A stretch of 64,000 nucleotides of DNA from NCBI GenBank assembly GCA_051745165.1, contig JBNJDU010000003.1, forward strand, positions 8,127 through 72,126, given 5' to 3'. Origin of the DNA: Patescibacteria group bacterium. Its GTDB lineage: Bacteria; Patescibacteriota; Minisyncoccia; Minisyncoccales; PWPS01. Positions 1 through 64,000 of the stretch are shown piece by piece (position 1 is the first letter of the stretch; every line of letters begins with the position of its first letter). Both the position numbers and the translations under genes were made by a program. Under the pieces are notes generated by a model that worked only from the letters and a program-made list of their open reading frames with translations, had not been told where the DNA came from and did not search any database.

Positions 1-2873
1 TCTGCAGAACTGATTACTATATCTTGATCAGAGCAATCTACAGACTCTGTTTCACCTGATGATAAATCTAAATTTGAAGAGGAACATTTTTGAAGTATTA
101 TGGCATAACTTTTAGCTCCCGGAATTTCTTTCCAGTCAATTTTAACAGGATGTTTTATCTTTTCAAAAAAGGATGGTGATATAATTTCTGTAGATTTTGG
201 GGGGCGACCAGCAGTTTTAAACTCAAAAGGAGCATCATCATAACGGTTGTCTTTAGATCTCCAATCGGAACATTGTTTGTTATTATTAATCCAAGAATCT
301 ATTTCTTCAACATACTTATCGTCATCTTTTTCAGCATCTCCATCATAATAGCTTTCATCCCAGCAAGCTTTTACGTCCCACTCGTAAGTAGTGTCAGGAG
401 TTAAGTCTCCAGTCCAGTATATATTATCATCTGAATTAGAATACAGATTATTAAAAGTCGAGTCTGGATCTATAGAATTACTTGAATTATTATTAGAATC
501 TAAATTATTTGATATATCATCATTCTCCCAATCATCCCAATCTGTTGCTTCAGTATCAAAATCATCATTATTAAATTTTCTCCATCTCCCTGTTGAATAG
601 TATATATTTCTACTATTTTTAATTTTTATATCTTCCCAGGAATCAGAACCTTTTTCTCTTATTCTATAAACATAACTTCTGGCTCCAAATCTTCCATCCC
701 AACGTACTCGGAAAGGAAAACCAACAGTAGCGTCATCTTCACTAACCCCTTCGTTTTCCATATTTGGTGGGTTTATATTTTTAGGAGGGAAGAGGCGTCT
801 AGTTTCTCTATTATCTAATTGAAATCTCCATCTTTGACTAAAGTCTGTGCAATCTGTTCCCGCTCTTTCTCTACAGCTGGCAATATTCCAAGTATATACA
901 TCTTCCTCTTCATTTTCAGGAAGAGTAAAGAAGTCCATTTCATCATCTAAATGATTTGGTTCTGGATATCTATGTTGAGTTTCATCAGGTTCAACAGGTC
1001 TTCTTCTATAGTTACATATTGGATTATCTTTTACAGTTTCTGTTAATTGATCATGACAGTCTTCTAGTACGGGTTCACCGTATTCATTAATTGTTTCGGT
1101 TAGTACTCTTATACCTTCTCCAAAGCTCATTAGATAAACTCTTGGTGGTTCAGGCCTTGCGTCAGGAGTTGGTTGGTACCACTGCTGAGCCCATTTTAAT
1201 TCCTCTCTAAAGGAAACTTGATTTTGTAAAATTAAGCTATAAGAATCTTCACTCCAAATTGAATCAGTGTCTGACAATTCATCCCTCCAGCTTTTAAGCC
1301 CTTTATTCTCTCGAGGACCATCAATAGTAGAAGCAACTGTATCATCTCCTATTGTTTGAGAAGTTTCTGCTGGATATCTATAGCCGTTTTCATAACCATA
1401 TTCTTCAGATTGAACTCTGCTTGCATCAAAATTAGGGTCGTATAATTTTGAATCATAAGGAGATACCCAGTTAGGATCTATAGGAGATATTAATTCCGGA
1501 GCGTCGCTTGTTTCAAAAGAAAATGTTGCTTCTGGACCTCTTGTACCTTCCTCCTCTTCTAAATAGTCGTGAGAAGGGCATGTGGCTTGTAAACTGTAAG
1601 TATGCTCCGTTCCTGAACGGAAAAAGGCTGGTCTTCCATAAGAGTTGTAAGTATTATTAATTATTTCTTGCAGAGCATTATCACCTTCGAATTTTTCTAA
1701 GAGATAATCTCTCATCCATTCTCTTTTTTCACGATCGTATTCATATTTTGGATCGAAGTCGAGCGGATTGAAGGTATTTGTGTCTAACCAAATTTCTTGT
1801 TCTGTGCCGCAATTATCACAACCAATAATATTATCTCTATCATATCTCATTACATCTAAAGATCTGGCATCATCGTGCTCTTCTCTGTAATCTATATATG
1901 CATTTCTGTTTTCAATTTCTAATTCTTCAAACTTATCTTGTGCTTCATTATATTCATACCCTTCTTCCCTTAATTTATTCACTACTTCGTAGCGGTGAAA
2001 TTTAGCGGGACGATCTTCTCTATTTATATTGTCAAATTTTATTATATAGGAATCAACGCAAGCTATGTTGTTAGGATCATCTTCACATTCTTTAAATTCT
2101 CCATTTTCTATCCAACCTTCATGCCAACCGGGAATGTTCCACCAGAACAATTTTACGGGTAAAGGTGTTCTTTTTAAAGGATTATCACCACCTAATAAAT
2201 TTTTATTTCTTAATTGTTCAATGTTTTGAGGTTTTTCTCCTCCAGCCATTCCTGGTAACCAAGGATTATTAAAGTAGTATGGATCTTCTTGCCCGAACTC
2301 TTCAGCTTCTCCTGGAACTCCCGGTGGTGCTTGCAAACAATCTGTTTGGCAAGTTGGGAAAGGGACGGGTTCTCCATATTCTTCTTCTAGCTCTTCTTCA
2401 GTTAACCACCTTGCACTTGCTGGCCAGGCTTTTTGCCAACTGCCCACTTCATCAAATACTTCACCATCTTGATTAGGGGTGTAGCGGTCATAGAAATAAA
2501 CAAAATCATCTGTCCACTGAGGATCTGAGCAGTCTTTATTTTCTGAAGTTCCTGGACAACGACCCATTTCTAAACCTACAACTTGCCAATTACGCATTAA
2601 AATATCACCACCACAACCAGTGTGCTCGGCTCTAAATTGTCGTTCTTCATGAACAACTTTTTCTCTATAAACAAAGCGAGGTTCTCTTTCTGGTCCAGGG
2701 CAAGGGCTTAGGGGTGGAGATGTAGGATCAGGAAGACTTTGTGTAAGTTTATCTGATCTTTCTGCACTTTCTGGTAGTTCGGTGGTTTGAGCAAAACTAA
2801 AACTAGTTGATAAGAAAAGCAAACTAATTATAATTGCCAGCAATAAGTTTATTTTTTTATTTGTTTTAGTCAT
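1..2873 (-). CDS. Large secreted Cys-containing protein, N-terminal ~957 codons (3' end lies beyond window start)
   Basis: Minus-strand frame read by eye is open from ATG at 2873-2871 to position 1. It is absent from the ORF track because no stop lies in the window. N-terminus MTKTNKKINLLLAIIISLLFLSTSFSFAQT looks like a signal peptide. Recurrent strand-like motifs (VKIDWKEIPGAKSYAIIL, VRWDGRFGARSYVYRI, VKLFWWNIPGWHEGW) suggest Fn3-like modules. Starts 1 nt after the stop of the upstream gene. Confidence 0.7.
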   Translation of the reverse strand, partial: MTKTNKKINLLLAIIISLLFLSTSFSFAQTTELPESAERSDKLTQSLPDPTSPPLSPCPGPEREPRFVYREKVVHEERQFRAEHTGCGGDILMRNWQVVGLEMGRCPGTSENKDCSDPQWTDDFVYFYDRYTPNQDGEVFDEVGSWQKAWPASARWLTEEELEEEYGEPVPFPTCQTDCLQAPPGVPGEAEEFGQEDPYYFNNPWLPGMAGGEKPQNIEQLRNKNLLGGDNPLKRTPLPVKLFWWNIPGWHEGWIENGEFKECEDDPNNIACVDSYIIKFDNINREDRPAKFHRYEVVNKLREEGYEYNEAQDKFEELEIENRNAYIDYREEHDDARSLDVMRYDRDNIIGCDNCGTEQEIWLDTNTFNPLDFDPKYEYDREKREWMRDYLLEKFEGDNALQEIINNTYNSYGRPAFFRSGTEHTYSLQATCPSHDYLEEEEGTRGPEATFSFETSDAPELISPIDPNWVSPYDSKLYDPNFDASRVQSEEYGYENGYRYPAETSQTIGDDTVASTIDGPRENKGLKSWRDELSDTDSIWSEDSYSLILQNQVSFREELKWAQQWYQPTPDARPEPPRVYLMSFGEGIRVLTETINEYGEPVLEDCHDQLTETVKDNPICNYRRRPVEPDETQHRYPEPNHLDDEMDFFTLPENEEEDVYTWNIASCRERAGTDCTDFSQRWRFQLDNRETRRLFPPKNINPPNMENEGVSEDDATVGFPFRVRWDGRFGARSYVYRIREKGSDSWEDIKIKNSRNIYYSTGRWRKFNNDDFDTEATDWDDWENDDISNNLDSNNNSSNSIDPDSTFNNLYSNSDDNIYWTGDLTPDTTYEWDVKACWDESYYDGDAEKDDDKYVEEIDSWINNNKQCSDWRSKDNRYDDAPFEFKTAGRPPKSTEIISPSFFEKIKHPVKIDWKEIPGAKSYAIILQKCSSSNLDLSSGETESVDCSDQDIVISSA

Positions 2874-2874
2874 T

Positions 2875-4623
2875 TTAATAGGTTCTATGAACTGTACTAC
2901 AAGATTTAGATATTGAATCTTCGCTGCTATATGGGCCGGTTGGTGGTGCATTATGATACTTTTCTTCTCCCTCCCATTCACACTCATAACCTCCTGTATG
3001 AGGACAACCAGAAGGACTTCCACAATCGCCAGGATCAAATTCACAAACAGGTTCACAAACATCCCCAGGCGTAGCCCACCATTCACAAGAGTCATAATAA
3101 TAGACATGTTTTAAGTTATCGGGAACTCCAATTCCTCTTTCCTTCATTTGTTCTGGTTTTGTTATAGCACTACCTCCTTCTAATCTAGCACATGTAACAT
3201 TTCCTATAGGGGGAGTATCAGTTCCTGATTGTGTTTGAGGGCCACATGTACTTGTATTAGCACAATATTCTTCCTCCTTTTCATTACCGTCTTCATCTGT
3301 AACTGTTCTTGTTTGTGTTTGACATTGTGGTGTTCCATCACAAGGAGGTGGTCCTCCAGGTCTATATTGAGACCATACATAAAATTCTTGAAGTAGGTTA
3401 ATAGAGATATAAACATCCCAACCAGCTTCTAAGGCAGCATTTACTTCTGGTTCTAAGTCAACATTTACCATTTCTCCTTCTAAATCATATGTTACTGTAC
3501 CTCCGGTGACAGAATTTCCACAAAAATCAATATAATCCCCCCCTCTATTACTTGCATCACTTAAAGTGGACATTGCACTGCTTTGATTAAAGCTAGCAGA
3601 ATTAAAATTGAACCCATTCCACTGTGAATCTTCAACTAATCCTGAAGCAGTGCTATCTATTGAAGTATTGTAAAGTCTTAACTCACTAGGTGTTAAGTCT
3701 CCAATATCTACTAATTCATAAGGAACAGTTCCATTCAAATCAGTATCATGCAACTCTAATCTTTCTACCTGACTTCCCATGTCACCAATTTCAGAAGGAA
3801 TAGAACCAGATAAATCATTATCATAACCTAAAAAGTATATTGGAGATAAATCACCAATTTCAGAAGGAATAGAACCGGATAAATTATTTTTATAAAGTCC
3901 AATATAATCCGTACTGCTTAAATCACCAATTTCGGCAGGAATACTACCGCTTAACTCGTTACCTCCTAAATTTAACTGGAGTTCAGGATTTAAATCTCCG
4001 ATTGTGTCGGGAATAGAACCGGTAAGGTCTATATAAGCGGCTTTGTAAGCTAAATCTGGGTTTGCGTTTACCCACTCATCACTTAAAGAGCCTCCTATCG
4101 GGTTATTACTAACACTAAAAAGTTGTAGAGAATTAGTTCTTGGCTCTGGGTCGCTATAATGAGCTTCTACTTTTCTTTTTTGATGATTAGTTACTGAAAC
4201 TTGACATCTATTTTCTTTTGTAGCATCACATCCGGACCAACCAATAAATTCTTCTCCAGAGGCTCTTAATATTATGTTTTCTATATCTTCATTTGATTCT
4301 ATTACGTAAGGGGGGTTTTCTTCTCTTATATTAATATCTTTAGGAGTAGTTATATCACTATTAACCTGAGATATTCTATAATTTAAATCTTCAGAAGTAC
4401 TGAATTCATATTCTTTATTTATTTGATGATCATTTAAAAAAGCATGAACTTCTAACCGATTTTGTTTATTTCCACTTATTTCATCAGTAGTGGTGGTCGG
4501 ATAATCAAGAACTCCTTTTAAGTTATTTAATTGGTTAAAACTACTAAAAGTAGTAATTAATAACAAAGCTAAGAGCACTGACAAAACTAAAAGATAATCT
4601 TTTTTTATTTTTTTTATTTTCAT
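2875..4623 (-). CDS. Secreted/anchored protein with plant-type leucine-rich repeats (L..N.LSGSIP.EIGDL) and a Cys-rich C-terminal region
   Basis: 582-aa ORF. N-terminal hydrophobic segment LLVLSVLLALLLITTF. About 5 consecutive 24-aa repeats of the form NELSGSIPAEIGDLS / NNLSGSIPSEIGDLS / NDLSGSIPSEIGDMG. The C-terminal ~170 aa contain many Cys. Confidence 0.85.
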   Translation of the reverse strand: MKIKKIKKDYLLVLSVLLALLLITTFSSFNQLNNLKGVLDYPTTTTDEISGNKQNRLEVHAFLNDHQINKEYEFSTSEDLNYRISQVNSDITTPKDINIREENPPYVIESNEDIENIILRASGEEFIGWSGCDATKENRCQVSVTNHQKRKVEAHYSDPEPRTNSLQLFSVSNNPIGGSLSDEWVNANPDLAYKAAYIDLTGSIPDTIGDLNPELQLNLGGNELSGSIPAEIGDLSSTDYIGLYKNNLSGSIPSEIGDLSPIYFLGYDNDLSGSIPSEIGDMGSQVERLELHDTDLNGTVPYELVDIGDLTPSELRLYNTSIDSTASGLVEDSQWNGFNFNSASFNQSSAMSTLSDASNRGGDYIDFCGNSVTGGTVTYDLEGEMVNVDLEPEVNAALEAGWDVYISINLLQEFYVWSQYRPGGPPPCDGTPQCQTQTRTVTDEDGNEKEEEYCANTSTCGPQTQSGTDTPPIGNVTCARLEGGSAITKPEQMKERGIGVPDNLKHVYYYDSCEWWATPGDVCEPVCEFDPGDCGSPSGCPHTGGYECEWEGEEKYHNAPPTGPYSSEDSISKSCSTVHRTY

Positions 4624-4634
4624 TTTAATTAATT

Positions 4635-7514
4635 TTAGGAATCTGGAAACTCTCCCTTAAAATCATTATTTCTTATATTAAATGAGTTCATTTTATTAAC
4701 TTCATTCAACATTTCGTCAGGTAAATCTCCTTTAAAATCATTATTGTTTAATGACAAAACATCTTCTGGCAAACCTTCCTCTACCCATTTTTCCCAATCT
4801 ACTTCTCCTTCTCCAGATTTATTTTCTCCAAGGCTGAAATATTCTAATCTTTTTAATTCTTCTGCTCCTTCAGGGAAAGGAATTTTATTATTGTCATCTG
4901 TCGTATGAAAATCAAAACGAACTAAATTGTTTAGATCTTCAATATTACTAGCAAAAGAATCTATTTGGTTTTCGAAGCCGTAAATATTTTCTAAATTAGA
5001 TAGACTGTTTAGTTCATCAGGAACTTCTTCTATCGCATTATTATTAAAGTTAAATGTTTCTAAACTTGTTAGATTTTCTATTTCACTAGGAAGTGGTCCG
5101 GAAATTCCTTCGGAGCCTCTTCCCTGGTTTAAAGCTACATCAAACCATCTTAAATTACCCATGTTTTCAATTGCTGAATCAATTTGTCCATCAAGTTCAT
5201 TTTCATACATACTAAAATATTCTACATTACTTAAGCCTTCTAAGAATTTTTGATTTAATCCTCCTCCTATTTCATTTTCGTCAGCAAAAAACCTGTTTAG
5301 AGAAGACCAATTATTACTATCTGGATTAGGTAGAGAACCATCAATTTCATTGTATTGAAAATATGCCCTTCTAAGGTTACCCGCTTCCATTATTTTTCCT
5401 GGAATAGCTTGGGAGATGTTATTATTGTTTAAGTATAGCCTTTTTAGGTTATTTAAATCTCCTAACTCAGCTGGTAAATTTTCTAGATTATTATTTTGTC
5501 CGTAAAGATAAGTTAAATTGCTCATATTTGACCAATTTTCTTCTGGAAGAGATTCTAAAGAATTATTATTGATTAATAATGTTTCTAAAGAAGATAATTC
5601 AGTAATTTCTTGAGGTATAGCTCCACTCATTTGTCCTTGAATTTCTGATCTAATTTTTTTTGCTTGTCCAGCCTGTCGGGAAAGATTTAAATACTTTAAA
5701 TTTGAAAGATTAGTTACTTCGACAGGAAATTCTTCTAATAAGTTAGTCCCAAGCTCTAAATTTATTAAGTTATTACTATTAGAGCCCATTAAAAGTTCTG
5801 TAGTTCCTCCTCCACTATCTAAATCACGAAAACTTTCTGGAAGTGACTCTAATAAATTTTTATTTAAACTTAATTCTTGTAAGTTGTTGCCAAAATTATC
5901 TCCAAATTCTTCAGGTAATTTTTCTATTTTATTTTCAGAGAAATAGGCAAATCGAACTCTTGAAAGTTTTAATTCTTCGGGGATTGATTCTATTTCGTTT
6001 CTGCTTGCAAATAACCATTGAAGATTATCAGCAGTAGCTGAAAAATCATCTTCCTCTTCTTCTCCCTCATTACCACTAGATAGTTCTAGTTCATTATTTT
6101 CAATATTTAATGTAGTTAATTTATCTAAGTCAAAAACTTCTGCCGGAATCTCTCCTTCAAGGTTGTTATTATGAAGTCGTAGAGTTTTTAAATTAGATAA
6201 TTCTCCAATTTCTGCCGGAATCTCTCCTTCAAGGTTGTTGTTGTATAAGGACAAAAGAGTAAATGGGATTTCATTATCAAACTGTGATAAATTTTTTATT
6301 GAAGGAGGAATAGCTTCTTCATATTCATCGCTATTCATGCTTGTCTTGGTAGTTTCTTCTCCTTCGGAATTTTCTTCAGTAAAGCTAAAACCTTGAATAT
6401 TATTATTATCTAAACGTAAAGAATCTATAGCAGCAAGATCACCAATTGATTCAGGAATTAGTGTTAAGCAATTATATCTAAGATCTAAGGAAAGCTTTCT
6501 TGGATGCCAAGTTTCTCTAGTGTGATGATCTTGCAAATCTTGTAAGGATGACAAATCTCCTAATTCTTGTGGTAAATTGTAATCTTCTCCGCAATTTAAA
6601 AGATTATTAGCAGCATTTAGATGCTCTAATTTGTTTAGCTTCATTTCTACCTCTTCATCTTCTTCTGTATTATTAAATTTATCAAAAAGAGAGTTTAGAG
6701 AATTAGCCCTTACATTTAAAGTGTAAAGATTTTCTAACTCAATTATTTCTTCTGGTAGGTTTTCTAATGAATTATTATTAAGCGTTAAAATCTTTAAATT
6801 ACTTAAATCTCTAACTATTTCCTCTTCACTATTTTCTTTTTCTTCTTCTGTTGGGGTAATGTTAGCAAAAGAGGTAAGGTTGTTATTATGCAGGTAGAGC
6901 TCTTGTAAGTTAGTGAGAGAGCCTATCTCTGCCGGAATCTCTCCTTCAAGGTTGTTATTATGAAGTGATAAGACTTCTACATTCTCCAACCCTTCCATTT
7001 CTGCCGGAATCTCTCCTTCAAGGTTGTTATTATCTAAAATTAACCATCTTAATTGAGTAAAATCTTGTATATATTCAGGAATCTCTCCTTCAAGGTTATT
7101 ATGACTTAAATTTAATCGGTAAAAATCTTCTAGTTTAGTTAAATTTTCTGGAATCTCTCCTGTTATTGATTGATTCGACCAGGTGATTCTATTTATTCTA
7201 TCCAAATCTGAGGGCTCCATATGAATTTCTTTCTCTCCTGCTCTTCCAAAAAAGTGATCTACACCTGTCCTATTTTTATATATTAAGTGTTCATCATCTT
7301 CATTATCTTCTTCTATCGGCTCCTCATCGACAAAATGCCAATTAGCAAAACCACCAGGTCGCCAACTGGCTGATAAGGACACCGCTTCTTCGGCTAAGGT
7401 ATTTATCTTAATGAGAAATTCTTCCTCTTCTTCAGCTTTAATTGACCCTGATATAGCAAAAACAGAAATTAATAAAATAATGAAGAAGTAGGCTTTTTTT
7501 TCGGAGAAATTCAT
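4635..7514 (-). CDS. Large secreted leucine-rich repeat protein (959 aa)
   Basis: Signal-like N-terminus FFIILLISVFAISGSIKA. Many LRR units, both plant-type (NNNLEGEIPAEIG.L.NL) and typical 22-23 aa (L.NL..L.L.NN.L..LPEE). Start ATG overlaps the rsmA stop (ATGA). Confidence 0.9.
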   Translation of the reverse strand: MNFSEKKAYFFIILLISVFAISGSIKAEEEEEFLIKINTLAEEAVSLSASWRPGGFANWHFVDEEPIEEDNEDDEHLIYKNRTGVDHFFGRAGEKEIHMEPSDLDRINRITWSNQSITGEIPENLTKLEDFYRLNLSHNNLEGEIPEYIQDFTQLRWLILDNNNLEGEIPAEMEGLENVEVLSLHNNNLEGEIPAEIGSLTNLQELYLHNNNLTSFANITPTEEEKENSEEEIVRDLSNLKILTLNNNSLENLPEEIIELENLYTLNVRANSLNSLFDKFNNTEEDEEVEMKLNKLEHLNAANNLLNCGEDYNLPQELGDLSSLQDLQDHHTRETWHPRKLSLDLRYNCLTLIPESIGDLAAIDSLRLDNNNIQGFSFTEENSEGEETTKTSMNSDEYEEAIPPSIKNLSQFDNEIPFTLLSLYNNNLEGEIPAEIGELSNLKTLRLHNNNLEGEIPAEVFDLDKLTTLNIENNELELSSGNEGEEEEDDFSATADNLQWLFASRNEIESIPEELKLSRVRFAYFSENKIEKLPEEFGDNFGNNLQELSLNKNLLESLPESFRDLDSGGGTTELLMGSNSNNLINLELGTNLLEEFPVEVTNLSNLKYLNLSRQAGQAKKIRSEIQGQMSGAIPQEITELSSLETLLINNNSLESLPEENWSNMSNLTYLYGQNNNLENLPAELGDLNNLKRLYLNNNNISQAIPGKIMEAGNLRRAYFQYNEIDGSLPNPDSNNWSSLNRFFADENEIGGGLNQKFLEGLSNVEYFSMYENELDGQIDSAIENMGNLRWFDVALNQGRGSEGISGPLPSEIENLTSLETFNFNNNAIEEVPDELNSLSNLENIYGFENQIDSFASNIEDLNNLVRFDFHTTDDNNKIPFPEGAEELKRLEYFSLGENKSGEGEVDWEKWVEEGLPEDVLSLNNNDFKGDLPDEMLNEVNKMNSFNIRNNDFKGEFPDS
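6138..7098 (-). repeat. Five near-identical ~22-31 nt DNA repeats (ctgccggaatctctccttcaaggttgtt) inside the LRR gene
   Basis: Copies read at 6138-6167, 6209-6239, 6927-6956, 6998-7028 and, shorter, 7076-7098. Each encodes NNLEGEIPAE. Confidence 0.8.
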
Positions 7515-8359
7515 GCTTGTTTAATTTTACTTTCTTTTTCGTTGAAAGTCAAATATTTTTTACTTATTTTTATCCAGTGATTTAAAGATAAATCTTCAGC
7601 TCTTTTTTTTGGATCAATATTAATACTGGTTAATATCTCTTTTACTTTTGGTTTTGAGAAATTTTCTAAATCAGCTAAGTTGTTTTTTAGTTGTTTTCTT
7701 GGGTGGCGGAAGCCTGATTCTACTACTTTGAAAAATAATTTAGAAAAATTTTCATTACGCGTGTATTTTAGATGAGGTGTTATTTTTAGAATTGCTCCAT
7801 TTACTTTAGGTGAGGGCCAAAAATAATTTTTAGAAATTTTCTTAATAAATTGTGGATCTCCTCTAAACTTAGTTATTATTGATAGAAAATTTTCTTTTTC
7901 TCCTTTGGACACTATTCTTTTTGCTACTTCCTCTTGAACTATAACTGATATTAATGTCGGGGGACTTTCTTTTAATAATTTTCTAATTATTGCTGTTGCT
8001 ATATTGAAGGGAAGATTAGCTACTACTTTATAATCTTTATTATTGTAAATTTTAGTTGGTAGTTTAAGAAAATCATCATTTATTATAGTTAGATTTTCTT
8101 TGTTTAAGGATTTAAGGTGCTTTATCATTCGAGAATCCTTTTCAACTACGGTTACCTGCTTTGCTTTTTTAGTTAACTCTTTAGTTAAAGCTCCTAATCC
8201 AGGGCCAATTTCTAATACATTGTCTGTTGATTGAATATCAACAGTTTTTATTAAGGTTGTTATTGTCTCTTTATCTATTAAAAAGTTTTGCCCTAATTTT
8301 TTTAAGGGTGCCTCCTCCTTTAATATAGATTTTATATTTTCTATTTTAGTTAAATCCAT
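7511..8359 (-). CDS. rsmA: 16S rRNA (adenine1518/1519-N6)-dimethyltransferase RsmA/KsgA
   Basis: LGQNFLIDKE, VLEIGPGLGALT and NLPFNIATAII motifs. I place the start at ATG 8359 (MDLTKIENIK). The TTG at 8428 in the ORF track would run through a strong opposite-strand promoter. Confidence 0.9.
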   Translation of the reverse strand: MDLTKIENIKSILKEEAPLKKLGQNFLIDKETITTLIKTVDIQSTDNVLEIGPGLGALTKELTKKAKQVTVVEKDSRMIKHLKSLNKENLTIINDDFLKLPTKIYNNKDYKVVANLPFNIATAIIRKLLKESPPTLISVIVQEEVAKRIVSKGEKENFLSIITKFRGDPQFIKKISKNYFWPSPKVNGAILKITPHLKYTRNENFSKLFFKVVESGFRHPRKQLKNNLADLENFSKPKVKEILTSINIDPKKRAEDLSLNHWIKISKKYLTFNEKESKIKQA

Positions 8360-8365
8360 TAGCTT

Positions 8366-8393
8366 ATTATATAAAAATAAGAAAAAATAACAA
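8366..8393 (-). promoter_or_regulatory. sigma70-like promoter for rsmA operon (TTGTTA-16-TATAAT)
   Basis: Hexamers read on the minus strand, with -10 at 8371-8366 and -35 at 8393-8388. Confidence 0.5.
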
Positions 8394-8400
8394 TCAATAT

Positions 8401-8429
8401 TTGACAAGTAAAATAGGTATTGGTACAAT
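8401..8429 (+). promoter_or_regulatory. sigma70-like promoter (TTGACA-17-TACAAT) for the M23 peptidase / ATPase unit
   Basis: TTGACA at 8401-8406, 17-nt spacer, TACAAT at 8424-8429. Confidence 0.65.
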
Positions 8430-8761
8430 AGCCCAAGAAAGTAAAATTCAATTTAGAATATATTCGTACCCAAAAGACCAGGCACTCTCAGAAGGTTGGG
8501 AGGAAAATAGTTCTTGATGGAGCTGATAGCAATGGTTTTAATATAAACTTTAAAAGTCTACTAATTGGAGTAGGTGTTCTTCTTTTATCTACTTTTGTTT
8601 TAACTGGAATTTCTGTTAGTGGAGAAGAAAAGGTTAATAAAGAATATGCTTTTTCTGATAATAATTTATTTTTAGAAGCTAAGAATGGTTTACAAAATGA
8701 ACCAGAAGGATATATTTTTACGAATAATAATACCATTTTAGCTCAATCGCTATCTTCTCCT

Positions 8762-9541
8762 ATGGTTGATACTCAAGTTTTAGGATCAGATAGTGGTAGC
8801 ACTTCCAAAAGAGATTCAATAATCTCCTATCAAGTTAAAGATAATGATAGTTTAGATTCTATTGCCGAAAAGTTTGATATTAGCAAAGACACAATTAGAT
8901 GGGCTAACAGTATAAGCGGGAACGATGTTAGTGCTGGGGATGAGCTTTTAATTCTTCCTACTACGGGAATTTTATACTATGTTGAAAGAGGAGATACTCT
9001 AAGCGACATTGCTCAGAAGCATGATGCAAATGGTGATGAAATTATAGAATTTAATGATGTTGAAAGTGAGACTGATATTAAACCTGGTGATCAGCTCATT
9101 ATTCCCGATGGGGAGAAGCCAGCCGCTCCAACTATTCAGCAAAGCGCTCCAAGCCCAGCTCGTACCAATGATAGTTTTTCTTCAGTAACCTATGGTACGG
9201 TGACTCAAGGAATGCATAGTGGACATAAAGCTATTGATGTAGCTAATAATTGTGGAACTCCGATTTATTCTGGTGGTTCCGGAACAGTTACTAAAACAGG
9301 ATTTGATCCACAGATGGCTGGTAATTATATTTGGATTGATCATGGTAGTTTTAAGGCTTTATATGCTCACTTACAAGGAATTCATGTTACAGCCGGTGAA
9401 GTTGTTAGTGGTGGTGAGCAAATAGGAACAATGGGGAATACCGGATTCACTAAAGGACCAACTGGTTGTCATATTCATTTTGAAGTTAGAGGAGGAGCAA
9501 ATCCTTTCTCTAATATGCAGCGTGGACAAACAATGCAATAA
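8762..9541 (+). CDS. LysM-LysM-M23 (LytM-type) peptidoglycan endopeptidase; true N-terminus probably upstream (see findings)
   Basis: Two LysM repeats (YQVKDNDSLDSIAEKFDIS..., YYVERGDTLSDIAQKHDAN...). M23 motifs HKAIDV, ALYAHL, GNTGFTKGPTGCHIHFEV. Confidence 0.9.
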   Translation: MVDTQVLGSDSGSTSKRDSIISYQVKDNDSLDSIAEKFDISKDTIRWANSISGNDVSAGDELLILPTTGILYYVERGDTLSDIAQKHDANGDEIIEFNDVESETDIKPGDQLIIPDGEKPAAPTIQQSAPSPARTNDSFSSVTYGTVTQGMHSGHKAIDVANNCGTPIYSGGSGTVTKTGFDPQMAGNYIWIDHGSFKALYAHLQGIHVTAGEVVSGGEQIGTMGNTGFTKGPTGCHIHFEVRGGANPFSNMQRGQTMQ

Positions 9542-9563
9542 ATTAATCTCTTTAAAGTAAATT

Positions 9564-9590
9564 AACTCCCTTATCAAGGGAGTTTTTGTT
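9564..9590 (+). terminator. Intrinsic terminator-like hairpin (AACTCCC-ttatcaa-GGGAGTT + T run)
   Basis: 7-bp stem followed by TTTTT, directly after the M23 gene. Confidence 0.6.
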
Positions 9591-9601
9591 TTTATTTTTT
9601 T

Positions 9602-9949
9602 ATGATAAAATTAAGCAATATGCCAGAAAAAGAACCAACAATTGAGCACGAACCAAATCCGGAAAAGAAAAGAGAAATTCCGGAAGCCGAACAAAATTTT
9701 TCTGAAAAACAAGAGGAAACTTTTGACATTCCAGAAGAAGGTAAGAAAGAAATTAGAAGAAAAAAAGAAGAAGAAAAAGAAAAACAAGAAGCTTATAAAG
9801 AGGAAATAGAGGAATTGGTAGCATTAGCAAAGGAAAAAGGATTTTCTAAAGCTTATAAAAAAGCTAAAAAGTTAAGTAATAAAAACAACGATTCAATAAT
9901 AATTGATCGGTTTCATGACCGTTTATCTCAAGAAGATTTAAATGACTAA
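9602..9949 (+). CDS. Small Lys/Glu-rich hypothetical protein (115 aa)
   Basis: ORF overlaps the start of the downstream ATPase gene by 8 nt. Low-complexity K/E-rich composition with no recognisable domain. Confidence 0.5.
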   Translation: MIKLSNMPEKEPTIEHEPNPEKKREIPEAEQNFSEKQEETFDIPEEGKKEIRRKKEEEKEKQEAYKEEIEELVALAKEKGFSKAYKKAKKLSNKNNDSIIIDRFHDRLSQEDLND

Positions 9950-12347
9950 TTTACCTTTTCAAATTCATATATATTTACCAATAATTCTGGTAATAATCGG
10001 GTTAGTATGGTTTTTGATATTGAGGAGAATAAGAAGAAAGGATTTAGAAAAAGGGCTTAATATGTCCTTGTTTTTAATTAGGCTTCCTAAATACGAACAA
10101 AATGAGAGAAAGTTGTCAATTGAGGAAATTAGATCTTTAATAGGTAAGATGGAGCAATTTTATTCTAATTTTTTATACTTAGAAAAGAAAAGTTTTTTTG
10201 GAACCCCGCCTGAAATAGCTTTTGAAGTTTCTTCTCAAATAGGAGGCTCTGATATATCATTTTTTGTTTCTGTTCCTGATAGATTAAAAACTTCACTGGA
10301 TAAATATGTCCAAGGTATTTTTCCTGGAGCTGTCCTGCAGGAAGTTCCTGAGGATTATACTATTTTTGAACCTGGAGGAGTTGAAAAAGCTTCTTATTTA
10401 CAGCTAAAAAAGCATTACGGATTACCAATTAAAACTTATAAAGAATTAGAAAATGATCCTCTAGAAAGTATAACTAATTCACTTACGAAAATTACTAAGG
10501 ATGAAGGTTCTTCTATTCAATTAATTTTAAAACCAACTAGCTTTAGTTTTAAGAGAAAAATAAATAAAATACAATACTTAATAAAAAAGAAAGGTTTGAG
10601 TTTTTCGCAAGCTACTAGAAAGGCGGAAAGAAGCTTTTTCTTAGATATTATAAAAGAATTTTTTGATATTCTGCTTAATTCATCAAACGATAAAGAAGTA
10701 AAAGAAGATCAAGATTTATTAGAAGCAATTAAGAAAAAAGGAAAGCACCCTGCTTTTGAAGCTAATGTAAGACTTGTGGCGGCTGCAAAACAAAAAGAAA
10801 AAGCAGAAGATGTTTTAAATAATTTAGAAAGTGGATTTTCACAATTCTTTTCTAATTTTAATGGTTTTAGATTTAAAAGAGTAAAAGGAAGACATTTTCA
10901 TAAACTTATAGATAATTATAGTTTTAGAAGATTTAATAAGAAAGAAAAGATGGTATTGAATTTAGAAGAGCTATCTAGTATTTATCACTTCCCTCTTTCT
11001 CATATGAAGACACCATATATTAACTGGGTTAAAACTAAAGAGTCTGCTCCTCCTTCTAATTTACCAGAAAATGGGCCAGTTCTTATTGGGAATGTTGTAT
11101 TTAGAGGAGAAGGTAAAGACGTTTATATTGGATCTCGAGAAGATAGAAGAAGACATGTCTATACTATAGGTCAAACTGGAGTAGGTAAAACTTCTTTAAT
11201 GCAGGAAATGATTAGACAAGATATGGAAAATGGAGAAGGTGTCGGGGTTATAGATCCTCATGGAGACTTAATTGAAGACACTTTAGCTAACGTTCCGAAA
11301 AATAGAATAGATGATGTTGTTTTGTTTGAACCGTTTGACACTAGAAGACCTTGTGGATTGAATATGCTCGAATGGGACATTCCTGAGCAAAAGGATTTTG
11401 CAGTTTCAGAAATGATCTCAATATTCACTCAACTGTTTCCACCGGAAATGATAGGTCCCATGTTTGAGCATTATATGAGAAATGCAATGCTCGCTTTAAT
11501 GGCAGACAAAGAAAATCCAGGAACTTTAGTAGAAATACCAAAAATATTTACGGATGATGACTTTATGAGAGAAAAGGTAAGCAAAGTCTCTGATCCAATG
11601 GTGAGAAACTTTTGGGAAAAAGAATGGCAACAGACTGTTGGTGAGGATAAATCAAAGATGCTTGGGTATGTAGTTTCTAAAGTGGGTCGCTTTGTAGAGA
11701 ACGAGATGATGAGAAATATTATTGGTCAGCAACATTCCAGTTTTGATTTAAGCAAAGTAATGGATGAAGGAAAAATATTTTTAGTTAATTTAACTAAAGG
11801 TCTTACTGGAGAAATGAATAGTTCTTTGTTAGGACTTATTTTAGTTTCTAAGTTGCAAATGGCGGCAATGAAAAGAGTTAATACACCTCAAGAACAAAGA
11901 AAAGATTTTTATCTTTATATTGATGAGTTTCAAAACTTTACGACTGACAGCATAGCTACGATTCTTTCTGAAGCCCGTAAATACAAGCTTAATTTGATTT
12001 TAGCAAACCAATTCATGCCACAACTCAAAGATGAGATTAGAGACGCTGTAATCGGCAATGTGGGTACTATAGCGGCTTACAGAGTAGGTGAAGACGATGC
12101 AGAATTTTTAGAAAACAAATTCTCGCCTGAATTTTCTAGCTTTGATCTTTCTAATATTAGTAATTACCATTATATTACTAAAATGATAGTAGATGGTAAT
12201 GTAACCTCTCCTTTTAAAGTAAAGGCCCCTTATCCACAAGAAGGGGATAAGGGGCAGGTAAAATCTATTAAGAAACTATCTAAACAAAAATACGGAAGAC
12301 CTAAGAAAAAGGTAGAAAATAGAATGAAAGAAAGAGGTATTGTTTAG
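9942..12347 (+). CDS. Membrane-anchored P-loop ATPase of the TraD/TrwB/VirD4 (FtsK-HerA superfamily) coupling-protein type
   Basis: N-terminal TM helix (IYLPIILVIIGLVWFLIL). Walker A GQTGVGKTS followed by VIDPHGDL. Walker B-like FYLYIDEFQNF. C-terminal arrangement typical of T4SS DNA-binding coupling proteins. Confidence 0.75.
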   Translation: MTNLPFQIHIYLPIILVIIGLVWFLILRRIRRKDLEKGLNMSLFLIRLPKYEQNERKLSIEEIRSLIGKMEQFYSNFLYLEKKSFFGTPPEIAFEVSSQIGGSDISFFVSVPDRLKTSLDKYVQGIFPGAVLQEVPEDYTIFEPGGVEKASYLQLKKHYGLPIKTYKELENDPLESITNSLTKITKDEGSSIQLILKPTSFSFKRKINKIQYLIKKKGLSFSQATRKAERSFFLDIIKEFFDILLNSSNDKEVKEDQDLLEAIKKKGKHPAFEANVRLVAAAKQKEKAEDVLNNLESGFSQFFSNFNGFRFKRVKGRHFHKLIDNYSFRRFNKKEKMVLNLEELSSIYHFPLSHMKTPYINWVKTKESAPPSNLPENGPVLIGNVVFRGEGKDVYIGSREDRRRHVYTIGQTGVGKTSLMQEMIRQDMENGEGVGVIDPHGDLIEDTLANVPKNRIDDVVLFEPFDTRRPCGLNMLEWDIPEQKDFAVSEMISIFTQLFPPEMIGPMFEHYMRNAMLALMADKENPGTLVEIPKIFTDDDFMREKVSKVSDPMVRNFWEKEWQQTVGEDKSKMLGYVVSKVGRFVENEMMRNIIGQQHSSFDLSKVMDEGKIFLVNLTKGLTGEMNSSLLGLILVSKLQMAAMKRVNTPQEQRKDFYLYIDEFQNFTTDSIATILSEARKYKLNLILANQFMPQLKDEIRDAVIGNVGTIAAYRVGEDDAEFLENKFSPEFSSFDLSNISNYHYITKMIVDGNVTSPFKVKAPYPQEGDKGQVKSIKKLSKQKYGRPKKKVENRMKERGIV

Positions 12348-12688
12348 TTACAATCCTTACATGTTTTAGTAGCAGGAACAACTTCTAATCTATCTTCACC
12401 AATATTCTTTCCACATTCTTCGCACTTTCCATAAGTGCCTTTTTTTATTTTTTCTAAAGCTTCATTAGTTCTTTTTAGCTTTAACTCTAAAGAATGCTCT
12501 ATAGATCTAAGAGAATCAAATTCTTCCACTTCATCAGCTGCTTCTTCAATGTGGCGATTGTCAAATTCAGGAAATTTAGTATCCCAATCACCCTTTGGTT
12601 TTTCATCTTCCTTTGCAAATCTTTCGAGCATTGTTCGTAATTCCTTTTTTTGCTTCTTTAATTTACTTTTAAATTTATCTGTATTCAT
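12344..12688 (-). CDS. DksA/TraR-family C4 zinc-finger protein
   Basis: C-terminal CEECGKNIGEDRLEVVPATKTCKDC preceded by a coiled-coil region. Confidence 0.8.
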   Translation of the reverse strand: MNTDKFKSKLKKQKKELRTMLERFAKEDEKPKGDWDTKFPEFDNRHIEEAADEVEEFDSLRSIEHSLELKLKRTNEALEKIKKGTYGKCEECGKNIGEDRLEVVPATKTCKDCN

Positions 12689-12700
12689 AGATAGTTTTGA

Positions 12701-15700
12701 TTAATTAGCACTTTCTTCTTCCTCTTGCTCTTCTTGAGGAGCTTCCTCTTCTGAGTTTTCAGTTGTTTCGTCTTGATTAGATTCTTCCTTTTCGTTTTGT
12801 TGATCTTCTTCTGTTTGATTATTTTCTAAGTCTTCACTAGATTCAGACTCTTCAATATTTGGTTCAGACTCTTCAATGTCAGGATTGTTGTCAATCCTGT
12901 CAATAATCTCTTCCATAGCCTCCATAGAGGCGGTTAGAGCGAAGCGGTTATCAATGATAGTGTAGTAGATACCAAAGTCTATCTCCTCGCTCATTTCTTC
13001 GTAAGTGGTGTTATCCACAGCTTCTCCTTCTTCAGGGTTAGTTTCAATCTCCTTTTCTCCTTTTTCGGAAAAATTACTTGATACCCATCCTGTAGTTTCC
13101 TCATCGATTCTAATTTCAAACCAACCATTTTCTTCATTTAAAAACTCATGTTCTGTTCCTGCATCAACAGTATCAATTTGCTCTTCATTAACTGAAGAGC
13201 CTGCTCTAACATTTAAACCTTCTTCCCCAACAGAATTGCTAATAACCACAACTTCTTCTGTTTCTGTATCTCCTTCTATGAATTTACCTTCTAGCTCATT
13301 AAACTCGTCATTAGTAATGGCTTCGGTTACTTCATTGTTTTCAGTGTCAACAGTTAAAGCTAAATTATGAGAGGTAGGTCCTTCTTCTGATTCTAAATCA
13401 CTATAACCGGAGTCTTCTGTTTCAAATTCAAAGCGCATTATTGCTCCATCTGGTTCTTCATTAGTTTCTACATGAGTTAAATTACTACCTTCTTTATTTG
13501 TGTAGGTAGGAATATTAGATTCGATCCAACTTTGAATATTTTCTTCTAAAGTTGCTTCGTTTGGATGATGGGTGAAGTGAGAAACTTCATAATCCTTATA
13601 CTCGGTAGTTTTTTGTTCAGAATCAATATCTTCTGTATTATAATTGTGTAGTTGTAGGAAATTAGAGAAGTCTTGAACCATGCTTTCTTCCCATGGAGAA
13701 ATTCCCATATCACGGAAGTCCGCTAATCCCCCTTCTTCAATTTCTCCAATAAATCCTAGAGTGTTTTGCTCTCCTGAATGAACGAAAAGAGTAAATTCAT
13801 CCTTTAGTAAATCTAAGAAATGACCAGTTGGAGGAGAAATTCTTAGGGCGTTGAAAAACTCATTAAGATGCATTACCCTCCTTGGGTTTTCTGATTGATT
13901 TAAAATAATAAGCTCATTAAATGTTGATCCTTCAGCATTTTCCAGTCTACTATTTAAGAATATAGGGACTTCGTCTAAATTAGCAGTAGAAAACTCTCTA
14001 ACTTCATCGTTTTCATTTGTAGGAAAGAGAGTTCTGACTGTTAAAACTTCTTCTATTTCGAAGGTAGTTTTACTTTCGTCTATTGTATTGCCGGCATTAT
14101 CAACTCCTTCTACTTGAGCTTCTATTTCTGAACCTGTTAATTCAGGAGGGAAGCTGTAAGAAACTGTTTCACCATTAAGATTTTCCAATTCTTCTACTTC
14201 TCCCTCTTCTATTTCTGTAGTTAATGACCAGTTAAAGTCAGAGAATTCTCCATCGAATTGAACCTCCATTTCATATTCATAACCTTCAGTTTGTTCAACT
14301 TCTACTCCAAAGATTTCTGGATCAGGTTGTGTATCTTCAGATTCTGGTCCAAAAAATGATGTAATTCCCATTACAACACCAAAAAGGAGTAAAGCAGCAA
14401 CCCCAACAACACCAATTCTAGCAATCATTTTTGATTTGTTAGTTGGTTTTTTGGGTTTATCTTCTGTGATATCAGGAGAACCTTTTTCATCTGAGTCTGA
14501 AGGTGGAGTTGGAGGAGATGATGGAGCTGCTTTTTTATTATTTCCTGGCCCTGATGAAGCACCAATAGGGCGTTCAAAAGCACTATCCTCTTCTTCCTTA
14601 GTATCTTCTTTTTGAGTATCTTGGTTTAAATCTTTATTTAATTCATTTGCTAAATTTTTAGGAGGTGTTGGCTTAGAGTCGCCTTTATCTTTATTTGGCG
14701 TGTCTTCCTTAGTTTCTAGACCTCCTAAGCTTTTAGGTTCTTTTTTTTGAGAGGCTTTGTCTTTCTGAGGTGATTCTTCTTGTGTTTTTCCTTCCACCTT
14801 TTCTTCTAGTCTTTTTAAGAACTCCTCCCTTTCCTTTTCTTCTTCCTCTTCTACTTTATTTTCTTCTCCACCAACCCCATCATTATTATTACTATCTTCT
14901 TTTGATTGTGGTTTTTCTTCTTTTTTATCACTATCTTCTTTTTTCTTCTTTTGGTCATCATCTCCCTCATTCTTATCCGTTTTATTTACACTTGACCTAT
15001 TTGATTGAGGTCCTTTTCTTCTTTGCTGCTTTTCTTTTTTTATTTTTTCTTCCCTCTCCTTTTCTTCTCTTTGAAAATCTTCTTTTGACTTTCCTTCTTC
15101 AATTGCAAAGTTTACATCCTCTAATTCTCCTTTTATTTCATCTTCTCTTCGAGCAATGAGTTGCAATTCTTCTCTTTTGTTTTTAATTTCTTCTAATTCT
15201 TTTTCAAGTTCCCATCTTTCTTTTTCTATTTTTCTCCTTTCTTCTTCAGCATCCCATCTTTTTTCTTCCACCTCCCTTTTCTTATTTGGTTCTTCAGCTA
15301 GTTTTTCTTCCCTCTCAATTTCTTTTCCTTTTTCTTCTATTTCATTTTCGCGTTTTTCTATTTCATTTAAGCGCGTATTTATTTCATCTTCTCTTTTATC
15401 TAGTTCCGATGTTTTTTCTTCAATTGTTTTTCTTAATTCCGAAAATCTACTTAGCTCTTCTTTAAGTTCTTGTTTTTCTCTTTTTGCTTCAATTTGACTT
15501 TTACTCTTATCAAGAGATTCGATTTTATCTTTGAGGTTCTTTTCTTTATTTAAAACTTGTTGATATCTAAGCTCTATTTTGCTTTCTTGCTCTTTTAATT
15601 TTTCAATTTCTTCTTCTACTTCCCATCGTTCCTCTTCAGCTTCTTTTCTTCTTTCCTCCACTCTCCATCGGCGACTTTCTATTGCTCTCTTCTCTTCGGG

Positions 15701-17545
15701 CGTTGAAGCTTCAGCTTCTTTTTCTTCAATTTCTTCTTTTTCTTCTTCTATCTCCTCTTCCCTTTTCTTTAAAAGATTTAATTTCTTATTTAAGTGGTTA
15801 ATTTTTTCTCTCTTTTCAGCTCTTTTTTCAGCTAAGCTTCTCTTTTCTTCTTTTATCGAGTTAAATTCCTTTTTAAGTGTTTCTTTTTCTTCTTCTATCT
15901 CTTCCTTTTCTTTTTCTTTCTTTAAATTATTAACTTTTTCTTTTAAATTCTCCTCCTCACTGATTATATCTTGATATTTGCTTTCAACTTTTCTTTTCCT
16001 TTGCCTTATTCGGTTTAATTTTTCTTCTACACTCCATTCTTTTTCCTCCCACTTTCTTCTCTTTTGTTCAATTTCCCATCTTTCTTTTTCTATTTGTCTT
16101 TTTTCCTCTGGATCTTCAACTAATTTTTCCTTTTCTTCCATCTCTTTCTCTTCAGTCTTTATTTCTTCTAGTGTTTTAATTACATCCTCTAAAGAGCTTT
16201 TAGCTCTTTTCTCTTTTTGCAGTAAACCTTCTTTTTCTACTTCTAGTGTTTTCTTTTCTTTAATTAACTCTTGTATATCGTCCTCTAATTTTTCAATTTC
16301 ACCTTCTGGAGCTAGTGCGTCTTCTTTATGGTCAGTTTTTCTTTCCTCTTTCTTCTTCTGAGATTTTTCTTCTTCACTTCTAAGATCATCAAGCTTAAGC
16401 TCTAATTGAGATTTAACTTCTCTTAAATGAGCTATTTCAGTATTTATTTCTTCTAAATCTTTTTCTAAATCTTTTACTTTTCTCTCTTTTTCCCACCTTC
16501 TATTTTCAACTTCCCTTCTTTCATCTTCTAGTTTCCATCTTTGTTCCTTTAATTCTCTTTGTTTTTTCGGTTCTTTTTCAACATCTTCTTCTTTCTCAAT
16601 CTCTTCTTCTCTTTCTTCAATCTCCTTTTCTTCCTTTATGATCATTTCTAACTCCTCTTCAAGCTGAGTTTTTTGTCCAGAAAGATCAGTTTTTTCTTTT
16701 TTTGTTTTTTGAAGTTTAGAATTTATTTCAGAAAGTTTTTCTTCTAATTTATCTTTATTGTTTGCTATTTTTCCTATACTTCCTGATCTTGCTCTTTTCT
16801 TTTTTAGCTCTCTTTCTTCTCTTTCTGATTTTTTATATTCTCTATCTTTTTGCCTGATTTCTCTTTTCACATCTGATATTTTTTCTTCTAAATCCCACCT
16901 CTTTTCTTCTTGCTCTTTTCTTTCGTCTTCTAAATCCCACCTTTTCTTCTGAAGTTCTCTACGCTTTGAAGAAGTGTTTGCATTTTCAAGTTCTTTTTCA
17001 AGCTCTTTCTTTTTCTTCTCTATACTTTTTTCTTTTTCGATTACTGAGTTTAAATCATTCTCCAGAGAATCTTTTTTTTCTATTAGTTCTTTTTCTTCTT
17101 TTTTTAATTTTTGTTGAAATTCTGGCTTATCAGCTAATTCTTCTTCTGCTTCCTTTCTCTCCTTTTCTTCCTTTCTCTCCTTTTCTTCCTTTATTTCTTC
17201 TCTTAAAGCTTCTTTTTCTTCTTTAAGCTCTTCTTTTTTAGCTTCTATCTTTTCTTTTTCTTTTGGTAGGTTTTTAAGTTCATCTTCCCACTCCCATAGC
17301 TCATCTTCTAGAGCGGCAATTTTATCTTCTAACTTCCACCTTTTTTTCATTATCTCTTCATCCTCTCCTTCTTCCTCCAAGCTGTTTTGTTCTTCTTCAG
17401 CTTTCTTTAGTTTATTTTTTATTTTTTCAATAGATTCTTTTAGCTGCTCTTCTTTTTTGGAGAGTTGTTTTTTTTCTACATTAAGCCCTTCAATCTTTTC
17501 TTCAATTTTCTGAGCTTTCTCTTTTAGTTGTTTAGTGTTTGACAT
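12701..17545 (-). CDS. Giant bitopic protein (1614 aa): ~800-aa repetitive coiled coil, disordered K/E/P-rich linker, one TM helix, extracellular region with SH3b-like domain, acidic tail
   Basis: Long uninterrupted ORF. TM IARIGVVGVAALLLFGVVMGITSFF at about aa 1040-1065, preceded by KPKKPTNKSK (positive-inside). SH3b-like GLNVRAGSSVNEEQIDTV...NGWFEIRIDEETTGWVSSNF at about aa 1443-1492. Confidence 0.85.
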   Translation of the reverse strand: MSNTKQLKEKAQKIEEKIEGLNVEKKQLSKKEEQLKESIEKIKNKLKKAEEEQNSLEEEGEDEEIMKKRWKLEDKIAALEDELWEWEDELKNLPKEKEKIEAKKEELKEEKEALREEIKEEKERKEEKERKEAEEELADKPEFQQKLKKEEKELIEKKDSLENDLNSVIEKEKSIEKKKKELEKELENANTSSKRRELQKKRWDLEDERKEQEEKRWDLEEKISDVKREIRQKDREYKKSEREERELKKKRARSGSIGKIANNKDKLEEKLSEINSKLQKTKKEKTDLSGQKTQLEEELEMIIKEEKEIEEREEEIEKEEDVEKEPKKQRELKEQRWKLEDERREVENRRWEKERKVKDLEKDLEEINTEIAHLREVKSQLELKLDDLRSEEEKSQKKKEERKTDHKEDALAPEGEIEKLEDDIQELIKEKKTLEVEKEGLLQKEKRAKSSLEDVIKTLEEIKTEEKEMEEKEKLVEDPEEKRQIEKERWEIEQKRRKWEEKEWSVEEKLNRIRQRKRKVESKYQDIISEEENLKEKVNNLKKEKEKEEIEEEKETLKKEFNSIKEEKRSLAEKRAEKREKINHLNKKLNLLKKREEEIEEEKEEIEEKEAEASTPEEKRAIESRRWRVEERRKEAEEERWEVEEEIEKLKEQESKIELRYQQVLNKEKNLKDKIESLDKSKSQIEAKREKQELKEELSRFSELRKTIEEKTSELDKREDEINTRLNEIEKRENEIEEKGKEIEREEKLAEEPNKKREVEEKRWDAEEERRKIEKERWELEKELEEIKNKREELQLIARREDEIKGELEDVNFAIEEGKSKEDFQREEKEREEKIKKEKQQRRKGPQSNRSSVNKTDKNEGDDDQKKKKEDSDKKEEKPQSKEDSNNNDGVGGEENKVEEEEEKEREEFLKRLEEKVEGKTQEESPQKDKASQKKEPKSLGGLETKEDTPNKDKGDSKPTPPKNLANELNKDLNQDTQKEDTKEEEDSAFERPIGASSGPGNNKKAAPSSPPTPPSDSDEKGSPDITEDKPKKPTNKSKMIARIGVVGVAALLLFGVVMGITSFFGPESEDTQPDPEIFGVEVEQTEGYEYEMEVQFDGEFSDFNWSLTTEIEEGEVEELENLNGETVSYSFPPELTGSEIEAQVEGVDNAGNTIDESKTTFEIEEVLTVRTLFPTNENDEVREFSTANLDEVPIFLNSRLENAEGSTFNELIILNQSENPRRVMHLNEFFNALRISPPTGHFLDLLKDEFTLFVHSGEQNTLGFIGEIEEGGLADFRDMGISPWEESMVQDFSNFLQLHNYNTEDIDSEQKTTEYKDYEVSHFTHHPNEATLEENIQSWIESNIPTYTNKEGSNLTHVETNEEPDGAIMRFEFETEDSGYSDLESEEGPTSHNLALTVDTENNEVTEAITNDEFNELEGKFIEGDTETEEVVVISNSVGEEGLNVRAGSSVNEEQIDTVDAGTEHEFLNEENGWFEIRIDEETTGWVSSNFSEKGEKEIETNPEEGEAVDNTTYEEMSEEIDFGIYYTIIDNRFALTASMEAMEEIIDRIDNNPDIEESEPNIEESESSEDLENNQTEEDQQNEKEESNQDETTENSEEEAPQEEQEEEESAN
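15214..17341 (-). repeat. Six protein-level modules (~133-153 aa period), each with a paired motif (K/R)RW..E..R(R/K)...E..(R/E)W..E
   Basis: First Trp of each pair at aa 70, 203, 337, 490, 627 and 764. The second Trp follows 14 aa later in five modules and 14-16 aa later in the first module. Confidence 0.8.
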
Positions 17546-17569
17546 ATTTATAATAGTTAAGAAGGAGGA

Positions 17570-18013
17570 TTATTTAATTTTATTTTCAAAATAATTTAAT
17601 TTTTCTAACTGCTCGGATACTTTTTCTAGTTTTTTGTTAGTTTTTAACTTTTTTTCTTCCCATTCTCTTCGTTTTTGTAAAATTTCTCTTTTTTTCTTTC
17701 TAAAAGCTCTATTATCTATCTCTCCCTCTTTTTTCTCATGCTGTCTTAAGTTCGCGTTTATTTCTTCTAATCTTTTGTTAATTTTTTTTAATTTCTCCTT
17801 TATATGTTCCTTATCTTTTTTAGCAGATTTTTTATATTTTTTTATTTTTTTTATATCATCACTACTAAAATCGCCGATCATATTTTTTTTCGGCTTGTTA
17901 TCTTTCTGTTCGTTACTTTCACTGGGAGATAGTTTGGATTCAGGAATTTCATCACCCTTAATGCGGGCGATATCCTTTTTCATTGTACGAACTTGACTAT
18001 TTGTTTTTTGCAT
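17570..18013 (-). CDS. Lys-rich coiled-coil hypothetical protein (147 aa)
   Basis: ORF overlaps the pnp 3' end by 17 nt. The C-terminal half resembles the modules of the downstream giant protein (REILQKRREWEEKKLK). Confidence 0.55.
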   Translation of the reverse strand: MQKTNSQVRTMKKDIARIKGDEIPESKLSPSESNEQKDNKPKKNMIGDFSSDDIKKIKKYKKSAKKDKEHIKEKLKKINKRLEEINANLRQHEKKEGEIDNRAFRKKKREILQKRREWEEKKLKTNKKLEKVSEQLEKLNYFENKIK

Positions 18014-20096
18014 CCCTCCTTTTTTTAAGTTCTTTTTTTGCTTTTATTAATGATAAATCTATTTTTCCGTCATTAGCGACTTTAAGAACCTTTACTGGAA
18101 TTACATCTCCAACACTAACAACATCTTCTACTTTATCTACATGACCGTCTGATAGCTCTGAAATGTGAACTAAACCTTCTGTTCCGGGCATTATTTCTAC
18201 GAAACAACCAAAGTTCATAATCTTTTTAACCTTACCCTTAAACATTTCTCCCTTTTCTGGTTCTCTGACGATATTTTTAATCCACTCGTATGCTTTTTCA
18301 GCTGATTGCTTATCTTCAGAAGTGATAAAGATATCACCAGAATCTTCAATATCAATTGAAACTTCTGTTTCGTCAATTATTTCATTGATAACTTTTCCGC
18401 CTGGCCCGATAACTTCTCTTATCTTATCTTTATCAATCTTCATGGTTAATATTCTTGGAGCGTAAGGGGAGAGTTCTTCTCTTGGGCCTTCAATAGCTTC
18501 TTCCATTTTGTCTAAAATAGTGTGTCTAGTTTTTTCTGCTCTTTCTAGAGCTTCTTCCATAATATCAATAGTAATTCCTAAAACTTTAACATCCATTTGA
18601 ATGGCATTAACTCCATTTCTGGTACCCGCTACTTTAAAGTCCATATCTCCAGCATGATCTTCTAAGCCTTGAATGTCTGTAAGTAGGCGGTAATCATCAT
18701 CACTAGAAACCATTCCGATTGATATTCCAGTTACAGGAGCTTTTATTGGGACTCCGGCGTCCATTAAAGCTAAAGAAGTACTAGTCATTGCTGCTTGAGA
18801 AGTTGATCCATTAGAAGACATTATTTCTGAAACGGATCTAATAGTATAAGGAAAGTCATCAATGTCAGGGAGAACAGGTCTTATAGCCTTTTCTCCAAGC
18901 ATTCCATGTCCAATCTCCCTTCTTTTTGGTCCTCGAAGAGGCCATGTTTCTCCTACTGAGTAAGGAGGAAAGTTATAGTGATGCATAAACCTCTTTTTTC
19001 CTTCCGCTTCCATATTGTCGAAAAGTTTCTTATCTCCGGGAGGACCAAGTGTAATTATTGATAACGACCTTGTTTTTCCTCTTGAAAATAGTCCAGTGCC
19101 GTGAGTTCTAGGTAGTAATTTTACTTCTGTGCTTAATTCTCTTACTTCATCTTCTTTACGGCCGTCCGGTCGCTTATTATTTTTAAGTATATTTTTACGA
19201 ACTAATTCTTTTTTAAAGTCATCTAGATAATCTATTGCTTTTTCAGCATTCTCTTCGAATTTGTCTTTAATCTCTTTTTTAATCTCGTCTAGCTTTTCTT
19301 TATCATCTGCAAAGATTACTTTTTCAATTTCCTTTTCAAATTTTTCAACAAAATCTTTAATCTGTTTTGAAACCTCTTCTTCCTCTTCTAGTTTAATTTT
19401 TTCTTCACCGTGCTCTTCTATTATTTCTTGTTGAAACTTTTCTAATTTTTTAGTTGCTTTTTTTGCTAGTTTTACAGAGTTGATAACCTCTTCGTTAGGA
19501 GCTTCTTCAAAAAAACTTTCCACCATATTTACAATATATTTTCCATCGTTGAAGAAACCACTGTAAACAGCCTCTACATCACCTTCTTCTCTTTCATCGT
19601 AAGTTGGATTAAGAATAAGTTCACCGTCTTCTCTTCCCACTCTAACCATTGAAATTGGGCCGTTCCAAGGAACATCAGAAATTGATAAAGCTATAGAAGA
19701 GGCTATTCCTCCGAGAACTGCGGGGTCATTTTCTTCATCCCAAGAAAGACAGGTTACTATAACCTCCACTTCTTTTTTAAGATTTGCAGGAAAAAGAGGT
19801 CTTATTGATCTATCTATCATTCTAGAAATTAAAGTCGCTCTATCTGACGGCTTTCCTTCTCTTCTTGTGTATCTGGATCCACCAATCTTTCCGGCAGCGT
19901 AAAACTTTTCTTCATAAAAAACCATTAGAGGAAAGTAACCTAGTTCATCTTTTTTATCTTCATCAGACATAGTAACTGTTGCGAGAACAACAGTATCTCC
20001 ATATCTAAGCATAACACTTCCGTTAGCTTGTTCGGCTAGATTTTTAAAGCTAGCAGTTAATTTTCTTCCTCCAATTTGAATTTCATGTTTTTCCAT
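17997..20096 (-). CDS. pnp: Polyribonucleotide nucleotidyltransferase (PNPase)
   Basis: Two RNase PH-like domains plus KH and S1 domains. Contains DHAGDMDFKVAGT, GPGGKVINEI, GCFVEIMPGTEGLVHISEL. Confidence 0.97.
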   Translation of the reverse strand: MEKHEIQIGGRKLTASFKNLAEQANGSVMLRYGDTVVLATVTMSDEDKKDELGYFPLMVFYEEKFYAAGKIGGSRYTRREGKPSDRATLISRMIDRSIRPLFPANLKKEVEVIVTCLSWDEENDPAVLGGIASSIALSISDVPWNGPISMVRVGREDGELILNPTYDEREEGDVEAVYSGFFNDGKYIVNMVESFFEEAPNEEVINSVKLAKKATKKLEKFQQEIIEEHGEEKIKLEEEEEVSKQIKDFVEKFEKEIEKVIFADDKEKLDEIKKEIKDKFEENAEKAIDYLDDFKKELVRKNILKNNKRPDGRKEDEVRELSTEVKLLPRTHGTGLFSRGKTRSLSIITLGPPGDKKLFDNMEAEGKKRFMHHYNFPPYSVGETWPLRGPKRREIGHGMLGEKAIRPVLPDIDDFPYTIRSVSEIMSSNGSTSQAAMTSTSLALMDAGVPIKAPVTGISIGMVSSDDDYRLLTDIQGLEDHAGDMDFKVAGTRNGVNAIQMDVKVLGITIDIMEEALERAEKTRHTILDKMEEAIEGPREELSPYAPRILTMKIDKDKIREVIGPGGKVINEIIDETEVSIDIEDSGDIFITSEDKQSAEKAYEWIKNIVREPEKGEMFKGKVKKIMNFGCFVEIMPGTEGLVHISELSDGHVDKVEDVVSVGDVIPVKVLKVANDGKIDLSLIKAKKELKKRRDAKNK

Positions 20097-20097
20097 C

Positions 20098-20601
20098 TTA
20101 TTTCTTGAGTAAATATTTTTTAGGATTGTCTTCTAAATTCATAAATTCGTCGGCAGCTTCAATTAATCTCGATGATGCTGATCGCTTAAAGGCTACTATT
20201 TCAACTCGTATCCCTTTGTTTTGTAGAAAACCTACTAATGGAACAAAGTCACCATCTCCGGTTACTAGCACTATTGAGTCAGCAGAATTAGAAAGTCTAA
20301 TAGCATCAACTACTATACCAACATCCCAGTCTCCCTTTTTAAATCCGCCTTGATATTCTTGCAGGTCTTTTATTCTGGTTTCAATTCCTAAACTTGTCAG
20401 TGCATCAAAAAAGGATTTTTCCTCTCCACCTTTTGTTCTGATTACATAGGCAAAAGAACGTATTAAAGTTCTTTTGCTTACACCAAGATTTAAAACTTGT
20501 TTAAAGTCGACTCGTGATTTATATAAGTGTTTTGCAGAATGATAAAGATTCTGCACGTCCATTAAGACGACCACTCTTTGTCCTTTATGTTTAATAGTCA
20601 T
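20098..20601 (-). CDS. NYN-domain (LabA-like, PIN-related) protein
   Basis: VVVLMDVQNLYHSAK ... VLVTGDGDFVPLV ... VEIVAF pattern typical of NYN/LabA domains. Confidence 0.8.
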   Translation of the reverse strand: MTIKHKGQRVVVLMDVQNLYHSAKHLYKSRVDFKQVLNLGVSKRTLIRSFAYVIRTKGGEEKSFFDALTSLGIETRIKDLQEYQGGFKKGDWDVGIVVDAIRLSNSADSIVLVTGDGDFVPLVGFLQNKGIRVEIVAFKRSASSRLIEAADEFMNLEDNPKKYLLKK

Positions 20602-20874
20602 TTATTTTTTAAGACCAGCCTTCTTGATAATATCTTTGTATTTTTCTTCGTCTTCTTTCTTTAGATATTTAAGAAGTTTTTTTCTTTTGTTGACCATTCC
20701 CACTAATCCTTTTCTAGAATGTTTATCTTTTGGGTGGTCTTCTAAGTGACTGAAAAGGTTATTTATCTCTTCAGTTAAGATCGCGATTTGAGCTTCGGGT
20801 GATCCGGTGTTTTCCGTATCTAATCCGTACTCTTCGAGTATTTCTGTTTTGTTCAATTCGTTTTGTTTAGACAT
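20602..20874 (-). CDS. rpsO: 30S ribosomal protein S15
   Basis: GSPEAQIAILTEEINNLFSHLEDHPKDKHSRKGL. Confidence 0.95.
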   Translation of the reverse strand: MSKQNELNKTEILEEYGLDTENTGSPEAQIAILTEEINNLFSHLEDHPKDKHSRKGLVGMVNKRKKLLKYLKKEDEEKYKDIIKKAGLKK

Positions 20875-20933
20875 TTTTTTATTACTTTACTTTAATTAAC
20901 TATACTACATGCTCTTAAATTTTTAAACCGTTG

Positions 20934-21006
20934 TGCCCTCGCTAGGGATCGAACCTAGAACCTTGTCCTTAAGAGGGACCTGCTCTCCCAGTTGAGCTAC
21001 GAGGGC
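20934..21006 (-). tRNA. tRNA-Lys (anticodon CTT), no encoded CCA
   Basis: Cloverleaf read by eye: acceptor GCCCTCG/CGAGGGC, D arm GCTC..GAGC, anticodon loop CTCTTAA, T arm CTAGG-TTCGATC-CCTAG. Confidence 0.88.
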
Positions 21007-21014
21007 GTTTTCAA

Positions 21015-21671
21015 TTAATCTTCACTAGGCAATTCCATATCTGAAGGTCTTTCTATCTCTACTTCACACATTGGTTGAGTTTTAATTCCTTCGCTTCCCC
21101 ACTCAATTTCCCAATCCATAAATCCAGAAATTATAAGTGTTATTATAGCCCAGGAAAAGTAAGCTAAAAATAATCCTAAAGCTGCATATTTTAAAGCATC
21201 TATAGCTTTATTAGTTTTCTCTGGATTTCCAGTAGAAACAATCATTGTCACTCCGGCACCTACTATTACTATAAGGGCTATAGCAGGAATTAAGCCTCCT
21301 AAAACAAAACTTATTACCCTGTCAAATATCATAAAAAGATGACAAAGACTACAAGGGACAAATGTTTCGGGAGAAGAACCACCTTTTCCAAGTGCTTCTG
21401 ATGAGCAGCGATGTATTTCATCTAACTCTTTACTAAAGAAGTTTTGAATATCTCCGCTACTTGATTCTACAGAAAGACACCTTCCGCAAGGAACCATTCC
21501 ATCATATTCTACTTCTAAAGATCCACTTATTGGATCTCCTTGTTGGTCTTCACCTATTACATTTATGTTGTAAGTTTCAGACTCTTGATATTCTTCTGCC
21601 TCGTCTGCCTCCGATATTTGCGGAACAAATATAATGAAAGCAGCTAAAATTAGGATAATAAACTTCTTCAT
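21015..21671 (-). CDS. Secreted/membrane protein resembling TrbC/VirB2-type (T4SS-pilin-like) proteins, with an extra N-terminal Cys-containing domain
   Basis: Signal peptide MKKFIILILAAFIIFVPQISEA. CxxC pairs. Two C-terminal TM helices separated by STGNPEKTNKAIDALKYA, a layout I associate with T4SS pilin-like families. Confidence 0.55.
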   Translation of the reverse strand: MKKFIILILAAFIIFVPQISEADEAEEYQESETYNINVIGEDQQGDPISGSLEVEYDGMVPCGRCLSVESSSGDIQNFFSKELDEIHRCSSEALGKGGSSPETFVPCSLCHLFMIFDRVISFVLGGLIPAIALIVIVGAGVTMIVSTGNPEKTNKAIDALKYAALGLFLAYFSWAIITLIISGFMDWEIEWGSEGIKTQPMCEVEIERPSDMELPSED

Positions 21672-21714
21672 TGAAAACTATTATAAGATAAAAATCTTTT
21701 TTAATAAAGCTTTG

Positions 21715-21788
21715 TACCTCCGGAAGGATTCGAACCCTCAACCTTCCGGTCCGAAGCCGGACGCTCTATCCAGTTGAGCTACGGAGGT
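21715..21788 (-). tRNA. tRNA-Arg (anticodon TCG), no encoded CCA
   Basis: Acceptor ACCTCCG/CGGAGGT, anticodon stem-loop TCCGG-CTTCGGA-CCGGA, T arm GAGGG-TTCGAAT-CCTTC. Confidence 0.88.
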
Positions 21789-21821
21789 TTTTGATTAGCT
21801 TATTTATTTTATCTAAAATAA

Positions 21822-21850
21822 TTGAAAAAAACAAGTTTTTAAGATAGAAT
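21822..21850 (+). promoter_or_regulatory. sigma70-like promoter for cca (TTGAAA-17-TAGAAT)
   Basis: Hexamers at 21822-21827 and 21845-21850. Confidence 0.6.
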
Positions 21851-21861
21851 GGGACAGACTT

Positions 21862-23313
21862 ATGAAAATACCACAAGAAATAAAAAAAATAACAGATAAA
21901 TTAGAAGATGCGGACTTCGAAGCCTTTGTTGTCGGAGGTTGTGTTCGAGATGGCTTATTAAATAAGAAGCCAAATGATTGGGATATAGCTACAAATGCAA
22001 CTCCAGAAGACGTAGAGTCAATTTTTAATAAAACCTATTCCAATAATAATTTTGGAACAGTTACCGTTTTGACAGAAAGTAACAAAGAAGGACTAAAAGA
22101 GGTAGAAATTACCCCTTACAGAACTGAAGAAAATTATAAGGACGGACGTCATCCAGAAAAAGTAGAGTGGGCGGAAACAATTGATGAAGATTTGTCCAGA
22201 AGAGACTTTACTATAAACGCCTTAGCTTATAGACCAGCAAAAGAAAAGCTAGTAGATCTTTTTAATGGAAAAGAAGATTTAGAAAAAGAAATTATTAGAG
22301 CAGTTGGAGATCCTTATGAGCGTTTTGATGAAGATAGTTTAAGAATGATGAGGGCAGCTAGATTTGCCACCACTTTAGAGTTTAAAATAGAAGAAGAAAC
22401 TAAAAGAGCAATAAAAGAAAAATCCTCCTTATTACAAAAAATTTCTAATGAAAGAATTAGGGAAGAATTATTAAAGATAGTAATGAGTGATAACGCAGCG
22501 ATTGGAATTGAGCTCTTGAGACGATTAGGACTTTTAAAGTATATTATTCCTGAACTAGAAGAAGGTTATCAAGTAGCACAAAATAAGCATCATATATATG
22601 ATTGTTATGAGCATTCCATTCTTTCACTGCAGTATGCTGCTGACCAGGATTATAATATGCATGTACGAATGGCAGCTTTACTTCATGACGTGGCAAAGCC
22701 AACCGTAAAAGAAGGAACAGGAGAAGAAGCTACTTTTTATAATCACGAAGTGGTAGGAGCAAAACAAGCAAAGAAAATTCTTAAGCGATTAAAATTTCCT
22801 AAAAAAGACATAAAGAAAATAGTTAAACTAGTTCGATATCATCTCTTCTATTATAATGTTGGAGAAGTTTCTGAATCTTCAGTTAGGAGATTAGTTAGAA
22901 ATGTAGGGAAAGAAAATATAGATGATCTTATTAAGGTAAGAAAAGCGGATAGAATTGGTTCTGGAGTCCCAAAAGCAGAGCCATATAAGCTAAGACATCT
23001 TCAATACGTAATAGAGAAAGTGTCTCGAGATCCAATATCTACTAAAATGTTAGAAGTTGACGGTGAGGATGTTATGGAGATTTTAGGAATATCTCCCGGT
23101 CCTAAAATTGGTGACATCTTAAACATCCTCCTCAGCAAGGTTTTATCAGATCCAAGTAAAAATAAAAAAGATGCCTTGGTTAAAGAAATCAAGAAATTGG
23201 GTGAAATGAATGACGAAGAATTAAAAAAGCTCGCCGAAGCGAGCCGAGATGATATTGATCGAATTGAAACTAAACGAGATAAAATGACTAAGAAGAAGTA
23301 TTGGTTAACTTAG
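21862..23313 (+). CDS. cca: CCA-adding tRNA nucleotidyltransferase with HD domain
   Basis: GGCVRDGLL..DWDIAT nucleotidyltransferase motif, RRDFTINA, and HD region LLHDVAKP. Confidence 0.9.
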   Translation: MKIPQEIKKITDKLEDADFEAFVVGGCVRDGLLNKKPNDWDIATNATPEDVESIFNKTYSNNNFGTVTVLTESNKEGLKEVEITPYRTEENYKDGRHPEKVEWAETIDEDLSRRDFTINALAYRPAKEKLVDLFNGKEDLEKEIIRAVGDPYERFDEDSLRMMRAARFATTLEFKIEEETKRAIKEKSSLLQKISNERIREELLKIVMSDNAAIGIELLRRLGLLKYIIPELEEGYQVAQNKHHIYDCYEHSILSLQYAADQDYNMHVRMAALLHDVAKPTVKEGTGEEATFYNHEVVGAKQAKKILKRLKFPKKDIKKIVKLVRYHLFYYNVGEVSESSVRRLVRNVGKENIDDLIKVRKADRIGSGVPKAEPYKLRHLQYVIEKVSRDPISTKMLEVDGEDVMEILGISPGPKIGDILNILLSKVLSDPSKNKKDALVKEIKKLGEMNDEELKKLAEASRDDIDRIETKRDKMTKKKYWLT

Positions 23314-23477
23314 ACTTCTGGAACATTATTATAATCCATTTGTTCTTCTTGTTGAGGTTGCTCTTCTTCAAAGTTTTGATCTTCATCTGGAGCAAAAGGC
23401 TGGAATATTATACTTAAAATCAAAATAATTATAGATATTACTAAACCGATTAATAGTTTTTTTGTTCTGGGAGGCAT
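23310..23477 (-). CDS. Possible small membrane protein (55 aa), below the ORF-track cutoff
   Basis: MPPRTKKLLIGLVISIIILILSIIFQPF... has one TM helix and an acidic tail. Preceded by TTGATA-17-TAGTAT on the minus strand. No clear SD. Confidence 0.4.
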   Translation of the reverse strand: MPPRTKKLLIGLVISIIILILSIIFQPFAPDEDQNFEEEQPQQEEQMDYNNVPEV

Positions 23478-23509
23478 TTTTATTTAAAAATTAGTGTTAA
23501 ACTAATTAA

Positions 23510-23538
23510 ATACTAAAATAAATTTTGATTTTTATCAA
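23510..23538 (-). promoter_or_regulatory. sigma70-like promoter (TTGATA-17-TAGTAT) upstream of the 55-aa ORF
   Basis: -35 at 23538-23533 and -10 at 23515-23510 on the minus strand. Confidence 0.45.
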
Positions 23539-23563
23539 ATAAAATATATAAATTTTTAATAAC

Positions 23564-23592
23564 TTGACAGGAAAAATTTATTAAGTTATCTT
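23564..23592 (+). promoter_or_regulatory. sigma70-like promoter for nusA (TTGACA-17-TATCTT)
   Basis: TTGACA at 23564-23569 and TATCTT at 23587-23592. Confidence 0.55.
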
Positions 23593-23616
23593 GAAGGTAA
23601 GACAGAGAGATTCGAA

Positions 23617-23643
23617 TGTCCGCTTTAAAGCGGGCAATTTTTT
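23617..23643 (+). promoter_or_regulatory. Terminator-like hairpin in the nusA leader (TGTCCGC-tttaaa-GCGGGCA + ATTTTTT)
   Basis: 7-bp stem (one G-U pair) followed by a T run, ending 24 nt before the nusA ATG. Confidence 0.55.
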
Positions 23644-23666
23644 AAAAATAATAAGTAAAATTAGAT

Positions 23667-24800
23667 ATGGATTTAAAATCATTTGCATCAGCGATGTCAC
23701 AAATCGCTGCAGAAAAAGAAATTCCGGAAGATAAGGTTTTAGATATTGTTGAACAAGCAATAGCTACTGCCTATAAGAAAGAATATGGAGAAAAAGGAGA
23801 TCTAATAAAAGCTGACTTTGACCCTAAAAGTGGAGAGGTTAAATTCTGGAAAGCAAAAAAAGTTGTTAGTGAAGATATGATTCTATCCGATGAAGAACTT
23901 GAGAAACTTAAAAAGGGAGAAATATCAGATGTGGGAGATAAAGTTAGATTTAATCCAAAACGACATGTCATGGCTGAAGATACAGATGAAGGTAAGCCGG
24001 GAGATGAAATAAAAGAACCTTTAGAAAGTAAAGAGCAATTCGGTAGAATTGCTGCTCAGACAGCTAAACAAGTTGTCCTCCAGAAGGTTAAAGAAACAGA
24101 AAGAGACTTAACTTATGAAGAATACAAAGAGAAAGAAGGAGAAGTTATTTCTGGTGTAGTTCAGCGGGTAGAAGGGAGAAAGATTCTGGTTGATATTGGA
24201 AAAGTATTAGGAGTTTTAAGTAAGGATGAGCAAATTCCGGGAGAGTACTATAAGTCGGGACAGAGATATAAAATGTACGTTTTGAAGGTTGAGAAAAACC
24301 CTAAAGGACCTACAGTTTATCTTTCTAGAGCCTTTCCTAGATTAGTTACACGCCTTTTTGAATTGGAGGTACCTGAAATTTCTACCGGAACTGTAGAGAT
24401 TAAAGCGATTGCCAGAGAAGCGGGATCTAGAAGTAAAGTAGCAGTTTGTTCAGAAGAAGAAGGAGTGGATCCAGTTGGAACGGCAGTAGGCCAAAGAGGA
24501 ACAAGAGTAGGAGCAATAATTTCTGAACTTGATGGAGAAAAGATTGATATAATAGAATGGTCTGATGATGAAAAAGAATTAATTTCGAATGCTCTGTCTC
24601 CTGCCAATGTTCATCAAGTAGAAATAATCGGAGAAAATAAAGCAGTAGCAACTGTTTCGGAAGATGAACTGTCTTTAGCTATCGGAAAAGAAGGACAAAA
24701 TGTTAGATTAGCAGCAAACTTAACTGGATGGAAAATTGACGTTAAATCATTAGGTGATGAATCTTCCGAAGAAGAAGATTCTGAAGAAGAAAATGAGTAA
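23667..24800 (+). CDS. nusA: Transcription termination/antitermination factor NusA
   Basis: N-terminal domain, S1 and two KH domains ([53 protein letters not shown]). Confidence 0.95.
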
Positions 24801-25413
24801 ACAACCAAAAAATATGAATTTAGTACCAACAGTAATTGAAAAAAGCCCAAGTGGAGAGAGAGCTTATGACATATATTCTCGCCTTTTAAAAGAAAGAATC
24901 ATCTTTTTAGGTGGTCAAGTAACTGATGAAGTGGCTAATTCGATAATAGCTCAACTGCTATTTTTATCTAGTCAAAACTCAAAAAAAGACATTCAATTGT
25001 ATATAAATAGTCCCGGAGGATCAGTTACGGCAGGAATGGCTATTTATGATACTATGCAATATGTTGAACCGGATGTATCAACAGTTTGTGTTGGAATTGC
25101 CGCTTCAATGGGAGCTGTACTTTTAGCTTCTGGAGAAAAGGGAAAGAGATACGCACTACCTAATTCTGAAGCAATGTTGCACCAAGTGATGGGGGGAGCA
25201 GAAGGAGAAGCAGCTAAAATTGAAATTGCCGCTAATCATATTCTTAAGATTAGAGAAAGATTAAATAAGATTCTCGCTGATCATACTGGACAATCTTTTG
25301 AAAAAATAAAGGAGGATACGGACAGAGACTTTTATATGAGTGCCGAAGAAGCTAAAGATTATGGCTTGATTGATGAAGTTATTTCTAAGGCAGAGAACAT
25401 GGGAGAAAAATAA
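24793..25413 (+). CDS. clpP: ATP-dependent Clp protease proteolytic subunit
   Basis: [51 protein letters not shown]. Start taken at ATG 24793 (alternative 24814); the ORF-track start at 24754 lies inside nusA. Confidence 0.93.
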
Positions 25414-25435
25414 TCTTTAACTTAATTTAAACTAG

Positions 25436-25462
25436 AAAAAATCCGCTGAGAAGCGGGTTTTT
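25436..25462 (+). terminator. Intrinsic terminator after clpP (CCGCT-gaga-AGCGG + T run)
   Basis: A run, hairpin, then GTTTTT. Confidence 0.55.
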
Positions 25463-25464
25463 CG

Positions 25465-25493
25465 TTGACATTAAACCCCTTGTCTGATATATT
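25465..25493 (+). promoter_or_regulatory. sigma70-like promoter for rny (TTGACA-17-TATATT)
   Basis: TTGACA at 25465-25470 and TATATT at 25488-25493. Confidence 0.6.
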
Positions 25494-25568
25494 TTTAATA
25501 CAAATTATTAAAAATTTAGCCTAGATTTGGTATTAATTTTAGCATGAAAAATAAAGTGCCAAAAATAA

Positions 25569-27104
25569 TTGAATATGGAAACTTTAATTACACTACTGGT
25601 GGGAGTGGTATCCCTGATGGCCGGTGCGGTCTTCGGGTATCACGCTCGTCAAAAAGTAGCCAAACGTGACTATGAAGCAATAGAGACGAAAGTTAAAAAT
25701 CGAATGGAAGAAGCGAGAGAAAAAAGTAGAAGAATAATCAAGCAAGCAAAAGAAAAGGCAGAAAAAGTTTTAGAAGAAGCAAGAAATGAAGCAGAAGAAA
25801 AAGAACAAAAACTAAGAAAAAAAGAACAATTCCTTCTTAAAAGGGAAAACAACATAGATGAGAAAATAGCAAATTTTGAAGAACGTGAGCAAAAGTTTGA
25901 AAAACGAGTTGAAAAATTACAGAGAGTTAAGAAAAGAGTGGAAGAACTAAGAAATGAAGCAGAGAAAGAGCTTAAAAGAGTTGCAAATATGAGCAAGGAA
26001 GAGGCAAAAGAGGAGATGTTGAGTAAAGTGGAAAAAGAAATGGAATCCGATATTTTTGAGAGAATGCAAAAATTAGAACAAGAAGGAAGGGAAAAGTATG
26101 AGAAAAGAGCGAAGGAAATTATAGCCACTGTAATTCAGAAGTATGGAGCTTCCCAGGCTCAAGATTTAACTACAACTAACGTTTCTTTGCCTGACGATGA
26201 TATAAAGGGAAGAATTATAGGGAAAGAAGGAAGAAACATTAAAACCCTGGAAAAACTTACAGGAGTAGAGGTTGTTGTTGATGACACTCCAGAGACAGTT
26301 TTAATTTCTAGCTTTGACCCTATTAGAAGGCAAGTTGCAAAAACAGCTCTCGAAAAATTAATTTTTGATGGTAGGATTCAACCGGCAAGAATTGAAGAGA
26401 TGGTTAAAAAAGCAGAGAATGAAATTTCTGAACAAATCAAAAAAGCTGGAGAACAAGCTGTTTATGATACCGGAATTGTTGAGCTTGATCCTAAGATTGT
26501 AAGACTATTAGGAAGGCTTTACTACAGATCTAGTTATGGACAAAATGTATTACTTCACTCTAGAGAAGTAAGTTACTTAGCGGAAGGATTAGCTGCAGAA
26601 ATTGGAGCAGATACTTTTGTTTGTAAAAAAGCTGGTCTGCTTCACGACATTGGTAAAGCGTTAGATCACAAAGTTGAAGGATCGCATGTTGAAATAGGAA
26701 TAAGAGTTCTCAAAAAGTTTGGTGTTTCTCAAGAAGTTATAGACGCAATGAAATCACACCATGAGGAGTATGAATTTGAAACTATAGAATCAGTAATTGT
26801 TCAAACTGCAGATGCTATTTCTGGAAGTAGACCGGGAGCTAGAAAAGATACATTAGATGATTACCTGAAAAGACTTAAAGAGTTAGAAGAGGTTGCAAGA
26901 GGATTCCCCGGAGTTAAGAAAACATATGCAGTTCAAGCAGGAAGAGAAATCAGAGTTTTTGTGAAGCCAAATGAAGTTAATGATTTAGAAGCCAAAAAAC
27001 TCTCTAAGGATATAGCAAATAAGATTGAGGAAGAACTTAACTACCCTGGAGAAATAAAAGTAAATGTAATACGAGAGAAAAGAGTTATTGAATATGCAAA
27101 ATAA
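25569..27104 (+). CDS. rny: Ribonuclease Y
   Basis: N-terminal TM helix, long coiled coil, KH (GRIIGKEGRNIKTLE) and HD (LLHDIGKA) domains. Start is either TTG 25569 or ATG 25575. Confidence 0.93.
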   Translation: MNMETLITLLVGVVSLMAGAVFGYHARQKVAKRDYEAIETKVKNRMEEAREKSRRIIKQAKEKAEKVLEEARNEAEEKEQKLRKKEQFLLKRENNIDEKIANFEEREQKFEKRVEKLQRVKKRVEELRNEAEKELKRVANMSKEEAKEEMLSKVEKEMESDIFERMQKLEQEGREKYEKRAKEIIATVIQKYGASQAQDLTTTNVSLPDDDIKGRIIGKEGRNIKTLEKLTGVEVVVDDTPETVLISSFDPIRRQVAKTALEKLIFDGRIQPARIEEMVKKAENEISEQIKKAGEQAVYDTGIVELDPKIVRLLGRLYYRSSYGQNVLLHSREVSYLAEGLAAEIGADTFVCKKAGLLHDIGKALDHKVEGSHVEIGIRVLKKFGVSQEVIDAMKSHHEEYEFETIESVIVQTADAISGSRPGARKDTLDDYLKRLKELEEVARGFPGVKKTYAVQAGREIRVFVKPNEVNDLEAKKLSKDIANKIEEELNYPGEIKVNVIREKRVIEYAK

Positions 27105-27127
27105 AGATTAAAATTAATAACCTAACT

Positions 27128-27156
27128 AAAACCCCGCTTTTTATAGTGGGGTTTTA
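27128..27156 (+). terminator. Intrinsic terminator after rny (CCCCGC-tttttata-GTGGGG + TTTT)
   Basis: Hairpin flanked by an A run and a T run. Confidence 0.6.
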
Positions 27157-27164
27157 AAATTAAT

Positions 27165-27896
27165 ATGTTTGATATGTCTAATAAATTTATGTGGATAGCT
27201 GTATTTGCAGTTTTATCAGCTCTTGTTAATGGTATAGGGATTTGGGCAATTTCTAAGAAAAAAGAGTGGGTAGAAAAAACTAAAAACTATTTTATGTGTT
27301 TTGCTGCTGGAATCTTGGTTACTACCCCATTAATACTTGCTCTACCTAATGCTTTAGAAAAGACTGAATGGGCTGGTTTTGCTGCTTTGGGAGGTTTTCT
27401 TTTTATGTTTTTCTCTAAAAAAATTATAAATTATTATGTTAAAGAGGATTCATTAGTCTTTGGAACGGTTACTGCTCAAGGGATTGGAATTCACTCTTTT
27501 GTTGATGGTGTAGTTTATGCGGTTACTTTTCAAGCATCAATTTTGGTGGGTGTTTTAGCTGCTACTGGAATGGTTATGCATGAGTTTTCAGAAGGAGTAA
27601 TTACTTATTCAGCCTTAATAAAGAGCAATGTGAAAGAAAAGAAGGCTTTCTGGTCTGCTTTTGCAATTGCCGGACTTACTACACCACTTGGAGCGTTTGT
27701 TGGGTATCCTATTATTAGCTTAGTTAATGAAACTGTTTTAGGAGGACTTTTAGGTTTTGTTGCCGGAGTATTATTATTTGTTTCTGCTTCACATTTACTA
27801 CCAGAAGCAGAGGCTGGTGAGAATGAACATTCAGTTGGTGCTTTTAGTGTAGGGGTGGCAATTGCTTTGTTTATATTTTTGAGTAAATTCCTATAA
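27165..27896 (+). CDS. ZIP-family (ZupT-like) divalent metal transporter
   Basis: Polytopic membrane protein with HSFVDGV and HEFSEGV motifs. Confidence 0.85.
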   Translation: MFDMSNKFMWIAVFAVLSALVNGIGIWAISKKKEWVEKTKNYFMCFAAGILVTTPLILALPNALEKTEWAGFAALGGFLFMFFSKKIINYYVKEDSLVFGTVTAQGIGIHSFVDGVVYAVTFQASILVGVLAATGMVMHEFSEGVITYSALIKSNVKEKKAFWSAFAIAGLTTPLGAFVGYPIISLVNETVLGGLLGFVAGVLLFVSASHLLPEAEAGENEHSVGAFSVGVAIALFIFLSKFL

Positions 27897-27898
27897 GT

Positions 27899-28154
27899 GC
27901 GCTCGATACCCTCTTTGAAGAACCACTCCTCAAGAATCGCCAGCGGCGATTCGGAAGTTGTATGCTCGCTGATTTATTTTGGCAAAGCCAAAAACCATGC
28001 TAAATCAGCTCCGCAAACTTCTTCAAAAAGAGTATCTTCGCTTCGGGTTGTGAAATTCCTCTGCGAGGGCTTCTTTGAGGAGATGTTCTCGCTTGTGGAA
28101 TAAAACTTTGCTCAATCAACTCAGCGAACTTCTTCAAAGAGGGTATCTTCGCTT
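27899..28154. repeat. Nested-hairpin element, copy A (left arm, 2 hairpins, 3 right-arm copies)
   Basis: Left arm GCGCTCGATACCCTCTTTGAAGAA at 27899-27922. Hairpin GAATCGCC-AGC-GGCGATTC at 27934-27952. Hairpin GCTGATTTA...TAAATCAGC at 27969-28009 with inner TTTTGGC-AAA-GCCAAAA. Right arms at 28019-28043, 28071-28094 and 28130-28154. Confidence 0.85.
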
Positions 28155-28203
28155 ACGATTAAAAACAAAATTTTTTGCAAAGGCTTTTTATTTAACCATA
28201 AAC

Positions 28204-28230
28204 AAAACCGCCCGATTAAGGACGGCTTTT
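28204..28230. terminator. Bidirectional terminator-like hairpin (AAAA-CCGCCC-gattaa-GGACGG-c-TTTT) just 3' of tRNA-Gly
   Basis: Hairpin flanked by an A run and a T run, located between convergent units. Confidence 0.55.
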
Positions 28231-28234
28231 AAAA

Positions 28235-28308
28235 TGGAGCGGGTGATGGGATTTGAACCCACATGACTGGCTTGGAAGGCCAGGGCTCTGCCATTGAGCT
28301 ACACCCGC
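28235..28308 (-). tRNA. tRNA-Gly (anticodon TCC) with genomically encoded CCA
   Basis: Acceptor GCGGGTG/CACCCGC, anticodon stem-loop CTGGC-CTTCCAA-GCCAG, T arm GTGGG-TTCAAAT-CCCAT, 3' TCCA. Confidence 0.9.
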
Positions 28309-28343
28309 ACTATTTAATTGTTATCTATTCAAAGCTCGTAATT

Positions 28344-28372
28344 ATAATAATTAAATTAGGTAAATATGTCAA
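28344..28372 (-). promoter_or_regulatory. sigma70-like promoter for tRNA-Gly (TTGACA-17-TATTAT)
   Basis: Read on the minus strand: -35 at 28372-28367 and -10 at 28349-28344. Confidence 0.6.
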
Positions 28373-28380
28373 TAAAAGTG

Positions 28381-28453
28381 TCGGGGCACTCGGATTCGAA
28401 CCGAGAATCGCTCGCTCCCAAAGCGAGTATGTTAGCCGTTACACCATGCCCCG
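28381..28453 (-). tRNA. tRNA-Pro (anticodon TGG), no encoded CCA
   Basis: Acceptor CGGGGCA/TGCCCCG, anticodon stem-loop CTCGC-TTTGGGA-GCGAG, T arm CTCGG-TTCGAAT-CCGAG. Confidence 0.88.
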
Positions 28454-28465
28454 TTTCGTGAATAT

Positions 28466-28494
28466 ATAATAGCACTTAATTTCAAGTTGGTCAA
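28466..28494 (-). promoter_or_regulatory. sigma70-like promoter for tRNA-Pro (TTGACC-17-TATTAT)
   Basis: -35 at 28494-28489 and -10 at 28471-28466 on the minus strand. Confidence 0.6.
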
Positions 28495-28521
28495 ACGAAT
28501 AAAATATGATATTTTAAAGTA

Positions 28522-29397
28522 ATGGAAAAGGTATTACTAATAGATAGCAACGCTTTGATGTATAGAGCTTATCACGCTCTTCCTCCTTTAAAAAATGAGG
28601 GAGAAGTTGTTAATGCTCTATATGGATTTTTTTTAATTTTCATTAAAGCTTTAGAAGATGTTGAGCCGGATTATGTAGTAGCTGCCTTTGATCGAAAAGA
28701 AAAAACTTTTCGCCACGATATGTTTGAGGATTATAAGGCTCAGAGACCTGATATGCCAGAAGATTTGGTTTCACAAATCCCATTAATTAAAGAGGGCTTA
28801 AAAAGCTTTAAGACACCCGCTCTGGACAAGAAGGGTTTTGAAGCTGATGATATAATTGCTACCTTAGCCAAAAGGTGGGAAAAAAATGCAGAAGTAGTTA
28901 TATTGACCGGAGATAGAGACTTATTACAATTAGTTAATGATAGAGTCTCTGTTCGATCACCTGGAAGAGGAATAAAAAAAATGATAAACTTTGATAAGGA
29001 AAAAGTGGTTAATAAATATGGACTACCGCCAAAGCTTTTTGTTGATTATAAAGCTTTAAGAGGCGATCCGTCAGATAATATTCCGGGAGTAGAAGGGATT
29101 GGAAAGAAAAGAGCTGCGCAATTAATCCAAAAATATGGGAGCGTAGAAGATATATATAATAATTTTGATGAATTAAAAGATACTTTTAAAAAGAGACTTA
29201 AAGGTAAAAAAGAAGAAGTCTTGAAAGGAAAAAAGCTAGTTTTACTTAGAGAAGATGTTGATTTAACAGTTACTTTAGAAGGTGCAAAGTTAAATTATAA
29301 AGACGAAGAAGTTTTAGAGTTTTTTAAAAGATTTAATTTTAAAACTTTAATTGAAAAATATAAGCCTGACGATAACCAGATGGAACTCAACTTATAA
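28522..29397 (+). CDS. 5'-3' exonuclease / flap endonuclease (Pol I N-terminal domain homologue)
   Basis: LLIDSNALMYRAYHALPPL, FEADDIIATLA, ILTGDRDLLQLV, GDPSDNIPGVEGIGKKRA. Confidence 0.9.
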   Translation: MEKVLLIDSNALMYRAYHALPPLKNEGEVVNALYGFFLIFIKALEDVEPDYVVAAFDRKEKTFRHDMFEDYKAQRPDMPEDLVSQIPLIKEGLKSFKTPALDKKGFEADDIIATLAKRWEKNAEVVILTGDRDLLQLVNDRVSVRSPGRGIKKMINFDKEKVVNKYGLPPKLFVDYKALRGDPSDNIPGVEGIGKKRAAQLIQKYGSVEDIYNNFDELKDTFKKRLKGKKEEVLKGKKLVLLREDVDLTVTLEGAKLNYKDEEVLEFFKRFNFKTLIEKYKPDDNQMELNL

Positions 29398-29418
29398 GAT
29401 AATTTTAAAAAAGTGGAA

Positions 29419-30378
29419 ATGAAAACGAGCATATTTAGTAGAATATTTGGAGCCATTGTTTTAGTATCTTTTATTGCTGTGACTTTAGTTTCTACTCTTA
29501 GCTTATTAGGGCAAGTTCAAGTTTTTGAAGATTCTGTTATTAGAGAAAAAACCACTCTTCTTAATTTCTTGCAAACAGCTGCTAGGCAAAAAGAAGAGAA
29601 TGATTTTCTTTCTAATTCAATTTTAAGAAATGTAGAAAATAGTGGTGATATTTCTTTCTTCTGGATTGTTGATGACGAAGGAAGAGTTGTTCGATCAGCT
29701 CAAAACGAGCTTAAAGGTGAGAAAATTGATGACCCTTTTGTCGGTTCAGCAGATTTTAATCAAAGAACAGTTCAATATAAAGGGCGAAGAGTTGAAGTTA
29801 TAGCGCAACCCCTAGAGGGAGTAGACGGAGAAAGATGGACTGCTATTTTAGGTGTTAATATGGCGGAAGTAACGGCTTTTTTGATCCCCGCCTTTGCTAG
29901 AGCGTCTCTGATACTTCTTTTTGCTATTTTACTCTCTATATTTTTATCACTTGCTTTAACTGAAAAGATTATTTCTCCCCTCCTTGATTTAAGGAGAGCT
30001 ATAGAGAAGATAACCAATGGAAATCTTAATCAGAATATAGAAATTAAAACTGGAGATGAAATTGAAGAAATAGGTAGAGAATTTAATGAAATGACACAAA
30101 GATTAAAAGAAAACAGACAGGAATTGGAAGAGGCTAAAAAAGTTTTAGAAATTAGAGTAAGAGCAAGAACTAAAGAGCTAGAAGAATTAATTGACACTTT
30201 AGAAGAAAAAGTAGAAGCAAGAACTCAGGAACTGCAACGAAAGGTTGAAGAACTTGAAAAATTTCATAAATTAACCGTAGGGAGAGAGAAGAAAATGATT
30301 CAATTAAAAGAAGAAAATGAAGAACTAAAAGAGAAGATAGAAAACTTAGAAGAAGAGATAAAAAAATATAAAAATTAA
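29419..30378 (+). CDS. Membrane sensor module: TM, extracytoplasmic domain, TM, HAMP, signalling coiled coil; no kinase domain
   Basis: Two TM helices. HAMP (PLLDLRRAIEKITNGNLNQNIEIKTGDEIEEIGREFNEMTQRLKE). LEIRVRARTKELEE linker motif. C-terminal KFHKLTVGREKKMIQLKEENEELK. ATG 29419 preferred over GTG 29413. Confidence 0.8.
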   Translation: MKTSIFSRIFGAIVLVSFIAVTLVSTLSLLGQVQVFEDSVIREKTTLLNFLQTAARQKEENDFLSNSILRNVENSGDISFFWIVDDEGRVVRSAQNELKGEKIDDPFVGSADFNQRTVQYKGRRVEVIAQPLEGVDGERWTAILGVNMAEVTAFLIPAFARASLILLFAILLSIFLSLALTEKIISPLLDLRRAIEKITNGNLNQNIEIKTGDEIEEIGREFNEMTQRLKENRQELEEAKKVLEIRVRARTKELEELIDTLEEKVEARTQELQRKVEELEKFHKLTVGREKKMIQLKEENEELKEKIENLEEEIKKYKN

Positions 30379-30383
30379 ATTGT

Positions 30384-30932
30384 ATGGCTGAGTGTGAAAA
30401 AATAACAAAAGAATACTTTGAAGATTTTTTAGCATTTTTGCCAGTAGCAGTTTGTTTTGTCGATTCAGAAGGTTATATTTTGAAAGTAAATAAAAAAATG
30501 GAAAAGCTCTTAGGGTATAAGAGTCATGAGCTTATAGACGACAGACTAAACAAACTTTTTGGAGACAATGCAAAAGAGATTTTAAATAAAGAATTGAAAG
30601 ATGAAGAGATTGTTGCACAAGGAAAAAATAAAGAAGTTTCAGTTAATATTTTTAGCGAAAAAAGAGTTGGCAAAGAAAAAACTTGTATTTTTATTGCTTT
30701 GTTTGATTTAAGTCGAGCCAAAGAAATAGAAAAAAAGATGGAAGAAAAAGTAAAAGAGCTAGAAAGATTTAACCGATTGGCTACTGGCAGGGAGTTAAGA
30801 ATGGTAGAGCTAAAAAGAGATAAAAAAAAGTTAAGAGAAGAAAAGCAAGAATTAAAAGAAGAAGTGGAGAAGCTGGAAGAGCAAATTCAAAAGATTAAAA
30901 CTCAGAAAAAAGAAGATGACGAAGAAAAATAA
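30384..30932 (+). CDS. Stand-alone PAS domain protein with C-terminal coiled coil
   Basis: PAS-like FLAFLPVAVCFVDSEGYILKVNKKMEKLLGYK. C-terminal RFNRLATGRELRMVELKRDKKKL, matching the tail of the upstream gene. Confidence 0.75.
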   Translation: MAECEKITKEYFEDFLAFLPVAVCFVDSEGYILKVNKKMEKLLGYKSHELIDDRLNKLFGDNAKEILNKELKDEEIVAQGKNKEVSVNIFSEKRVGKEKTCIFIALFDLSRAKEIEKKMEEKVKELERFNRLATGRELRMVELKRDKKKLREEKQELKEEVEKLEEQIQKIKTQKKEDDEEK

Positions 30933-32529
30933 AAACAACAACTGGGATTTAAAAAAGCTCAAGGCCTACACTGAAGAATTAACTAATTTTTTACCTGTTT
31001 CTTTTTGTGTAGTTAATTTAAATGATAAGATTCTGGAAAGTAATAAGTTTTTTGAAGATTTGACTGGATATTCTCAAATAGATTCAGTTGGTTTAGTTGT
31101 TAATGATTTATTTTTAGAAAAAGAGGAGATTGCTGATCTCCTTGTGGAAATAAAAAAAAGTGATGAAAGGCAAGAAAAAGAAATGACTTTAATAACGAAA
31201 AATGAAGATATTATTCCGGTAAATGTTTCAGGTGTATCAAGAAAAAACAAAAAAAATGGTTTAACTGGATACTTTTTAACTGTAGTTAATACTTCAAAAA
31301 GGAGAAGGATAAAGAAAAAATATAGAAAAAAACTAGATAAAAAAACTAAAAAATTAGAAGAAAAAGCAAAGCAGATGGAAGATTCTAGGTCTGCTCTTTT
31401 AAACATACTTGAAGACGTTGATAGATCTTATAAAGAAGCAGAAAAAGAAAGAACTAAAACGGTTGCTATAATTGAGAACTTTATTGATGGAATGTTATTT
31501 TTTGATGAGAATAATCGTTTGAGTATTATTAATCCAAAAGCAGAAGAGTTTTTTGATATTAAAGCTAGAGATGTTACAGATAGAAGCTTAACTGAATTAG
31601 CTACTTTCCCTACTCTTAAACCTCTTATTAAATTTATAAAAAAAGAAGAAACAAAAGGAGTTAAAGATTTGTTTAGGGAGGAATTACAAATTAATGAGGA
31701 TTTTTATTTAGAGGTTACAACTACAAAAATTGAAGAAGAAGAGAATTTAGGTACTTTAGTTCATATCCATGATATTACGAGAGAGAAAAGAATTGAAAGA
31801 ATAAAAAGTGAGTTTGTTTCTGTTGCTGCGCATCAACTAAGAACACCGCTTTCAGGAATAAAATGGACTTTGGAAACATTTTTAGAAGAAGCAGCGGAAG
31901 AAAAACAGAAATTAAATGAAGATGAGGAAACCTTAATTAGAAAAGCGTATAATGCTAATGAACGAATGGTTAATTTAGTTAATGATTTACTTAATGTAAG
32001 CAGGATTGAAGAAGGAAGGTATGTTTATGATCCAGAAACCACTGATATTTATAAGGTCCTTAATCCTGTAATTAATGATTATAAAGAAACTTTTAAAGAA
32101 AAGGATGGTTTAGAGTTTAAAGTTAATAAAGTTAAAAACAAACTTCCTAAAGTAAAAGTTGACCCAGAAAAAATTGGAATAGTGATTCAAAACTTTTTAG
32201 ATAATGCTATAAAATATACTGATGAAGGAGAAGTAGTGCTTTCTGTCAACATGACCAACGATGATAAAATCAGGATTTCTGTTCAAGATGATGGAATAGG
32301 AATACCAGAAGAGCAACAAGAAAGACTTTTTAATAAGTTTTTCAGAGCTGAAAATGTACAAAGAAAAGATGTAGAGGGTTCTGGATTAGGGTTATTTATA
32401 TCAAAAAATATTATTGAAGCGCATGGAGGAGATATAGGGTTTAATTCTACTGAAGGAGAGGGTAGTATATTCTATTTTACATTGCCGATTACAAAAGAGC
32501 AAAAAGAAGGTTTTTTTAGGGAATTTTAA
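30916..32529 (+). CDS. PAS-PAS sensor histidine kinase (HisKA + HATPase_c)
   Basis: H-box SEFVSVAAHQLRTPLSGI. N, G1 and G2 boxes (NFLDNAIKYT, DDGIGIP, GSGLGLFISK). Overlaps the upstream gene by 17 nt. Confidence 0.9.
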   Translation: MTKKNKNNNWDLKKLKAYTEELTNFLPVSFCVVNLNDKILESNKFFEDLTGYSQIDSVGLVVNDLFLEKEEIADLLVEIKKSDERQEKEMTLITKNEDIIPVNVSGVSRKNKKNGLTGYFLTVVNTSKRRRIKKKYRKKLDKKTKKLEEKAKQMEDSRSALLNILEDVDRSYKEAEKERTKTVAIIENFIDGMLFFDENNRLSIINPKAEEFFDIKARDVTDRSLTELATFPTLKPLIKFIKKEETKGVKDLFREELQINEDFYLEVTTTKIEEEENLGTLVHIHDITREKRIERIKSEFVSVAAHQLRTPLSGIKWTLETFLEEAAEEKQKLNEDEETLIRKAYNANERMVNLVNDLLNVSRIEEGRYVYDPETTDIYKVLNPVINDYKETFKEKDGLEFKVNKVKNKLPKVKVDPEKIGIVIQNFLDNAIKYTDEGEVVLSVNMTNDDKIRISVQDDGIGIPEEQQERLFNKFFRAENVQRKDVEGSGLGLFISKNIIEAHGGDIGFNSTEGEGSIFYFTLPITKEQKEGFFREF

Positions 32530-32541
32530 GTTGAAAAAGGT

Positions 32542-32570
32542 TTGACATTATAAATTTAACGGGTTAGAAT
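32542..32570 (+). promoter_or_regulatory. sigma70-like promoter for the response-regulator pair (TTGACA-17-TAGAAT)
   Basis: TTGACA at 32542-32547 and TAGAAT at 32565-32570. Confidence 0.65.
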
Positions 32571-32599
32571 TAAGTTAGTAAAGATTTAAAAAAACAAAC

Positions 32600-32983
32600 A
32601 TGAAAAAAGTATTGATAATTGAAGATGAGGAAGTGCTTCGCAGTTTGGTTAAAAAGAAGCTTACTAAAAAAGGATACGATGTTGAAGAGGCTGAAGATGG
32701 AGAGGTAGGGATGAGTAAAATGAAAGAATTTAATCCTGATCTTATTTTGTTAGATATTATTATGCCTAATATGGGTGGATTTGAAGTTTTAGAAGAAATG
32801 AATGAAGAGGAAAACCTTTCTAAAATTCCTGTAGTTATTGTTTCTAATTCTGGTCAACCTGTGGAAATAAACAAAGCAAAGGAACTGGGTGTTGAAGACT
32901 GGATTGTTAAAACTGAATTCGACCCAAAGGAGGTTTTAGAAAAAGTCGTTGATCAAATTGGTGAACCTGAAAATAAAAAATAA
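32600..32983 (+). CDS. Single-domain (CheY-like) response regulator
   Basis: VLIIEDEE ... LILLDIIMPNMGGFEVL ... PVVIVSN ... K. Receiver domain only. Confidence 0.9.
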   Translation: MKKVLIIEDEEVLRSLVKKKLTKKGYDVEEAEDGEVGMSKMKEFNPDLILLDIIMPNMGGFEVLEEMNEEENLSKIPVVIVSNSGQPVEINKAKELGVEDWIVKTEFDPKEVLEKVVDQIGEPENKK

Positions 32984-33002
32984 AAAAATAAAACTTAATC
33001 AT

Positions 33003-33368
33003 ATGTCTAAAATATTAGTAGTGGAGGACGATAAATTTTTAAGAGAGATGATTACTAGAAAGCTAGACAAGGAAGGGTATGATGTTTCTCAAGCAGTAGA
33101 TGGCGAAGAAGGATTGGAAAAGATTAGAGAAATTAAACCGGACTTGATCCTTTTAGACCTTATAATGCCTGGTGTGGGTGGATTTGAAGTTTTAGAAGAG
33201 GCAAAAGATGATACAGAAATTCAAGATATCCCTATTGTTATTCTTTCTAATTTAGGTCAAAAATCAGAGGTAGAAAGAGGATTAGATTTAGGTGCAGAAG
33301 ACTTTCTAATTAAAGCTCACTTTACTCCAAAAGAAATTATAAAGAAAGTTAAAGAAGTTATTGAATAA
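33003..33368 (+). CDS. Single-domain (CheY-like) response regulator
   Basis: ILVVEDDKFL ... LILLDLIMPGVGGFEVL ... PIVILSN. Start taken at ATG 33003. Confidence 0.9.
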   Translation: MSKILVVEDDKFLREMITRKLDKEGYDVSQAVDGEEGLEKIREIKPDLILLDLIMPGVGGFEVLEEAKDDTEIQDIPIVILSNLGQKSEVERGLDLGAEDFLIKAHFTPKEIIKKVKEVIE

Positions 33369-34249
33369 TGCCTGAACTTCCTGAAGTTCAGTCCAGTGTT
33401 GAATATTTAAAAGGAAAGGTCCTGGGAAGGACCTTTCTTAAAGTTTGGACTGACACACCTAAAATGGGCGTGACTAAAAAATCTTTAAACGGAAGATTTG
33501 AAGATTTGATTATTGATAAGAAAATAAAAAACGTTAAGAGAAGAGCTAAAAATATTGTATTCCATTTGGAAAAAGATTTAAGTCTGTTAATTCATTATAA
33601 AATGACTGGGCATCTTTTACTTGGAAAATGGAAGAAAAAGAACGGAAGGTGGATTTCAGAAAAGCCGGGACCTCTCAGAGATGACAAAATGAATCAATAC
33701 ATTCGTTTTATATTCTTTTTAGATAATGACAAACAGCTCGCTTTCTCTGATTTGAGAAAGTTTGGCAAAATTGAACTTTGGAAAAATAAAGATTTAGAAG
33801 AAAAACTATCTAAGCTTGGACCAGAACCTTTTAGCGATGACTTCACTCTGAATAAATTTAAAGAAATGATAAAAGGAAGAAGAAAAATGATTAAACCTCT
33901 TATAATGGATCAGAAGTTTTTGGCTGGTGTGGGAAATATTTACGCCTCTGACGCTTTGTGGCTTTCTGAGATACATCCAGAGACAAAAGCTAACCAACTG
34001 ACCGATAAAGAGATAGAAGAGCTCTATCAGTCTATTAAGGAGGTCCTAAAAGAAGGTATTAAAAATAGCGGAGATAGCATGGTTGACTTTAGATTGCCGG
34101 ATGGGACTCGAGGCAATTATCAAAACAAGCAAAAAGTATATAATAAGCACGGAGAAGTATGTAAGAGATGCAAGTCAGAGAAAATAAAAAAAATAAAAGT
34201 AGGTGGACGAGGAACCTATCTTTGCCCTAATTGTCAAGTAAAAAAATAA
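33368..34249 (+). CDS. mutM: Formamidopyrimidine-DNA glycosylase (Fpg/MutM family)
   Basis: N-terminal MPELPEV, H2TH region, and C-terminal zinc finger CKRC...CPNC. Confidence 0.88.
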   Translation: MPELPEVQSSVEYLKGKVLGRTFLKVWTDTPKMGVTKKSLNGRFEDLIIDKKIKNVKRRAKNIVFHLEKDLSLLIHYKMTGHLLLGKWKKKNGRWISEKPGPLRDDKMNQYIRFIFFLDNDKQLAFSDLRKFGKIELWKNKDLEEKLSKLGPEPFSDDFTLNKFKEMIKGRRKMIKPLIMDQKFLAGVGNIYASDALWLSEIHPETKANQLTDKEIEELYQSIKEVLKEGIKNSGDSMVDFRLPDGTRGNYQNKQKVYNKHGEVCKRCKSEKIKKIKVGGRGTYLCPNCQVKK

Positions 34250-34250
34250 T

Positions 34251-35189
34251 ATGATTATAGTCTTACACGGAAAAGACAATTTCAGAACTGATCAGAAGCT
34301 GAAAAGTATAATTTCTGGATACAAAAAGAAAAATAAATCAGGTATAAATATTACTTATTTACCTGACTCCCCTTCTTTTAATGATTTAAAGGACGAGAGT
34401 AGACAATTAGGGATGTTTGAAGAAAAAAGGTTGCTTATAGGAAGGAATGTTTTACAAGATAAAAATCTTAAGAAGAAAATTGAAAAAAACTTAGAAGAGT
34501 TAGTTAAAGGTGATAATATCTTAATTCTCAAGGAGAATAATAAAATAAAAGGTAAATTTGGGAAGAAGATAGAAAGTCTTGATAAATCAAAAGGAATGAT
34601 TCAGGAATTTGAAGAGTTAAAAGGAAGAAAATTAAAATCTTGGTATAAAAAAGAATTTTCTAAGTATAATACTAAATTGGAAAGAGGGGTTGTATCTAAA
34701 CTTATTAATTATGTTGGAAATGACTTATGGCGGGCAAGTAATGAGATTTCTAAATTGGCTAATATGAAATTAAATGAAGAGGTAAGCGTGAATGATGTTT
34801 CTAAGCATGTCCGACCAGATTTCAACACAGATATATTTGAAACAATTGATTCACTTGGTAAAGGTAACAAAGGTAAAGCGATTGAGCTTGTTCAAGAACA
34901 TATTAGAAAAGGAGACTCTCCTTTCTATATTCTTTCAATGATAAATTATCAGGTTAGAAATTTACTAACTGTAAAAGAGTTGGAGGAAGATGGTTTATCT
35001 TATAAAAAAGCAAAAAAAGAAAGTAAAATGAGCCCTTTTGTTTTTAAAAAAACAAAAGCTCAAGCAAAAAACTTTACTTTTGATCAAACTAAAAAAATCC
35101 ACCGTGAATTATTCAGGGTGGATTTAGATTCTAAACTAGGAAAAATAACTCCGCAAATCGGATTAATGTTAATTATTTCTCGTTTTTAG
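34251..35189 (+). CDS. holA: DNA polymerase III delta subunit
   Basis: Size and pattern (IIVLHGKDNFRTDQKL ..., LWRASNEISKL, ...FVFKK...) are typical of HolA. Assigned from family recognition only. Confidence 0.7.
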   Translation: MIIVLHGKDNFRTDQKLKSIISGYKKKNKSGINITYLPDSPSFNDLKDESRQLGMFEEKRLLIGRNVLQDKNLKKKIEKNLEELVKGDNILILKENNKIKGKFGKKIESLDKSKGMIQEFEELKGRKLKSWYKKEFSKYNTKLERGVVSKLINYVGNDLWRASNEISKLANMKLNEEVSVNDVSKHVRPDFNTDIFETIDSLGKGNKGKAIELVQEHIRKGDSPFYILSMINYQVRNLLTVKELEEDGLSYKKAKKESKMSPFVFKKTKAQAKNFTFDQTKKIHRELFRVDLDSKLGKITPQIGLMLIISRF

Positions 35190-35445
35190 CCTTATTGATT
35201 AACTTTGTGAGGCGAGATTTTTTTCGGCTTGCATTCTTCTTCTTAATAACTCCCTTTTTAGCTGCTTTGTCTATAGCTTTGTACGTATCAGAAAGCTTTT
35301 CTTTTGCATCTTTAACTTCCCCCTCATCAACCAAGGTTCTAATTTCTTTAATTGCCTCTTTCATTTTGGTTTTAAAAACCTTGTTTTCTTTCTTTCTTTT
35401 TTTATTTTGTCTTAATCTTTTTTTTGCTGATTCAGATAACGGCAT
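35173..35445 (-). CDS. rpsT: 30S ribosomal protein S20
   Basis: SAKKRLRQNKKRKKENK...KAIDKAAKKGVIKKKNASRKKSRL. Confidence 0.93.
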   Translation of the reverse strand: MPLSESAKKRLRQNKKRKKENKVFKTKMKEAIKEIRTLVDEGEVKDAKEKLSDTYKAIDKAAKKGVIKKKNASRKKSRLTKLINKAKNEK

Positions 35446-35489
35446 ATTTGATTATTAGTTTAAATTTAAATTTCAGTTGTTCGTAACTT

Positions 35490-35517
35490 ATTATACTTGA
35501 AAGTGACCATTAGTCAA
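35490..35517 (-). promoter_or_regulatory. sigma70-like promoter for rpsT (TTGACT-16-TATAAT)
   Basis: -35 at 35517-35512 and -10 at 35495-35490 on the minus strand. The -35 lies 2 nt from the left arm of repeat copy B. Confidence 0.65.
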
Positions 35518-35519
35518 AT

Positions 35520-35665
35520 GCGCTCGATACCTCTTTCATAAGAACCAGAACTCAAATCTTCCAGCGAAGATTTGGTTCTTGCGCTCTCGGTAGCTCATTT
35601 TCAGCAAGCTAAAAAACCTTGCTGAGCTACCTCCGAGAGCTTCTTTGAAAGGGGTATCTTCGCTT
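35520..35665. repeat. Nested-hairpin element, copy B
   Basis: Left arm GCGCTCGATACCTCTTTCATAAGAA at 35520-35544. Hairpin AAATCTTC-CAGC-GAAGATTT at 35554-35573 inside AAGAACC/GGTTCTT. Hairpin GCTCTCGGTAGCTCA...TGAGCTACCTCCGAGAGC at 35583-35640 with inner AGCAAG/CTTGCT. Right arm TTCTTTGAAAGGGGTATCTTCGCTT at 35641-35665. Confidence 0.85.
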
Positions 35666-35676
35666 CAACCTCACTA

Positions 35677-35714
35677 GTCATTCTGAGGCCGGAGCCCGAA
35701 GAATCTCTTCGTAA
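35677..35714. repeat. Short repeat family 2 (GTCATTCTGAG..N..GAAGAATCTCTTCGTAA), copy 1
   Basis: Matches 49994-50029 and partially 50051-50071. Confidence 0.75.
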
Positions 35715-35786
35715 ATAGTAAAACTTAACAGCAGTTTTAACTACTCCCCTTTTTTTATTAATTTTATTTACTATAATTAATTCACT

Positions 35787-36335
35787 ATGATTTATTATTT
35801 AGACGGAAAAATAGCAATAAAAAAAGACGATTTTGTAGTAATAGATACTAATGGAGTGGGACGTAAAGCTTATATGTCTCCTGACGCAGTTAAAAACTTG
35901 CCACCAGTAGGAGAAAACTTTAAATTATTCTGCTACTTGAATATTGGTAGAAATTCAGAAAGACTTTATGGATTTCCGACCAAGGAAAACTTAGAATTCT
36001 TTGAAAGCCTTATTAATTTATCTGGAATCGGGCCAAAGACAGCAGTTCAAGTTGCCTCTATAGCTCCTATGGAAGAGATGAAAAAGGCAATTAAAAATGA
36101 CAATCAAGAAGTTTTGGATAAGATTTTTGATATTGGTAAGAAAAGAGGTCAACGGGTTATTTTTGAACTTTCTAGAAGAATTAAAGAAGCTCCTGAAGAA
36201 GATGGTGTTGTTCAAACTTTGGTTTCTCTAGGGTTTTCAAAAAAGGACGCTAGTGCAGCACTCAAAGGAGTGTCAAAAGATAAATCTGTTGATGAAAGAG
36301 TAAAAGAAGCCTTAAAACTTTTAGACAATGGTTAA
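35787..36335 (+). CDS. ruvA: Holliday junction DNA helicase subunit RuvA
   Basis: MIYYLDGKI..., LYGFPTKENLEFFESLINLSGIGPKTA (HhH). Confidence 0.88.
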   Translation: MIYYLDGKIAIKKDDFVVIDTNGVGRKAYMSPDAVKNLPPVGENFKLFCYLNIGRNSERLYGFPTKENLEFFESLINLSGIGPKTAVQVASIAPMEEMKKAIKNDNQEVLDKIFDIGKKRGQRVIFELSRRIKEAPEEDGVVQTLVSLGFSKKDASAALKGVSKDKSVDERVKEALKLLDNG

Positions 36336-37590
36336 AAATAAAATAAGAAAAATAACACCTAAGTTTGTAATCAAATTTTATCATTGGTTATGGTCTTTAT
36401 TAAGTGGAGTGGCTTATGGATTCCCTAGTAAAGAACTCACTGTTGTTGGTGTAACAGGAACTAATGGAAAATCAACTACCGTAAAGCTAATAACAGAGAT
36501 TTTAAAGGAGGCAGATAAAAAAGTAGCCGTAATATCATCTATTAATTTTGAAGTTAATGGAGAGAGAAGGAAGAACTTAATGAAGATGACTATGCCCGGG
36601 AGAGGTTTTATTCATAAGTTTATGAGGGAGGCAGTAGAGAAGGATTGTGATTATTTTGTATTAGAAGTGACTTCAGAAGGAATTGAACAATATAGGCATA
36701 AATTTATTGAATTTGATATTGCCGTGATAACAAATTTATCTCCTGAGCATATAGAATCACATGGTAGCTTTAAAAAATATAGAAAAGCAAAGGGTAAATT
36801 TTTTAAAGCAACTAATAAAACTCATATTTTAAATTCTGACGATGAGCACATGGAATATTTTAAAGGATTTAAAGCTCAGAAAAAATATGGGTATGGATTT
36901 AAAGAAATAGTTGATTTTGACAAGCAGGTTCAGGGTAGTAATTTTATTTCTAAGGAGGTTGGGATTGAATTTCAAGTCGCTGGTGAAAAGTTTGAATTAT
37001 CGTTATTTGGGAAATTTAATGCTTATAATGGATTGGCAGCTATAGCTGTAGGGCAAGAACTAGAAATAGATAGTAAAAATATAAAGAAAGCGTTAAGAAG
37101 AGTAACTGGCATTCCTGGAAGAATGGAAAAGGTAATAGATCAAGAATTTACAGTTTTTGTTGATTATGCTTTTACACCTAATGCTTTAGAAAAAGTTTAT
37201 GATTCTATTATTAAAAAGCTGAATCCAAATAATTTAATTGTAGTGCTTGGTTCTTGTGGGGGTGGTAGAGATAAGTGGAAACGGCCTGTTTTAGGAGAAA
37301 TAGCTGCTAAATTTGCTGATGAAATAATTGTTACTAACGAAGATCCTTATGATGAGGACCCTAAAGAAATAATTAATCAAGTAGCTGAAGGCACTAAAGG
37401 AAAAGCTCTGAAAATAATTGATAGAAGAAAAGCTATAAATAAAGCTCTTGATCTAGCTAATAATGGAGATGTGGTAGTGATTACAGGAAAGGGGTCGGAG
37501 TCATGGATCCAAGTTAAAAATGGTAAAAAAATACCGTGGGATGATCGAGAAGTAGTGAAAGAAGAGTATGAAAAAATATCCGAAAACTAA
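36328..37590 (+). CDS. murE: Mur ligase, MurE-like (UDP-MurNAc-L-Ala-D-Glu:diamino acid ligase), short form
   Basis: GVTGTNGKSTT, VLEVTSEG, NLSPEHIESHG, VDYAFTPNALEKV, GCGGGRDKWKRPVLGEIA, VTNEDPYDEDP. Confidence 0.82.
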   Translation: MVKNKIRKITPKFVIKFYHWLWSLLSGVAYGFPSKELTVVGVTGTNGKSTTVKLITEILKEADKKVAVISSINFEVNGERRKNLMKMTMPGRGFIHKFMREAVEKDCDYFVLEVTSEGIEQYRHKFIEFDIAVITNLSPEHIESHGSFKKYRKAKGKFFKATNKTHILNSDDEHMEYFKGFKAQKKYGYGFKEIVDFDKQVQGSNFISKEVGIEFQVAGEKFELSLFGKFNAYNGLAAIAVGQELEIDSKNIKKALRRVTGIPGRMEKVIDQEFTVFVDYAFTPNALEKVYDSIIKKLNPNNLIVVLGSCGGGRDKWKRPVLGEIAAKFADEIIVTNEDPYDEDPKEIINQVAEGTKGKALKIIDRRKAINKALDLANNGDVVVITGKGSESWIQVKNGKKIPWDDREVVKEEYEKISEN

Positions 37591-37602
37591 ATTTATAATC
37601 AA

Positions 37603-38544
37603 ATGAATATAAAAGATATATACGAATTAGCGATAAAAGAAGGTAAAAAAGCTGATTTTAGAGGAGAAAAGGGAATAAATTGGAAACTTTCTCGAACTAA
37701 AAAGGAGTATGAAAATCTATCTGAAGAAAAGAAAGAGTTTTTTGATGAAGAAAGGCTAAATAATCCTTACAGTGATACTAGAATTTTACACGGAGATCCA
37801 GAAACAGAAGTAAAAAAGATTTTAGTGGGTATTGATATTGATGGAGAAGAACTTTTACTTGCAAAAGAAATGGAAGATATAGATTTAGTTATTTCTCACC
37901 ATCCTCGCGGGCAAGCATTAGCTGGATTGGATGATGTTATGGACTTGCAAATTGATATGCTCAATCATTACGGAGTGCCAATAAATATAGCTGAAAAATT
38001 ACTTAAAAAGAGAATCAAAGAAGTTTCTAGGGGTCTTTCTCCTGGAAATCATCAACGAGCAGTAGATATGGCTCGGCTTTTAGACATTCCTCTAATGTCA
38101 ATTCACACTCCGTGTGATAATTTGGTGGCTAAATTTGTAGAAGAAAAATTAGAAAAAGATAACCCTCGATTATTAAAAGACGTATTAGAATCTTTGTTAG
38201 AAATACCGGAATATCGAGAAGCGGAGAAATTGGGAGTAGGACCTAAATTGTTTGTTGGTAGTAAAAAAAATAGATCTGGAAAGATAGTATTAACTGAAAT
38301 TACTGGAGGAACAGAAGGATCTCCTGAAATTTATGAAAAATTAGCGGATGCGGGAGCAGGAACTATTATTGGAATGCATATATCAGAAAAACATCGTAAA
38401 GAGGCGCAAAAAGCGCATATTAACGTTGTTATTGCTGGTCATATGTCTTCTGATTCAATTGGAGTGAATTTGTTTTTAGATAAACTTGAAGATGTTGAAA
38501 TAATTCCTTGTTCTGGATTTATTAGAAATAAAAGAAATAAATGA
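37603..38544 (+). CDS. NIF3-family (DUF34) dinuclear metal centre protein
   Basis: DLVISHHP and C-terminal GHMSSD motifs, with an insertion domain between them. Confidence 0.75.
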   Translation: MNIKDIYELAIKEGKKADFRGEKGINWKLSRTKKEYENLSEEKKEFFDEERLNNPYSDTRILHGDPETEVKKILVGIDIDGEELLLAKEMEDIDLVISHHPRGQALAGLDDVMDLQIDMLNHYGVPINIAEKLLKKRIKEVSRGLSPGNHQRAVDMARLLDIPLMSIHTPCDNLVAKFVEEKLEKDNPRLLKDVLESLLEIPEYREAEKLGVGPKLFVGSKKNRSGKIVLTEITGGTEGSPEIYEKLADAGAGTIIGMHISEKHRKEAQKAHINVVIAGHMSSDSIGVNLFLDKLEDVEIIPCSGFIRNKRNK

Positions 38545-39386
38545 AAAAACTTGTAAAAGTCTTTTTAATTGAATTTATCTTCTTTTTAGCTACTTTGCTT
38601 TTAGGAATTTTAGTAACGATTAAATTGGAAGATATTTTTCAGATTACAGAAGCAGCAACTAAATCTTCCGGTGATCTTATCACCCCTCTTGGCTTTATTG
38701 TTTATTTTGTAATTGCGACTTTGGTAGTTTATTTAATTTCAAAGAGTAAACGGCTTGAAAAAGGAAGACTTTTACTATTTAAAATAACATTTCTGTTTTC
38801 CGTTTTTTTAGGAGGGCTCGTTACTCTTTCAACGATTACCTTTGAACTTTTTTCTTTAGTTTTAATTATTAGTTTACTTATTTTATGGAGTAAAAAACCT
38901 ATTATTTTACTTCATAATCTATTAGTTGTAATTTCAATAGCTGGTATAGGGGCAATAATAGGAAGAGAATTTGAACCATTAGTAATTGCTGTATTTCTGG
39001 CTTTATTTTCTATTTACGATTTTGTTGCAGTTTACAAAACAAAGCATATGGTTAAAATGGCAACTGAAATGATTAAAACGAAAGCTATTATGGGACTTAT
39101 TATCCCTTTTTCTTTTTCTGGACTTTTGGATAATTTAGAGGATAAAAATAAAAAAGAATTTATGGTTTTAGGTGGAGGTGATTTGGCTTTCCCTCTCTTT
39201 TTAGTTTCATCCATAACTTTAACTTACGGAGTAAAGGAAGCGTTATTTTTGGTTTTCTTTTCTTCTTTAGGGCTTTTTATTTCTTTTTACTTATTTTTAA
39301 GTCAAAAAAAGCAAAAACCAATCCCGGCCCTTCCGCCGATTGCTTTATCTTCTTTAATTGGATATTTACTCTTAACTTTAATCTAG
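38541..39386 (+). CDS. Presenilin / signal-peptide-peptidase family (GxGD, peptidase A22-like) intramembrane aspartyl protease homologue
   Basis: Polytopic membrane protein with SIYDFVAVYKTKHM (YD), VLGGGDLAFP (GxGD) and IPALPP (PAL) motifs in the canonical order. Confidence 0.75.
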   Translation: MKKLVKVFLIEFIFFLATLLLGILVTIKLEDIFQITEAATKSSGDLITPLGFIVYFVIATLVVYLISKSKRLEKGRLLLFKITFLFSVFLGGLVTLSTITFELFSLVLIISLLILWSKKPIILLHNLLVVISIAGIGAIIGREFEPLVIAVFLALFSIYDFVAVYKTKHMVKMATEMIKTKAIMGLIIPFSFSGLLDNLEDKNKKEFMVLGGGDLAFPLFLVSSITLTYGVKEALFLVFFSSLGLFISFYLFLSQKKQKPIPALPPIALSSLIGYLLLTLI

Positions 39387-39407
39387 AATTTTAAAATAAA
39401 TTATTTT

Positions 39408-39459
39408 GAGAGAGGTCGAACCTCTCCCAACCTAAAGAGAGGCTAAGCCTCTCTTTTTT
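39408..39459. terminator. Two adjacent hairpins between convergent genes (GAGAGGT-cga-ACCTCTC; AGAGAGGC-taa-GCCTCTCT + T run)
   Basis: The second hairpin followed by TTTTT fits a plus-strand terminator. The first may serve the minus-strand gene. Confidence 0.55.
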
Positions 39460-39460
39460 A

Positions 39461-41008
39461 TTAATTATTGAGTGATTTAATCATGTAAGTGTCTTTTAGT
39501 TTGTAGCCGTTTTTCCTCCAATAGCCTCTGGCTCCGACTCCAGAAATAACACTTATTTTATTTGTGGGTGCTAATTTTTCGGCCTCTTTCACTAATTTTT
39601 TTCCTAAACCTTTATGTTGAGGAGATGTTGCTAGTATTTCTCCGTTTTTGATCATTGTTTGCTGTCCATAAGTATGAATTTCACGAATAATCGTGCTATT
39701 TTCCAGTACTTCGGGATAAGGATCTTTAGGGATTCTCATTCTTAACAGGCTGAACAATTTAGTTCTTTCTTTATTTTCAAAAGTTAAAACAATCTCTTTT
39801 CCTTCAGAGGCTTTATATTCTTTTTTAAAGAGGCGCAAATCTTCGTTTGGATCGTAATTGTCTTTTACTTCTCTACATCTAATACAATTACACCTCCACC
39901 CTTCTCGTTTAGCTTTTTTTGATAGTTTTTCTCTTAAATTTGAAGATCCTCCCCCAGCAACAACACTTTGGGCTGGTATATCTCTAATTACCCTTTGAAT
40001 CCTAACCCAGTAAGGAATAATTTCTTTTTTAATTTTACTTAAAAGCTTAATTAGCTCTTCCTCATTGTAAGGAGCGTAATCTCCACTTTTATAAAGATCA
40101 TAAAGAGGAGCTTCTTTTAAGACCATGCAGGGATATACTTTTAAAAAGTCAGGTTTGAATCTTTGATCTTGAAAAAGAATTTTGAACATTTCAAGATCCC
40201 TTTCAAAAGTTGACCCGGGAAGATCCGGCATTACTTGATAGCAAACCTTAAAGCCGGCGTCTTTTAATTTCTTAGTCGCCTCTACGGTTTCTTTTACGCC
40301 GTGTCCTCTTTTGTTTTTCTTTAAAACATCTTCATACACACTTTGAACTCCAATTTCAACCATGGTAATTCCTAATTTACGGAGATGTTTTATTTCTTCC
40401 TTATCGATGTAGTCTGGCCTGGTTTCAATTGATAAGGTGACCATTTTGTGATCCGCAGTTTCATTTTCCTTTTGAGCTTGTTTTAGAGTATCTGCTTCTT
40501 TTTCATTTAAAGCTTCGAAGCATGGTTTAACAAACTCTTCTCTGTATTCTTTACTATAATAAGACCAAGTTTCTCCAACTATTCTAACTTCAACCTTATC
40601 AGTTGGATGACCGGTTTTAGTCAAAGATGTTATTCTATTTTGAACTTGTTTTTTAGGATCAAAGTGATTTAGTTTTGCTCGCATTACAGCTGGTTCATTA
40701 TCTAAGTAACTCTTTGGAGCACCTTCTTGAGCTGGGCAATAGATGCATTCCCCCGGGCAAGCGTGAGATTTAGTTAGTACAGAAACGTTCACCACGCCGG
40801 ATAAAGAGCGAACCGGCCTAAGTCTTAAAGCGGCTTCCAGCCTTTTATCTTTAACATTCATATTTCGGTAAACCTCAATTAAATCCACATTTGGTGGACA
40901 ATTTGTTTTATATTTTTTACAAACATCCCGCTTAGTTTGATCAACTATTTCTCGAGATATTTTATCTTTTTTTAGTAGTTCTTCTACTATTTCTTTTTCT
41001 AAAGACAT
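39461..41008 (-). CDS. elp3: Elp3-type radical SAM + GNAT enzyme (tRNA U34 cm5 modification family)
   Basis: Radical SAM cluster motif CPGECIYCP, the central Elp3-like TIM region, and a C-terminal GNAT (HKGLGKKLVKEAEKLA). 515 aa. Confidence 0.88.
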   Translation of the reverse strand: MSLEKEIVEELLKKDKISREIVDQTKRDVCKKYKTNCPPNVDLIEVYRNMNVKDKRLEAALRLRPVRSLSGVVNVSVLTKSHACPGECIYCPAQEGAPKSYLDNEPAVMRAKLNHFDPKKQVQNRITSLTKTGHPTDKVEVRIVGETWSYYSKEYREEFVKPCFEALNEKEADTLKQAQKENETADHKMVTLSIETRPDYIDKEEIKHLRKLGITMVEIGVQSVYEDVLKKNKRGHGVKETVEATKKLKDAGFKVCYQVMPDLPGSTFERDLEMFKILFQDQRFKPDFLKVYPCMVLKEAPLYDLYKSGDYAPYNEEELIKLLSKIKKEIIPYWVRIQRVIRDIPAQSVVAGGGSSNLREKLSKKAKREGWRCNCIRCREVKDNYDPNEDLRLFKKEYKASEGKEIVLTFENKERTKLFSLLRMRIPKDPYPEVLENSTIIREIHTYGQQTMIKNGEILATSPQHKGLGKKLVKEAEKLAPTNKISVISGVGARGYWRKNGYKLKDTYMIKSLNN

Positions 41009-41028
41009 ATATGTTAATTAGGTGGTTA

Positions 41029-41056
41029 ATTATAGCTGTACTCAGTCATAATTCAA
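41029..41056 (-). promoter_or_regulatory. sigma70-like promoter for elp3 (TTGAAT-16-TATAAT)
   Basis: -35 at 41056-41051 and -10 at 41034-41029 on the minus strand. Confidence 0.5.
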
Positions 41057-41061
41057 ATTAT

Positions 41062-41091
41062 TTGATTTTTAATCCGCTAGCGGGTTATACT
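41062..41091 (+). promoter_or_regulatory. sigma70-like promoter for the methyltransferase gene (TTGATT-18-TATACT) with palindrome CCGCTAGCGG in the spacer
   Basis: TTGATT at 41062-41067, TATACT at 41086-41091, palindrome at 41074-41083. Confidence 0.5.
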
Positions 41092-41100
41092 ACTAGTGAT

Positions 41101-41790
41101 ATGAATTTTGATAAATACATACTAGATAAAACAAGAGAAGATTACAATTTAATAGGTGATAAATTTTCCAATACTAGGCATAAACCTTGGCAAGAGTTTG
41201 AGTTTTTATTTGAAGACATTCCTCAAAAAGCTAAAGTTTTAGACCTTGGCTGCGGGAATGGGAGATTTTTTGACGCTTTAAAAGAGAAGCAAGTTGACTA
41301 TATTGGATTAGATAAATCAGAAAAATTAATTTTAAAAGCTAAGGATAAATTTCCCGAAGCTAATTTTGAAATTGGAGACGGGTTGAATATGCCCTTTGCC
41401 GACGATTATTTTGATTACGTTTTTTCTATAGCAGTTCTTCATCATATGCCCTCAGAGGAGACCAGGGTGCAATTTTTAAAAGAAGTTAAGCGAGTGTTAA
41501 AAAAGAATGGTGAAGTCAGGTTGTCAGTTTGGAATTTAATTAATGCTAAAAAAAGCATTTATTTTAAAAACTTTAAAGAAAAAGCAGAAGGCAAAATTGG
41601 TTTTAGAGATGCTTTTATACCTTGGAAAAATAATAAAGGAAAGGTTGTTACAGAAAGATACTACCACTTTTTTAAGGAAAATGAACTTAAAAAAATAGCT
41701 AAAAAAGCTGGACTCAAAGTAGAGAAAGTTTTTACTAAAGGAGAAGGTGTAAAATCAAATATATTTCTTTTCGCAACTAATGAGAGTTAA
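41101..41790 (+). CDS. Class I SAM-dependent methyltransferase resembling Trm9/ALKBH8-type tRNA (mcm5U34) methyltransferases
   Basis: FSNTRHKPW, VLDLGCGNGRF, FSIAVLHHMPSEETRVQFLKEVKRVLKKNGEVRLSVWN parallel the Trm9/ALKBH8 MTase motifs as I recall them. Start placed at ATG 41101, downstream of the promoter. Confidence 0.7.
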   Translation: MNFDKYILDKTREDYNLIGDKFSNTRHKPWQEFEFLFEDIPQKAKVLDLGCGNGRFFDALKEKQVDYIGLDKSEKLILKAKDKFPEANFEIGDGLNMPFADDYFDYVFSIAVLHHMPSEETRVQFLKEVKRVLKKNGEVRLSVWNLINAKKSIYFKNFKEKAEGKIGFRDAFIPWKNNKGKVVTERYYHFFKENELKKIAKKAGLKVEKVFTKGEGVKSNIFLFATNES

Positions 41791-42112
41791 GTATATTAGT
41801 CCAACAAAAATTGAAATTGCTGATCAGGAGTACAAAGAAACAATTTTAGTTTCTTCAGAAGGTGTTATCTTTTCTTGGCAAGAAAAAAAGATGATAGAAA
41901 AAGAAGATTTGATTAGATTCATAAAAGAAGCACCGGATTTACTTGTTATTGGGACTAATAAAAATGTTAAAAGTGTCTCTGTAGATGGGCAAAAATTTTT
42001 AAAAGAAAAAGGAATTATTTTAGTAGTTGATAAACTCTTCGAAGCAGTTAACGTTTTTAACAAAGCTACAAAAAGCGACAAAAAAATATTAGCCCTCTTT
42101 CCTCTTGGTTAG
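41780..42112 (+). CDS. Mth938-domain (DUF498-like) protein, 110 aa
   Basis: LLVIGTNKNVK...FLKEKGIILVV...EAVNVFN...KKILALFPL pattern. Overlaps the methyltransferase gene by 11 nt. Confidence 0.6.
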   Translation: MRVKYISPTKIEIADQEYKETILVSSEGVIFSWQEKKMIEKEDLIRFIKEAPDLLVIGTNKNVKSVSVDGQKFLKEKGIILVVDKLFEAVNVFNKATKSDKKILALFPLG

Positions 42113-42121
42113 TTAAAAGAC

Positions 42122-42152
42122 TTGACAAATTTTAAGAAAAGGTTAGTATTAT
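42122..42152 (+). promoter_or_regulatory. sigma70-like promoter of the greA leader (TTGACA-16-TAGTAT, or 19-nt spacer to TATTAT)
   Basis: TTGACA at 42122-42127 and TAGTAT/TATTAT at 42144-42152, about 185 nt upstream of the greA ATG. Confidence 0.6.
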
Positions 42153-42194
42153 AGCACCGATGGATAATTGGCTCACCCGGTAAAAAAGAATCTC

Positions 42195-42225
42195 ATTTCT
42201 TGTTTTGAAGAAATAGTTTCTTTTT
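42195..42225 (+). promoter_or_regulatory. Terminator-like hairpin in the greA leader (ATTTCTT-gttttg-AAGAAAT + TTTCTTTTT)
   Basis: 7-bp A/T-rich stem followed by a T-rich run. Confidence 0.4.
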
Positions 42226-42283
42226 AACCTTTTAAATAATATATAAGCAATATACTTTTCCGGGGTTATCAAGATATAAGCCA

Positions 42284-42340
42284 ATGAAAAAAGAAATTTA
42301 TCGACCTCCCTGGATACAAGGGAGGTTTAATCTTATATGA
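42284..42340 (+). promoter_or_regulatory. 18-codon uORF (MKKEIYRPPWIQGRFNLI) overlapping the greA start in ATGA; contains hairpin CCTCCC-N9-GGGAGG (42305-42325) that pairs the greA SD
   Basis: Read directly. The uORF stop TGA at 42338-42340 overlaps the greA ATG at 42337-42339. Confidence 0.35.
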
Positions 42341-42792
42341 CTAAAACTTACCATCTAACCGAAGAAGGATTAGAAAAAATTGAAAAGGAACTAGAAGAAT
42401 TACGTCAAAAGAGAAAAAATAAGACTAAAAATGACGTTCCTAATGTTTTGGAATCGGAAGACTTAAATCCAGAGTATTTGGATTTTAGAGAAGAAATAGA
42501 ATTTCTTGAAAAAAGAATTGCAAAACTTGAAACGGTAGTAAAAAACACAAAAATAATTGAACCCCCTGAAGATCAAAGCATTGTTCAATTGGGGGCGAAG
42601 GTTATTATTGAAGCAGACAACCAAGAAGATGAGTTTAAATTGGTTGGTTCTTTAGAAGCTGATCCGGCAAAAGGAAAGATTTCTGGCGAATCTTTAGTTG
42701 GTAAGAAGTTATTAGGCAAAAAAGAAGGAGATAAGGTAAAGGTCTCTTCAAAGGTTGAAACTATATATAAAATAAAGAAAATTGAATACTAA
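42337..42792 (+). CDS. greA: Transcription elongation factor GreA
   Basis: N-terminal coiled coil (LTEEGLEKIEKELEELRQ) and a C-terminal FKBP-like domain (GAKVIIEADNQEDEFKLVGSLEADPAKGKISGESLVGKKLLGKKEGDKV). Confidence 0.92.
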   Translation: MTKTYHLTEEGLEKIEKELEELRQKRKNKTKNDVPNVLESEDLNPEYLDFREEIEFLEKRIAKLETVVKNTKIIEPPEDQSIVQLGAKVIIEADNQEDEFKLVGSLEADPAKGKISGESLVGKKLLGKKEGDKVKVSSKVETIYKIKKIEY

Positions 42793-42793
42793 A

Positions 42794-43426
42794 ATGAAAG
42801 AAATATTTAAATTTATTTCTAAAATAGGCAAATTAAAAGCTGCTGGTAGAAGAGGGTGGGAAATACATGGTGTAGAGAACCCAGAAACTACTGCTGCTCA
42901 TAGTTTTCAGTTAGCGATGCTTGTTTGGTCTATCGGGAGAGAAAAAAAAGATTTTGATTTGAATAGAGCTATTAAAATGGCTTTAATCCATGATATTTGT
43001 GAAGTTTATTCTCCAGATTTAACTTCTTATGATGCGGTTGCAATTGATGAAGATGAAGAATTTACCAAAGAAGATGTTAAGGATCTAGAACCAATTAAAG
43101 GAAGACCAACTCACAAGCAGAGAGAAAAGATGGAAAAAGTTAAAGAGGAGTTAGAGCATGAAGCTATTGAAAAATTACTTAAAGATCTTCCTGAAGACAT
43201 GAAAGAAGAAATAGCTGGTTTATGGAAGGAGTACGAAAAAAGAGTTACTGATGAAAGTAGGTTTGTTAAGCAAGCTGATAAAATAACTAACCTACTGCAA
43301 GGAATAGAGTATTGGAAGCAAGGAATTGATGATATTGAGTATAAATTATGGGTAAGAAGGGCAAAAGAAACTATCGATGATCCTTATTTAACAGAGCTTT
43401 TAATTGAAATTGAAGAATCTCTTTAA
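42794..43426 (+). CDS. HD-domain phosphohydrolase (YfbR-like 5'-nucleotidase family)
   Basis: ENPETTAAHSFQLAML and LIHDICEVYSPD motifs. ATG 42794 preferred over TTG 42782, which lies inside greA. Confidence 0.78.
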   Translation: MKEIFKFISKIGKLKAAGRRGWEIHGVENPETTAAHSFQLAMLVWSIGREKKDFDLNRAIKMALIHDICEVYSPDLTSYDAVAIDEDEEFTKEDVKDLEPIKGRPTHKQREKMEKVKEELEHEAIEKLLKDLPEDMKEEIAGLWKEYEKRVTDESRFVKQADKITNLLQGIEYWKQGIDDIEYKLWVRRAKETIDDPYLTELLIEIEESL

Positions 43427-43453
43427 AACTGGAATAAAAACTCATAGCTGTTT

Positions 43454-43473
43454 AAGCCCCTTATCAGGGGTTT
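43454..43473 (+). terminator. Intrinsic terminator-like hairpin (AAGCCCC-ttatca-GGGGTTT)
   Basis: Stem-loop followed by a T-rich sequence after the HD gene. Confidence 0.5.
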
Positions 43474-43521
43474 ATTTATTTATTACTTTGCTTATAATTT
43501 AGGTGAAAAACATATAATGAT

Positions 43522-45249
43522 ATGAAAAATAAAAAATTAGCTGACATTTTAAATAGGATTGCTGATTATTTAGAAATGGATGATGTGGATTATAAACCGT
43601 TTGCCTATCAAAGGGCGGCAAACTCTATCTTAGAATTGGAAAAGCCAATTAATGAAATTTATGAAGAAGAAGGACGCGAAGGAATTGAACAAATTTCTGG
43701 GATTGGAGAGGCGATTGCTGATAAAGTAGAAGAATATCTGCTTACAGGCGAAGTTGAACACCTAGAAAGATTAAAAGAAAAGTTTCCTATAGACATGGAT
43801 AATTTATTACGGGTTGAAGGTTTAGGGCCTAAAAGCATTAAAAAATTATATGAAGAATTGGACATTAAAAATTTGAAGGAGTTAAAAGAAAAGGCTGAAA
43901 ATAATGAAATTGCCAACTTAAAAGGGTTTGGTGATAAAACAGAAAAAAATATACTGGAAGCAATTGATTTTTTGGAAAAGGATGAAGGAAAGTGGTCTCT
44001 TGGAGAGGTTTTACCGGTGGCAAATGAAATTTTTGAGGAATTAAAAAATTTAAAAGAAGTGAAAAAGATAAGTTTTGCTGGGTCGTTGAGAAGAAAAAAA
44101 GAGCTGGTCGGGGATGTAGATATTTTAGTATCTGCTTCTAGAACTAAACAAATAATGAATAAATTTACTTCTTTTAGCAGGGTAGAAAAGGTTTTGGGTC
44201 AAGGTGATACAAAATCTTCAATTAAATTACAAGAAGGGTTTGATGTTGATATTCGAGTTGTAGAAAAAGCTAGTTTTGGATCAGCTTTACAATACTTTAC
44301 TGGGTCTAAAAGCCACAATATTCGAGTTAGAAAAATTGCTATAGCAAAAGGCTTTAAGTTAAATGAGTACGGTCTTTTCAAAGACGGGAAGAAAGTTGCT
44401 GGAAAAACAGAGGAAGGAATTTATAAAAAACTAGGAATGACTTACATACCTCCGGAGATTAGGGAGGATAGAGGTGAAGTTGAAGAGGCTCAGAAAGGAA
44501 ATAAATTTAGTTTGTGTGAGCTTTCTGATATTAAGGGGGATTTACATACTCATACTACTTGGACAGGTGGGAAACAATCTGTAGAGGAAATGGCGCGAGC
44601 TGCTAATGAGTTAGGGTATGATTATATTGGAATTGCAGACCACACTAAATATTTACAAGTTGAAAATGGGTTAGACGAAGAAGAACTAGAAAAGCAACGG
44701 AAAGAAATAAATAAAGTAAATAACAAGCTTAAAAAAGAAGGATTAGACTTTAAAATTCTTCAAGGGTGTGAAGCAAATATTTTAAAAGATGGATCTTTAG
44801 ATATATCTGACGAGAGTTTAAAAAAAATAGATTATGTAATTGCCGGAATTCATTCTCATTTTAAATTAGAGAAAAAAGAGATGACTAAGAGGTTGATAAA
44901 GGCTATAAAACACCCTCAAGTTAATATTATCTCCCATCCTACAGGAAGATTGATTAAAAAAAGAGAATCACTTAATTTAGACATCAATAAAATATTAAAA
45001 ATTGCTAAAGAAGAAGCAGTTATTCTAGAAATAAATTCTTCACCTCATCGACTTGATTTATCTGATAAATATATAAAGCAGTGCATTGAAAACAATCAAT
45101 ATTTGGTAATAAATAGTGATGCTCACCATAAAGATCAACTAAAGAATATGAAGTATGGAATTAATCAAGCTCGCAGAGGTTGGGCAGAAAGTAAAGATAT
45201 TGTTAACACTAAGAAGATAACTAAATTACTAGAAATACTTAATAAATGA
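43522..45249 (+). CDS. polX: Family X DNA polymerase with C-terminal PHP domain (PolX)
   Basis: HhH motifs (GIGEAIADK, GLGPKSIKK), the GSLRRKKELVGDVDIL catalytic region, and PHP (GDLHTHTTWTGG...DHT...SDAHH). Confidence 0.9.
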   Translation: MKNKKLADILNRIADYLEMDDVDYKPFAYQRAANSILELEKPINEIYEEEGREGIEQISGIGEAIADKVEEYLLTGEVEHLERLKEKFPIDMDNLLRVEGLGPKSIKKLYEELDIKNLKELKEKAENNEIANLKGFGDKTEKNILEAIDFLEKDEGKWSLGEVLPVANEIFEELKNLKEVKKISFAGSLRRKKELVGDVDILVSASRTKQIMNKFTSFSRVEKVLGQGDTKSSIKLQEGFDVDIRVVEKASFGSALQYFTGSKSHNIRVRKIAIAKGFKLNEYGLFKDGKKVAGKTEEGIYKKLGMTYIPPEIREDRGEVEEAQKGNKFSLCELSDIKGDLHTHTTWTGGKQSVEEMARAANELGYDYIGIADHTKYLQVENGLDEEELEKQRKEINKVNNKLKKEGLDFKILQGCEANILKDGSLDISDESLKKIDYVIAGIHSHFKLEKKEMTKRLIKAIKHPQVNIISHPTGRLIKKRESLNLDINKILKIAKEEAVILEINSSPHRLDLSDKYIKQCIENNQYLVINSDAHHKDQLKNMKYGINQARRGWAESKDIVNTKKITKLLEILNK

Positions 45250-47120
45250 AAAAAATAATTAAAATTTTAGGAGCTGCAACATTTTTGATTCTACTTGTCA
45301 CAGCTAGTTATTTTTATATTAATGAAAATACAAAAGATAAAAAGGAGCTGCCTTTCGGAGTAGAAAAAGTAAAAAATTCTAAATTAGACATATATTGTTC
45401 ACTTCAATTTGAGGATGGGGTTTTTGAAACGGAAAATTTAAATGATTATTGTGAAAAAAGTACTCCCAAGAGTTTTTTCAGAGCAGAATTATTAGAGTTA
45501 AAAGCAATTGATGATAAAATTATTGGGATTTTAGAAACTAATTTAGGGGATCATAAAAGTCATGAATTAATTGGCATTAGTGAAGAAGACGGTATTTTTA
45601 CCAGCTTAAGACTTCCCGACAAACCAGAACAATTAATTATCGAAGAAGAATCTTTTTTAGTTAAACCGCAAAATAATCACTACAAACTTGTAGATGATAA
45701 GTTTATTCAAACAGTTGATGAGTTTGTTAAATTGAGAAGCCCTAAAGGAGGGTTTAAAGTAGAAATTCCGGTCAATTGGAATTATGAAAAAGTTGAGGAT
45801 GGCTATAAAATATTTCACCCTAAAACACCAAATTATTTTGCGGAAATTAAATTTTCTTCTCGAGGATCAAAAATAGAAATACCGTCCAAAAGCCCTTATG
45901 ATTATGAATTCCAGCAAATAAAAGATTCTTTTATTAAAAATACCATTTATTCTTTACCTGATTATCATTTTTTTGAAAGTGATTTAGATGATTATTTAGA
46001 AGTTAATACTGCTACAGGTAATGTTATTTATTATCAAGATGATGAAAAGCATCAATTCAACGTTTTAGCTTCTGGAGATCCAAATGGATGGAATGGAACT
46101 CCTGGTGGTTTATATAAATTACTTTCAAAAGAAGGTCTTAGATTTTCAACTGAATCTGAAGTTTATATGCCTTTTTCTATGCGTCTTTATGGTAAATATT
46201 TAATTCATGGGGAAGCTTATTATCCCTCCGGTGTGCCTTATACTTCTGCAGTTTCCGGTGGATGTGTCCGAGTTAGAAATAGGGAAATGCAAAATCTTTA
46301 TGATTTGGTGGAAACTGGTTTGCCTGTTTTATCAATCACTCATGAAACAAACTCCTTTAAACCAACTGAAACTAATTTAAGGGATGATTTTGAATTAAAG
46401 GTAGAAAATGTATTAATTGCAGATATAGATTCGGGGAGGGTGTTTTTAGATAAAAAAGCAGAAGAAGAAGTGGATATATTCTCCCTAACAAAATTAATGA
46501 CAGCAATAGTTACTTCTGAACAGATGGGCATAACCGATTCCTTAACAGCTAGAGATTATATGTTAGGAGAAGATGACTCTAATGCAGAGATAACTTCTGG
46601 TGATAAGTTTCGTTTAGTTGATCTATTAGCTCCCCTTTTAGTTGAGTCTTCTGACAATGCAGCTAGAGTTCTTAGTCATTATCTAGGAAGGGATAATACG
46701 TTGCAATATGTCAGAGAAAAGGCAGATTCAGTTGGTATGAAAGACACTAATTTTAATGACTCTATAGGAGTTGAAGCTAGCCAAACTACTGCTAGAGATT
46801 TGTACTATTTAGTCTATTATTTAATTAATACGAGAAAACCTTTGCTTGATATTTCTAGAGGAGTTTGGGCTCCAGAGATTAATTATCAAGCTTTTGCAGA
46901 GATTAAAAATCAAAATGTCTTTTTTAAAAACAAAGATTTTTTAGGTGGTCAGTTTGAAGTTAATGACGAAGGTTTACACAATGGAGTCTTTTTATTCAAT
47001 CAAAGGCTAGGTGGTGAAGAAAGAAAAGTAGCTTTTATCATGTTGGGAGCTCCCACTGAAAAGGATTTAGTAAGTGATATTAATAAAATTCAAGAATGGT
47101 TAAATAAATCATTTAACTAA
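45246..47120 (+). CDS. Fusion protein: N-terminal unknown domain + L,D-transpeptidase (YkuD) + serine DD-peptidase (S11-like) domain
   Basis: TM/signal at the N-terminus. YkuD motif YLIHGEAYYPSGVPYTSAVSGGCVRV. S11-like SLTKLMTA (SxxK) and ESSDNAA (SxN). I could not find a KTG motif. Confidence 0.78.
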   Translation: MKKIIKILGAATFLILLVTASYFYINENTKDKKELPFGVEKVKNSKLDIYCSLQFEDGVFETENLNDYCEKSTPKSFFRAELLELKAIDDKIIGILETNLGDHKSHELIGISEEDGIFTSLRLPDKPEQLIIEEESFLVKPQNNHYKLVDDKFIQTVDEFVKLRSPKGGFKVEIPVNWNYEKVEDGYKIFHPKTPNYFAEIKFSSRGSKIEIPSKSPYDYEFQQIKDSFIKNTIYSLPDYHFFESDLDDYLEVNTATGNVIYYQDDEKHQFNVLASGDPNGWNGTPGGLYKLLSKEGLRFSTESEVYMPFSMRLYGKYLIHGEAYYPSGVPYTSAVSGGCVRVRNREMQNLYDLVETGLPVLSITHETNSFKPTETNLRDDFELKVENVLIADIDSGRVFLDKKAEEEVDIFSLTKLMTAIVTSEQMGITDSLTARDYMLGEDDSNAEITSGDKFRLVDLLAPLLVESSDNAARVLSHYLGRDNTLQYVREKADSVGMKDTNFNDSIGVEASQTTARDLYYLVYYLINTRKPLLDISRGVWAPEINYQAFAEIKNQNVFFKNKDFLGGQFEVNDEGLHNGVFLFNQRLGGEERKVAFIMLGAPTEKDLVSDINKIQEWLNKSFN

Positions 47121-47127
47121 CTAATTT

Positions 47128-47556
47128 ATGAAAATGGAAAAATCAGCAGGTTTTGTAATATATAGAAAAGAAAAGGGAGAGATCAAATTTCTTCTCCTTA
47201 AATACCCTTCAGATGGCCGTGAGGTAGATTATTGGGGTCTACCCAAGGGTCACATCGAAAACAAAGAGTCTGTAGAGGAAGCAGCTCTCAGGGAGCTTTT
47301 TGAGGAAACGGGGATCAAAGAAAAAGAAATTGACGTCAAGGAGGGTTTTAGAGAGGTTAATAAATATTATTTTAAGCATGAAGGAGATAGTATTTTTAAA
47401 ATTGTTGTCTACTTTTTAGCTCAAACAAAAAAAGAGACCATAACGGTCTCTCATGAGCATAGTGATTTTAAATGGGCTAATTTTGATCAAGCTATGAAAC
47501 TAATTCCATTTAAAAATACTAAAAAAATAGTAAAGAAAGCAAAAGAGTTTATTTAA
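47128..47556 (+). CDS. NUDIX hydrolase
   Basis: Nudix box GLPKGHIENKESVEEAALRELFEETGI. Confidence 0.9.
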   Translation: MKMEKSAGFVIYRKEKGEIKFLLLKYPSDGREVDYWGLPKGHIENKESVEEAALRELFEETGIKEKEIDVKEGFREVNKYYFKHEGDSIFKIVVYFLAQTKKETITVSHEHSDFKWANFDQAMKLIPFKNTKKIVKKAKEFI

Positions 47557-47893
47557 CCTCTTCTACTATTTTACTGAAAGTTTCAGGATTGTTTCTAGCT
47601 AGGTTAGCTAGAATTTTTCTGTCTAGTTCAATATTGTTCTCTTTAAGGTTGTGAATAAACTTACTATAACTAGTTCCGTTTTGTCTGCAAGCAGCGTTAA
47701 TTTGAGTTTGCCATTTTTTTCTAAATTCTCTCTTTTTTGTTTTTCTGTCTCTATACTTGTAAGTCCAAGCTTTAAGTAAAGCTTCTTTTGCAGCTTTATA
47801 CTTATTTTTTCTTCCCCAGTTAAATCCTTTAGCTTGCTTTTTAATCTTCTTCTTTCTTTTTCGCTTTGTTTTTCCTCTTTTTACTCTAGGCAT
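47549..47893 (-). CDS. rplT: 50S ribosomal protein L20
   Basis: MPRVKRGKTKRKRKKKI...AWTYKYRDRKTKKREFRKKWQTQINAA. Confidence 0.95.
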   Translation of the reverse strand: MPRVKRGKTKRKRKKKIKKQAKGFNWGRKNKYKAAKEALLKAWTYKYRDRKTKKREFRKKWQTQINAACRQNGTSYSKFIHNLKENNIELDRKILANLARNNPETFSKIVEEVK

Positions 47894-47931
47894 AATTTTC
47901 TAATTTTGAATTTCTAATTTCGAGCGCTCAA

Positions 47932-48123
47932 TTAATACTTGAGTGCTTTTTTTATTTTTTTAGCTTCAGCACCCTTTACTTCTACCCATTGTCTGGCTTT
48001 TCTTTTTTCTTCTCCAGATTTCTTAGATCTGTAATGGGTTTGTCCAGGTTTTCTTCTTAAAACCTTTCCATTTTTTGTAATTTTAAATCTTTTCTTTAGT
48101 GATTTTCTTGTTTTTGGTTTCAT
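47932..48123 (-). CDS. rpmI: 50S ribosomal protein L35
   Basis: MKPKTRKSLKKRFKITKNGKVLRRKPGQTHY. Confidence 0.92.
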   Translation of the reverse strand: MKPKTRKSLKKRFKITKNGKVLRRKPGQTHYRSKKSGEEKRKARQWVEVKGAEAKKIKKALKY

Positions 48124-48125
48124 AA

Positions 48126-48641
48126 TTAATTTTTGGTTAAAGTCATAGTTAATCCACGGGGTTCTTTTTTGATGTCCTTTTCTACGTTTACATCAACGTT
48201 TTGATCTTTAACTATTTCAACAAAGTCTCTCATCTTTTCTTTTGCTTTTCCTTTTAAGGCATTTTCTCTACCACGCAAAGGAAGAACAACTCTTACTCGA
48301 TCACCTCGTTCTAAAAACTTTTTAGCATTTTTAGCTCTTATTTCCATGTCGTGCTCTGAAATAGAGAAACTAAGTTTTAAAGTTTTTAGTTCTGGTTGGT
48401 GTGATTTTTTACTTTTTTTCTGTTCTTTCTTTTGCTGTCTATATTTATATTTTCCGTGGTCAATTATTTTACATACTGGTGGATTTGCATTTGGTGATAT
48501 TTCAACTAAATCTAAGTCTCTTTTTTCAGCCTCTTCTAAGGCCTGCTTTTTATTTAAAACACCAATATACTCTCCATCAGCAGTAACCACCCTCATCTTC
48601 TTTGCTCTTATTTGTTTGTTTACTCTTGTTTTGTTAGAAAT
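48126..48641 (-). CDS. infC: Translation initiation factor IF-3, probably initiating at ATT (AUU)
   Basis: The ORF-track ATG (48596) lacks the conserved N-terminus. The in-frame upstream codons encode (I)SNKTRVNKQIRAKKMRVVTADGEYIGV, which matches the usual IF-3 start. The only start-like codon after the in-frame TAA (48650-48648) is ATT at 48641-48639. Confidence 0.85.
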   Translation of the reverse strand: MSNKTRVNKQIRAKKMRVVTADGEYIGVLNKKQALEEAEKRDLDLVEISPNANPPVCKIIDHGKYKYRQQKKEQKKSKKSHQPELKTLKLSFSISEHDMEIRAKNAKKFLERGDRVRVVLPLRGRENALKGKAKEKMRDFVEIVKDQNVDVNVEKDIKKEPRGLTMTLTKN

Positions 48642-48692
48642 ATACTTTTAATCGAAAGGTTTGCTTTCGAATTTACTTAAACTTTTAAAGTG

Positions 48693-49046
48693 TGGAGATG
48701 GGGAGGTGTGACCCCCCGTCCGAAAATCCCTCCAAAATGAATCTACAAGCTTAGCCCGGTTTTTTCTCGACCGAAGCCTTGTACCGGACGAAGCTACTCC
48801 GGTCAAAGGTCTTTTAGCGTTCGCAAGGTCTGAGACCAACAAACCTTGTATAACCCGAATTTATGGTACTTTTACCACCCATCGGGTGTCAGTGGTAAAA
48901 GCAAGCTGTTACGCTACTGCTGGTGCAGGAGCGAAAGCTAAACTATCTTGTAAGTTGGCACTTACTAGATTTGGCAAGATTTACGAGATTTGCCAACTCG
49001 GCTTGCTACATTTTGAAGGTGATTCTCGTCTAGTCAACTCACCCCC
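48693..49046 (-). ncRNA. ssrA: tmRNA (SsrA)
   Basis: 5' GGGGGTGAGTTGACTAGACGAG pairs with 3' ...CCCCATCTCCA to give a tRNA-like acceptor with a G3-U pair. T-arm-like GGACGGGGGGTCACACCTCCCC. Internal tag frame GCC AAC TTA CAA GAT AGT TTA GCT TTC GCT CCT GCA CCA GCA GTA GCG TAA. Lies next to smpB. Confidence 0.85.
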
Positions 49047-49064
49047 GTTTGTTTATGTGCTAAT

Positions 49065-49514
49065 TTATCTGTTTCGTTTCATTCGTCTTCTTAGATTTCT
49101 ATCAACTTCTCTATCTTTAATCTTTTTGCGTTTGTCGTATTTCTTTTTACCGCGACAAACACCAAACTTGAGCTTAATCAAGCCTTTTTTAGTATACACT
49201 TTCAGAGGCACTAAAGTCAAGCCCCTTTCATTAGACTTTCCCATCAAGTATTTTATCTGTTTTTTAGTTAAAAGAAGCTTTCTTGATCTTTTTGGATCAT
49301 AATCGTCCGGAGCGTTTTTTGGTTGATACGGAGGAATATTTACTCCAATTAAAAATGCTTCTTCTTCTCGTATTACTATATAAGCCCCTTTTAGGGATAT
49401 TTTCCCCTTTTTAATAGCTTTCACTTCTTGCCCATTTAAAACCATGCCTGCCTCGAACTCTTCGAGGATTTCATAATCATGATAAGCTTTTCTATTTTTT
49501 GATAAAGTCGACAT
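49065..49514 (-). CDS. smpB: SsrA-binding protein SmpB
   Basis: NRKAYHDYEILEEFEAGMVLNGQEVKAIK...LLLTKKQI...GLTLVPLKVY. Confidence 0.95.
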   Translation of the reverse strand: MSTLSKNRKAYHDYEILEEFEAGMVLNGQEVKAIKKGKISLKGAYIVIREEEAFLIGVNIPPYQPKNAPDDYDPKRSRKLLLTKKQIKYLMGKSNERGLTLVPLKVYTKKGLIKLKFGVCRGKKKYDKRKKIKDREVDRNLRRRMKRNR

Positions 49515-49550
49515 ATCTTTATATTAACAGAAAATATCTTAACAATAAAT

Positions 49551-49758
49551 ACGCTCGATACCCTCTTTTGAAGAATCAGACCTCAAAAGTCACCAGCGTG
49601 ACTTGGGTCTTCTTCGCTCACCGATTCATTTCAGCAAAGCTGAAAACCGGCTGAATCGGTTCCGCGGAGTTCTTCAAAGAGGGTATCTTCGCTTTGGGTT
49701 ACGAAAAGACCATGCAAAATCCTCTCCGAGAACTTTTTCAAAGAGGGTATCTTCGCTT
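49551..49758. repeat. Nested-hairpin element, copy C (left arm, 2 hairpins, 2 right arms)
   Basis: Left arm ACGCTCGATACCCTCTTTTGAAGAA at 49551-49575. Hairpin AGTCAC-CAGC-GTGACT at 49588-49603 inside AGACC/GGTCT. Hairpin ACCGATTCA...TGAATCGGT at 49620-49660 with inner TTCAGC-AAA-GCTGAA. Right arms at 49670-49694 and 49734-49758. Confidence 0.85.
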
Positions 49759-49800
49759 CTAATTTTGACTATTAACTATATACTTTTGACTGTTAACCAA

Positions 49801-49822
49801 CCCGCTCAGAAGGCGGATTTTT
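49801..49822 (+). terminator. Orphan plus-strand terminator-like hairpin (CCGCT-cagaa-GGCGG + ATTTTT)
   Basis: Short GC stem followed by a T run. No plus-strand protein gene lies upstream of it. Confidence 0.4.
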
Positions 49823-49993
49823 ATTAAATAAGGTAATTTGTCAAAATATTTTATAAATTGGGATTTGGTAATTTTTTAGAGTAATTAGGTCAATTAGAGC
49901 AATTAGAGTAATTTAGTCATTGTTATCGTTATAGTCATAGTGATTGTCATAGTCATCATCATTGTTGCAAACAAAGCGAGCGGTGGTCCTCCC

Positions 49994-50071
49994 GTCATTC
50001 TGAGCCGTAGGCGAAGAATCTCTTTGTAATAATGCTCAATTTTCAACTACAGCCGAAGAATCTCTTCGTAA
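49994..50071. repeat. Short repeat family 2, copies 2 and 3 (GTCATTCTGAGCCGTAGGCGAAGAATCTCTTTGTAA; AGCCGAAGAATCTCTTCGTAA)
   Basis: 49994-50029 and 50051-50071 match 35677-35714. Confidence 0.75.
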
Positions 50072-50174
50072 GTTAAGCAGTATAGATAGTAAGTAGTTTT
50101 TGTTGATAATTGTTTAATTTTTGAATATACTTTTTTAAAAGGTCGGAGGGTTATTTATTTAAATATATATTATT

Positions 50175-50993
50175 ATGAAAAAAATTATTTCTTTAGGTTT
50201 AATTTTTGTTTTTGCTTTTGGGTTGATTGGTTTTACTGCAGCAAATACACCGGAAGTAGGAAATGAAGATTTAGAAGATTCTGTGAAAACTACTGGTTTG
50301 GAAAATGCGGAAAGTAGAATAAATAGAGTTATGGAAAAAATTGAGGCAATGAATATTGAAGGAGTTAACCTTAAAGGGTTAGAAAATGCTTTAAGAAATA
50401 TTATTAAAAATCAAGGAGAAGATAAAGAGTGTTTAGAAGTTGTAAGTGGGTTAGAATTTGAAGACGAAGGAGAAGATGTTGAAGTTTTAAGAGAAGTTTT
50501 AGAAGAATTGGATTATTATGATGATGATTTTGAAGATGAAGGAAGTGATGAGTACGGATGGGGAATTGCTAAAGCTGTATATGATTATCAACAAGATAAT
50601 GATATAGAAACTGATAGTGATATGGAGAGGTTAGGTTTTAAGTTGAGTGAAGAGACAAGAGAAGGTTTGAATGAGGATTACGAATGTGAAGATGAGGAAG
50701 ACGAAGAAGAGGAAGAAGAAGATGAGGAAGACGAAGATGATGAGGATTTGAATGAAAAATGTGAGGTTGACGATCAATGTGAGTGGGTTTCTACAAATTG
50801 TTGCCCAGAAAATGCAGGTGCTAACTGGGAATGCCTTAACTCAGAAGAGGTAGATTTAGAATGTGAAGGAGACGAAATGTGTCCTCAAGTGATAAGTCCA
50901 AAACCATCTACTCCTTGTGAATGTGAAGATGAAGAGTGTGAAGCAGAAGAGGAAGAAGACGAAGATAATGAGGAAGAAGAAGAGGAAGAGTAA
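50175..50993 (+). CDS. Secreted, extremely acidic protein with a putative peptidoglycan-binding-like segment and a Cys-rich C-terminal module
   Basis: Signal peptide MKKIISLGLIFVFAFGLIGFTAA. Poly-D/E runs. GWGIAKAVYDYQQDNDIETD resembles the PG_binding_1 core. 12 Cys in the last ~90 aa. Confidence 0.7.
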   Translation: MKKIISLGLIFVFAFGLIGFTAANTPEVGNEDLEDSVKTTGLENAESRINRVMEKIEAMNIEGVNLKGLENALRNIIKNQGEDKECLEVVSGLEFEDEGEDVEVLREVLEELDYYDDDFEDEGSDEYGWGIAKAVYDYQQDNDIETDSDMERLGFKLSEETREGLNEDYECEDEEDEEEEEEDEEDEDDEDLNEKCEVDDQCEWVSTNCCPENAGANWECLNSEEVDLECEGDEMCPQVISPKPSTPCECEDEECEAEEEEDEDNEEEEEEE

Positions 50994-51016
50994 TAACTAT
51001 TTAAGAAAAGTAAGTT

Positions 51017-51044
51017 AAAAGCACCAGTTTCCTGGTGCTTTTTT
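51017..51044 (+). terminator. Intrinsic terminator (GCACCAG-tttc-CTGGTGC + TTTTTT)
   Basis: Perfect 7-bp stem followed by a T run. Confidence 0.7.
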
Positions 51045-51084
51045 AATGGTTCAAATTTTGATTGGTTTATGTTATTATAAATAC

Positions 51085-52755
51085 ATGTTTACGAAAAAAA
51101 TAAAAGAAGAAATACAGCAAGAAATAGATCAACTGTTTGATTTTTCAGTTGATTTAGAAGAAATAGAATTAGAAAGACCCACTGATGAGAATCATGGAGA
51201 TTTAAGTACTAATATTGCTTTTAAATTAGCAGGAAGAGTTGGTAAAAATCCAGAAGAAATAGCTAAAGATATAGCTAGCAATTTATCAAGAGAAGAATTC
51301 AACTCCAAAAATAAAAAAGGTTTTATTAATTTTTATTTTACTGACAGCGCTTTAGTAAAGACTGTAAAAGAAAACCTTAAATTTAAAGAGAAAGAGGTAC
51401 CTAAAACGATGGTTTTAGATTATTCAGCTCCTAATATTGCTAAACCATTTGGAATTGGCCATTTAAGATCAACTATTGTGGGGCAAGCAATTTATAATAT
51501 ATATGATTTTTCTGGCTGGGAGGCTGTAGGAGTAAATCATTTAGGTGATTGGGGTACTCAGTATGGTAAACTTTTATATCAAATAATTGAAAAAGATTTA
51601 GATCCAGAAGAACTTTCAGTTAAAGATTTAGAAAAGCTTTATGTTGAATTTCACAAAGAAGCAGAAGAGAACTCAGAAATGGAGGATGAGGCAAGAAAGT
51701 GGTTTAAAAAGCTAGAGGATGGAGATAAAAGGGCAAGAAAAATTTGGGAAAAATGTGTTGAGATTAGCACGGAAGAGTTTGATAAGACATATGATCTTTT
51801 AGAGGTAGATATTGATCATTGTATTGGAGAAAGTTTTTATGAAGATAAAATGGAGGCAGTTATCGAAGAAGCTAAAGATAAAGGAATTGCAAAAGAATCA
51901 GAAGGGGCATTAATTATTGATTTTGATGAAAAAATGCCACCAGCTATGTTATTAAAATCTGATGGTGGTACAAATTATTTTACTAGAGATTTAGCTACAG
52001 TTAAGTATAGAATTGAGCGTTGGGATCCAGATTTATTTATTTATGAAATTGGAGCTGATCAAAAACTGCACATGAAACAATTATTTGAGACTGTAGAAAT
52101 GTTGGGTTGGAGAAAAAAAGAAGATTTTATGCATGTTGCTCATGGAATGTATAGGTTAAAAAGCGGAGCAATGTCGACCAGAAAAGGAAAGACTATTCAC
52201 CTTGAAGATGTACTTAAGGAAGCAATTGAGCGAGCAGAAAATATAATAGAAGAATCAGAAACAACAGGAGAAATGACCGACGAGGAAAAGAGAAAAGCAG
52301 CGGAAAAAATAGGAGTAGGAGCAGTGAAATACGCTGATCTTAAAAAGCATTATAAAAAAGATATAGTTTTTGACTGGGATAAAGTACTTAATTTGAAAGG
52401 TAATTCTGGGCCTTATTTGCAATATACGACACTTAGAGCAAAAAGCGTTTTAGAAAAACATGAAGGAAAAATAAGTTTTGAAATTAAAGATTTGTCTGAG
52501 GAAGAAAGAACCATACTTAAAAAAGTTAGTGAATTTAGAAATGCTGTTGATATTGCTAAAAGAAACTTTACTCCTTCAACAATTGCTAATTATTCTTATG
52601 AATTAGCTAAAAAATTTAATGCTTTTTATGGAAATTATCCTATCTTAGATGCTAAGGAAAATAAAATGCAAAGATTAGCAATAACAAAAGCTAGCTATAA
52701 AACACTTAAAAAATCTCTTTCTCTATTAGGAATATCTTTACCTGAAAGAATGTAA
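51085..52755 (+). CDS. argS: Arginyl-tRNA synthetase
   Basis: SAPNIAKPFGIGHLRS (HIGH-like), GADQKLHMKQ, MSTRKGK, and a C-terminal DALR anticodon-binding domain. Start at ATG 51085, because the longer ORF-track start overlaps the upstream terminator. Confidence 0.93.
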   Translation: MFTKKIKEEIQQEIDQLFDFSVDLEEIELERPTDENHGDLSTNIAFKLAGRVGKNPEEIAKDIASNLSREEFNSKNKKGFINFYFTDSALVKTVKENLKFKEKEVPKTMVLDYSAPNIAKPFGIGHLRSTIVGQAIYNIYDFSGWEAVGVNHLGDWGTQYGKLLYQIIEKDLDPEELSVKDLEKLYVEFHKEAEENSEMEDEARKWFKKLEDGDKRARKIWEKCVEISTEEFDKTYDLLEVDIDHCIGESFYEDKMEAVIEEAKDKGIAKESEGALIIDFDEKMPPAMLLKSDGGTNYFTRDLATVKYRIERWDPDLFIYEIGADQKLHMKQLFETVEMLGWRKKEDFMHVAHGMYRLKSGAMSTRKGKTIHLEDVLKEAIERAENIIEESETTGEMTDEEKRKAAEKIGVGAVKYADLKKHYKKDIVFDWDKVLNLKGNSGPYLQYTTLRAKSVLEKHEGKISFEIKDLSEEERTILKKVSEFRNAVDIAKRNFTPSTIANYSYELAKKFNAFYGNYPILDAKENKMQRLAITKASYKTLKKSLSLLGISLPERM

Positions 52756-52757
52756 TT

Positions 52758-53342
52758 ATGAATTTAAAAAATAACTATTACATATTAAGACACGGAAAGA
52801 CTGAGTATCAAAAAGAAAAAGCAGGGTTTACTTACCCTAGAAAGCCACTTAATTCAGTCCCTTTAGCTAAGGAGGGGGCTAAACAAGTTAAAGAAAGAGC
52901 AAAGGAAATTAAAGAGTTAGATATTAATAAGATTTATTCTTCGGATTTTTTAAGAACAAAGCAGACGGCAAAGATTGTGAAAGAGGGAATAAATTTTGAT
53001 AAGGATATAATTTTTGATAAAAGGTTTAGAGATTTGGATTTAGGTGTCTGGCATGACAAAAAGAAGGAAGAATTTTATAATAAGTTTCCGATAAATAAAG
53101 AGTTTTTTAATAATAGTCCAGAACAAGGGGAAAGTTGGAATGAAGTCGAAAAGCGAATGATTGACGCCATAAAAGAAATTGATAAAAATAATAAAAACGC
53201 AAACATTTTGATTATTAGCCATGGGGATCCCCTATGGCTACTTGAAGGAAAAATAAAAAATAAGAGTAAAGAAGAGTTAATAAAAGCAAAGAAAACTAAA
53301 ATAGGATTTATAAAACCCGCAGAACTTATAAAGTTAAACTAA
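52758..53342 (+). CDS. Histidine phosphatase (phosphoglycerate mutase-like) family protein
   Basis: YILRHGKTE (RHG motif) and ILIISHGDPL. Confidence 0.82.
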   Translation: MNLKNNYYILRHGKTEYQKEKAGFTYPRKPLNSVPLAKEGAKQVKERAKEIKELDINKIYSSDFLRTKQTAKIVKEGINFDKDIIFDKRFRDLDLGVWHDKKKEEFYNKFPINKEFFNNSPEQGESWNEVEKRMIDAIKEIDKNNKNANILIISHGDPLWLLEGKIKNKSKEELIKAKKTKIGFIKPAELIKLN

Positions 53343-53352
53343 TTAAAAGCAT

Positions 53353-56181
53353 ATGAATTTTTCAAAGATAGAAGAAGAAATATTGGACTTTTGGAAAAAA
53401 GAAGATATTTTTGAAAAAACACTAGAAAACAGAAAAGATGCTGATCTTTTCAGTTTTTATGATGGACCGCCATTTGCAACTGGAAAGCCACACTACGGTC
53501 ATGTATTAGCCAGTAGCATTAAAGATAGTGTTCTTAGATATAAAACGATGAGAGGGTACAGAGTTCCTAGACGAGTTGGATGGGATTGTCATGGACTTCC
53601 GGTAGAAAACTTAATTGAAAAAGAGATTGATGTGAATAGTAAAAGAGAGATTGAAGAAGAAGTTGGAATAGAAGAGTTTAATCATAAATGTGAAGACTCT
53701 GTATTTAGATGTGTAGATGACTGGAAAGAAACACTTGCTAGGATCGGAAGATGGGCGGATTATGAAAACGATTACTCTACTATGGATAAAGATTATACGG
53801 AAACTGTATGGTGGGTCTTTAAACAGCTCTGGGATCAAGATTTAGTTTACAGAGATTATAGAATTTCTCCTTATTGTCCTAGATGCGGAACACCGATTTC
53901 AAACTTTGAAGTAAATCAAGGTTATGAGATGACGACTGATCCATCTGTATTCATGAAGATGAAGGTAACAAAAGGAGATTATAAAGGAGCGAGTTTGCTA
54001 GCTTGGACAACAACTCCTTGGACCTTACCTGGAAACGTAGCCTTAGTTGTAGATAAAGACTTTGATTATGTGCTAGTTAAACATAAGGAAGAAAAATTAA
54101 TATTAGCTAAAGAAAGATTAGAAGTTTTAGATGGAGATTATGAAGTGGAAGAAGAGATGAAGGGTAAAGATTTAGAAGGAGTAGAATACGAGCCTCTTTA
54201 TCCTTACATGAGTGAAGCTGAGCCGGAAGGAATTGAAAATTGTTTCCAGGTTTACTTAGCTGATTTTGTTACCTTAGAAGAAGGAACTGGAATAGTTCAT
54301 ACGGCTGTTATGTATGGTGAGGATGACTTTGAACTAGGAAAGGAAAAAGACTTACCTTTCTTCCACTTAGTTGATGAAGAGGGTAAATTCAATAAACACG
54401 CCGGAGAGTGGGAAGGAATGTTTGTTAAAAAGGCTGATGAAAAAGTACTAGAAGATTTAGAAGAAAGAGATCTTCTTTATAAAAGACAAGATTACGAACA
54501 CTCGTATCCATTTTGCTGGCGTTGTGATACTCCACTTTTGTATTATGCATTCAATAGTTGGTATATAGAGGTTACTGCCTTTAAGGATCAACTTTTAGAA
54601 AATAACGAGCAAGTTCATTGGGTTCCGGAACACGTAAAAGAAGGACGATTCGGAAACTGGCTTGAAGGAGCTAGAGATTGGTCCGTTTCTAGAAATAGAT
54701 TTTGGGGAGCTCCAATTCCTGTTTGGGAGTGTAAGAACTGTGATCACCAAAAAGCAATAGGTTCAATAGATGAATTAGGTGAAGACCCTGATGATTTGCA
54801 CAGACCTTATATTGATGAGGTTACTGTGGATTGTCCGGAATGTGGTGGAGAAATGCACCGAGTAGAAGAAGTTTTTGATTGTTGGTTTGAATCTGGATCT
54901 ATGCCCTATGCTCAGTTCCACTATCCTTTTGAAGATAAAAAAGAAGCAGAAGAAGCTTTTCCTGCTGATTTTATTGCCGAAGGAATGGATCAGACCAGAG
55001 GATGGTTTTACACTTTACACGTACTAGCAACTGCTTTAACGCTTGAAGATCGAGGTTTAGGAAAAGGAAAACCAGCTTACAAAAACGTTGTAGCTAACGG
55101 ACTACTTTTGGATGAAACTGGTAAAAAGCTATCTAAAAGACTTAGAAATTATCCAGAAATGGATCATGTTTTTGACACTTATGGTGCGGACTCACTTAGA
55201 TTTTTCCTTCTTTCCTCCACTAAAATTGGAGAGGACTACAGATTTTCTGAAGATAGAGTGAAAGAAACAAATCGAAAAGTTATTTCTACGTTATGGCACA
55301 GTCACTCCTTTTTTGACACCTATTTGGAAGAAGGAGATTTAGAAGGTGATATTGAGCCAAATCACGTTCTAAATAGATGGATTCTTTCAAAAGTAAATGG
55401 CGCAAACAAGAGATTAATTAAGCACATGGATGATTATAAATTAACCGAAGCTTCAAGAGAAGTTGAGGAGCTTATTGATGATTTATCCAATTGGTACATT
55501 CGAAGATCAAGGAGAAAACTACAAAAACCAGAAAGTGAAGAAGAAAAGAAGGAATTTGCTCAAACTTTTTATAGAGTATTAGTCAAGATAGTTAAAATGC
55601 TTGCTCCTTATGCTCCATTTGTTTCCGATTATCTCTATAAAGAATTAACCAGCGAAAAATCGGTTCATCTAGCTGACTTTCCTGAAGTTGATGAAGAGTT
55701 GATTGATAAAGATTTGGAAGCAGAAATGAAATTAGCTAGAAAATTAGCTCAGAAAGGTCTCGCAGAGAGATCTAATGAAGCATTAAAGGTAAGACAGCCT
55801 CTGTCTGAAATGAAAGTAACTAAAGAGCTCAGTGAGGGTGTTAAGGAAGTTTTGAAGGGAGAAGTTAACGTTAAAAAAATTACTGTAGCTGACGAGTTTG
55901 ATCTTGTTACTGAAATTACACCTGAGCTAAAAGAAGAAGGAATGGCTAGAGAAATTGTTAGAAGAACTCAACATTTACGAAAAAAAGCGGATTTAACTCC
56001 TGACGAAAAGATTGAGCTTTTCTATAAAGGTGATTTTGAAGATCTTTTTGAAAAGAAAGCAGACTACTTTAAAAAAGAGACTCTTGCTAAAGAAATTTCT
56101 AAACTTGAAGATGATTTGGAATGGACTAAAACAGTAGAAGTTGACGGAAAAGAGCTTATTCTGGGTTTGAAAAAAGCGTAA
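53353..56181 (+). CDS. ileS: Isoleucyl-tRNA synthetase
   Basis: PFATGKPHYGH (HIGH), WTTTPWTLPGN, KLSKR (KMSKS), and Zn-binding CPRCGT / CPECGG. Confidence 0.97.
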   Translation: MNFSKIEEEILDFWKKEDIFEKTLENRKDADLFSFYDGPPFATGKPHYGHVLASSIKDSVLRYKTMRGYRVPRRVGWDCHGLPVENLIEKEIDVNSKREIEEEVGIEEFNHKCEDSVFRCVDDWKETLARIGRWADYENDYSTMDKDYTETVWWVFKQLWDQDLVYRDYRISPYCPRCGTPISNFEVNQGYEMTTDPSVFMKMKVTKGDYKGASLLAWTTTPWTLPGNVALVVDKDFDYVLVKHKEEKLILAKERLEVLDGDYEVEEEMKGKDLEGVEYEPLYPYMSEAEPEGIENCFQVYLADFVTLEEGTGIVHTAVMYGEDDFELGKEKDLPFFHLVDEEGKFNKHAGEWEGMFVKKADEKVLEDLEERDLLYKRQDYEHSYPFCWRCDTPLLYYAFNSWYIEVTAFKDQLLENNEQVHWVPEHVKEGRFGNWLEGARDWSVSRNRFWGAPIPVWECKNCDHQKAIGSIDELGEDPDDLHRPYIDEVTVDCPECGGEMHRVEEVFDCWFESGSMPYAQFHYPFEDKKEAEEAFPADFIAEGMDQTRGWFYTLHVLATALTLEDRGLGKGKPAYKNVVANGLLLDETGKKLSKRLRNYPEMDHVFDTYGADSLRFFLLSSTKIGEDYRFSEDRVKETNRKVISTLWHSHSFFDTYLEEGDLEGDIEPNHVLNRWILSKVNGANKRLIKHMDDYKLTEASREVEELIDDLSNWYIRRSRRKLQKPESEEEKKEFAQTFYRVLVKIVKMLAPYAPFVSDYLYKELTSEKSVHLADFPEVDEELIDKDLEAEMKLARKLAQKGLAERSNEALKVRQPLSEMKVTKELSEGVKEVLKGEVNVKKITVADEFDLVTEITPELKEEGMAREIVRRTQHLRKKADLTPDEKIELFYKGDFEDLFEKKADYFKKETLAKEISKLEDDLEWTKTVEVDGKELILGLKKA

Positions 56182-56194
56182 ACTGATAAATTAA

Positions 56195-56923
56195 ATGTTC
56201 ATTCGTTATAGAACCGAGGCTATTTTTCTAAAAAAATTAAAGCGGTTTGAAGCGGATGAGCATTTAATAGTTTATACTAAAGATTTTGGGAAAATTGGAG
56301 TAACTGGAAAATCAATTAGAAAAATAAAGTCCAAGCTTAGATCCAGTTCTGAATTATTCTGTCATAGTAGTATAGAATTTGTTCGTGGACGCTATTACAA
56401 TATTCTAACTGACTCTGAATTAATAAGCAGTTTTTCTGAGACCAAAAAAGATTTGGGGAAGATGTCAGTAGCTTTTAAAGCAGCTCATTTATTAGATTCT
56501 TTTTTAGCAGAAGAAGAAAAAGATGAGCATTTATGGTTCTTCATTAAAAAAACTTTTTATCTTTTAGATGAGCTTTCTTTTAAAGATAATAAAAAGAAAA
56601 AATTACAATCTTTTTATTATTATTTTGCTTTTAAGTTGTTAGAGTTGTTGGGCTATAAACCAGAAATTGGTAGTTGTACTGTTGATGAACAGGAAGATGC
56701 TAGTATTTTTAGTCCTCGAGAGGGAGGTTTTATTTGTGAAGTTTGTTCTCGAAACATAAAAGATCCTTTGAAAATAAAATTAACTAAAGAAGATAAGACT
56801 TTTTTGCTTGAAATTAGTAAAAATAGTTTTGAAGATTTTATAGAAGAAGAAATTGATTTTTCTGACAATATTAGTGAGATGCTAGCCAACTACATTGCGA
56901 TACTACCTTCTAAAATTTCTTGA
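56195..56923 (+). CDS. recO: DNA repair protein RecO
   Basis: OB-fold N-terminus (TEAIFLKKLKRFEADEHLIVYTKDFGKIGVTGKSIRK) and a Cys-containing C-terminal domain (C..C.....CEVC). Family recognition only. Confidence 0.72.
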   Translation: MFIRYRTEAIFLKKLKRFEADEHLIVYTKDFGKIGVTGKSIRKIKSKLRSSSELFCHSSIEFVRGRYYNILTDSELISSFSETKKDLGKMSVAFKAAHLLDSFLAEEEKDEHLWFFIKKTFYLLDELSFKDNKKKKLQSFYYYFAFKLLELLGYKPEIGSCTVDEQEDASIFSPREGGFICEVCSRNIKDPLKIKLTKEDKTFLLEISKNSFEDFIEEEIDFSDNISEMLANYIAILPSKIS

Positions 56924-56980
56924 ACAGCCTACTTTAGTTTGATAGAATAAATACAATATTTACCGTTTATAAATAAATTT

Positions 56981-58690
56981 ATGAAAAATATATTAAAAAA
57001 AGTAGCTTTCATTAGTTTTCTTCTTGCTTTAGTGGCAGGAACAATTGCTTTTGTTTATTTTGAAAGAGGAGATTTTTCGGAAGCTGATTTAAGAGTGGAA
57101 ATTATTGGCCCAGAAGAAGTAGAAGTGGGTGAAGAGGTTGAATATTCAATAAGATATAGAAACAATAGCGATATTCGCCTAGAAGATGTTTCTGTTACTT
57201 TTGAATACCCAGAAGCTTCAGTACCAGTAAAAGAAGATGAAGATGAGGTGGTTGAAGAAAAGGAAACATTTAGAAGAGTTAGAGATTTAGAAAATATTGA
57301 CCCGGGAGAAGAAGAAGTAATTAACTTTAAAGCTAAAATATTTGGAGAAAAATCGGATAAAGTTGAAGCTAAAGCTTGGTTTGATTACACCCCTCAAAAC
57401 TTATCTGCTGAATATGAAGTAGAGAGAACACATACTGGAGTGATAACAGATGTTCCAATAAACTTTGAATTTGACCTTCCTGGGCAAGTAGAGGGTGGGG
57501 AAGAGTTTGCGTTTAGAGCGCGGTATTTTTCTCAGTTAGATAGTGATTTAGAAAATATTGGGGTTAAAATGAAATATCCTTCAGATTTTGAATTTTTAAG
57601 AAGCACTCCAAGCGGACTTGAAGACAATGAATGGGAAAGAGATCTTTTAGAGTCTAATGAAGGAGCCTTAATAGAGGTGTTTGGAAAACTTGATGGAGAC
57701 CCTGGAGATATAAAAGGATTTAAAGCTGAACTTGGCGTGTGGAAGTTTGATAGATTTATTCCTCTTAAAAAAATTGAGCAAGAAGTATCAATACCGCAAC
57801 CTAATCTTTTTGTTGATATTGTTGTTAATGATTCTTCTGAATACATAGCCGACCCGGGAGAAGATTTACTTTATGATGTATATCTTAAAAATATAGGAGA
57901 TGAAACCTTAGAAGATCTGTTTTTAACTGCTGATTTAGACCAAGAAGTTTTGGATATGAGTAAAACTGAACCAATGGGAGCTAGATTTCAAAGAGAGGCT
58001 GGATCGATTATTTGGAGTCATTCTTCTTTTTCTGAATTAAGAAGCCTTAGACCGGAAGATGAAGAGAAAATATCTTTTTGGACAAGTGTAAAAGAAGAAG
58101 ATTTACCATATAATCCGGAAGCAGTTGTTTCTATGGATCTGGGCCAAATGGAGGAAGAGTCAAGAGTAAAAATTAATACAGAACTTGATTTAAAACAAGA
58201 CTTTTTAATAGAAGAAAAGGATGATTTCGAGTCGGAAGGCCCTTTGCCTTTACGCTCAAACAGACCAAGCACATACACAGTTAGCTGGGAAGCTAGAACT
58301 AGATATAATAATCTTGAAGATGTAGAGATTACTAGCAAATTACCAGAAGGAGCAGGAATAGTTGAAGAAGAATATGAAGATGGAACTGAGTTTGAGTTTG
58401 ATTCACAAACAAGAGAGATTACTTGGAGCTTGGAAGAGGTAGAAGAAGGGGCGGGCTTCTCCCGTAATACCCCTAAAGCTACTTTTCAAGTAGAAAATAT
58501 ACCAATGTCCTCAGTAGAGGAAGATACCACTCTTGTTGGAGAAACAAAAATGGTTGCTACTGATAGTTGGACGGAAGAGACTCTTGAAAAAAAGGTTGAT
58601 GCTTTAGTCCATAAAGATCTTTTGGATAAACATGGACTTGATGCTGAGGATAGCGTAAGAGACTTAGAGTTTGAAGAAGATGAAGAATAA
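56981..58690 (+). CDS. Membrane-anchored surface protein with DUF11/CARDB-like beta-sandwich repeats
   Basis: N-terminal TM helix. Repeated signatures EVGEEVEYSIRYRNNSDIRLEDVSVTFEYP and PGEDLLYDVYLKNIGDETLEDLFLTADL. Confidence 0.65.
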   Translation: MKNILKKVAFISFLLALVAGTIAFVYFERGDFSEADLRVEIIGPEEVEVGEEVEYSIRYRNNSDIRLEDVSVTFEYPEASVPVKEDEDEVVEEKETFRRVRDLENIDPGEEEVINFKAKIFGEKSDKVEAKAWFDYTPQNLSAEYEVERTHTGVITDVPINFEFDLPGQVEGGEEFAFRARYFSQLDSDLENIGVKMKYPSDFEFLRSTPSGLEDNEWERDLLESNEGALIEVFGKLDGDPGDIKGFKAELGVWKFDRFIPLKKIEQEVSIPQPNLFVDIVVNDSSEYIADPGEDLLYDVYLKNIGDETLEDLFLTADLDQEVLDMSKTEPMGARFQREAGSIIWSHSSFSELRSLRPEDEEKISFWTSVKEEDLPYNPEAVVSMDLGQMEEESRVKINTELDLKQDFLIEEKDDFESEGPLPLRSNRPSTYTVSWEARTRYNNLEDVEITSKLPEGAGIVEEEYEDGTEFEFDSQTREITWSLEEVEEGAGFSRNTPKATFQVENIPMSSVEEDTTLVGETKMVATDSWTEETLEKKVDALVHKDLLDKHGLDAEDSVRDLEFEEDEE

Positions 58691-58704
58691 ATTCAATAAA
58701 AATT

Positions 58705-60045
58705 ATGCAAGATTTAACTAAAAAGATAACTTCACTAACGAAAAGAAAAGGTTTTGTTTTTCCATCCTCAATTATTTATGGTGGATTTAGTTCAACATAT
58801 GATTTTGGACCGCGAGGAGTTGCTTTAAAGAAAAATTTAAAAGATCAATGGTGGAAAGAAATGACTAGAAGTCAAAAGGATGTAGTTGGGTTAGACTCTT
58901 CGATTATTATGAACCCAAAGGTCTGGCAAGCCTCAGGTCACCTTTCAAAGGGATTTGCAGACAAGCTAAGTGAATGTAAAGAGTGCCATCAGAGGTTTAA
59001 AGACTTAGAAGAAGATGGCAAAGATATTAACACGTGTCCTGAGTGTGGTGGTGAACTAATGGAGCCTAGAGATTTTAATTTAATGATGAAGACTTTTGTG
59101 GGGCCAGTTGAAGAAAAAGCTACAACTGCATATCTTAGAGCTGAGACCTGTCAAGGAATCTTTGTAAATTTTAAAAATGTGATGGATTCGATGAGAGTCG
59201 ACCTTCCTTTTGGTATTGCTCAAATTGGTAAGTCGTTTAGAAATGAAATTACACCGGGAAACTTTATTTTTAGAATGAGAGAATTTGAGCAAATGGAAAT
59301 GCAATGGTTTTGCAAGGAGGAAAACGCCGATGAATTCTTTGAGTTTTGGTTAGAGCAGAGATTAAAATGGTATGAAAAAATGGGAATGGATATGGATAAA
59401 ATTAGAAAGAATGAAATTGGAGAAGAAGAAAGAGCTCATTATGCTCAAAGACAAGTTGATATTGAGTACAAATTTCCTTTTGGTTGGGGTGAAATTGAAG
59501 GAGTTCACAACAGAGGAAATTGGGATCTCTCAAATCATTCCAAAAATAGTGAAGAAGATTTTGCAATAGATGGAGAATATCCCTGGGTTATTGAAACTTC
59601 AGTTGGTGTAGAAAGGGCCTTCTTAGCCTTTTTAACTGACGCTTATGATGAACTGGAAGATGGTAGAGATAAGAACTCTGGAAAAACTGAAAAAGTGTTA
59701 AGATTGGATAGAAAATTATCACCAACTAAGGTTGCTGTTTTTCCTTTACTTAAAAATAAAGAAGATTTAGTGGAAAAAGCAGAAGAAGTGTTTGATGAAA
59801 TAAGAGATGAATTTGATTGCGTCTATGATGAAACTGGTTCAATAGGTAAAAGATATAGAAGACAAGATGAGGTTGGAACTCCTTTATGTGTGACTGTTGA
59901 CTTTGATAGTTTGGAAGATAATACAGTTACTATAAGAGAAAGAGACACTATGAAGCAAATTAGAGTTAATATTAAAGATTTGCAAAACGTGATTAATAAG
60001 TTTTTACGCGGAGAGGAATTTACTTCTCTAGGTGAAGAAGTTTAA
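58705..60045 (+). CDS. glyQS: Glycyl-tRNA synthetase (alpha2 type, GlyQS)
   Basis: Class II motifs (YLRAETCQGIF, FRNEITPGNFIFRMREFEQMEMQWF, GVERAFLA) and an anticodon-binding domain. Confidence 0.95.
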   Translation: MQDLTKKITSLTKRKGFVFPSSIIYGGFSSTYDFGPRGVALKKNLKDQWWKEMTRSQKDVVGLDSSIIMNPKVWQASGHLSKGFADKLSECKECHQRFKDLEEDGKDINTCPECGGELMEPRDFNLMMKTFVGPVEEKATTAYLRAETCQGIFVNFKNVMDSMRVDLPFGIAQIGKSFRNEITPGNFIFRMREFEQMEMQWFCKEENADEFFEFWLEQRLKWYEKMGMDMDKIRKNEIGEEERAHYAQRQVDIEYKFPFGWGEIEGVHNRGNWDLSNHSKNSEEDFAIDGEYPWVIETSVGVERAFLAFLTDAYDELEDGRDKNSGKTEKVLRLDRKLSPTKVAVFPLLKNKEDLVEKAEEVFDEIRDEFDCVYDETGSIGKRYRRQDEVGTPLCVTVDFDSLEDNTVTIRERDTMKQIRVNIKDLQNVINKFLRGEEFTSLGEEV

Positions 60046-60049
60046 GAAT

Positions 60050-61327
60050 ATGCAAGATTACAAAAAACACAACTTATCTAGTGGGATGGATTTAATTACA
60101 GTACCTCAAAAAGGTACTAAAGCAGCTGTTGTTTTAGTGTTAGTTAAAACAGGTTCAAAGTATGAAGAGAAGGAAATAATGGGAATTTCTCACTTTTTAG
60201 AGCACATGCTATTTAAAAAGACAGAAAAAAGACCGAGCCCTTTAGACATAGCTGAAACTCTTGATAAAGTTGGAGGTTCTTACAACGCCTTTACTTCTGA
60301 GGATTTTACTGGTTACTATGCAAAAGTTAATTCTGAAAAATTAGATTTGGCTTTAGATTGGGTTTCCGACATTTATCTAAACTCTTTACTTCCAGCTCAG
60401 GAAGTTGAAAAAGAAAAAGGAGTAATTGCAGAAGAAATTAATATGCGTTACGACAACCCAATGACTTATAGTCAGGTACTATGGCAAAGACTTTTATATG
60501 GTGATCAACCTGCTGGGTGGGATGTTTCCGGATCGAAAGAATCAGTTGCAGGGATTACTAGAGAAGATTTATTGGACTATATGAACACTCAATATACTGC
60601 TAAAAACACTTTAGTTGTTCTTGCTGGAAATATTAATCATAAGGAAGGAAAGAAAAAAATAGAGGATTATTTTTCTGAAATAAGAGATGAAAAGCCGAAA
60701 AGGAAACAAGAAGTTTTTGAAAATCAAAAAGAACCGGAGGTAAAAATATTAAAAAGAGAAACTGATCAGACTCATATGTGTCTGGGAGTACGTGGGTTTA
60801 GAGATGCGCGACCAGAAAGATATACGCAAGAGATTATAGCTACTATTTTAGGAGGAATGATGAGTTCAAGGCTTTTTAGTAAAGTTAGAGAGGAGTTGGG
60901 TCTAGCTTATTACATACAAGCCGCCTCTTCTAGTAATCCGGATACCGGATATTTAGTGACAAGAGCTGGGCTTGATAATTCAAATGCAGAAATTGGAATA
61001 AAAGCGATTTTAAAAGAGTTTAAAAGACTAAAAGAGGAAAAGGTTTCTGACGAAGAATTAAAAAAAGCAAAAGATTATATTAAAGGAAAAACTTCTTTAA
61101 AACTGGAATCTTCTGACTCACTTGCCTTCTATTATGGAAGACAAGCCCTTTTAGAAAGAAACATCTTAACTCCAATGGAGCTTTTTAAGAGAATTGACTC
61201 TGTTGATGCTGATGATATTTTACGTGTAAGCAAAAAAATATTTGTCCCAGAGCGACTTAACTTATCTTTGATTGGTCCTTTCGAAGATAAGGAGGATTTT
61301 AGGGAGATCTTGAAGAAAAATTTTTAA
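60050..61327 (+). CDS. M16-family (pitrilysin-like) zinc peptidase
   Basis: HFLEHMLF (HxxEH) motif with two M16 halves. ATG 60050 preferred over GTG 60032, which lies inside glyQS. Confidence 0.85.
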   Translation: MQDYKKHNLSSGMDLITVPQKGTKAAVVLVLVKTGSKYEEKEIMGISHFLEHMLFKKTEKRPSPLDIAETLDKVGGSYNAFTSEDFTGYYAKVNSEKLDLALDWVSDIYLNSLLPAQEVEKEKGVIAEEINMRYDNPMTYSQVLWQRLLYGDQPAGWDVSGSKESVAGITREDLLDYMNTQYTAKNTLVVLAGNINHKEGKKKIEDYFSEIRDEKPKRKQEVFENQKEPEVKILKRETDQTHMCLGVRGFRDARPERYTQEIIATILGGMMSSRLFSKVREELGLAYYIQAASSSNPDTGYLVTRAGLDNSNAEIGIKAILKEFKRLKEEKVSDEELKKAKDYIKGKTSLKLESSDSLAFYYGRQALLERNILTPMELFKRIDSVDADDILRVSKKIFVPERLNLSLIGPFEDKEDFREILKKNF

Positions 61328-61339
61328 ATCACAAACAAT

Positions 61340-62362
61340 ATGGCAAATAAAGAAACATTAGATATTTCATGGGGAACAATTTTAAAAATCTCCTTAACGG
61401 TGATTGGTTTCTTTTTGCTCTATCAAATTGCTGATATTGCTGTTTTGTTTGTTTTTGCCTTAATAATTTCTATTTTAGCCTCTCCTAGCATTGATTTTTT
61501 GAAAAAAGCAGGTGTGCCAAAATCAATTGCGGTAGTGAGTGTATATATGGTATTTTTTGGAATTATTAGTTTATTCTTATATCTCGCAATACCTGTTTTT
61601 TCTGAAGAAGTCAGAGCATTTTCAAGATTAATGCCTGAATATTTTGAACAAGTATCTCCGGTGTTGGAGGGTATAGGAGTGCAGGCCTTTGAAAGTGTAG
61701 AAGGTTTTCTAGAAACAGTTGATCAATCAAGCGAAATGATAGCCACTAATATTTTTAACGCATTAGCAGTTATTTTTGGTGGTATGTCTACCACTTTGTT
61801 TGTGATTACAATGGCTATATTTTTATCACTTGAAGATGGTGCCGTAGAAAAGGCAATAAGATTGATTTTTACAGAGAAAGATAAAAATCAAGCCTTGGTT
61901 GTTTGGAGAAAGGCAAAGCGACAAGTAACCAACTGGTTTTTTGTGAGAATATTAGCTTGTATATTCGTAGGTATAGCTTCTTACATTGCTTTTTATCTAT
62001 TTAATGTAGAATATGCTTTCCTTTTCGCTCTGATGGCTGGTTTGTTTAATTTTATTCCTTATGTTGGGCCAGTAGTTGCAGGAGGCGTATTTTTCGTTGT
62101 AATACTTCTTGACAGTGCTTGGAAAGCCTTTTTTGCTCTACTAGCATATGGAATAATTCAAACTATAGAAGGAAGTGTAGTTTCACCGCTTCTTTCAAAA
62201 AAATATATGGGACTTTCTCCAGTTTTAGTTCTTATTGCTTTAGTTATTGGTGGAACTCTTTGGGGATTCTTAGGGGCGTTATTAGCGATTCCTCTTTTGG
62301 GAATTTTATTTGAATTCTTTAAAGAGTTTATTGAAAGGAGAAAAAAGAGATTAACTGCTTAA
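61340..62362 (+). CDS. AI-2E family (PerM/UPF0118) transporter
   Basis: About 8 TM helices and the FNFIPYVGPVVAG motif typical of the family. Confidence 0.82.
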   Translation: MANKETLDISWGTILKISLTVIGFFLLYQIADIAVLFVFALIISILASPSIDFLKKAGVPKSIAVVSVYMVFFGIISLFLYLAIPVFSEEVRAFSRLMPEYFEQVSPVLEGIGVQAFESVEGFLETVDQSSEMIATNIFNALAVIFGGMSTTLFVITMAIFLSLEDGAVEKAIRLIFTEKDKNQALVVWRKAKRQVTNWFFVRILACIFVGIASYIAFYLFNVEYAFLFALMAGLFNFIPYVGPVVAGGVFFVVILLDSAWKAFFALLAYGIIQTIEGSVVSPLLSKKYMGLSPVLVLIALVIGGTLWGFLGALLAIPLLGILFEFFKEFIERRKKRLTA

Positions 62363-62366
62363 ACTC

Positions 62367-63032
62367 ATGCTTTATATTGTTGCTACCCCCATCGGTAATT
62401 TGTCTGATAGTTCGGATAGGATGATTGAAACTTTAAAAAAAGTTGATACAGTTTTGTGCGAAGATACAAGAGTAACTCGAAATCTTTGCAACAAATTCGG
62501 AATAGAAACCCCCTTGATTAGCTATCATCATCACAGCAATGATGCAAAAAAGGCAAAAATACTTAAAAAATTACAAGATGGTGAAGACTTAGCTTTAGTT
62601 ACTGATGCTGGAACTCCAGGAGTAGCCGATCCAGCAGGTAAACTTATAAATATGATAGTAGAAGGGGGAATGGATGTTGAAATAACTCCAATTCCAGGGC
62701 CGTCTGCAGTAGCTGCTGCAGCTAGTGTCTCCGGATTTTATATGAATAAGTTTACTTTTTTAGGCTTTCCACCTAAAAAGAAAAAAAGGACTCAGTTTTT
62801 TAAAGATATCTTCTCTTATGAACATCCGGTTATATTTTATGAATCCCCACACAGAATTTTAAAAACATTAAGTGCAATAAATAATATAGATGGTGAGAAA
62901 GAAGCGGTTGTTTGCAGAGAGTTAACTAAAAAATATGAAAGAATTTATAGAGGGAAAATTAAAGATGTTTTTAACAAATTAAACGAAGAACCACACACAA
63001 AGGGAGAATTTACAGTAATAATCAAAAATTAA
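62367..63032 (+). CDS. rsmI: 16S rRNA (cytidine1402-2'-O)-methyltransferase RsmI
   Basis: LYIVATPIGNLSD, CEDTRVT, TDAGTPGVADPG, GPSAV. Confidence 0.92.
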   Translation: MLYIVATPIGNLSDSSDRMIETLKKVDTVLCEDTRVTRNLCNKFGIETPLISYHHHSNDAKKAKILKKLQDGEDLALVTDAGTPGVADPAGKLINMIVEGGMDVEITPIPGPSAVAAAASVSGFYMNKFTFLGFPPKKKKRTQFFKDIFSYEHPVIFYESPHRILKTLSAINNIDGEKEAVVCRELTKKYERIYRGKIKDVFNKLNEEPHTKGEFTVIIKN

Positions 63033-63036
63033 TTTT

Positions 63037-64000
63037 ATGGATAAGTTTTACGTAACTACTAGTATAGCCTACACTAATGCCTCTCCGCATATTGGATTTG
63101 CTTTAGAGCTTATCCAGGCAGATGTGTTAGCAAGGCATAACAGAAAAAAAGGAAAAGACACCTTCTTTTTAACTGGAACTGATGAACATGGCCAAAAGAT
63201 TGCTCGAAAGGCGAAAGAAGAAGGGAAAGATCCTCAACAATTTGTTGATGATATTGTTCAAAGTTTTGATCAATTGATTAAAGATTTAAACATCTCCAAT
63301 GATGACTTTATTAGAACTACTGACAAGGAAAGGCACTGGCCTACAGCGCAAGCTTTGTGGAAGGAAATAGAAGAGCAAGGTGACTTATATAAGAAAAAAT
63401 ATACAGGAAGATACTGCGTTGGATGTGAAGCCTTTCTTACAGAAAAAGATTTAGTGGATGGGAAGTGTCCTAATCACGATACAGAGCCGGAAAAAGTAGA
63501 AGAAGAAAATTATTTCTTTAAGTTGTCTGAATATGAAGAAGAGATTAAAGATTTAATTGAAAGTGATGAATTAAACATTATCCCGGAGAGTAAAAAAAAT
63601 GAAATGCTTTCTTTTATTGATGATGGACTTGAAGATGTAAGCGTCTCTAGGTCTGAAGATAAATTAAAATGGGGAGTTCCTGTTCCTGATGATGAAAATC
63701 AAAGAATGTATGTTTGGGTTGATGCATTAAGCAACTATATTTCAGCTTTAGGATACGCAGAAAACAAAGAAGAGTTTGAAAAGTTTTGGCCGGCTGATGT
63801 TCATTGTATTGGTAAGGATATATTAAGATTCCACTCAATTATTTGGATTGGACTTCTTTTATCCGCTGGTTTGGAAATTCCTAAAAATATATTTGTTCAC
63901 GGATTTATAACTTCAAAAGGAAAGAAGATGTCTAAATCTCTCGGAAATGTTGTCGATCCTTTTGAACTACTTAAGGAGTATGGAACTGATCCGGTTAGAT
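63037..64000 (+). CDS. metG: Methionyl-tRNA synthetase, N-terminal 321 codons (continues beyond window end)
   Basis: Not in the ORF track because there is no stop in the window. YVTTSIAYTNASPHIGF (HIGH-like), Zn knuckle CVGCEAF...CPNH, and KMSKSLGN near the window end. Confidence 0.93.
   Translation, partial: MDKFYVTTSIAYTNASPHIGFALELIQADVLARHNRKKGKDTFFLTGTDEHGQKIARKAKEEGKDPQQFVDDIVQSFDQLIKDLNISNDDFIRTTDKERHWPTAQALWKEIEEQGDLYKKKYTGRYCVGCEAFLTEKDLVDGKCPNHDTEPEKVEEENYFFKLSEYEEEIKDLIESDELNIIPESKKNEMLSFIDDGLEDVSVSRSEDKLKWGVPVPDDENQRMYVWVDALSNYISALGYAENKEEFEKFWPADVHCIGKDILRFHSIIWIGLLLSAGLEIPKNIFVHGFITSKGKKMSKSLGNVVDPFELLKEYGTDPVR

Follow-up and report, generated by a model that had tools for sequence, protein, structure and literature searches.

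The locus described here probably encodes an archaeal/eukaryotic-type, two-step pathway for modification of the tRNA wobble uridine in a CPR bacterium, with a DUF498 gene as a neighbor that most likely has no part in it. It lies in a 64,000-nucleotide stretch of DNA from a Patescibacteria group bacterium, hereafter called the window. In the scheme that we favor, a stand-alone Elp3 would, judging from its family membership, use SAM and acetyl-CoA or acetate to place a carboxymethyl group on C5 of U34, yielding cm5U. A Trm9-type methyltransferase, encoded by the divergent gene, would then methyl-esterify the carboxylate with SAM to give mcm5U34, as its conserved Trm9 residues and its linkage to Elp3 suggest. 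Paired expression of the two proteins would be achieved from back-to-back sigma-70-type promoters in the 92-nt spacer. A wobble-uridine pathway of eukaryote/archaea type was proposed in a preliminary description of this DNA; the identities of the two enzymes and their linkage hold, and the chemistry is a prediction from sequence. Modifications of the mcm5U type, and Trm9 itself, are usually presented as eukaryotic or archaeal, and we know of no report of mcm5U from bacteria. The pathway itself is known; the Elp3-Trm9 pair described here adds a bacterial member to it.

Results

The Elp3 gene

The Elp3 open reading frame (39461-41008, minus strand) specifies a protein of 515 amino acids with a radical-SAM domain, an acetyltransferase (KAT/GNAT) domain and an N-terminal extension of the archaeal type. 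The TIGR01211 profile is matched over its entire length (positions 1-522 of 522) with 553.8 bits, against a cut-off of 350, and Pfam recognizes the ELP3_N, Radical_SAM and Radical_SAM_C domains. The cysteine motif expected to hold the [4Fe-4S] cluster, CPGECIYC (residues 84-91; 40736-40759, minus strand), aligns with the cluster motif of Methanocaldococcus infernus Elp3. Further along, three linker cysteines form the zinc motif CNCIRC (residues 373-378; 39875-39892, minus strand); zinc-binding cysteines at this place are a feature of bacterial and archaeal Elp3 (PMC6367351). The acetyl-CoA-binding motif QHKGLG (residues 464-469; 39602-39619, minus strand) aligns with the KAT domain of the 6ia8 structure, to which residues 18-512 can be aligned overall. 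By these sequence measures the identity of Elp3 is genuine, in agreement with the full-length protein, radical-SAM motif and C-terminal GNAT domain first noted for this gene, and the protein is predicted to act as a tRNA U34 carboxymethylase forming cm5U34. Its best solved relatives are the Elp3 proteins of M. infernus (427 bits) and Dehalococcoides mccartyi (348 bits), which on sequence places it nearer to archaeal than to bacterial Elp3.

Downstream, Elp3 converges with a presenilin-like (SPP) gene. Between the two lies a pair of terminator-like hairpins (39406-39456), one on the minus strand (39430-39406) and one on the plus strand (39434-39456). These putative terminators would close both the SPP and the Elp3 transcripts, and Elp3 would therefore be monocistronic.

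The methyltransferase gene

The gene facing away from Elp3 (41101-41790, plus strand) encodes a class I SAM methyltransferase of 229 amino acids, predicted to act on the carboxyl group of cm5U34 in tRNA as an O-methyltransferase forming mcm5U. The longest open reading frame begins at 41011; starting from the ATG at 41101 yields the 229-residue protein of the NCBI annotation (P0001, 100% identity) and agrees with all homologues. The protein contains the motifs FSNTRHKPW, LDLGCGNG and SIAVLHH. When the protein was compared with solved structures by sequence, the top match was Yarrowia Trm9 (5cm2_Z; about 27% identity), with 81 bits, the runner-up reaching 54.5, and a search with the family profile gave the same enzyme first (97.7 against 76.8 bits). 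Among the PDB matches, only that to Trm9 extends all the way from the N-terminal motif TRxxPW to the C-terminal region PW...RYYH. An AlphaFold model (pLDDT 92.1) also has 5cm2_Z as its best fold match in the PDB (TM 0.84), the margin of Trm9 over other class I methyltransferases being small at the level of the fold.

Curated libraries are less specific. Pfam and NCBIfam return generic methyltransferase matches only, with none above an equivalog cut-off; the best NCBIfam models (the DVU_1556 family and UbiE) fall far below their cut-offs, UbiE and MenG scoring 50-52 bits where 158-235 are called for. These results could be taken to mean that the protein is a generic Methyltransf_11 enzyme, akin to UbiE, BioC or CmoM, which has nothing to do with Elp3 and stands beside it by chance. 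We regard this as very improbable. An HMM of fungal Trm9 matches the window protein with 125.5 bits (E 1e-38); at E ≤ 1e-3 it finds no match among six methyltransferases of E. coli (CmoM, UbiE, UbiG, BioC, CmoA and CmoB). In a neighbor-joining tree, the Trm9-like sequences, fungal Trm9 included, form one clade with the six E. coli enzymes outside it, at a moderate bootstrap value of 76. The preliminary description had called the protein Trm9-like and had named grouping with UbiE-like enzymes as the finding that would overturn this assignment; the HMM and the tree both set it apart from UbiE.

The catalytic residues point the same way. Eight alanine substitutions abolish the function of yeast Trm9: R29, D72, H116, W145, W168, R241, Y243 and N271 (PMC4678810). 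Seven of these align directly with R26, D71, H115, W144, W175, R186 and Y188 of the window protein, in which H115 is preceded by a further histidine, H114. The eighth, N271, lies outside the pairwise alignment and probably corresponds to N220, a residue kept in 57 of 73 prokaryotic homologues. Six of the eight positions are conserved in 84-99% of these homologues, and the position of Y188 holds Tyr in 32 of the 73 and either Tyr or Phe in 42. Judged by sequence and by the structural model, the methyltransferase is thus of the Trm9 type and not UbiE-like.

The nature of the product requires separate consideration. Conceivably, the methyltransferase acts together with Elp3 on something other than the substrate of the canonical reaction, or makes a different product: another side chain derived from Elp3 activity, a modification confined to a restricted set of tRNAs, or mcm5s2U arising through 2-thiolation. 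Haloferax lacking Trm9 accumulates no cm5U, which indicates that archaeal pathways branch (PMC6144793), and Thermoplasma contains ncm5U rather than mcm5U (PMC5372719). Moreover, the equivalents of yeast Y243 and R241 vary in part of the family. Against this, the window protein has every residue proposed to contact the carboxylate of cm5U and the uracil ring, namely R26, H114/H115, R186 and N220. We therefore consider a non-canonical product unlikely and mcm5U34 the likely one, as far as the active-site residues can tell. Pfam detected no MnmE, MnmG, MnmA or Trm112 in essentially all open reading frames of at least 100 amino acids in the window, which is a fraction of the genome.

Linkage of Elp3 and the methyltransferase

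We examined 6 kb of flanking sequence in 80 species-level loci carrying the methyltransferase. Elp3 lies within this distance in 68 of them: it is directly divergent from the methyltransferase in 56, with a median gap of about 23 nt, divergent at 0.9-3 kb in nine, and otherwise oriented in three. Nine of the remaining loci have no Elp3 near the methyltransferase, and three are truncated. The linked loci come from Patescibacteria, Chloroflexota, other bacterial phyla and some archaea; related loci of the Anaerolineales, within Chloroflexota, likewise pair Elp3 with a partner of the Trm9 type. Head-to-head, Elp3 and Trm9 form a module that evolution has conserved in Patescibacteria, in Anaerolineae and in a small number of further lineages, bacterial and archaeal. 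Linkage at this frequency, most often in direct divergence, argues for a functional link between the two genes, and its persistence across several phyla further counts against a chance neighbor of generic function. It is also gene linkage that points to the methyltransferase working downstream of Elp3.

The intergenic region

The divergent genes are separated by 92 nt (41009-41100), within which the preliminary description placed back-to-back, near-consensus promoters. Both can be recognized. The putative Elp3 promoter, TTGAAT-16-TATAAT (41029-41056, minus strand), matches the consensus at 10 of 12 positions; its -10 hexamer is identical in seven of seven syntenic sequences and its -35 hexamer is kept in most. 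The other, TTGATT-18-TATACT (41062-41091, plus strand; nine of 12), would serve the methyltransferase-DUF498 transcript, and the elements TTG..TT and TATAAT are retained at this site in four relatives (L081, L083, L085 and L087), around a spacer of variable sequence. In so AT-rich a stretch, promoter-like matches occur at chance level (seven found, against 9.6 +/- 3.5 in shuffled sequences). The support for both promoters comes instead from the conservation of both hexamer pairs in five or six syntenic relatives. With this arrangement, Elp3 and the methyltransferase can be expressed together.

The spacer of the methyltransferase promoter also contains a perfect palindrome, CCGCTAGCGG (41074-41083), which had been put forward as a possible operator. 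We reject this proposal. None of the six syntenic relatives has the palindrome, though most of them keep the -35 and -10 hexamers on either side of it, and GC-rich palindromes of 10 bp are no more frequent in the window than chance allows (seven, against 5.7 +/- 2.5 in shuffled sequences). Most likely it is a chance feature.

The DUF498 gene

Downstream of the methyltransferase, and co-transcribed with it, is a gene (41780-42112, plus strand) for a DUF498/Mth938-domain protein of 110 amino acids. The PF04430 profile is matched at positions 3-108 of 109 with 55.2 bits (cut-off 33), and no sequence in the PDB matches the protein at E ≤ 0.1. As first described, the two genes overlap by 11 nt (41780-41790). 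From this overlap it had been suggested that the Mth938 protein stands in for Trm112. To our knowledge, all characterized Trm9 enzymes require Trm112. One could envision that, in this lineage, DUF498 has replaced Trm112 as a translationally coupled, activating partner of the methyltransferase.

Several observations are compatible with such a role. The two genes overlap, by 4-11 nt, in every one of the seven syntenic genomes examined (methyltransferase identity 57-76%), and the DUF498 proteins of this clade are diverged, having lost the GTG motif of canonical CPR members, which would fit a new function. Furthermore, no Trm112-like open reading frame was found nearby: searches of reading frames of at least 35 amino acids in the window and in loci L001-L089, by a zinc-knuckle/GIP regular expression and by phmmer, the queries being YcaR of E. 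coli and a yeast Trm112 sequence, gave nothing, a weak negative. In addition, two core hydrophobic residues by which Yarrowia Trm9 contacts Trm112, V59 and F78, are replaced in the prokaryotic family by the polar K45 and D66, and the partner surface, if there is one, would accordingly differ. Archaeal homologues have polar residues at these positions too. The contact positions consequently do not discriminate, and we have discarded them as a sign of independence from Trm112.

The wider distribution of the gene tells against the partnership. Methyltransferase and DUF498 are adjacent only in the window's own clade, whose whole neighborhood is syntenic. An HMM search of the 80 species-level loci found DUF498 within 6 kb in four and adjacent in none. 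Conversely, the Trm9-type methyltransferase adjoins none of 80 metagenomic DUF498 loci, a result obtained with four canonical CPR sequences as queries and thus covering the canonical subfamily, not the diverged one of the window. A word-index search of 5.8 billion proteins with the window's DUF498 sequence returned only that sequence, the index being insensitive. Relatives outside this clade lack DUF498 near the methyltransferase or carry it 3-5 kb downstream, after a PHP-like gene and before greA, and the genes in between encode SLOG4, U32_C-like, MgtC and PHP proteins. Three of these (SLOG4, U32_C-like and PHP-like) were sought in the 64-kb window, and none was found. Deletion of the intervening genes accounts for the adjacency, and DUF498 would have become the neighbor of the methyltransferase only after their loss. 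Overlaps are, besides, commonplace in the window, where they occur in nine of 26 same-strand neighbor pairs, including the unrelated GreA and HD hydrolase genes. Finally, the zinc-knuckle fold PF03966 (COG2835) was not detected in the DUF498 protein by Pfam, nor did phmmer with YcaR and the yeast Trm112 sequence match it.

Taken together, these findings make it improbable, to a high degree, that DUF498 has taken the place of Trm112, and DUF498 is most likely functionally unrelated to the pathway. Since the overlap is kept in all the syntenic genomes, even at the lowest methyltransferase identity, there may still be some lineage-specific link between the two genes. The methyltransferase itself probably works alone or with a partner encoded elsewhere.

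Discussion

In a 2017 review, homologues of Trm112-dependent methyltransferases were described as undetectable in bacteria, and archaeal Trm9 as restricted to Sulfolobales and Halobacteriales (PMC5372719). The present findings contradict this picture: a Trm9-type enzyme whose active site appears intact occurs widely among Patescibacteria and Anaerolineae, mostly head-to-head with Elp3. The literature that we searched held nothing relevant on Elp3 or Trm9 in Patescibacteria. The analysis predicts that mcm5U, or a derivative of it, will occur in bacterial tRNA, and it offers biochemists a set of small, possibly Trm112-independent Trm9 enzymes. It is relevant, too, to the reading of split codon boxes in reduced CPR genomes and to the passage of genes between CPR bacteria and archaea, DPANN or others.

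If, improbable as it is, DUF498 has been captured as an activating subunit of Trm9 in place of Trm112, this would be the first molecular function, that of a methyltransferase cofactor, for the Mth938 fold, to which NDUFAF3 and AAMDC belong. The window protein matches the full domain of this family (DUF498, PF04430), and nothing relevant to a role in tRNA modification for any of its members appeared in the literature searched. The present analysis takes away a tempting but unsupported function for the Mth938 domain. A milder reading is that the bacterial Trm9 may be partner-free and that the Elp3-Trm9 cassette may replace MnmE/MnmG in these reduced genomes.

The closest bacterial analogue in function is E. 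coli CmoM (SmtA), the tRNA cmo5U34 carboxyl methyltransferase, likewise a class I enzyme that methyl-esterifies a carboxyl side chain of the wobble uridine. CmoM, however, belongs to another pathway, that of CmoA/CmoB and 5-oxyacetic acid; the Trm9 HMM does not detect it, and in the tree it stands apart from the Trm9 clade. With the eukaryotic system, Elongator and Trm9-Trm112 (ALKBH8-TRMT112), the expected chemistry is the same, cm5U being converted to mcm5U, and the eight residues essential in yeast are kept, seven by direct alignment and N220 by probable correspondence. The window locus differs in being without the Elongator accessory subunits and in having polar residues in place of two central hydrophobic contacts with Trm112.

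The likeness is greatest to the archaeal pathway. In Haloferax volcanii, Trm9-Trm112 (HVO_1032) makes mcm5U, and in Sulfolobus the Elp3 and Trm9 genes cluster (PMC6144793). Here as there, Elp3 stands alone, without Elp1, 2, 4, 5 and 6, and has the N-terminal extension and the zinc cysteines, and close to its gene lies that of a Trm9-type methyltransferase sharing the catalytic residues. The differences are that the host is a Patescibacteria bacterium, that no Trm112 gene was detected nearby and that the two genes are not simply clustered but stand head-to-head. As for Elp3, the characterized enzyme of D. mccartyi is likewise bacterial and stand-alone, with radical-SAM and KAT domains, whereas the window protein retains the long N-terminal ELP3_N region and, by its alignment scores, is closer to the Elp3 of archaea.

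Results

The window, of 33% G+C, derives from a Patescibacteria (CPR) metagenome-assembled genome. Its RNA genes are those of a bacterial tmRNA and four tRNAs (Lys-CUU, Arg-UCG, Gly-UCC and Pro-UGG), and the remaining genes form the usual bacterial housekeeping set. The gene for Elp3, a protein of 515 aa, lies on the minus strand at 39461-41008. The methyltransferase gene is read in the opposite direction from an ATG at 41101 (the longest ORF runs from 41011), the start used in the NCBI annotation; its 229-aa product aligns with homologues over the full length, and this start leaves a 92-nt spacer to Elp3. The DUF498 gene (41780-42112) shares its first 11 nt with the end of the methyltransferase gene. 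The preliminary description had reported these genes, the spacer and the overlap, as well as a palindrome and promoter-like sites, and all are in place. Elsewhere, genes at 2875-7514 (minus), 9942-12347 (plus), 12701-17545 (minus) and 21015-21671 (minus) encode two large leucine-rich-repeat proteins, a TrwB/HerA-like coupling ATPase, a 1614-aa bacterial-SH3-domain protein and a type IV secretion pilin; together they resemble a cluster for a cell-surface or type-IV-like apparatus of CPR bacteria.

The assignment of Elp3 is secure. TIGR01211 matches with 553.8 bits (cut-off 350) over the entire profile, Pfam recognizes ELP3_N, Radical_SAM and Radical_SAM_C, and the protein has the CPGECIYC triad of radical-SAM enzymes, zinc cysteines of the prokaryotic type (CNCIRC) and QHKGLG, the motif for acetyl-CoA, in agreement with the earlier proposal of a full-length enzyme. 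Among solved relatives, the protein scores nearer the archaeal Elp3 of M. infernus (427 bits, the best match) than the bacterial one of D. mccartyi (348 bits), eukaryotic Elp3 scoring about 320. Convergent with Elp3 is a gene for a presenilin/signal-peptide-peptidase-type intramembrane aspartyl protease (38541-39386, plus strand; PF06550, 72 bits), one more archaeal/eukaryotic-type family; several CPR loci (L001, L008 and L081-L088) keep it in synteny with Elp3. Two terminator-like hairpins (39406-39456) end the two convergent genes. Further upstream, a Mur ligase gene (36328-37590) is directly followed by NIF3 (37603-38544); in close relatives an RtcB RNA ligase gene, missing here, lies between them (L081:165-1589, L083:107-1531 and L088:1-1056).

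Curated domain libraries see only generic class I domains in the methyltransferase. Its best relative of solved structure is Trm9 of Yarrowia lipolytica (5cm2_Z), which scores 81 bits where the next hit reaches 54.5; with a profile made from 31 family members, Trm9 scores 97.7 bits against 76.8. With that profile, only the Trm9 match spans the protein from the N-terminal TRxxPW to the C-terminal PW...RYYH hairpin, the others being confined to the SAM-binding core. The AlphaFold model (pLDDT 92.1, pTM 0.90) finds 5cm2_Z as its top fold match in the PDB (target TM-score 0.84), by a small margin over other class I enzymes, as this fold would lead one to expect. Yeast Trm9 requires R29, D72, H116, W145, W168, R241, Y243 and N271 (Létoquart et al., PMC4678810). 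Pairwise alignment places R26, D71, H115, W144, W175, R186 and Y188 of the window protein at the first seven, and N220 is the likely equivalent of N271. Across 73 prokaryotic homologues, R26, D71 and W144 are each kept in 72, H115 in 70, R186 in 63, W175 in 61 (with Phe in another 10), N220 in 57 and Y188 in 32 (again with 10 Phe).

For the window protein, an HMM derived from 21 Trm9 sequences of fungi returns 125.5 bits (E 1e-38); at E <= 1e-3 it matches none of the other window ORFs, nor E. coli CmoM, UbiE, UbiG, BioC, CmoA or CmoB. A neighbour-joining tree unites fungal Trm9 with the window protein and its homologues from bacteria and archaea in one clade (bootstrap 76), leaving the E. coli enzymes outside. 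One of the outgroups was CmoM (SmtA; L170:18538-19323 of E. coli K-12), now annotated as the tRNA cmo5U34 carboxyl methyltransferase; among bacterial enzymes it comes closest to Trm9 in function. Sequence, profile, fold, active-site residues, HMM and tree concur: the enzyme is of the Trm9 type as first suggested. A UbiE-like identity is not supported, E. coli UbiE lying outside the clade and unmatched by the fungal HMM. Some homologues already bear the label "TRM9" in JGI automatic annotation.

A family-alignment scan of 185,579 species, one genome per species, confirmed at least 423 loci, the best 80 of which were kept. These 80 come from many classes of Patescibacteria, from Anaerolineales and other Chloroflexota, Fermentibacteria, Thermoanaerobaculia and a few archaea. 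Elp3 lies directly upstream on the opposite strand in 56 of these best 80, at a median start-to-start gap of about 23 nt; it is divergent but 0.9-3 kb off in nine and near in another orientation in three, while nine loci have no Elp3 within about 6 kb and three are truncated. No other gene family is common to more than 15 of them. Some loci carry taxonomic labels that look at odds with their content: L003 (Pacearchaeota) and L026, L031, L044, L048 and L049 (Gammaproteobacteria) all hold CPR-like Elp3-Trm9 pairs, and the L003 methyltransferase sits inside the CPR clade of the tree. Mis-binning or recent CPR-DPANN transfer could account for them.

Consensus scanning finds back-to-back promoter-like sites for Elp3 (TTGAAT-16-TATAAT, 10/12) and the methyltransferase (TTGATT-18-TATACT, 9/12). 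This AT-rich DNA has no excess of such matches over its shuffles; since both hexamer pairs are conserved among syntenic relatives while the sequence between them varies, the two promoters are probably real. The palindrome CCGCTAGCGG (41074-41083) in the promoter spacer had been put forward as an operator. That idea finds no support: none of the six syntenic relatives has the palindrome, even though the hexamers on either side of it are conserved, and the window's seven GC-rich 10-bp palindromes compare with 5.7 +/- 2.5 in shuffles.

The DUF498/Mth938 domain assignment is sound (PF04430, 55 bits). It had been suggested that this protein partners the methyltransferase in place of Trm112, an idea that comparison with other loci does not support. 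The overlap of the two genes is kept in the six closest lineages (11, 11, 11, 8, 4 and 8 nt; methyltransferase identity 57-76%), which are not independent observations because the whole block SPP-Elp3-methyltransferase-DUF498-GreA-HD-PolX is syntenic. Overlaps are ordinary in the window, occurring in 9 of 26 same-strand neighbour pairs (GreA/HD, 11 nt; PolX/YkuD, 4 nt). Outside this clade the adjacency fails: among the best 80 of at least 423 species-level loci, a DUF498 gene lies within 6 kb in only four and adjacent in none, and in 80 metagenomic loci found with canonical CPR DUF498 the methyltransferase is again never adjacent, being at least 2.7 kb off in seven, with a PHP-like gene upstream of DUF498 in 39. 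The four species-level loci share one order: the methyltransferase is followed by SLOG-cluster-4, a small barrel resembling Peptidase_U32_C, other genes that in some loci include MgtC, the gene for a PHP-like protein of 415 aa, DUF498 and greA. The window has no homologues of the SLOG4, U32_C-like and PHP-like genes, and the simplest reading is that loss of the genes in between brought DUF498 beside the methyltransferase in this clade.

A partnership nonetheless keeps a small residual probability. The clade's DUF498 gene is intact in 7 of 7 genomes and diverged (27-35% identity to canonical CPR members, and without the IGTG motif that those keep, in a mixed alignment, A3), and no Trm112-like ORF was seen in the window or in L001-L089 by regular expression and by phmmer with E. 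coli YcaR and yeast Trm112 as queries. The divergence suggests relaxed or changed constraint after rearrangement. The Trm112 contact surface does not discriminate between an enzyme that needs a partner and one that does not. In Yarrowia, Trm112 buries six hydrophobic residues of Trm9; two of these, V59 and F78, correspond to K45 and D66 in the window protein, positions that are polar across the family, archaeal homologues included.

In wider Paceibacteria-type genomes a conserved block follows the Trm9-type gene (L015:2643-6573; also L001, L002, L014, L020 and L090-L169), comprising SLOG-cluster-4 (PF18306), an 84-130 aa Peptidase_U32_C/EF-Tu-domain-2-like barrel, MgtC, the PHP-like protein of ~415 aa, DUF498, in some cases a radical-SAM protein, and greA. 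The U32 family includes RNA hydroxylases, so the small barrel beside a tRNA-modification pair may merit attention. In the window, the greA leader of about 190 nt (42113-42336) holds a promoter-like site close to consensus (TTGACA-16-TAGTAT, 42122-42149) as well as an AT-rich hairpin with a run of T after it, and matches no Rfam family. Synteny is kept 3' of GreA and the HD hydrolase, where a DNA polymerase of family X is encoded that carries a PHP domain at its C terminus (43522-45249, plus strand).

Discussion

From its family membership, the window Elp3 would be expected to make cm5U34 on tRNA (PMC13315578, PMC6367351). The Trm9-type enzyme would then methyl-esterify cm5U34 to mcm5U34; that it acts on the Elp3 product is argued most strongly by the head-to-head pairing of the two genes across phyla. 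Candidate substrates include tRNAs with U34, among them the Gly-UCC, Arg-UCG and Pro-UGG encoded nearby; yeast Gly-UCC carries mcm5U. The central proposal of the preliminary description, an Elp3-Trm9 pair, is correct, and better supported than could then be known.

Since its components belong to known families, the system is a bacterial representative of a known pathway. We found no description of a bacterial Elp3-Trm9 pair in the searchable literature, and a 2017 review held homologues of Trm112-dependent methyltransferases to be undetectable in bacteria (PMC5372719). The modest surprise is that, against such statements, the pairing is widespread in bacteria. Its nearest described precedent is archaeal: in Sulfolobus the genes for Elp3 and Trm9 are clustered, and Trm9-Trm112 of Haloferax makes mcm5U (PMC6144793).

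Follow-up and report, generated by a model that had tools for sequence, protein, structure and literature searches.

A greA promoter and leader of Patescibacteria that probably belong to a family resembling trp-type attenuators

Results

The greA locus and its promoter

The window, by which we mean the whole 64,000-nucleotide stretch of a Patescibacteria contig that was analyzed, carries a greA gene on its forward strand at positions 42337-42792. Its 151 aa product contains the Pfam domains GreA_GreB_N and GreA_GreB and is 100% identical to a Patescibacteria GreA at NCBI, and the start position of the gene is kept in 32 homologues. GreA acts to rescue RNA polymerase that has backtracked, and cells need to keep its level within tight limits. 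The gene order Elp3, methyltransferase, DUF498, greA, HD, PolX is common to the window and its closest relatives; the DUF498 gene ends at 42112, and just downstream of its stop codon lies a forward-strand, sigma-70-type promoter (42122-42152) composed of a -35 hexamer, TTGACA (42122-42127), and a -10 region, TAGTATTAT (42144-42152). A first-pass annotation had described a near-consensus promoter upstream of greA, which agrees with a score of 10/12 in a promoter scan and with the invariance of both hexamers in 10/10 close relatives, where the motifs TTGACAA and TA.TATTAT are invariant or nearly so. The sequence at 42122-42336 comprises the promoter and a regulatory leader of greA of a type common to many Patescibacteria. 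As a whole the leader folds better than its shuffled versions (z = -3.3, 0/200). All of the sequence features listed by the first-pass annotation are present at the coordinates it gave, and its view that a regulatory greA leader is plausible draws support from three conserved elements: the gene's own promoter, the AT-rich hairpin and the G/C hairpin just ahead of the start codon.

The leader was compared across approximately 90 related greA loci, comprising the 13 closest syntenic loci (GreA identity 71-81%) and about 75 more distant ones. A GreA scan of the genome collection returned only relatives from other phyla with at most 41% identity, which were of no use for leader comparison and in which model R1 found no match. 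When model R1 was run over 457 kb, all hits with E < 0.3 were positioned directly upstream of greA; its match in the window spans 42251-42339 (34.9 bits). An Rfam E-value scan of 41000-43500 produced only noise: within the leader (E up to 10) it matched one model of a CRISPR repeat and one of a plastid 3'UTR, neither of them anywhere near the gathering score, and at the gathering score Rfam returned nothing in the leaders of 20 related loci or in that of the window, which was scanned in full.

The leader contains two hairpins and a competing upstream strand

Immediately ahead of greA, the strand GACCTCCCT (42303-42311) can pair across the loop ggataca with AGGGAGGTT (42319-42327) to form a hairpin on the forward strand (42303-42327) that is followed by the U-rich tail TAATCTTAT (42328-42336). 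The arms of this hairpin contain two conserved segments, C (CCTCCC) and D (GGGAGG and the U-rich tail), and its calculated energy is -15.6 kcal/mol. Conservation of a hairpin upstream of greA, a feature that the first-pass annotation had proposed for checking, is borne out by covariation across 66 leaders: 85% of the cells are paired, with the best pairing at slide 0, and 49 cells show double changes as compared to 21.9 +/- 6.4 expected, a value reached in 0/500 shuffles (these counts ignore phylogeny). At least 5 T occur in the 9 nt after D in 54/66 leaders; in relatives the U-rich tail follows GGGGAUUUUU, and in the window it reads TTTAATCTT, an interrupted stretch with 6/9 T. A simple terminator scan of the window did not call the C:D hairpin, which has the same style as the window's presumed intrinsic terminators (e.g. 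9564-9584 and 43453-43474). As modeled, C:D resembles a terminator and would block the greA start region as well; in the window it ends 9 nt from the AUG. In 50/66 leaders the last G of D is 8-29 nt from the ATG, and in the other 16 it is 33-146 nt away, so that there the homologous hairpin could not act on the ribosome binding site.

The second hairpin, T1 (42183-42225, forward strand), is AT-rich and conserved, and its 3' arm is a U run. Its energy is -11.7 kcal/mol, or -15.8 kcal/mol if it is extended to 42179-42229. The first-pass annotation had reported an AT-rich hairpin with a T-rich run in the leader, and homologues of the form AAAGGAA...TTCCTTTTT are predicted in most members of the window's clade, where they are located inside a leader open reading frame (ORF). 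Read by eye, the window has AAGAA/TTCTT in place of the relatives' AGGAA/TTCCT, apparently a compensatory change from G-C to A-U, and we regard T1 as a candidate pause or early-termination hairpin.

The first-pass description of the leader was accurate in its features but missed a conserved G-rich segment, B, that competes with D for pairing to C. In the window, segment B is CCGGGG (42260-42265, forward strand), a degenerate copy of the relatives' CGGGAGnGTTGA and an alternative partner of C. Across the 66 leaders, B:C is paired in 84% of cells and all eight of its pairs (8/8) show compensatory changes, with 65 cells as compared to 23 +/- 6.8 expected and none of 500 shuffles reaching the observed number (again ignoring phylogeny). 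The signal repeats on an alignment from a model that lacks B:C, in which 45 cells were counted versus 18.5 +/- 4.1, phylogeny being likewise ignored. When B is left free, 51/66 leaders have a C-to-B pairing in their minimum-energy fold. The family thus possesses two mutually exclusive helices, B:C and C:D, that share one strand, as in trp-type attenuators. In the window approximately 5-6 pairs of B:C are left (CCGGGG with CCCTGG), and the fold from B to C has an energy of -12.5 kcal/mol; here B:C is weak and C:D, lengthened to 9 bp, has become the thermodynamic default.

Segment A (CCCGG, 42176-42180, forward strand) may pair with the 5' part of B (CCGGG) and could be analogous to region 1 of a trp-type leader. 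The stretch GCCCGGTA is kept at the nucleotide level in 7/10 close relatives, though the frame in which it is read varies. In the family as a whole, A and B are only weakly more complementary than in shuffles, and the best complement of B inside the leader ORF, the segment-1 analogue, is only marginally better than in shuffled sequences (mean z 0.47).

In relatives a leader ORF ends at segment B

The first-pass annotation described a small ORF that overlaps the greA start (discussed below), but missed a different leader ORF in the relatives that ends at B. An ATG ORF of at least 25 codons whose end falls between -9 and +14 nt relative to the start of B is present at 49/60 loci, as compared to 3.2 in shuffles. 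The family leader ORF is 28-45 codons in length, and its usual stop contexts are ...TGA-GGGG and, in the window's clade, CGG GAG xGT TGA. In six relatives (L106, L115, L117, L119, L026 and L028), an ATG homologous to the one at 42160 of the window opens ORFs of 29-35 codons. The window retains a remnant (42160-42183, forward strand; ATG GAT AAT TGG CTC ACC CGG TAA) that encodes the seven-codon peptide MDNWLTR. Its start codon is 8-11 nt past the -10 region, making the remnant nearly leaderless, and its stop codon is 77 nt upstream of B. The spacing between the ATG and CCCGG is 16 nt in the window as compared to 17 nt in the relatives, and this difference shifts the frame onto the TAA; the relatives' own frame (PVK...SF) is kept in a TTG ORF at 42168-42227 that is also truncated. 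The leader ORF of the L109-L114 group has no ATG. The window and this group keep B, C, D and T1 and are missing the canonical long leader ORF, which suggests that translation may be dispensable, at least in their clade.

Sequence comparison suggests that the leader peptide evolves almost neutrally. Differences fall at the three codon positions in the proportion 25/44/36, so that a codon-position test reveals no third-position excess, and 27 codon changes are synonymous and 58 non-synonymous (32% of changed codons synonymous). A Pfam scan of six leader peptides gave nothing at the gathering score, with sub-threshold chance matches for two of them. Both results fit an ORF that is valued for its translation over its product; the absence of a third-position excess weakens the idea of a conserved functional peptide, while the maintenance of the ORF is itself highly significant. 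No single-codon runs occur in approximately 55 leader peptides, so any signal that is sensed would be something other than an amino acid specified by such a run. The peptides follow a loose pattern in which the N-terminus is rich in Lys, the C-terminal half is hydrophobic and an F-G-K motif lies near the C-terminus; this loosely conserved motif could mean that the peptide itself has a role.

A probable trp-like attenuator upstream of greA

We consider it probable, from sequence comparison, that the promoter and the ~180-nt greA leader belong to a Patescibacteria family resembling a trp-type attenuator, of which the window carries a decayed or derived copy. In the proposed layout, a TTGACA promoter would be followed by the leader ORF, the G-rich segment B at the leader stop codon, an AT-rich spacer of ~20-45 nt, the C-rich segment C, and then the G-rich segment D with its U-rich tail, which is usually 8-15 nt before the greA AUG. 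Pairing of C with D would create a short G/C hairpin with a U tract, serving as a terminator and masking the start region, and pairing of C with B would produce an anti-terminator. A ribosome positioned on the leader stop codon would cover B, allowing C:D to form and turning greA off; if B were instead free as C emerges, B:C would form and RNA polymerase would read through. The elements, their covariation, the preserved ORF and the placement of its stop codon are observed, and from them we infer that transcription would terminate at C:D and that the ribosome would serve as the switch. The window copy appears to be a decayed or derived version of this arrangement, with an ORF cut to 7 codons, B reduced to CCGGGG and a C:D helix of 9 bp.

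The alternative that survives best is that the leader ORF is incidental and that the B/C/D switch, together with T1, answers directly to RNA polymerase kinetics, to GreA or to a trans factor, as has been proposed for E. coli GraL. We regard this RNA-only arrangement as unlikely, although several observations are compatible with it: T1, B, C and D persist in the window and the L109-L114 group where the long ORF does not, GCCCGGTA is conserved as nucleotides in differing frames, the peptide is nearly neutral, and autoregulation by E. coli GreA needs the leader in cis and catalytically active GreA (PMC6829880). However, the frequency with which long frames end at B is hard to explain without selection for translation, and two clades with different B sequences both keep the stop codon linked to B.

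The RPPW-containing uORF is probably accidental

The ORF that overlaps the greA start, MKKEIYRPPWIQGRFNLI, is an 18-codon upstream ORF (uORF; 42284-42340, forward strand) whose TGA overlaps the greA ATG at 42337 (ATGA). The first-pass annotation had proposed that it is translated, that ribosomes undergo an EF-P-dependent stall at its Pro-Pro-Trp sequence and unwind a hairpin that sequesters the Shine-Dalgarno (SD) sequence, and that translation is coupled to greA by termination and reinitiation at the AUGA; in the window such a uORF might stand in, as a lineage-specific replacement, for the leader ORF and anti-terminator that have decayed. The uORF is indeed present and covers C:D exactly, and some opener of the hairpin would be useful where C:D is the default and B is weak. 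Neither the uORF nor the PPW motif, however, was found at the 13 closest syntenic loci or the ~75 more distant ones when ATG ORFs ending near the greA start were searched in all three frames; L109 has a 13-codon ORF near the greA start that is unrelated. Dinucleotide shuffles of 42226-42302 yield an ATG ORF spanning the hairpin in 13.5% of cases and one that ends on the ATGA overlap in 6.7%, so that a uORF of this kind, arising in 7-13% of shuffles (p about 0.07-0.13), is no more than chance would produce. The Pro-Pro pair is merely a by-product of reading the conserved C arm, CCT-CCC, in frame, and relatives have the ATGA overlap too, for the simple reason that codon 2 of greA starts with A.

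The statement that D is the only SD-like sequence for greA is literally true but misleading, as SD-like 4-mers precede 5/47 window ORFs as compared to 7.6 expected at random, and GGAG or GAGG precedes 2/46. A 16S rRNA gene, from which an anti-SD could be read, was not found in the window. Because SD motifs are not enriched upstream of window genes, sequestration of an SD by C:D is doubtful and an unsafe inference, and it would have no meaning as a regulatory step. By the same finding, the missing SD of the uORF is not a strong objection to it, since in a genome that does not use SD sequences an AUG in an A-rich unstructured stretch could initiate. On balance we judge a functional RPPW uORF to be quite improbable; it is specific to this lineage, is probably accidental, and most likely has no conserved function. 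Taken as a whole, the first-pass observation is partly confirmed and its interpretation partly supported. The window also offers a caution, as an eye-catching RPPW uORF can be the by-product of a conserved C-rich hairpin arm.

Other explanations for the ORF and the hairpin

It is very unlikely that the small leader ORF encodes a functional, partly hydrophobic protein that is co-transcribed with greA, in which case C:D would be a partial intercistronic terminator or stabiliser. The Lys-rich, partly hydrophobic pattern and F-G-K motif described above fit such a product, and some versions (e.g. L071) resemble a transmembrane segment with a basic tail, but the codon-position and Pfam results speak against it. 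It would leave the B:C covariation and the coupling of the stop codon to B unexplained, and the window and the L109-L114 group have retained the RNA elements despite losing the ORF.

That C:D merely terminates the upstream gene, or is a constitutive structural hairpin that does not switch, is exceedingly improbable: hairpins of the same style do follow other window genes, some of them abutting the next start codon (27127-27156 and 51017-51042), but those are 23-27 nt past the stop codon whereas C:D is 191 nt past that of the DUF498 gene and downstream of the conserved promoter, which rules out the terminator role by position, and C:D co-occurs with greA across loci and covaries with a competing helix.

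Discussion

Attenuators in greA leaders are already known in the form of E. coli GraL and the predicted greA-leaders; what is new here is the leader-ORF design. The likeness to GraL drawn by the first-pass annotation is apt (PMC2836576, PMC6829880 and the passages on greA in PMC2965389). The E. coli leader terminator stops two-thirds of transcripts (PMC2836576), and autorepression by GreA, which is observed in vivo only, works via the leader in cis (PMC6829880). Both systems regulate greA and place a terminator-type hairpin downstream of a strong promoter; in the window it is located between the greA promoter and the ATG at 42337, and in both cases feedback on the GreA level is plausible. However, there is no sequence or Rfam similarity between the two leaders. 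GraL is 40-60 nt long, its 11-bp stem is near the promoter and it has no described leader ORF, whereas the Patescibacteria leader extends over ~150-320 nt (from ORF start to greA) and contains a conserved leader ORF and a covarying anti-terminator, and in the window the terminator-like hairpin is only 9 nt from the AUG. The greA-leader and rnk-leader attenuators predicted in Proteobacteria, Bacilli and Clostridia (Naville & Gautheret 2010, PMC2965389) similarly combine, in that study's greA passages, a 5' terminator and an alternative anti-terminator ahead of greA-family genes, which by the same passages rank 7 (greA/rnk) among gene families with predicted 5' attenuators. They differ from the Patescibacteria element in phylum and sequence, and the greA passages of that paper make no mention of a leader ORF with its stop codon at the anti-terminator strand.

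The closest architectural parallels are the trpL, hisL, pheL and thrL leaders, which share with the Patescibacteria family a short leader ORF, exclusive 2:3 and 3:4 helices of which 3:4 is a G/C hairpin with a U tract, and a leader stop codon placed so that a terminating ribosome covers segment 2. In contrast to them, the Patescibacteria leader has no regulatory codon run, its segment-1 partner is weak, and it regulates a transcription factor rather than a biosynthetic operon; the window copy further differs in missing the long ORF. In attenuation of the pyrBI type, the spacing between RNA polymerase and the first ribosome behind it determines read-through, and the signal is UTP. The similarity is solely conceptual and concerns the speculative idea that terminator formation depends on how fast polymerase moves relative to the ribosome. 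The pyrBI leader ORF extends across the terminator, which is disrupted directly by the ribosome, whereas the Patescibacteria ORF ends before the anti-terminator strand. Our literature searches returned no described greA uORF or leader peptide, nor such leader peptides in the Candidate Phyla Radiation. As far as the searched literature and Rfam show, the leaders constitute an undescribed cis-regulatory RNA family in Patescibacteria.

The trp-like arrangement can be extended, speculatively, to a circuit in which the measured variable is the speed of RNA polymerase relative to the ribosome. If polymerase were slow or backtracked because GreA is low, the ribosome would leave the leader stop codon before C emerges, B:C would form and greA would be transcribed; if polymerase were fast because GreA suffices, B would still be covered as D emerges, and C:D would terminate transcription. 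That the Patescibacteria greA leader is an attenuator comparing polymerase progress with that of the first ribosome, and that in the window's copy, a rewired descendant, the role of the lost leader ORF and anti-terminator has passed to a new uORF that crosses C:D, is a tentative proposal that we ourselves think unlikely.

Patescibacteria have very small genomes and few known regulators, and the organisms compared here, whose contigs come from groundwater and sediment samples, are uncultured. With the anti-terminator strand starting where a conserved leader ORF stops, the ribosome would become part of the greA circuit, and the leader's design is simple, mutable and open to testing in vitro. In E. 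coli, autorepression via the leader terminator works only in vivo, by way of an accessory factor (PMC6829880). If the extended proposal is true, it would represent a loop of direct feedback for a transcript-cleavage factor reporting on how transcription and translation are coupled, and would suggest that the accessory factor behind the in-vivo-only GreA autoregulation of E. coli (PMC6829880) could be translation.

Results

The feature reported by the first-pass annotation is real. The source genome is AT-rich (33% G+C), and the 151-residue product of greA (42337-42792, + strand) matches an NCBI 'Patescibacteria group bacterium' GreA at 100% identity, contains both GreA Pfam domains and begins at a start codon that is conserved among the 32 homologues compared. 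Upstream, on the same strand, the sequence contains each element that had been described: a promoter (-35 TTGACA, 42122-42127; -10 region TAGTATTAT, 42144-42152, scan score 10/12), an AT-rich hairpin (42183-42225, -11.7 kcal/mol; extended to 42179-42229, -15.8 kcal/mol), an 18-codon RPPW-containing uORF (MKKEIYRPPWIQGRFNLI, 42284-42340) whose TGA does overlap the greA ATG, and a G/C hairpin (GACCTCCCT / AGGGAGGTT, 42303-42327, -15.6 kcal/mol). The entire leader folds better than its shuffles (z = -3.3), and no Rfam family matches it. Elsewhere in the window, Rfam detects a full-length tmRNA at 48690-49046 (- strand, 121 bits); the ARAGORN output for the full window consists of four tRNAs, without a tmRNA.

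Searching a genome collection with GreA returned distant loci only; the protein database holds many homologues at 50-81% identity. We fetched 80 metagenome loci, as well as 14 loci that encode seven of the nearest GreA homologues. The closest loci have a common gene order, Elp3-like radical SAM, methyltransferase, DUF498, greA, HD hydrolase, PolX, and a gap of 180-215 nt upstream of greA. In the window, the Elp3-like radical-SAM/acetyltransferase gene (39461-41008, -) is divergent from the methyltransferase and DUF498 genes (41011-42112, +), a layout retained upstream of greA by most of the closest relatives whose flanks are long enough (L113 is an exception). Several elements are conserved in alignments of the gap (A2, A6): the promoter, in which TTGACAA and TA.TATTAT show little or no variation, the box GCCCGGTA, the AT-rich hairpin and the T run that belongs to it (AAAGGAA...TTCCTTTTTnTTTTT), and the further boxes TTCCGGGAGnGTTGA, ATCAACCTCCC and GGGAGG. 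One bulge aside, CGGGAGnGTTGA is the reverse complement of TCAACCTCCC, which gives the C-rich arm two possible partners.

We located these G-rich, C-rich and G-rich segments (B, C and D, respectively) in 66 distinct leaders, taking C:D as the G/C hairpin nearest greA and B as the upstream segment that best complements the C arm. The three co-vary by lineage, for example as GGGAG/CCTCCC/GGGAGG, TGAGGGGA/TCCCCTCA/GGGGA, GGAGGT/ACCTCC/GGAGGT and GGGGGT/ACCCCC/GGGGGT. On the MAFFT alignment (A3), 85% of C:D cells and 84% of B:C cells are paired, with 49 double-change cells for C:D (21.9 +/- 6.4 when shuffled) and 65 for B:C (23 +/- 6.8); on the model-fitted alignment (A4), the values are 89% and 33 (10.2 +/- 2.5) for C:D and 84% and 45 (18.5 +/- 4.1) for B:C, and in each test 0/500 shuffles reach the observed count, although these counts ignore kinship among leaders. 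The B:C count on A4 is the less biased toward B:C, since the A4 model held only C:D. Compensatory changes occur in 8/8 pairs of B:C in A3 and A4 alike, and both helices score highest at slide 0. When B is free, C pairs with B in the minimum-energy fold of 51/66 leaders; the window is among the 15/66 whose fold favours C:D. A model of the leader (R1) was searched against the window together with loci L001-L099, 457 kb in all. All hits with E < 0.3 lie directly upstream of greA, including window 42251-42339 (34.9 bits), and nothing was found in Saccharibacteria, Curtissbacteria, Chloroflexi or other loci of this search space. Some Patescibacteria greA loci (e.g. L039, L065, L090) have the promoter only and are missing the element.

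Inspection of 250 nt of upstream sequence revealed that the conserved 'TGA' before GGGG is a stop codon. An ATG-initiated leader ORF ends between -9 and +14 nt from the start of B in 51/66 leaders, and in 49 of the 60 loci with enough upstream sequence the ORF that ends there is 25 codons or longer, versus 3.2 expected from dinucleotide shuffles; under a wider definition, nearly all leaders contain a 28-45-codon ORF that ends ~25-45 nt before the C arm. In the window's clade (e.g. L115, MNKKSCPVKVCYAKGMISFLLFNYRFFREC; also L106, L117, L026 and L028), the leader ATG is 7-8 nt past the -10 region, making the ORF nearly leaderless, and its end reads CGG GAG xGT TGA/TAG, the last codons being formed by B. 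The peptides have no more than a loose pattern in common, match no Pfam family at gathering score and evolve almost neutrally: nine close pairs differ 25/44/36 times by codon position, and of their codon changes 27 are synonymous and 58 non-synonymous. Frame, length and end point are therefore maintained rather than the product, the pattern that a regulatory leader ORF should show. The leader ORFs contain no regulatory codon runs. A C-run within them, ~55-80 nt upstream of B, could act as a 'segment 1'; its complementarity to B exceeds that of shuffles only marginally. The relatives' leader peptides (alignment A5) have an F-G-K-(I/M)-I motif, loosely conserved and with synonymous variation in its codons (TTT/TTC, GGA/GGT/GGC), that precedes the stop by 3-6 residues; by analogy with arrest peptides, it would lie near the peptidyl-transferase centre of a ribosome at the stop codon.

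This overlooked leader ORF and segment B are more interesting than the RPPW uORF, which had been proposed to regulate greA by opening an SD-sequestering hairpin, a mechanism that the comparison does not support. A homologous ATG ORF is absent from the 13 closest loci and ~75 others; L109 has an unrelated 13-codon ORF. When 42226-42302 is shuffled and the hairpin kept, an ATG ORF spans the hairpin in 13.5% of trials, and one ends on the ATGA overlap in 6.7%. The overlap also occurs in relatives, as the second greA codon starts with A, and the Pro-Pro codons are the conserved C arm CCT-CCC, read in one of two frames open across the hairpin.

Sequestration of an SD sequence also fares poorly. GGAG/GAGG occurs within 25 nt upstream of 2/46 long ORFs in the window, and any 4-mer of AGGAGGTG precedes 5/47 ORFs (starts being crudely set at the first ATG) versus 7.6 expected at random, so the window has no SD signal. 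G/C hairpins with U-rich tails that lie 23-27 nt past stop codons (9564, 25437, 27127, 43453, 51017) are presumably terminators, and several window genes start a few nt past the preceding gene's hairpin (for example, 27127-27156 before ATG 27165; 51017-51042 before ATG 51046). The greA C:D hairpin is of the same style, but follows a promoter of its own and is 191 nt past the upstream gene. The 9 nt after D contain at least five T residues in 54/66 leaders, and in 16/66 C:D lies 33-146 nt from the ATG, a distance from which it would be unable to act on ribosome binding. Together, the missing SD signal, terminator style, T-rich tails and these remote hairpins lead us to read C:D primarily as a predicted leader terminator; in copies directly next to the AUG, the window's among them, the hairpin would in addition block the initiation region. 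Termination efficiency in the window is uncertain, as the tail (TTTAATCTT) is interrupted and a simple terminator scan does not call the hairpin.

The window's leader appears from its sequence to be a decayed or rewired form of the family design. Its leader ATG is 16 nt from CCCGG, versus 17 nt in L115, L106 and L117, so the ORF stops after 7 codons (42160-42183, MDNWLTR); an assembly indel may be responsible. A TTG ORF (42168-42227) keeps the relatives' frame (PVK...SF) up to a TAA. B has shrunk to CCGGGG (42260-42265, partner CCCTGG), giving a B..C fold of -12.5 kcal/mol versus -15.6 for the 9-bp C:D. The AT-rich hairpin is retained, even strengthened, and alignments read by eye show one apparent G-C to A-U compensatory change (AAGAA/TTCTT versus AGGAA/TTCCT in the clade). 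The leader ATG is independently missing in the L109-L114 group.

Other loci differ in architecture. Six (L033 at 1900-2000, L035, L073, L096, L038, L094) have 50-140 nt inserted between C:D and the greA ATG; in L033, inverted repeats that pair at long range (CCCTCCCATCTTTCG...CGAAAGATGGGAGGG, 3' arm 8 nt before the ATG) flank the insert, which may represent either another structured element or a small mobile insertion. L061/L062 (about 1935-1990) place a TTGACA promoter between hairpin and greA, and L065/L066 have a plain terminator and then a promoter in place of the attenuator, indicating repeated remodelling. Anaerolineae greA loci (L005, L007, L009, L012-L014) conserve GGAGTGGTTTTTATTTATT ~45-70 nt upstream of the ATG as the 3' half of a hairpin followed by a T run, in keeping with reports that greA leader terminators are widespread in other phyla.

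Discussion

Leader-peptide attenuation is a classic mechanism, and the greA-associated element combines a promoter, a leader ORF in the relatives, two competing helices and a U-rich tail. Following trp-type logic, a ribosome positioned at the leader's stop codon would cover B and allow C:D to form, whereas free B would capture C and permit read-through. More speculatively, the circuit could compare the polymerase's B-to-D transit time with ribosome dwell at the stop codon, such that B:C would be favoured, and more GreA made, when the polymerase is slow or has backtracked, an idea that is attractive because the regulated gene is greA itself. The proposed feedback would have a parallel in E. coli, whose greA is preceded by an experimentally known attenuator (PMC6829880, PMC2836576) and where catalytically active GreA makes the leader terminator more effective, in vivo only, via an unidentified factor (PMC6829880; also PMC2836576). 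In a survey, greA/rnk takes 7th place among gene families with attenuators, with predictions from Proteobacteria to Firmicutes (PMC2965389). Literature searches found no account of a leader ORF in greA leaders or of this Patescibacteria element, and Rfam has no family for the element in the window and related loci. The leader-ORF design upstream of greA is best called a new variation on the known greA attenuators.
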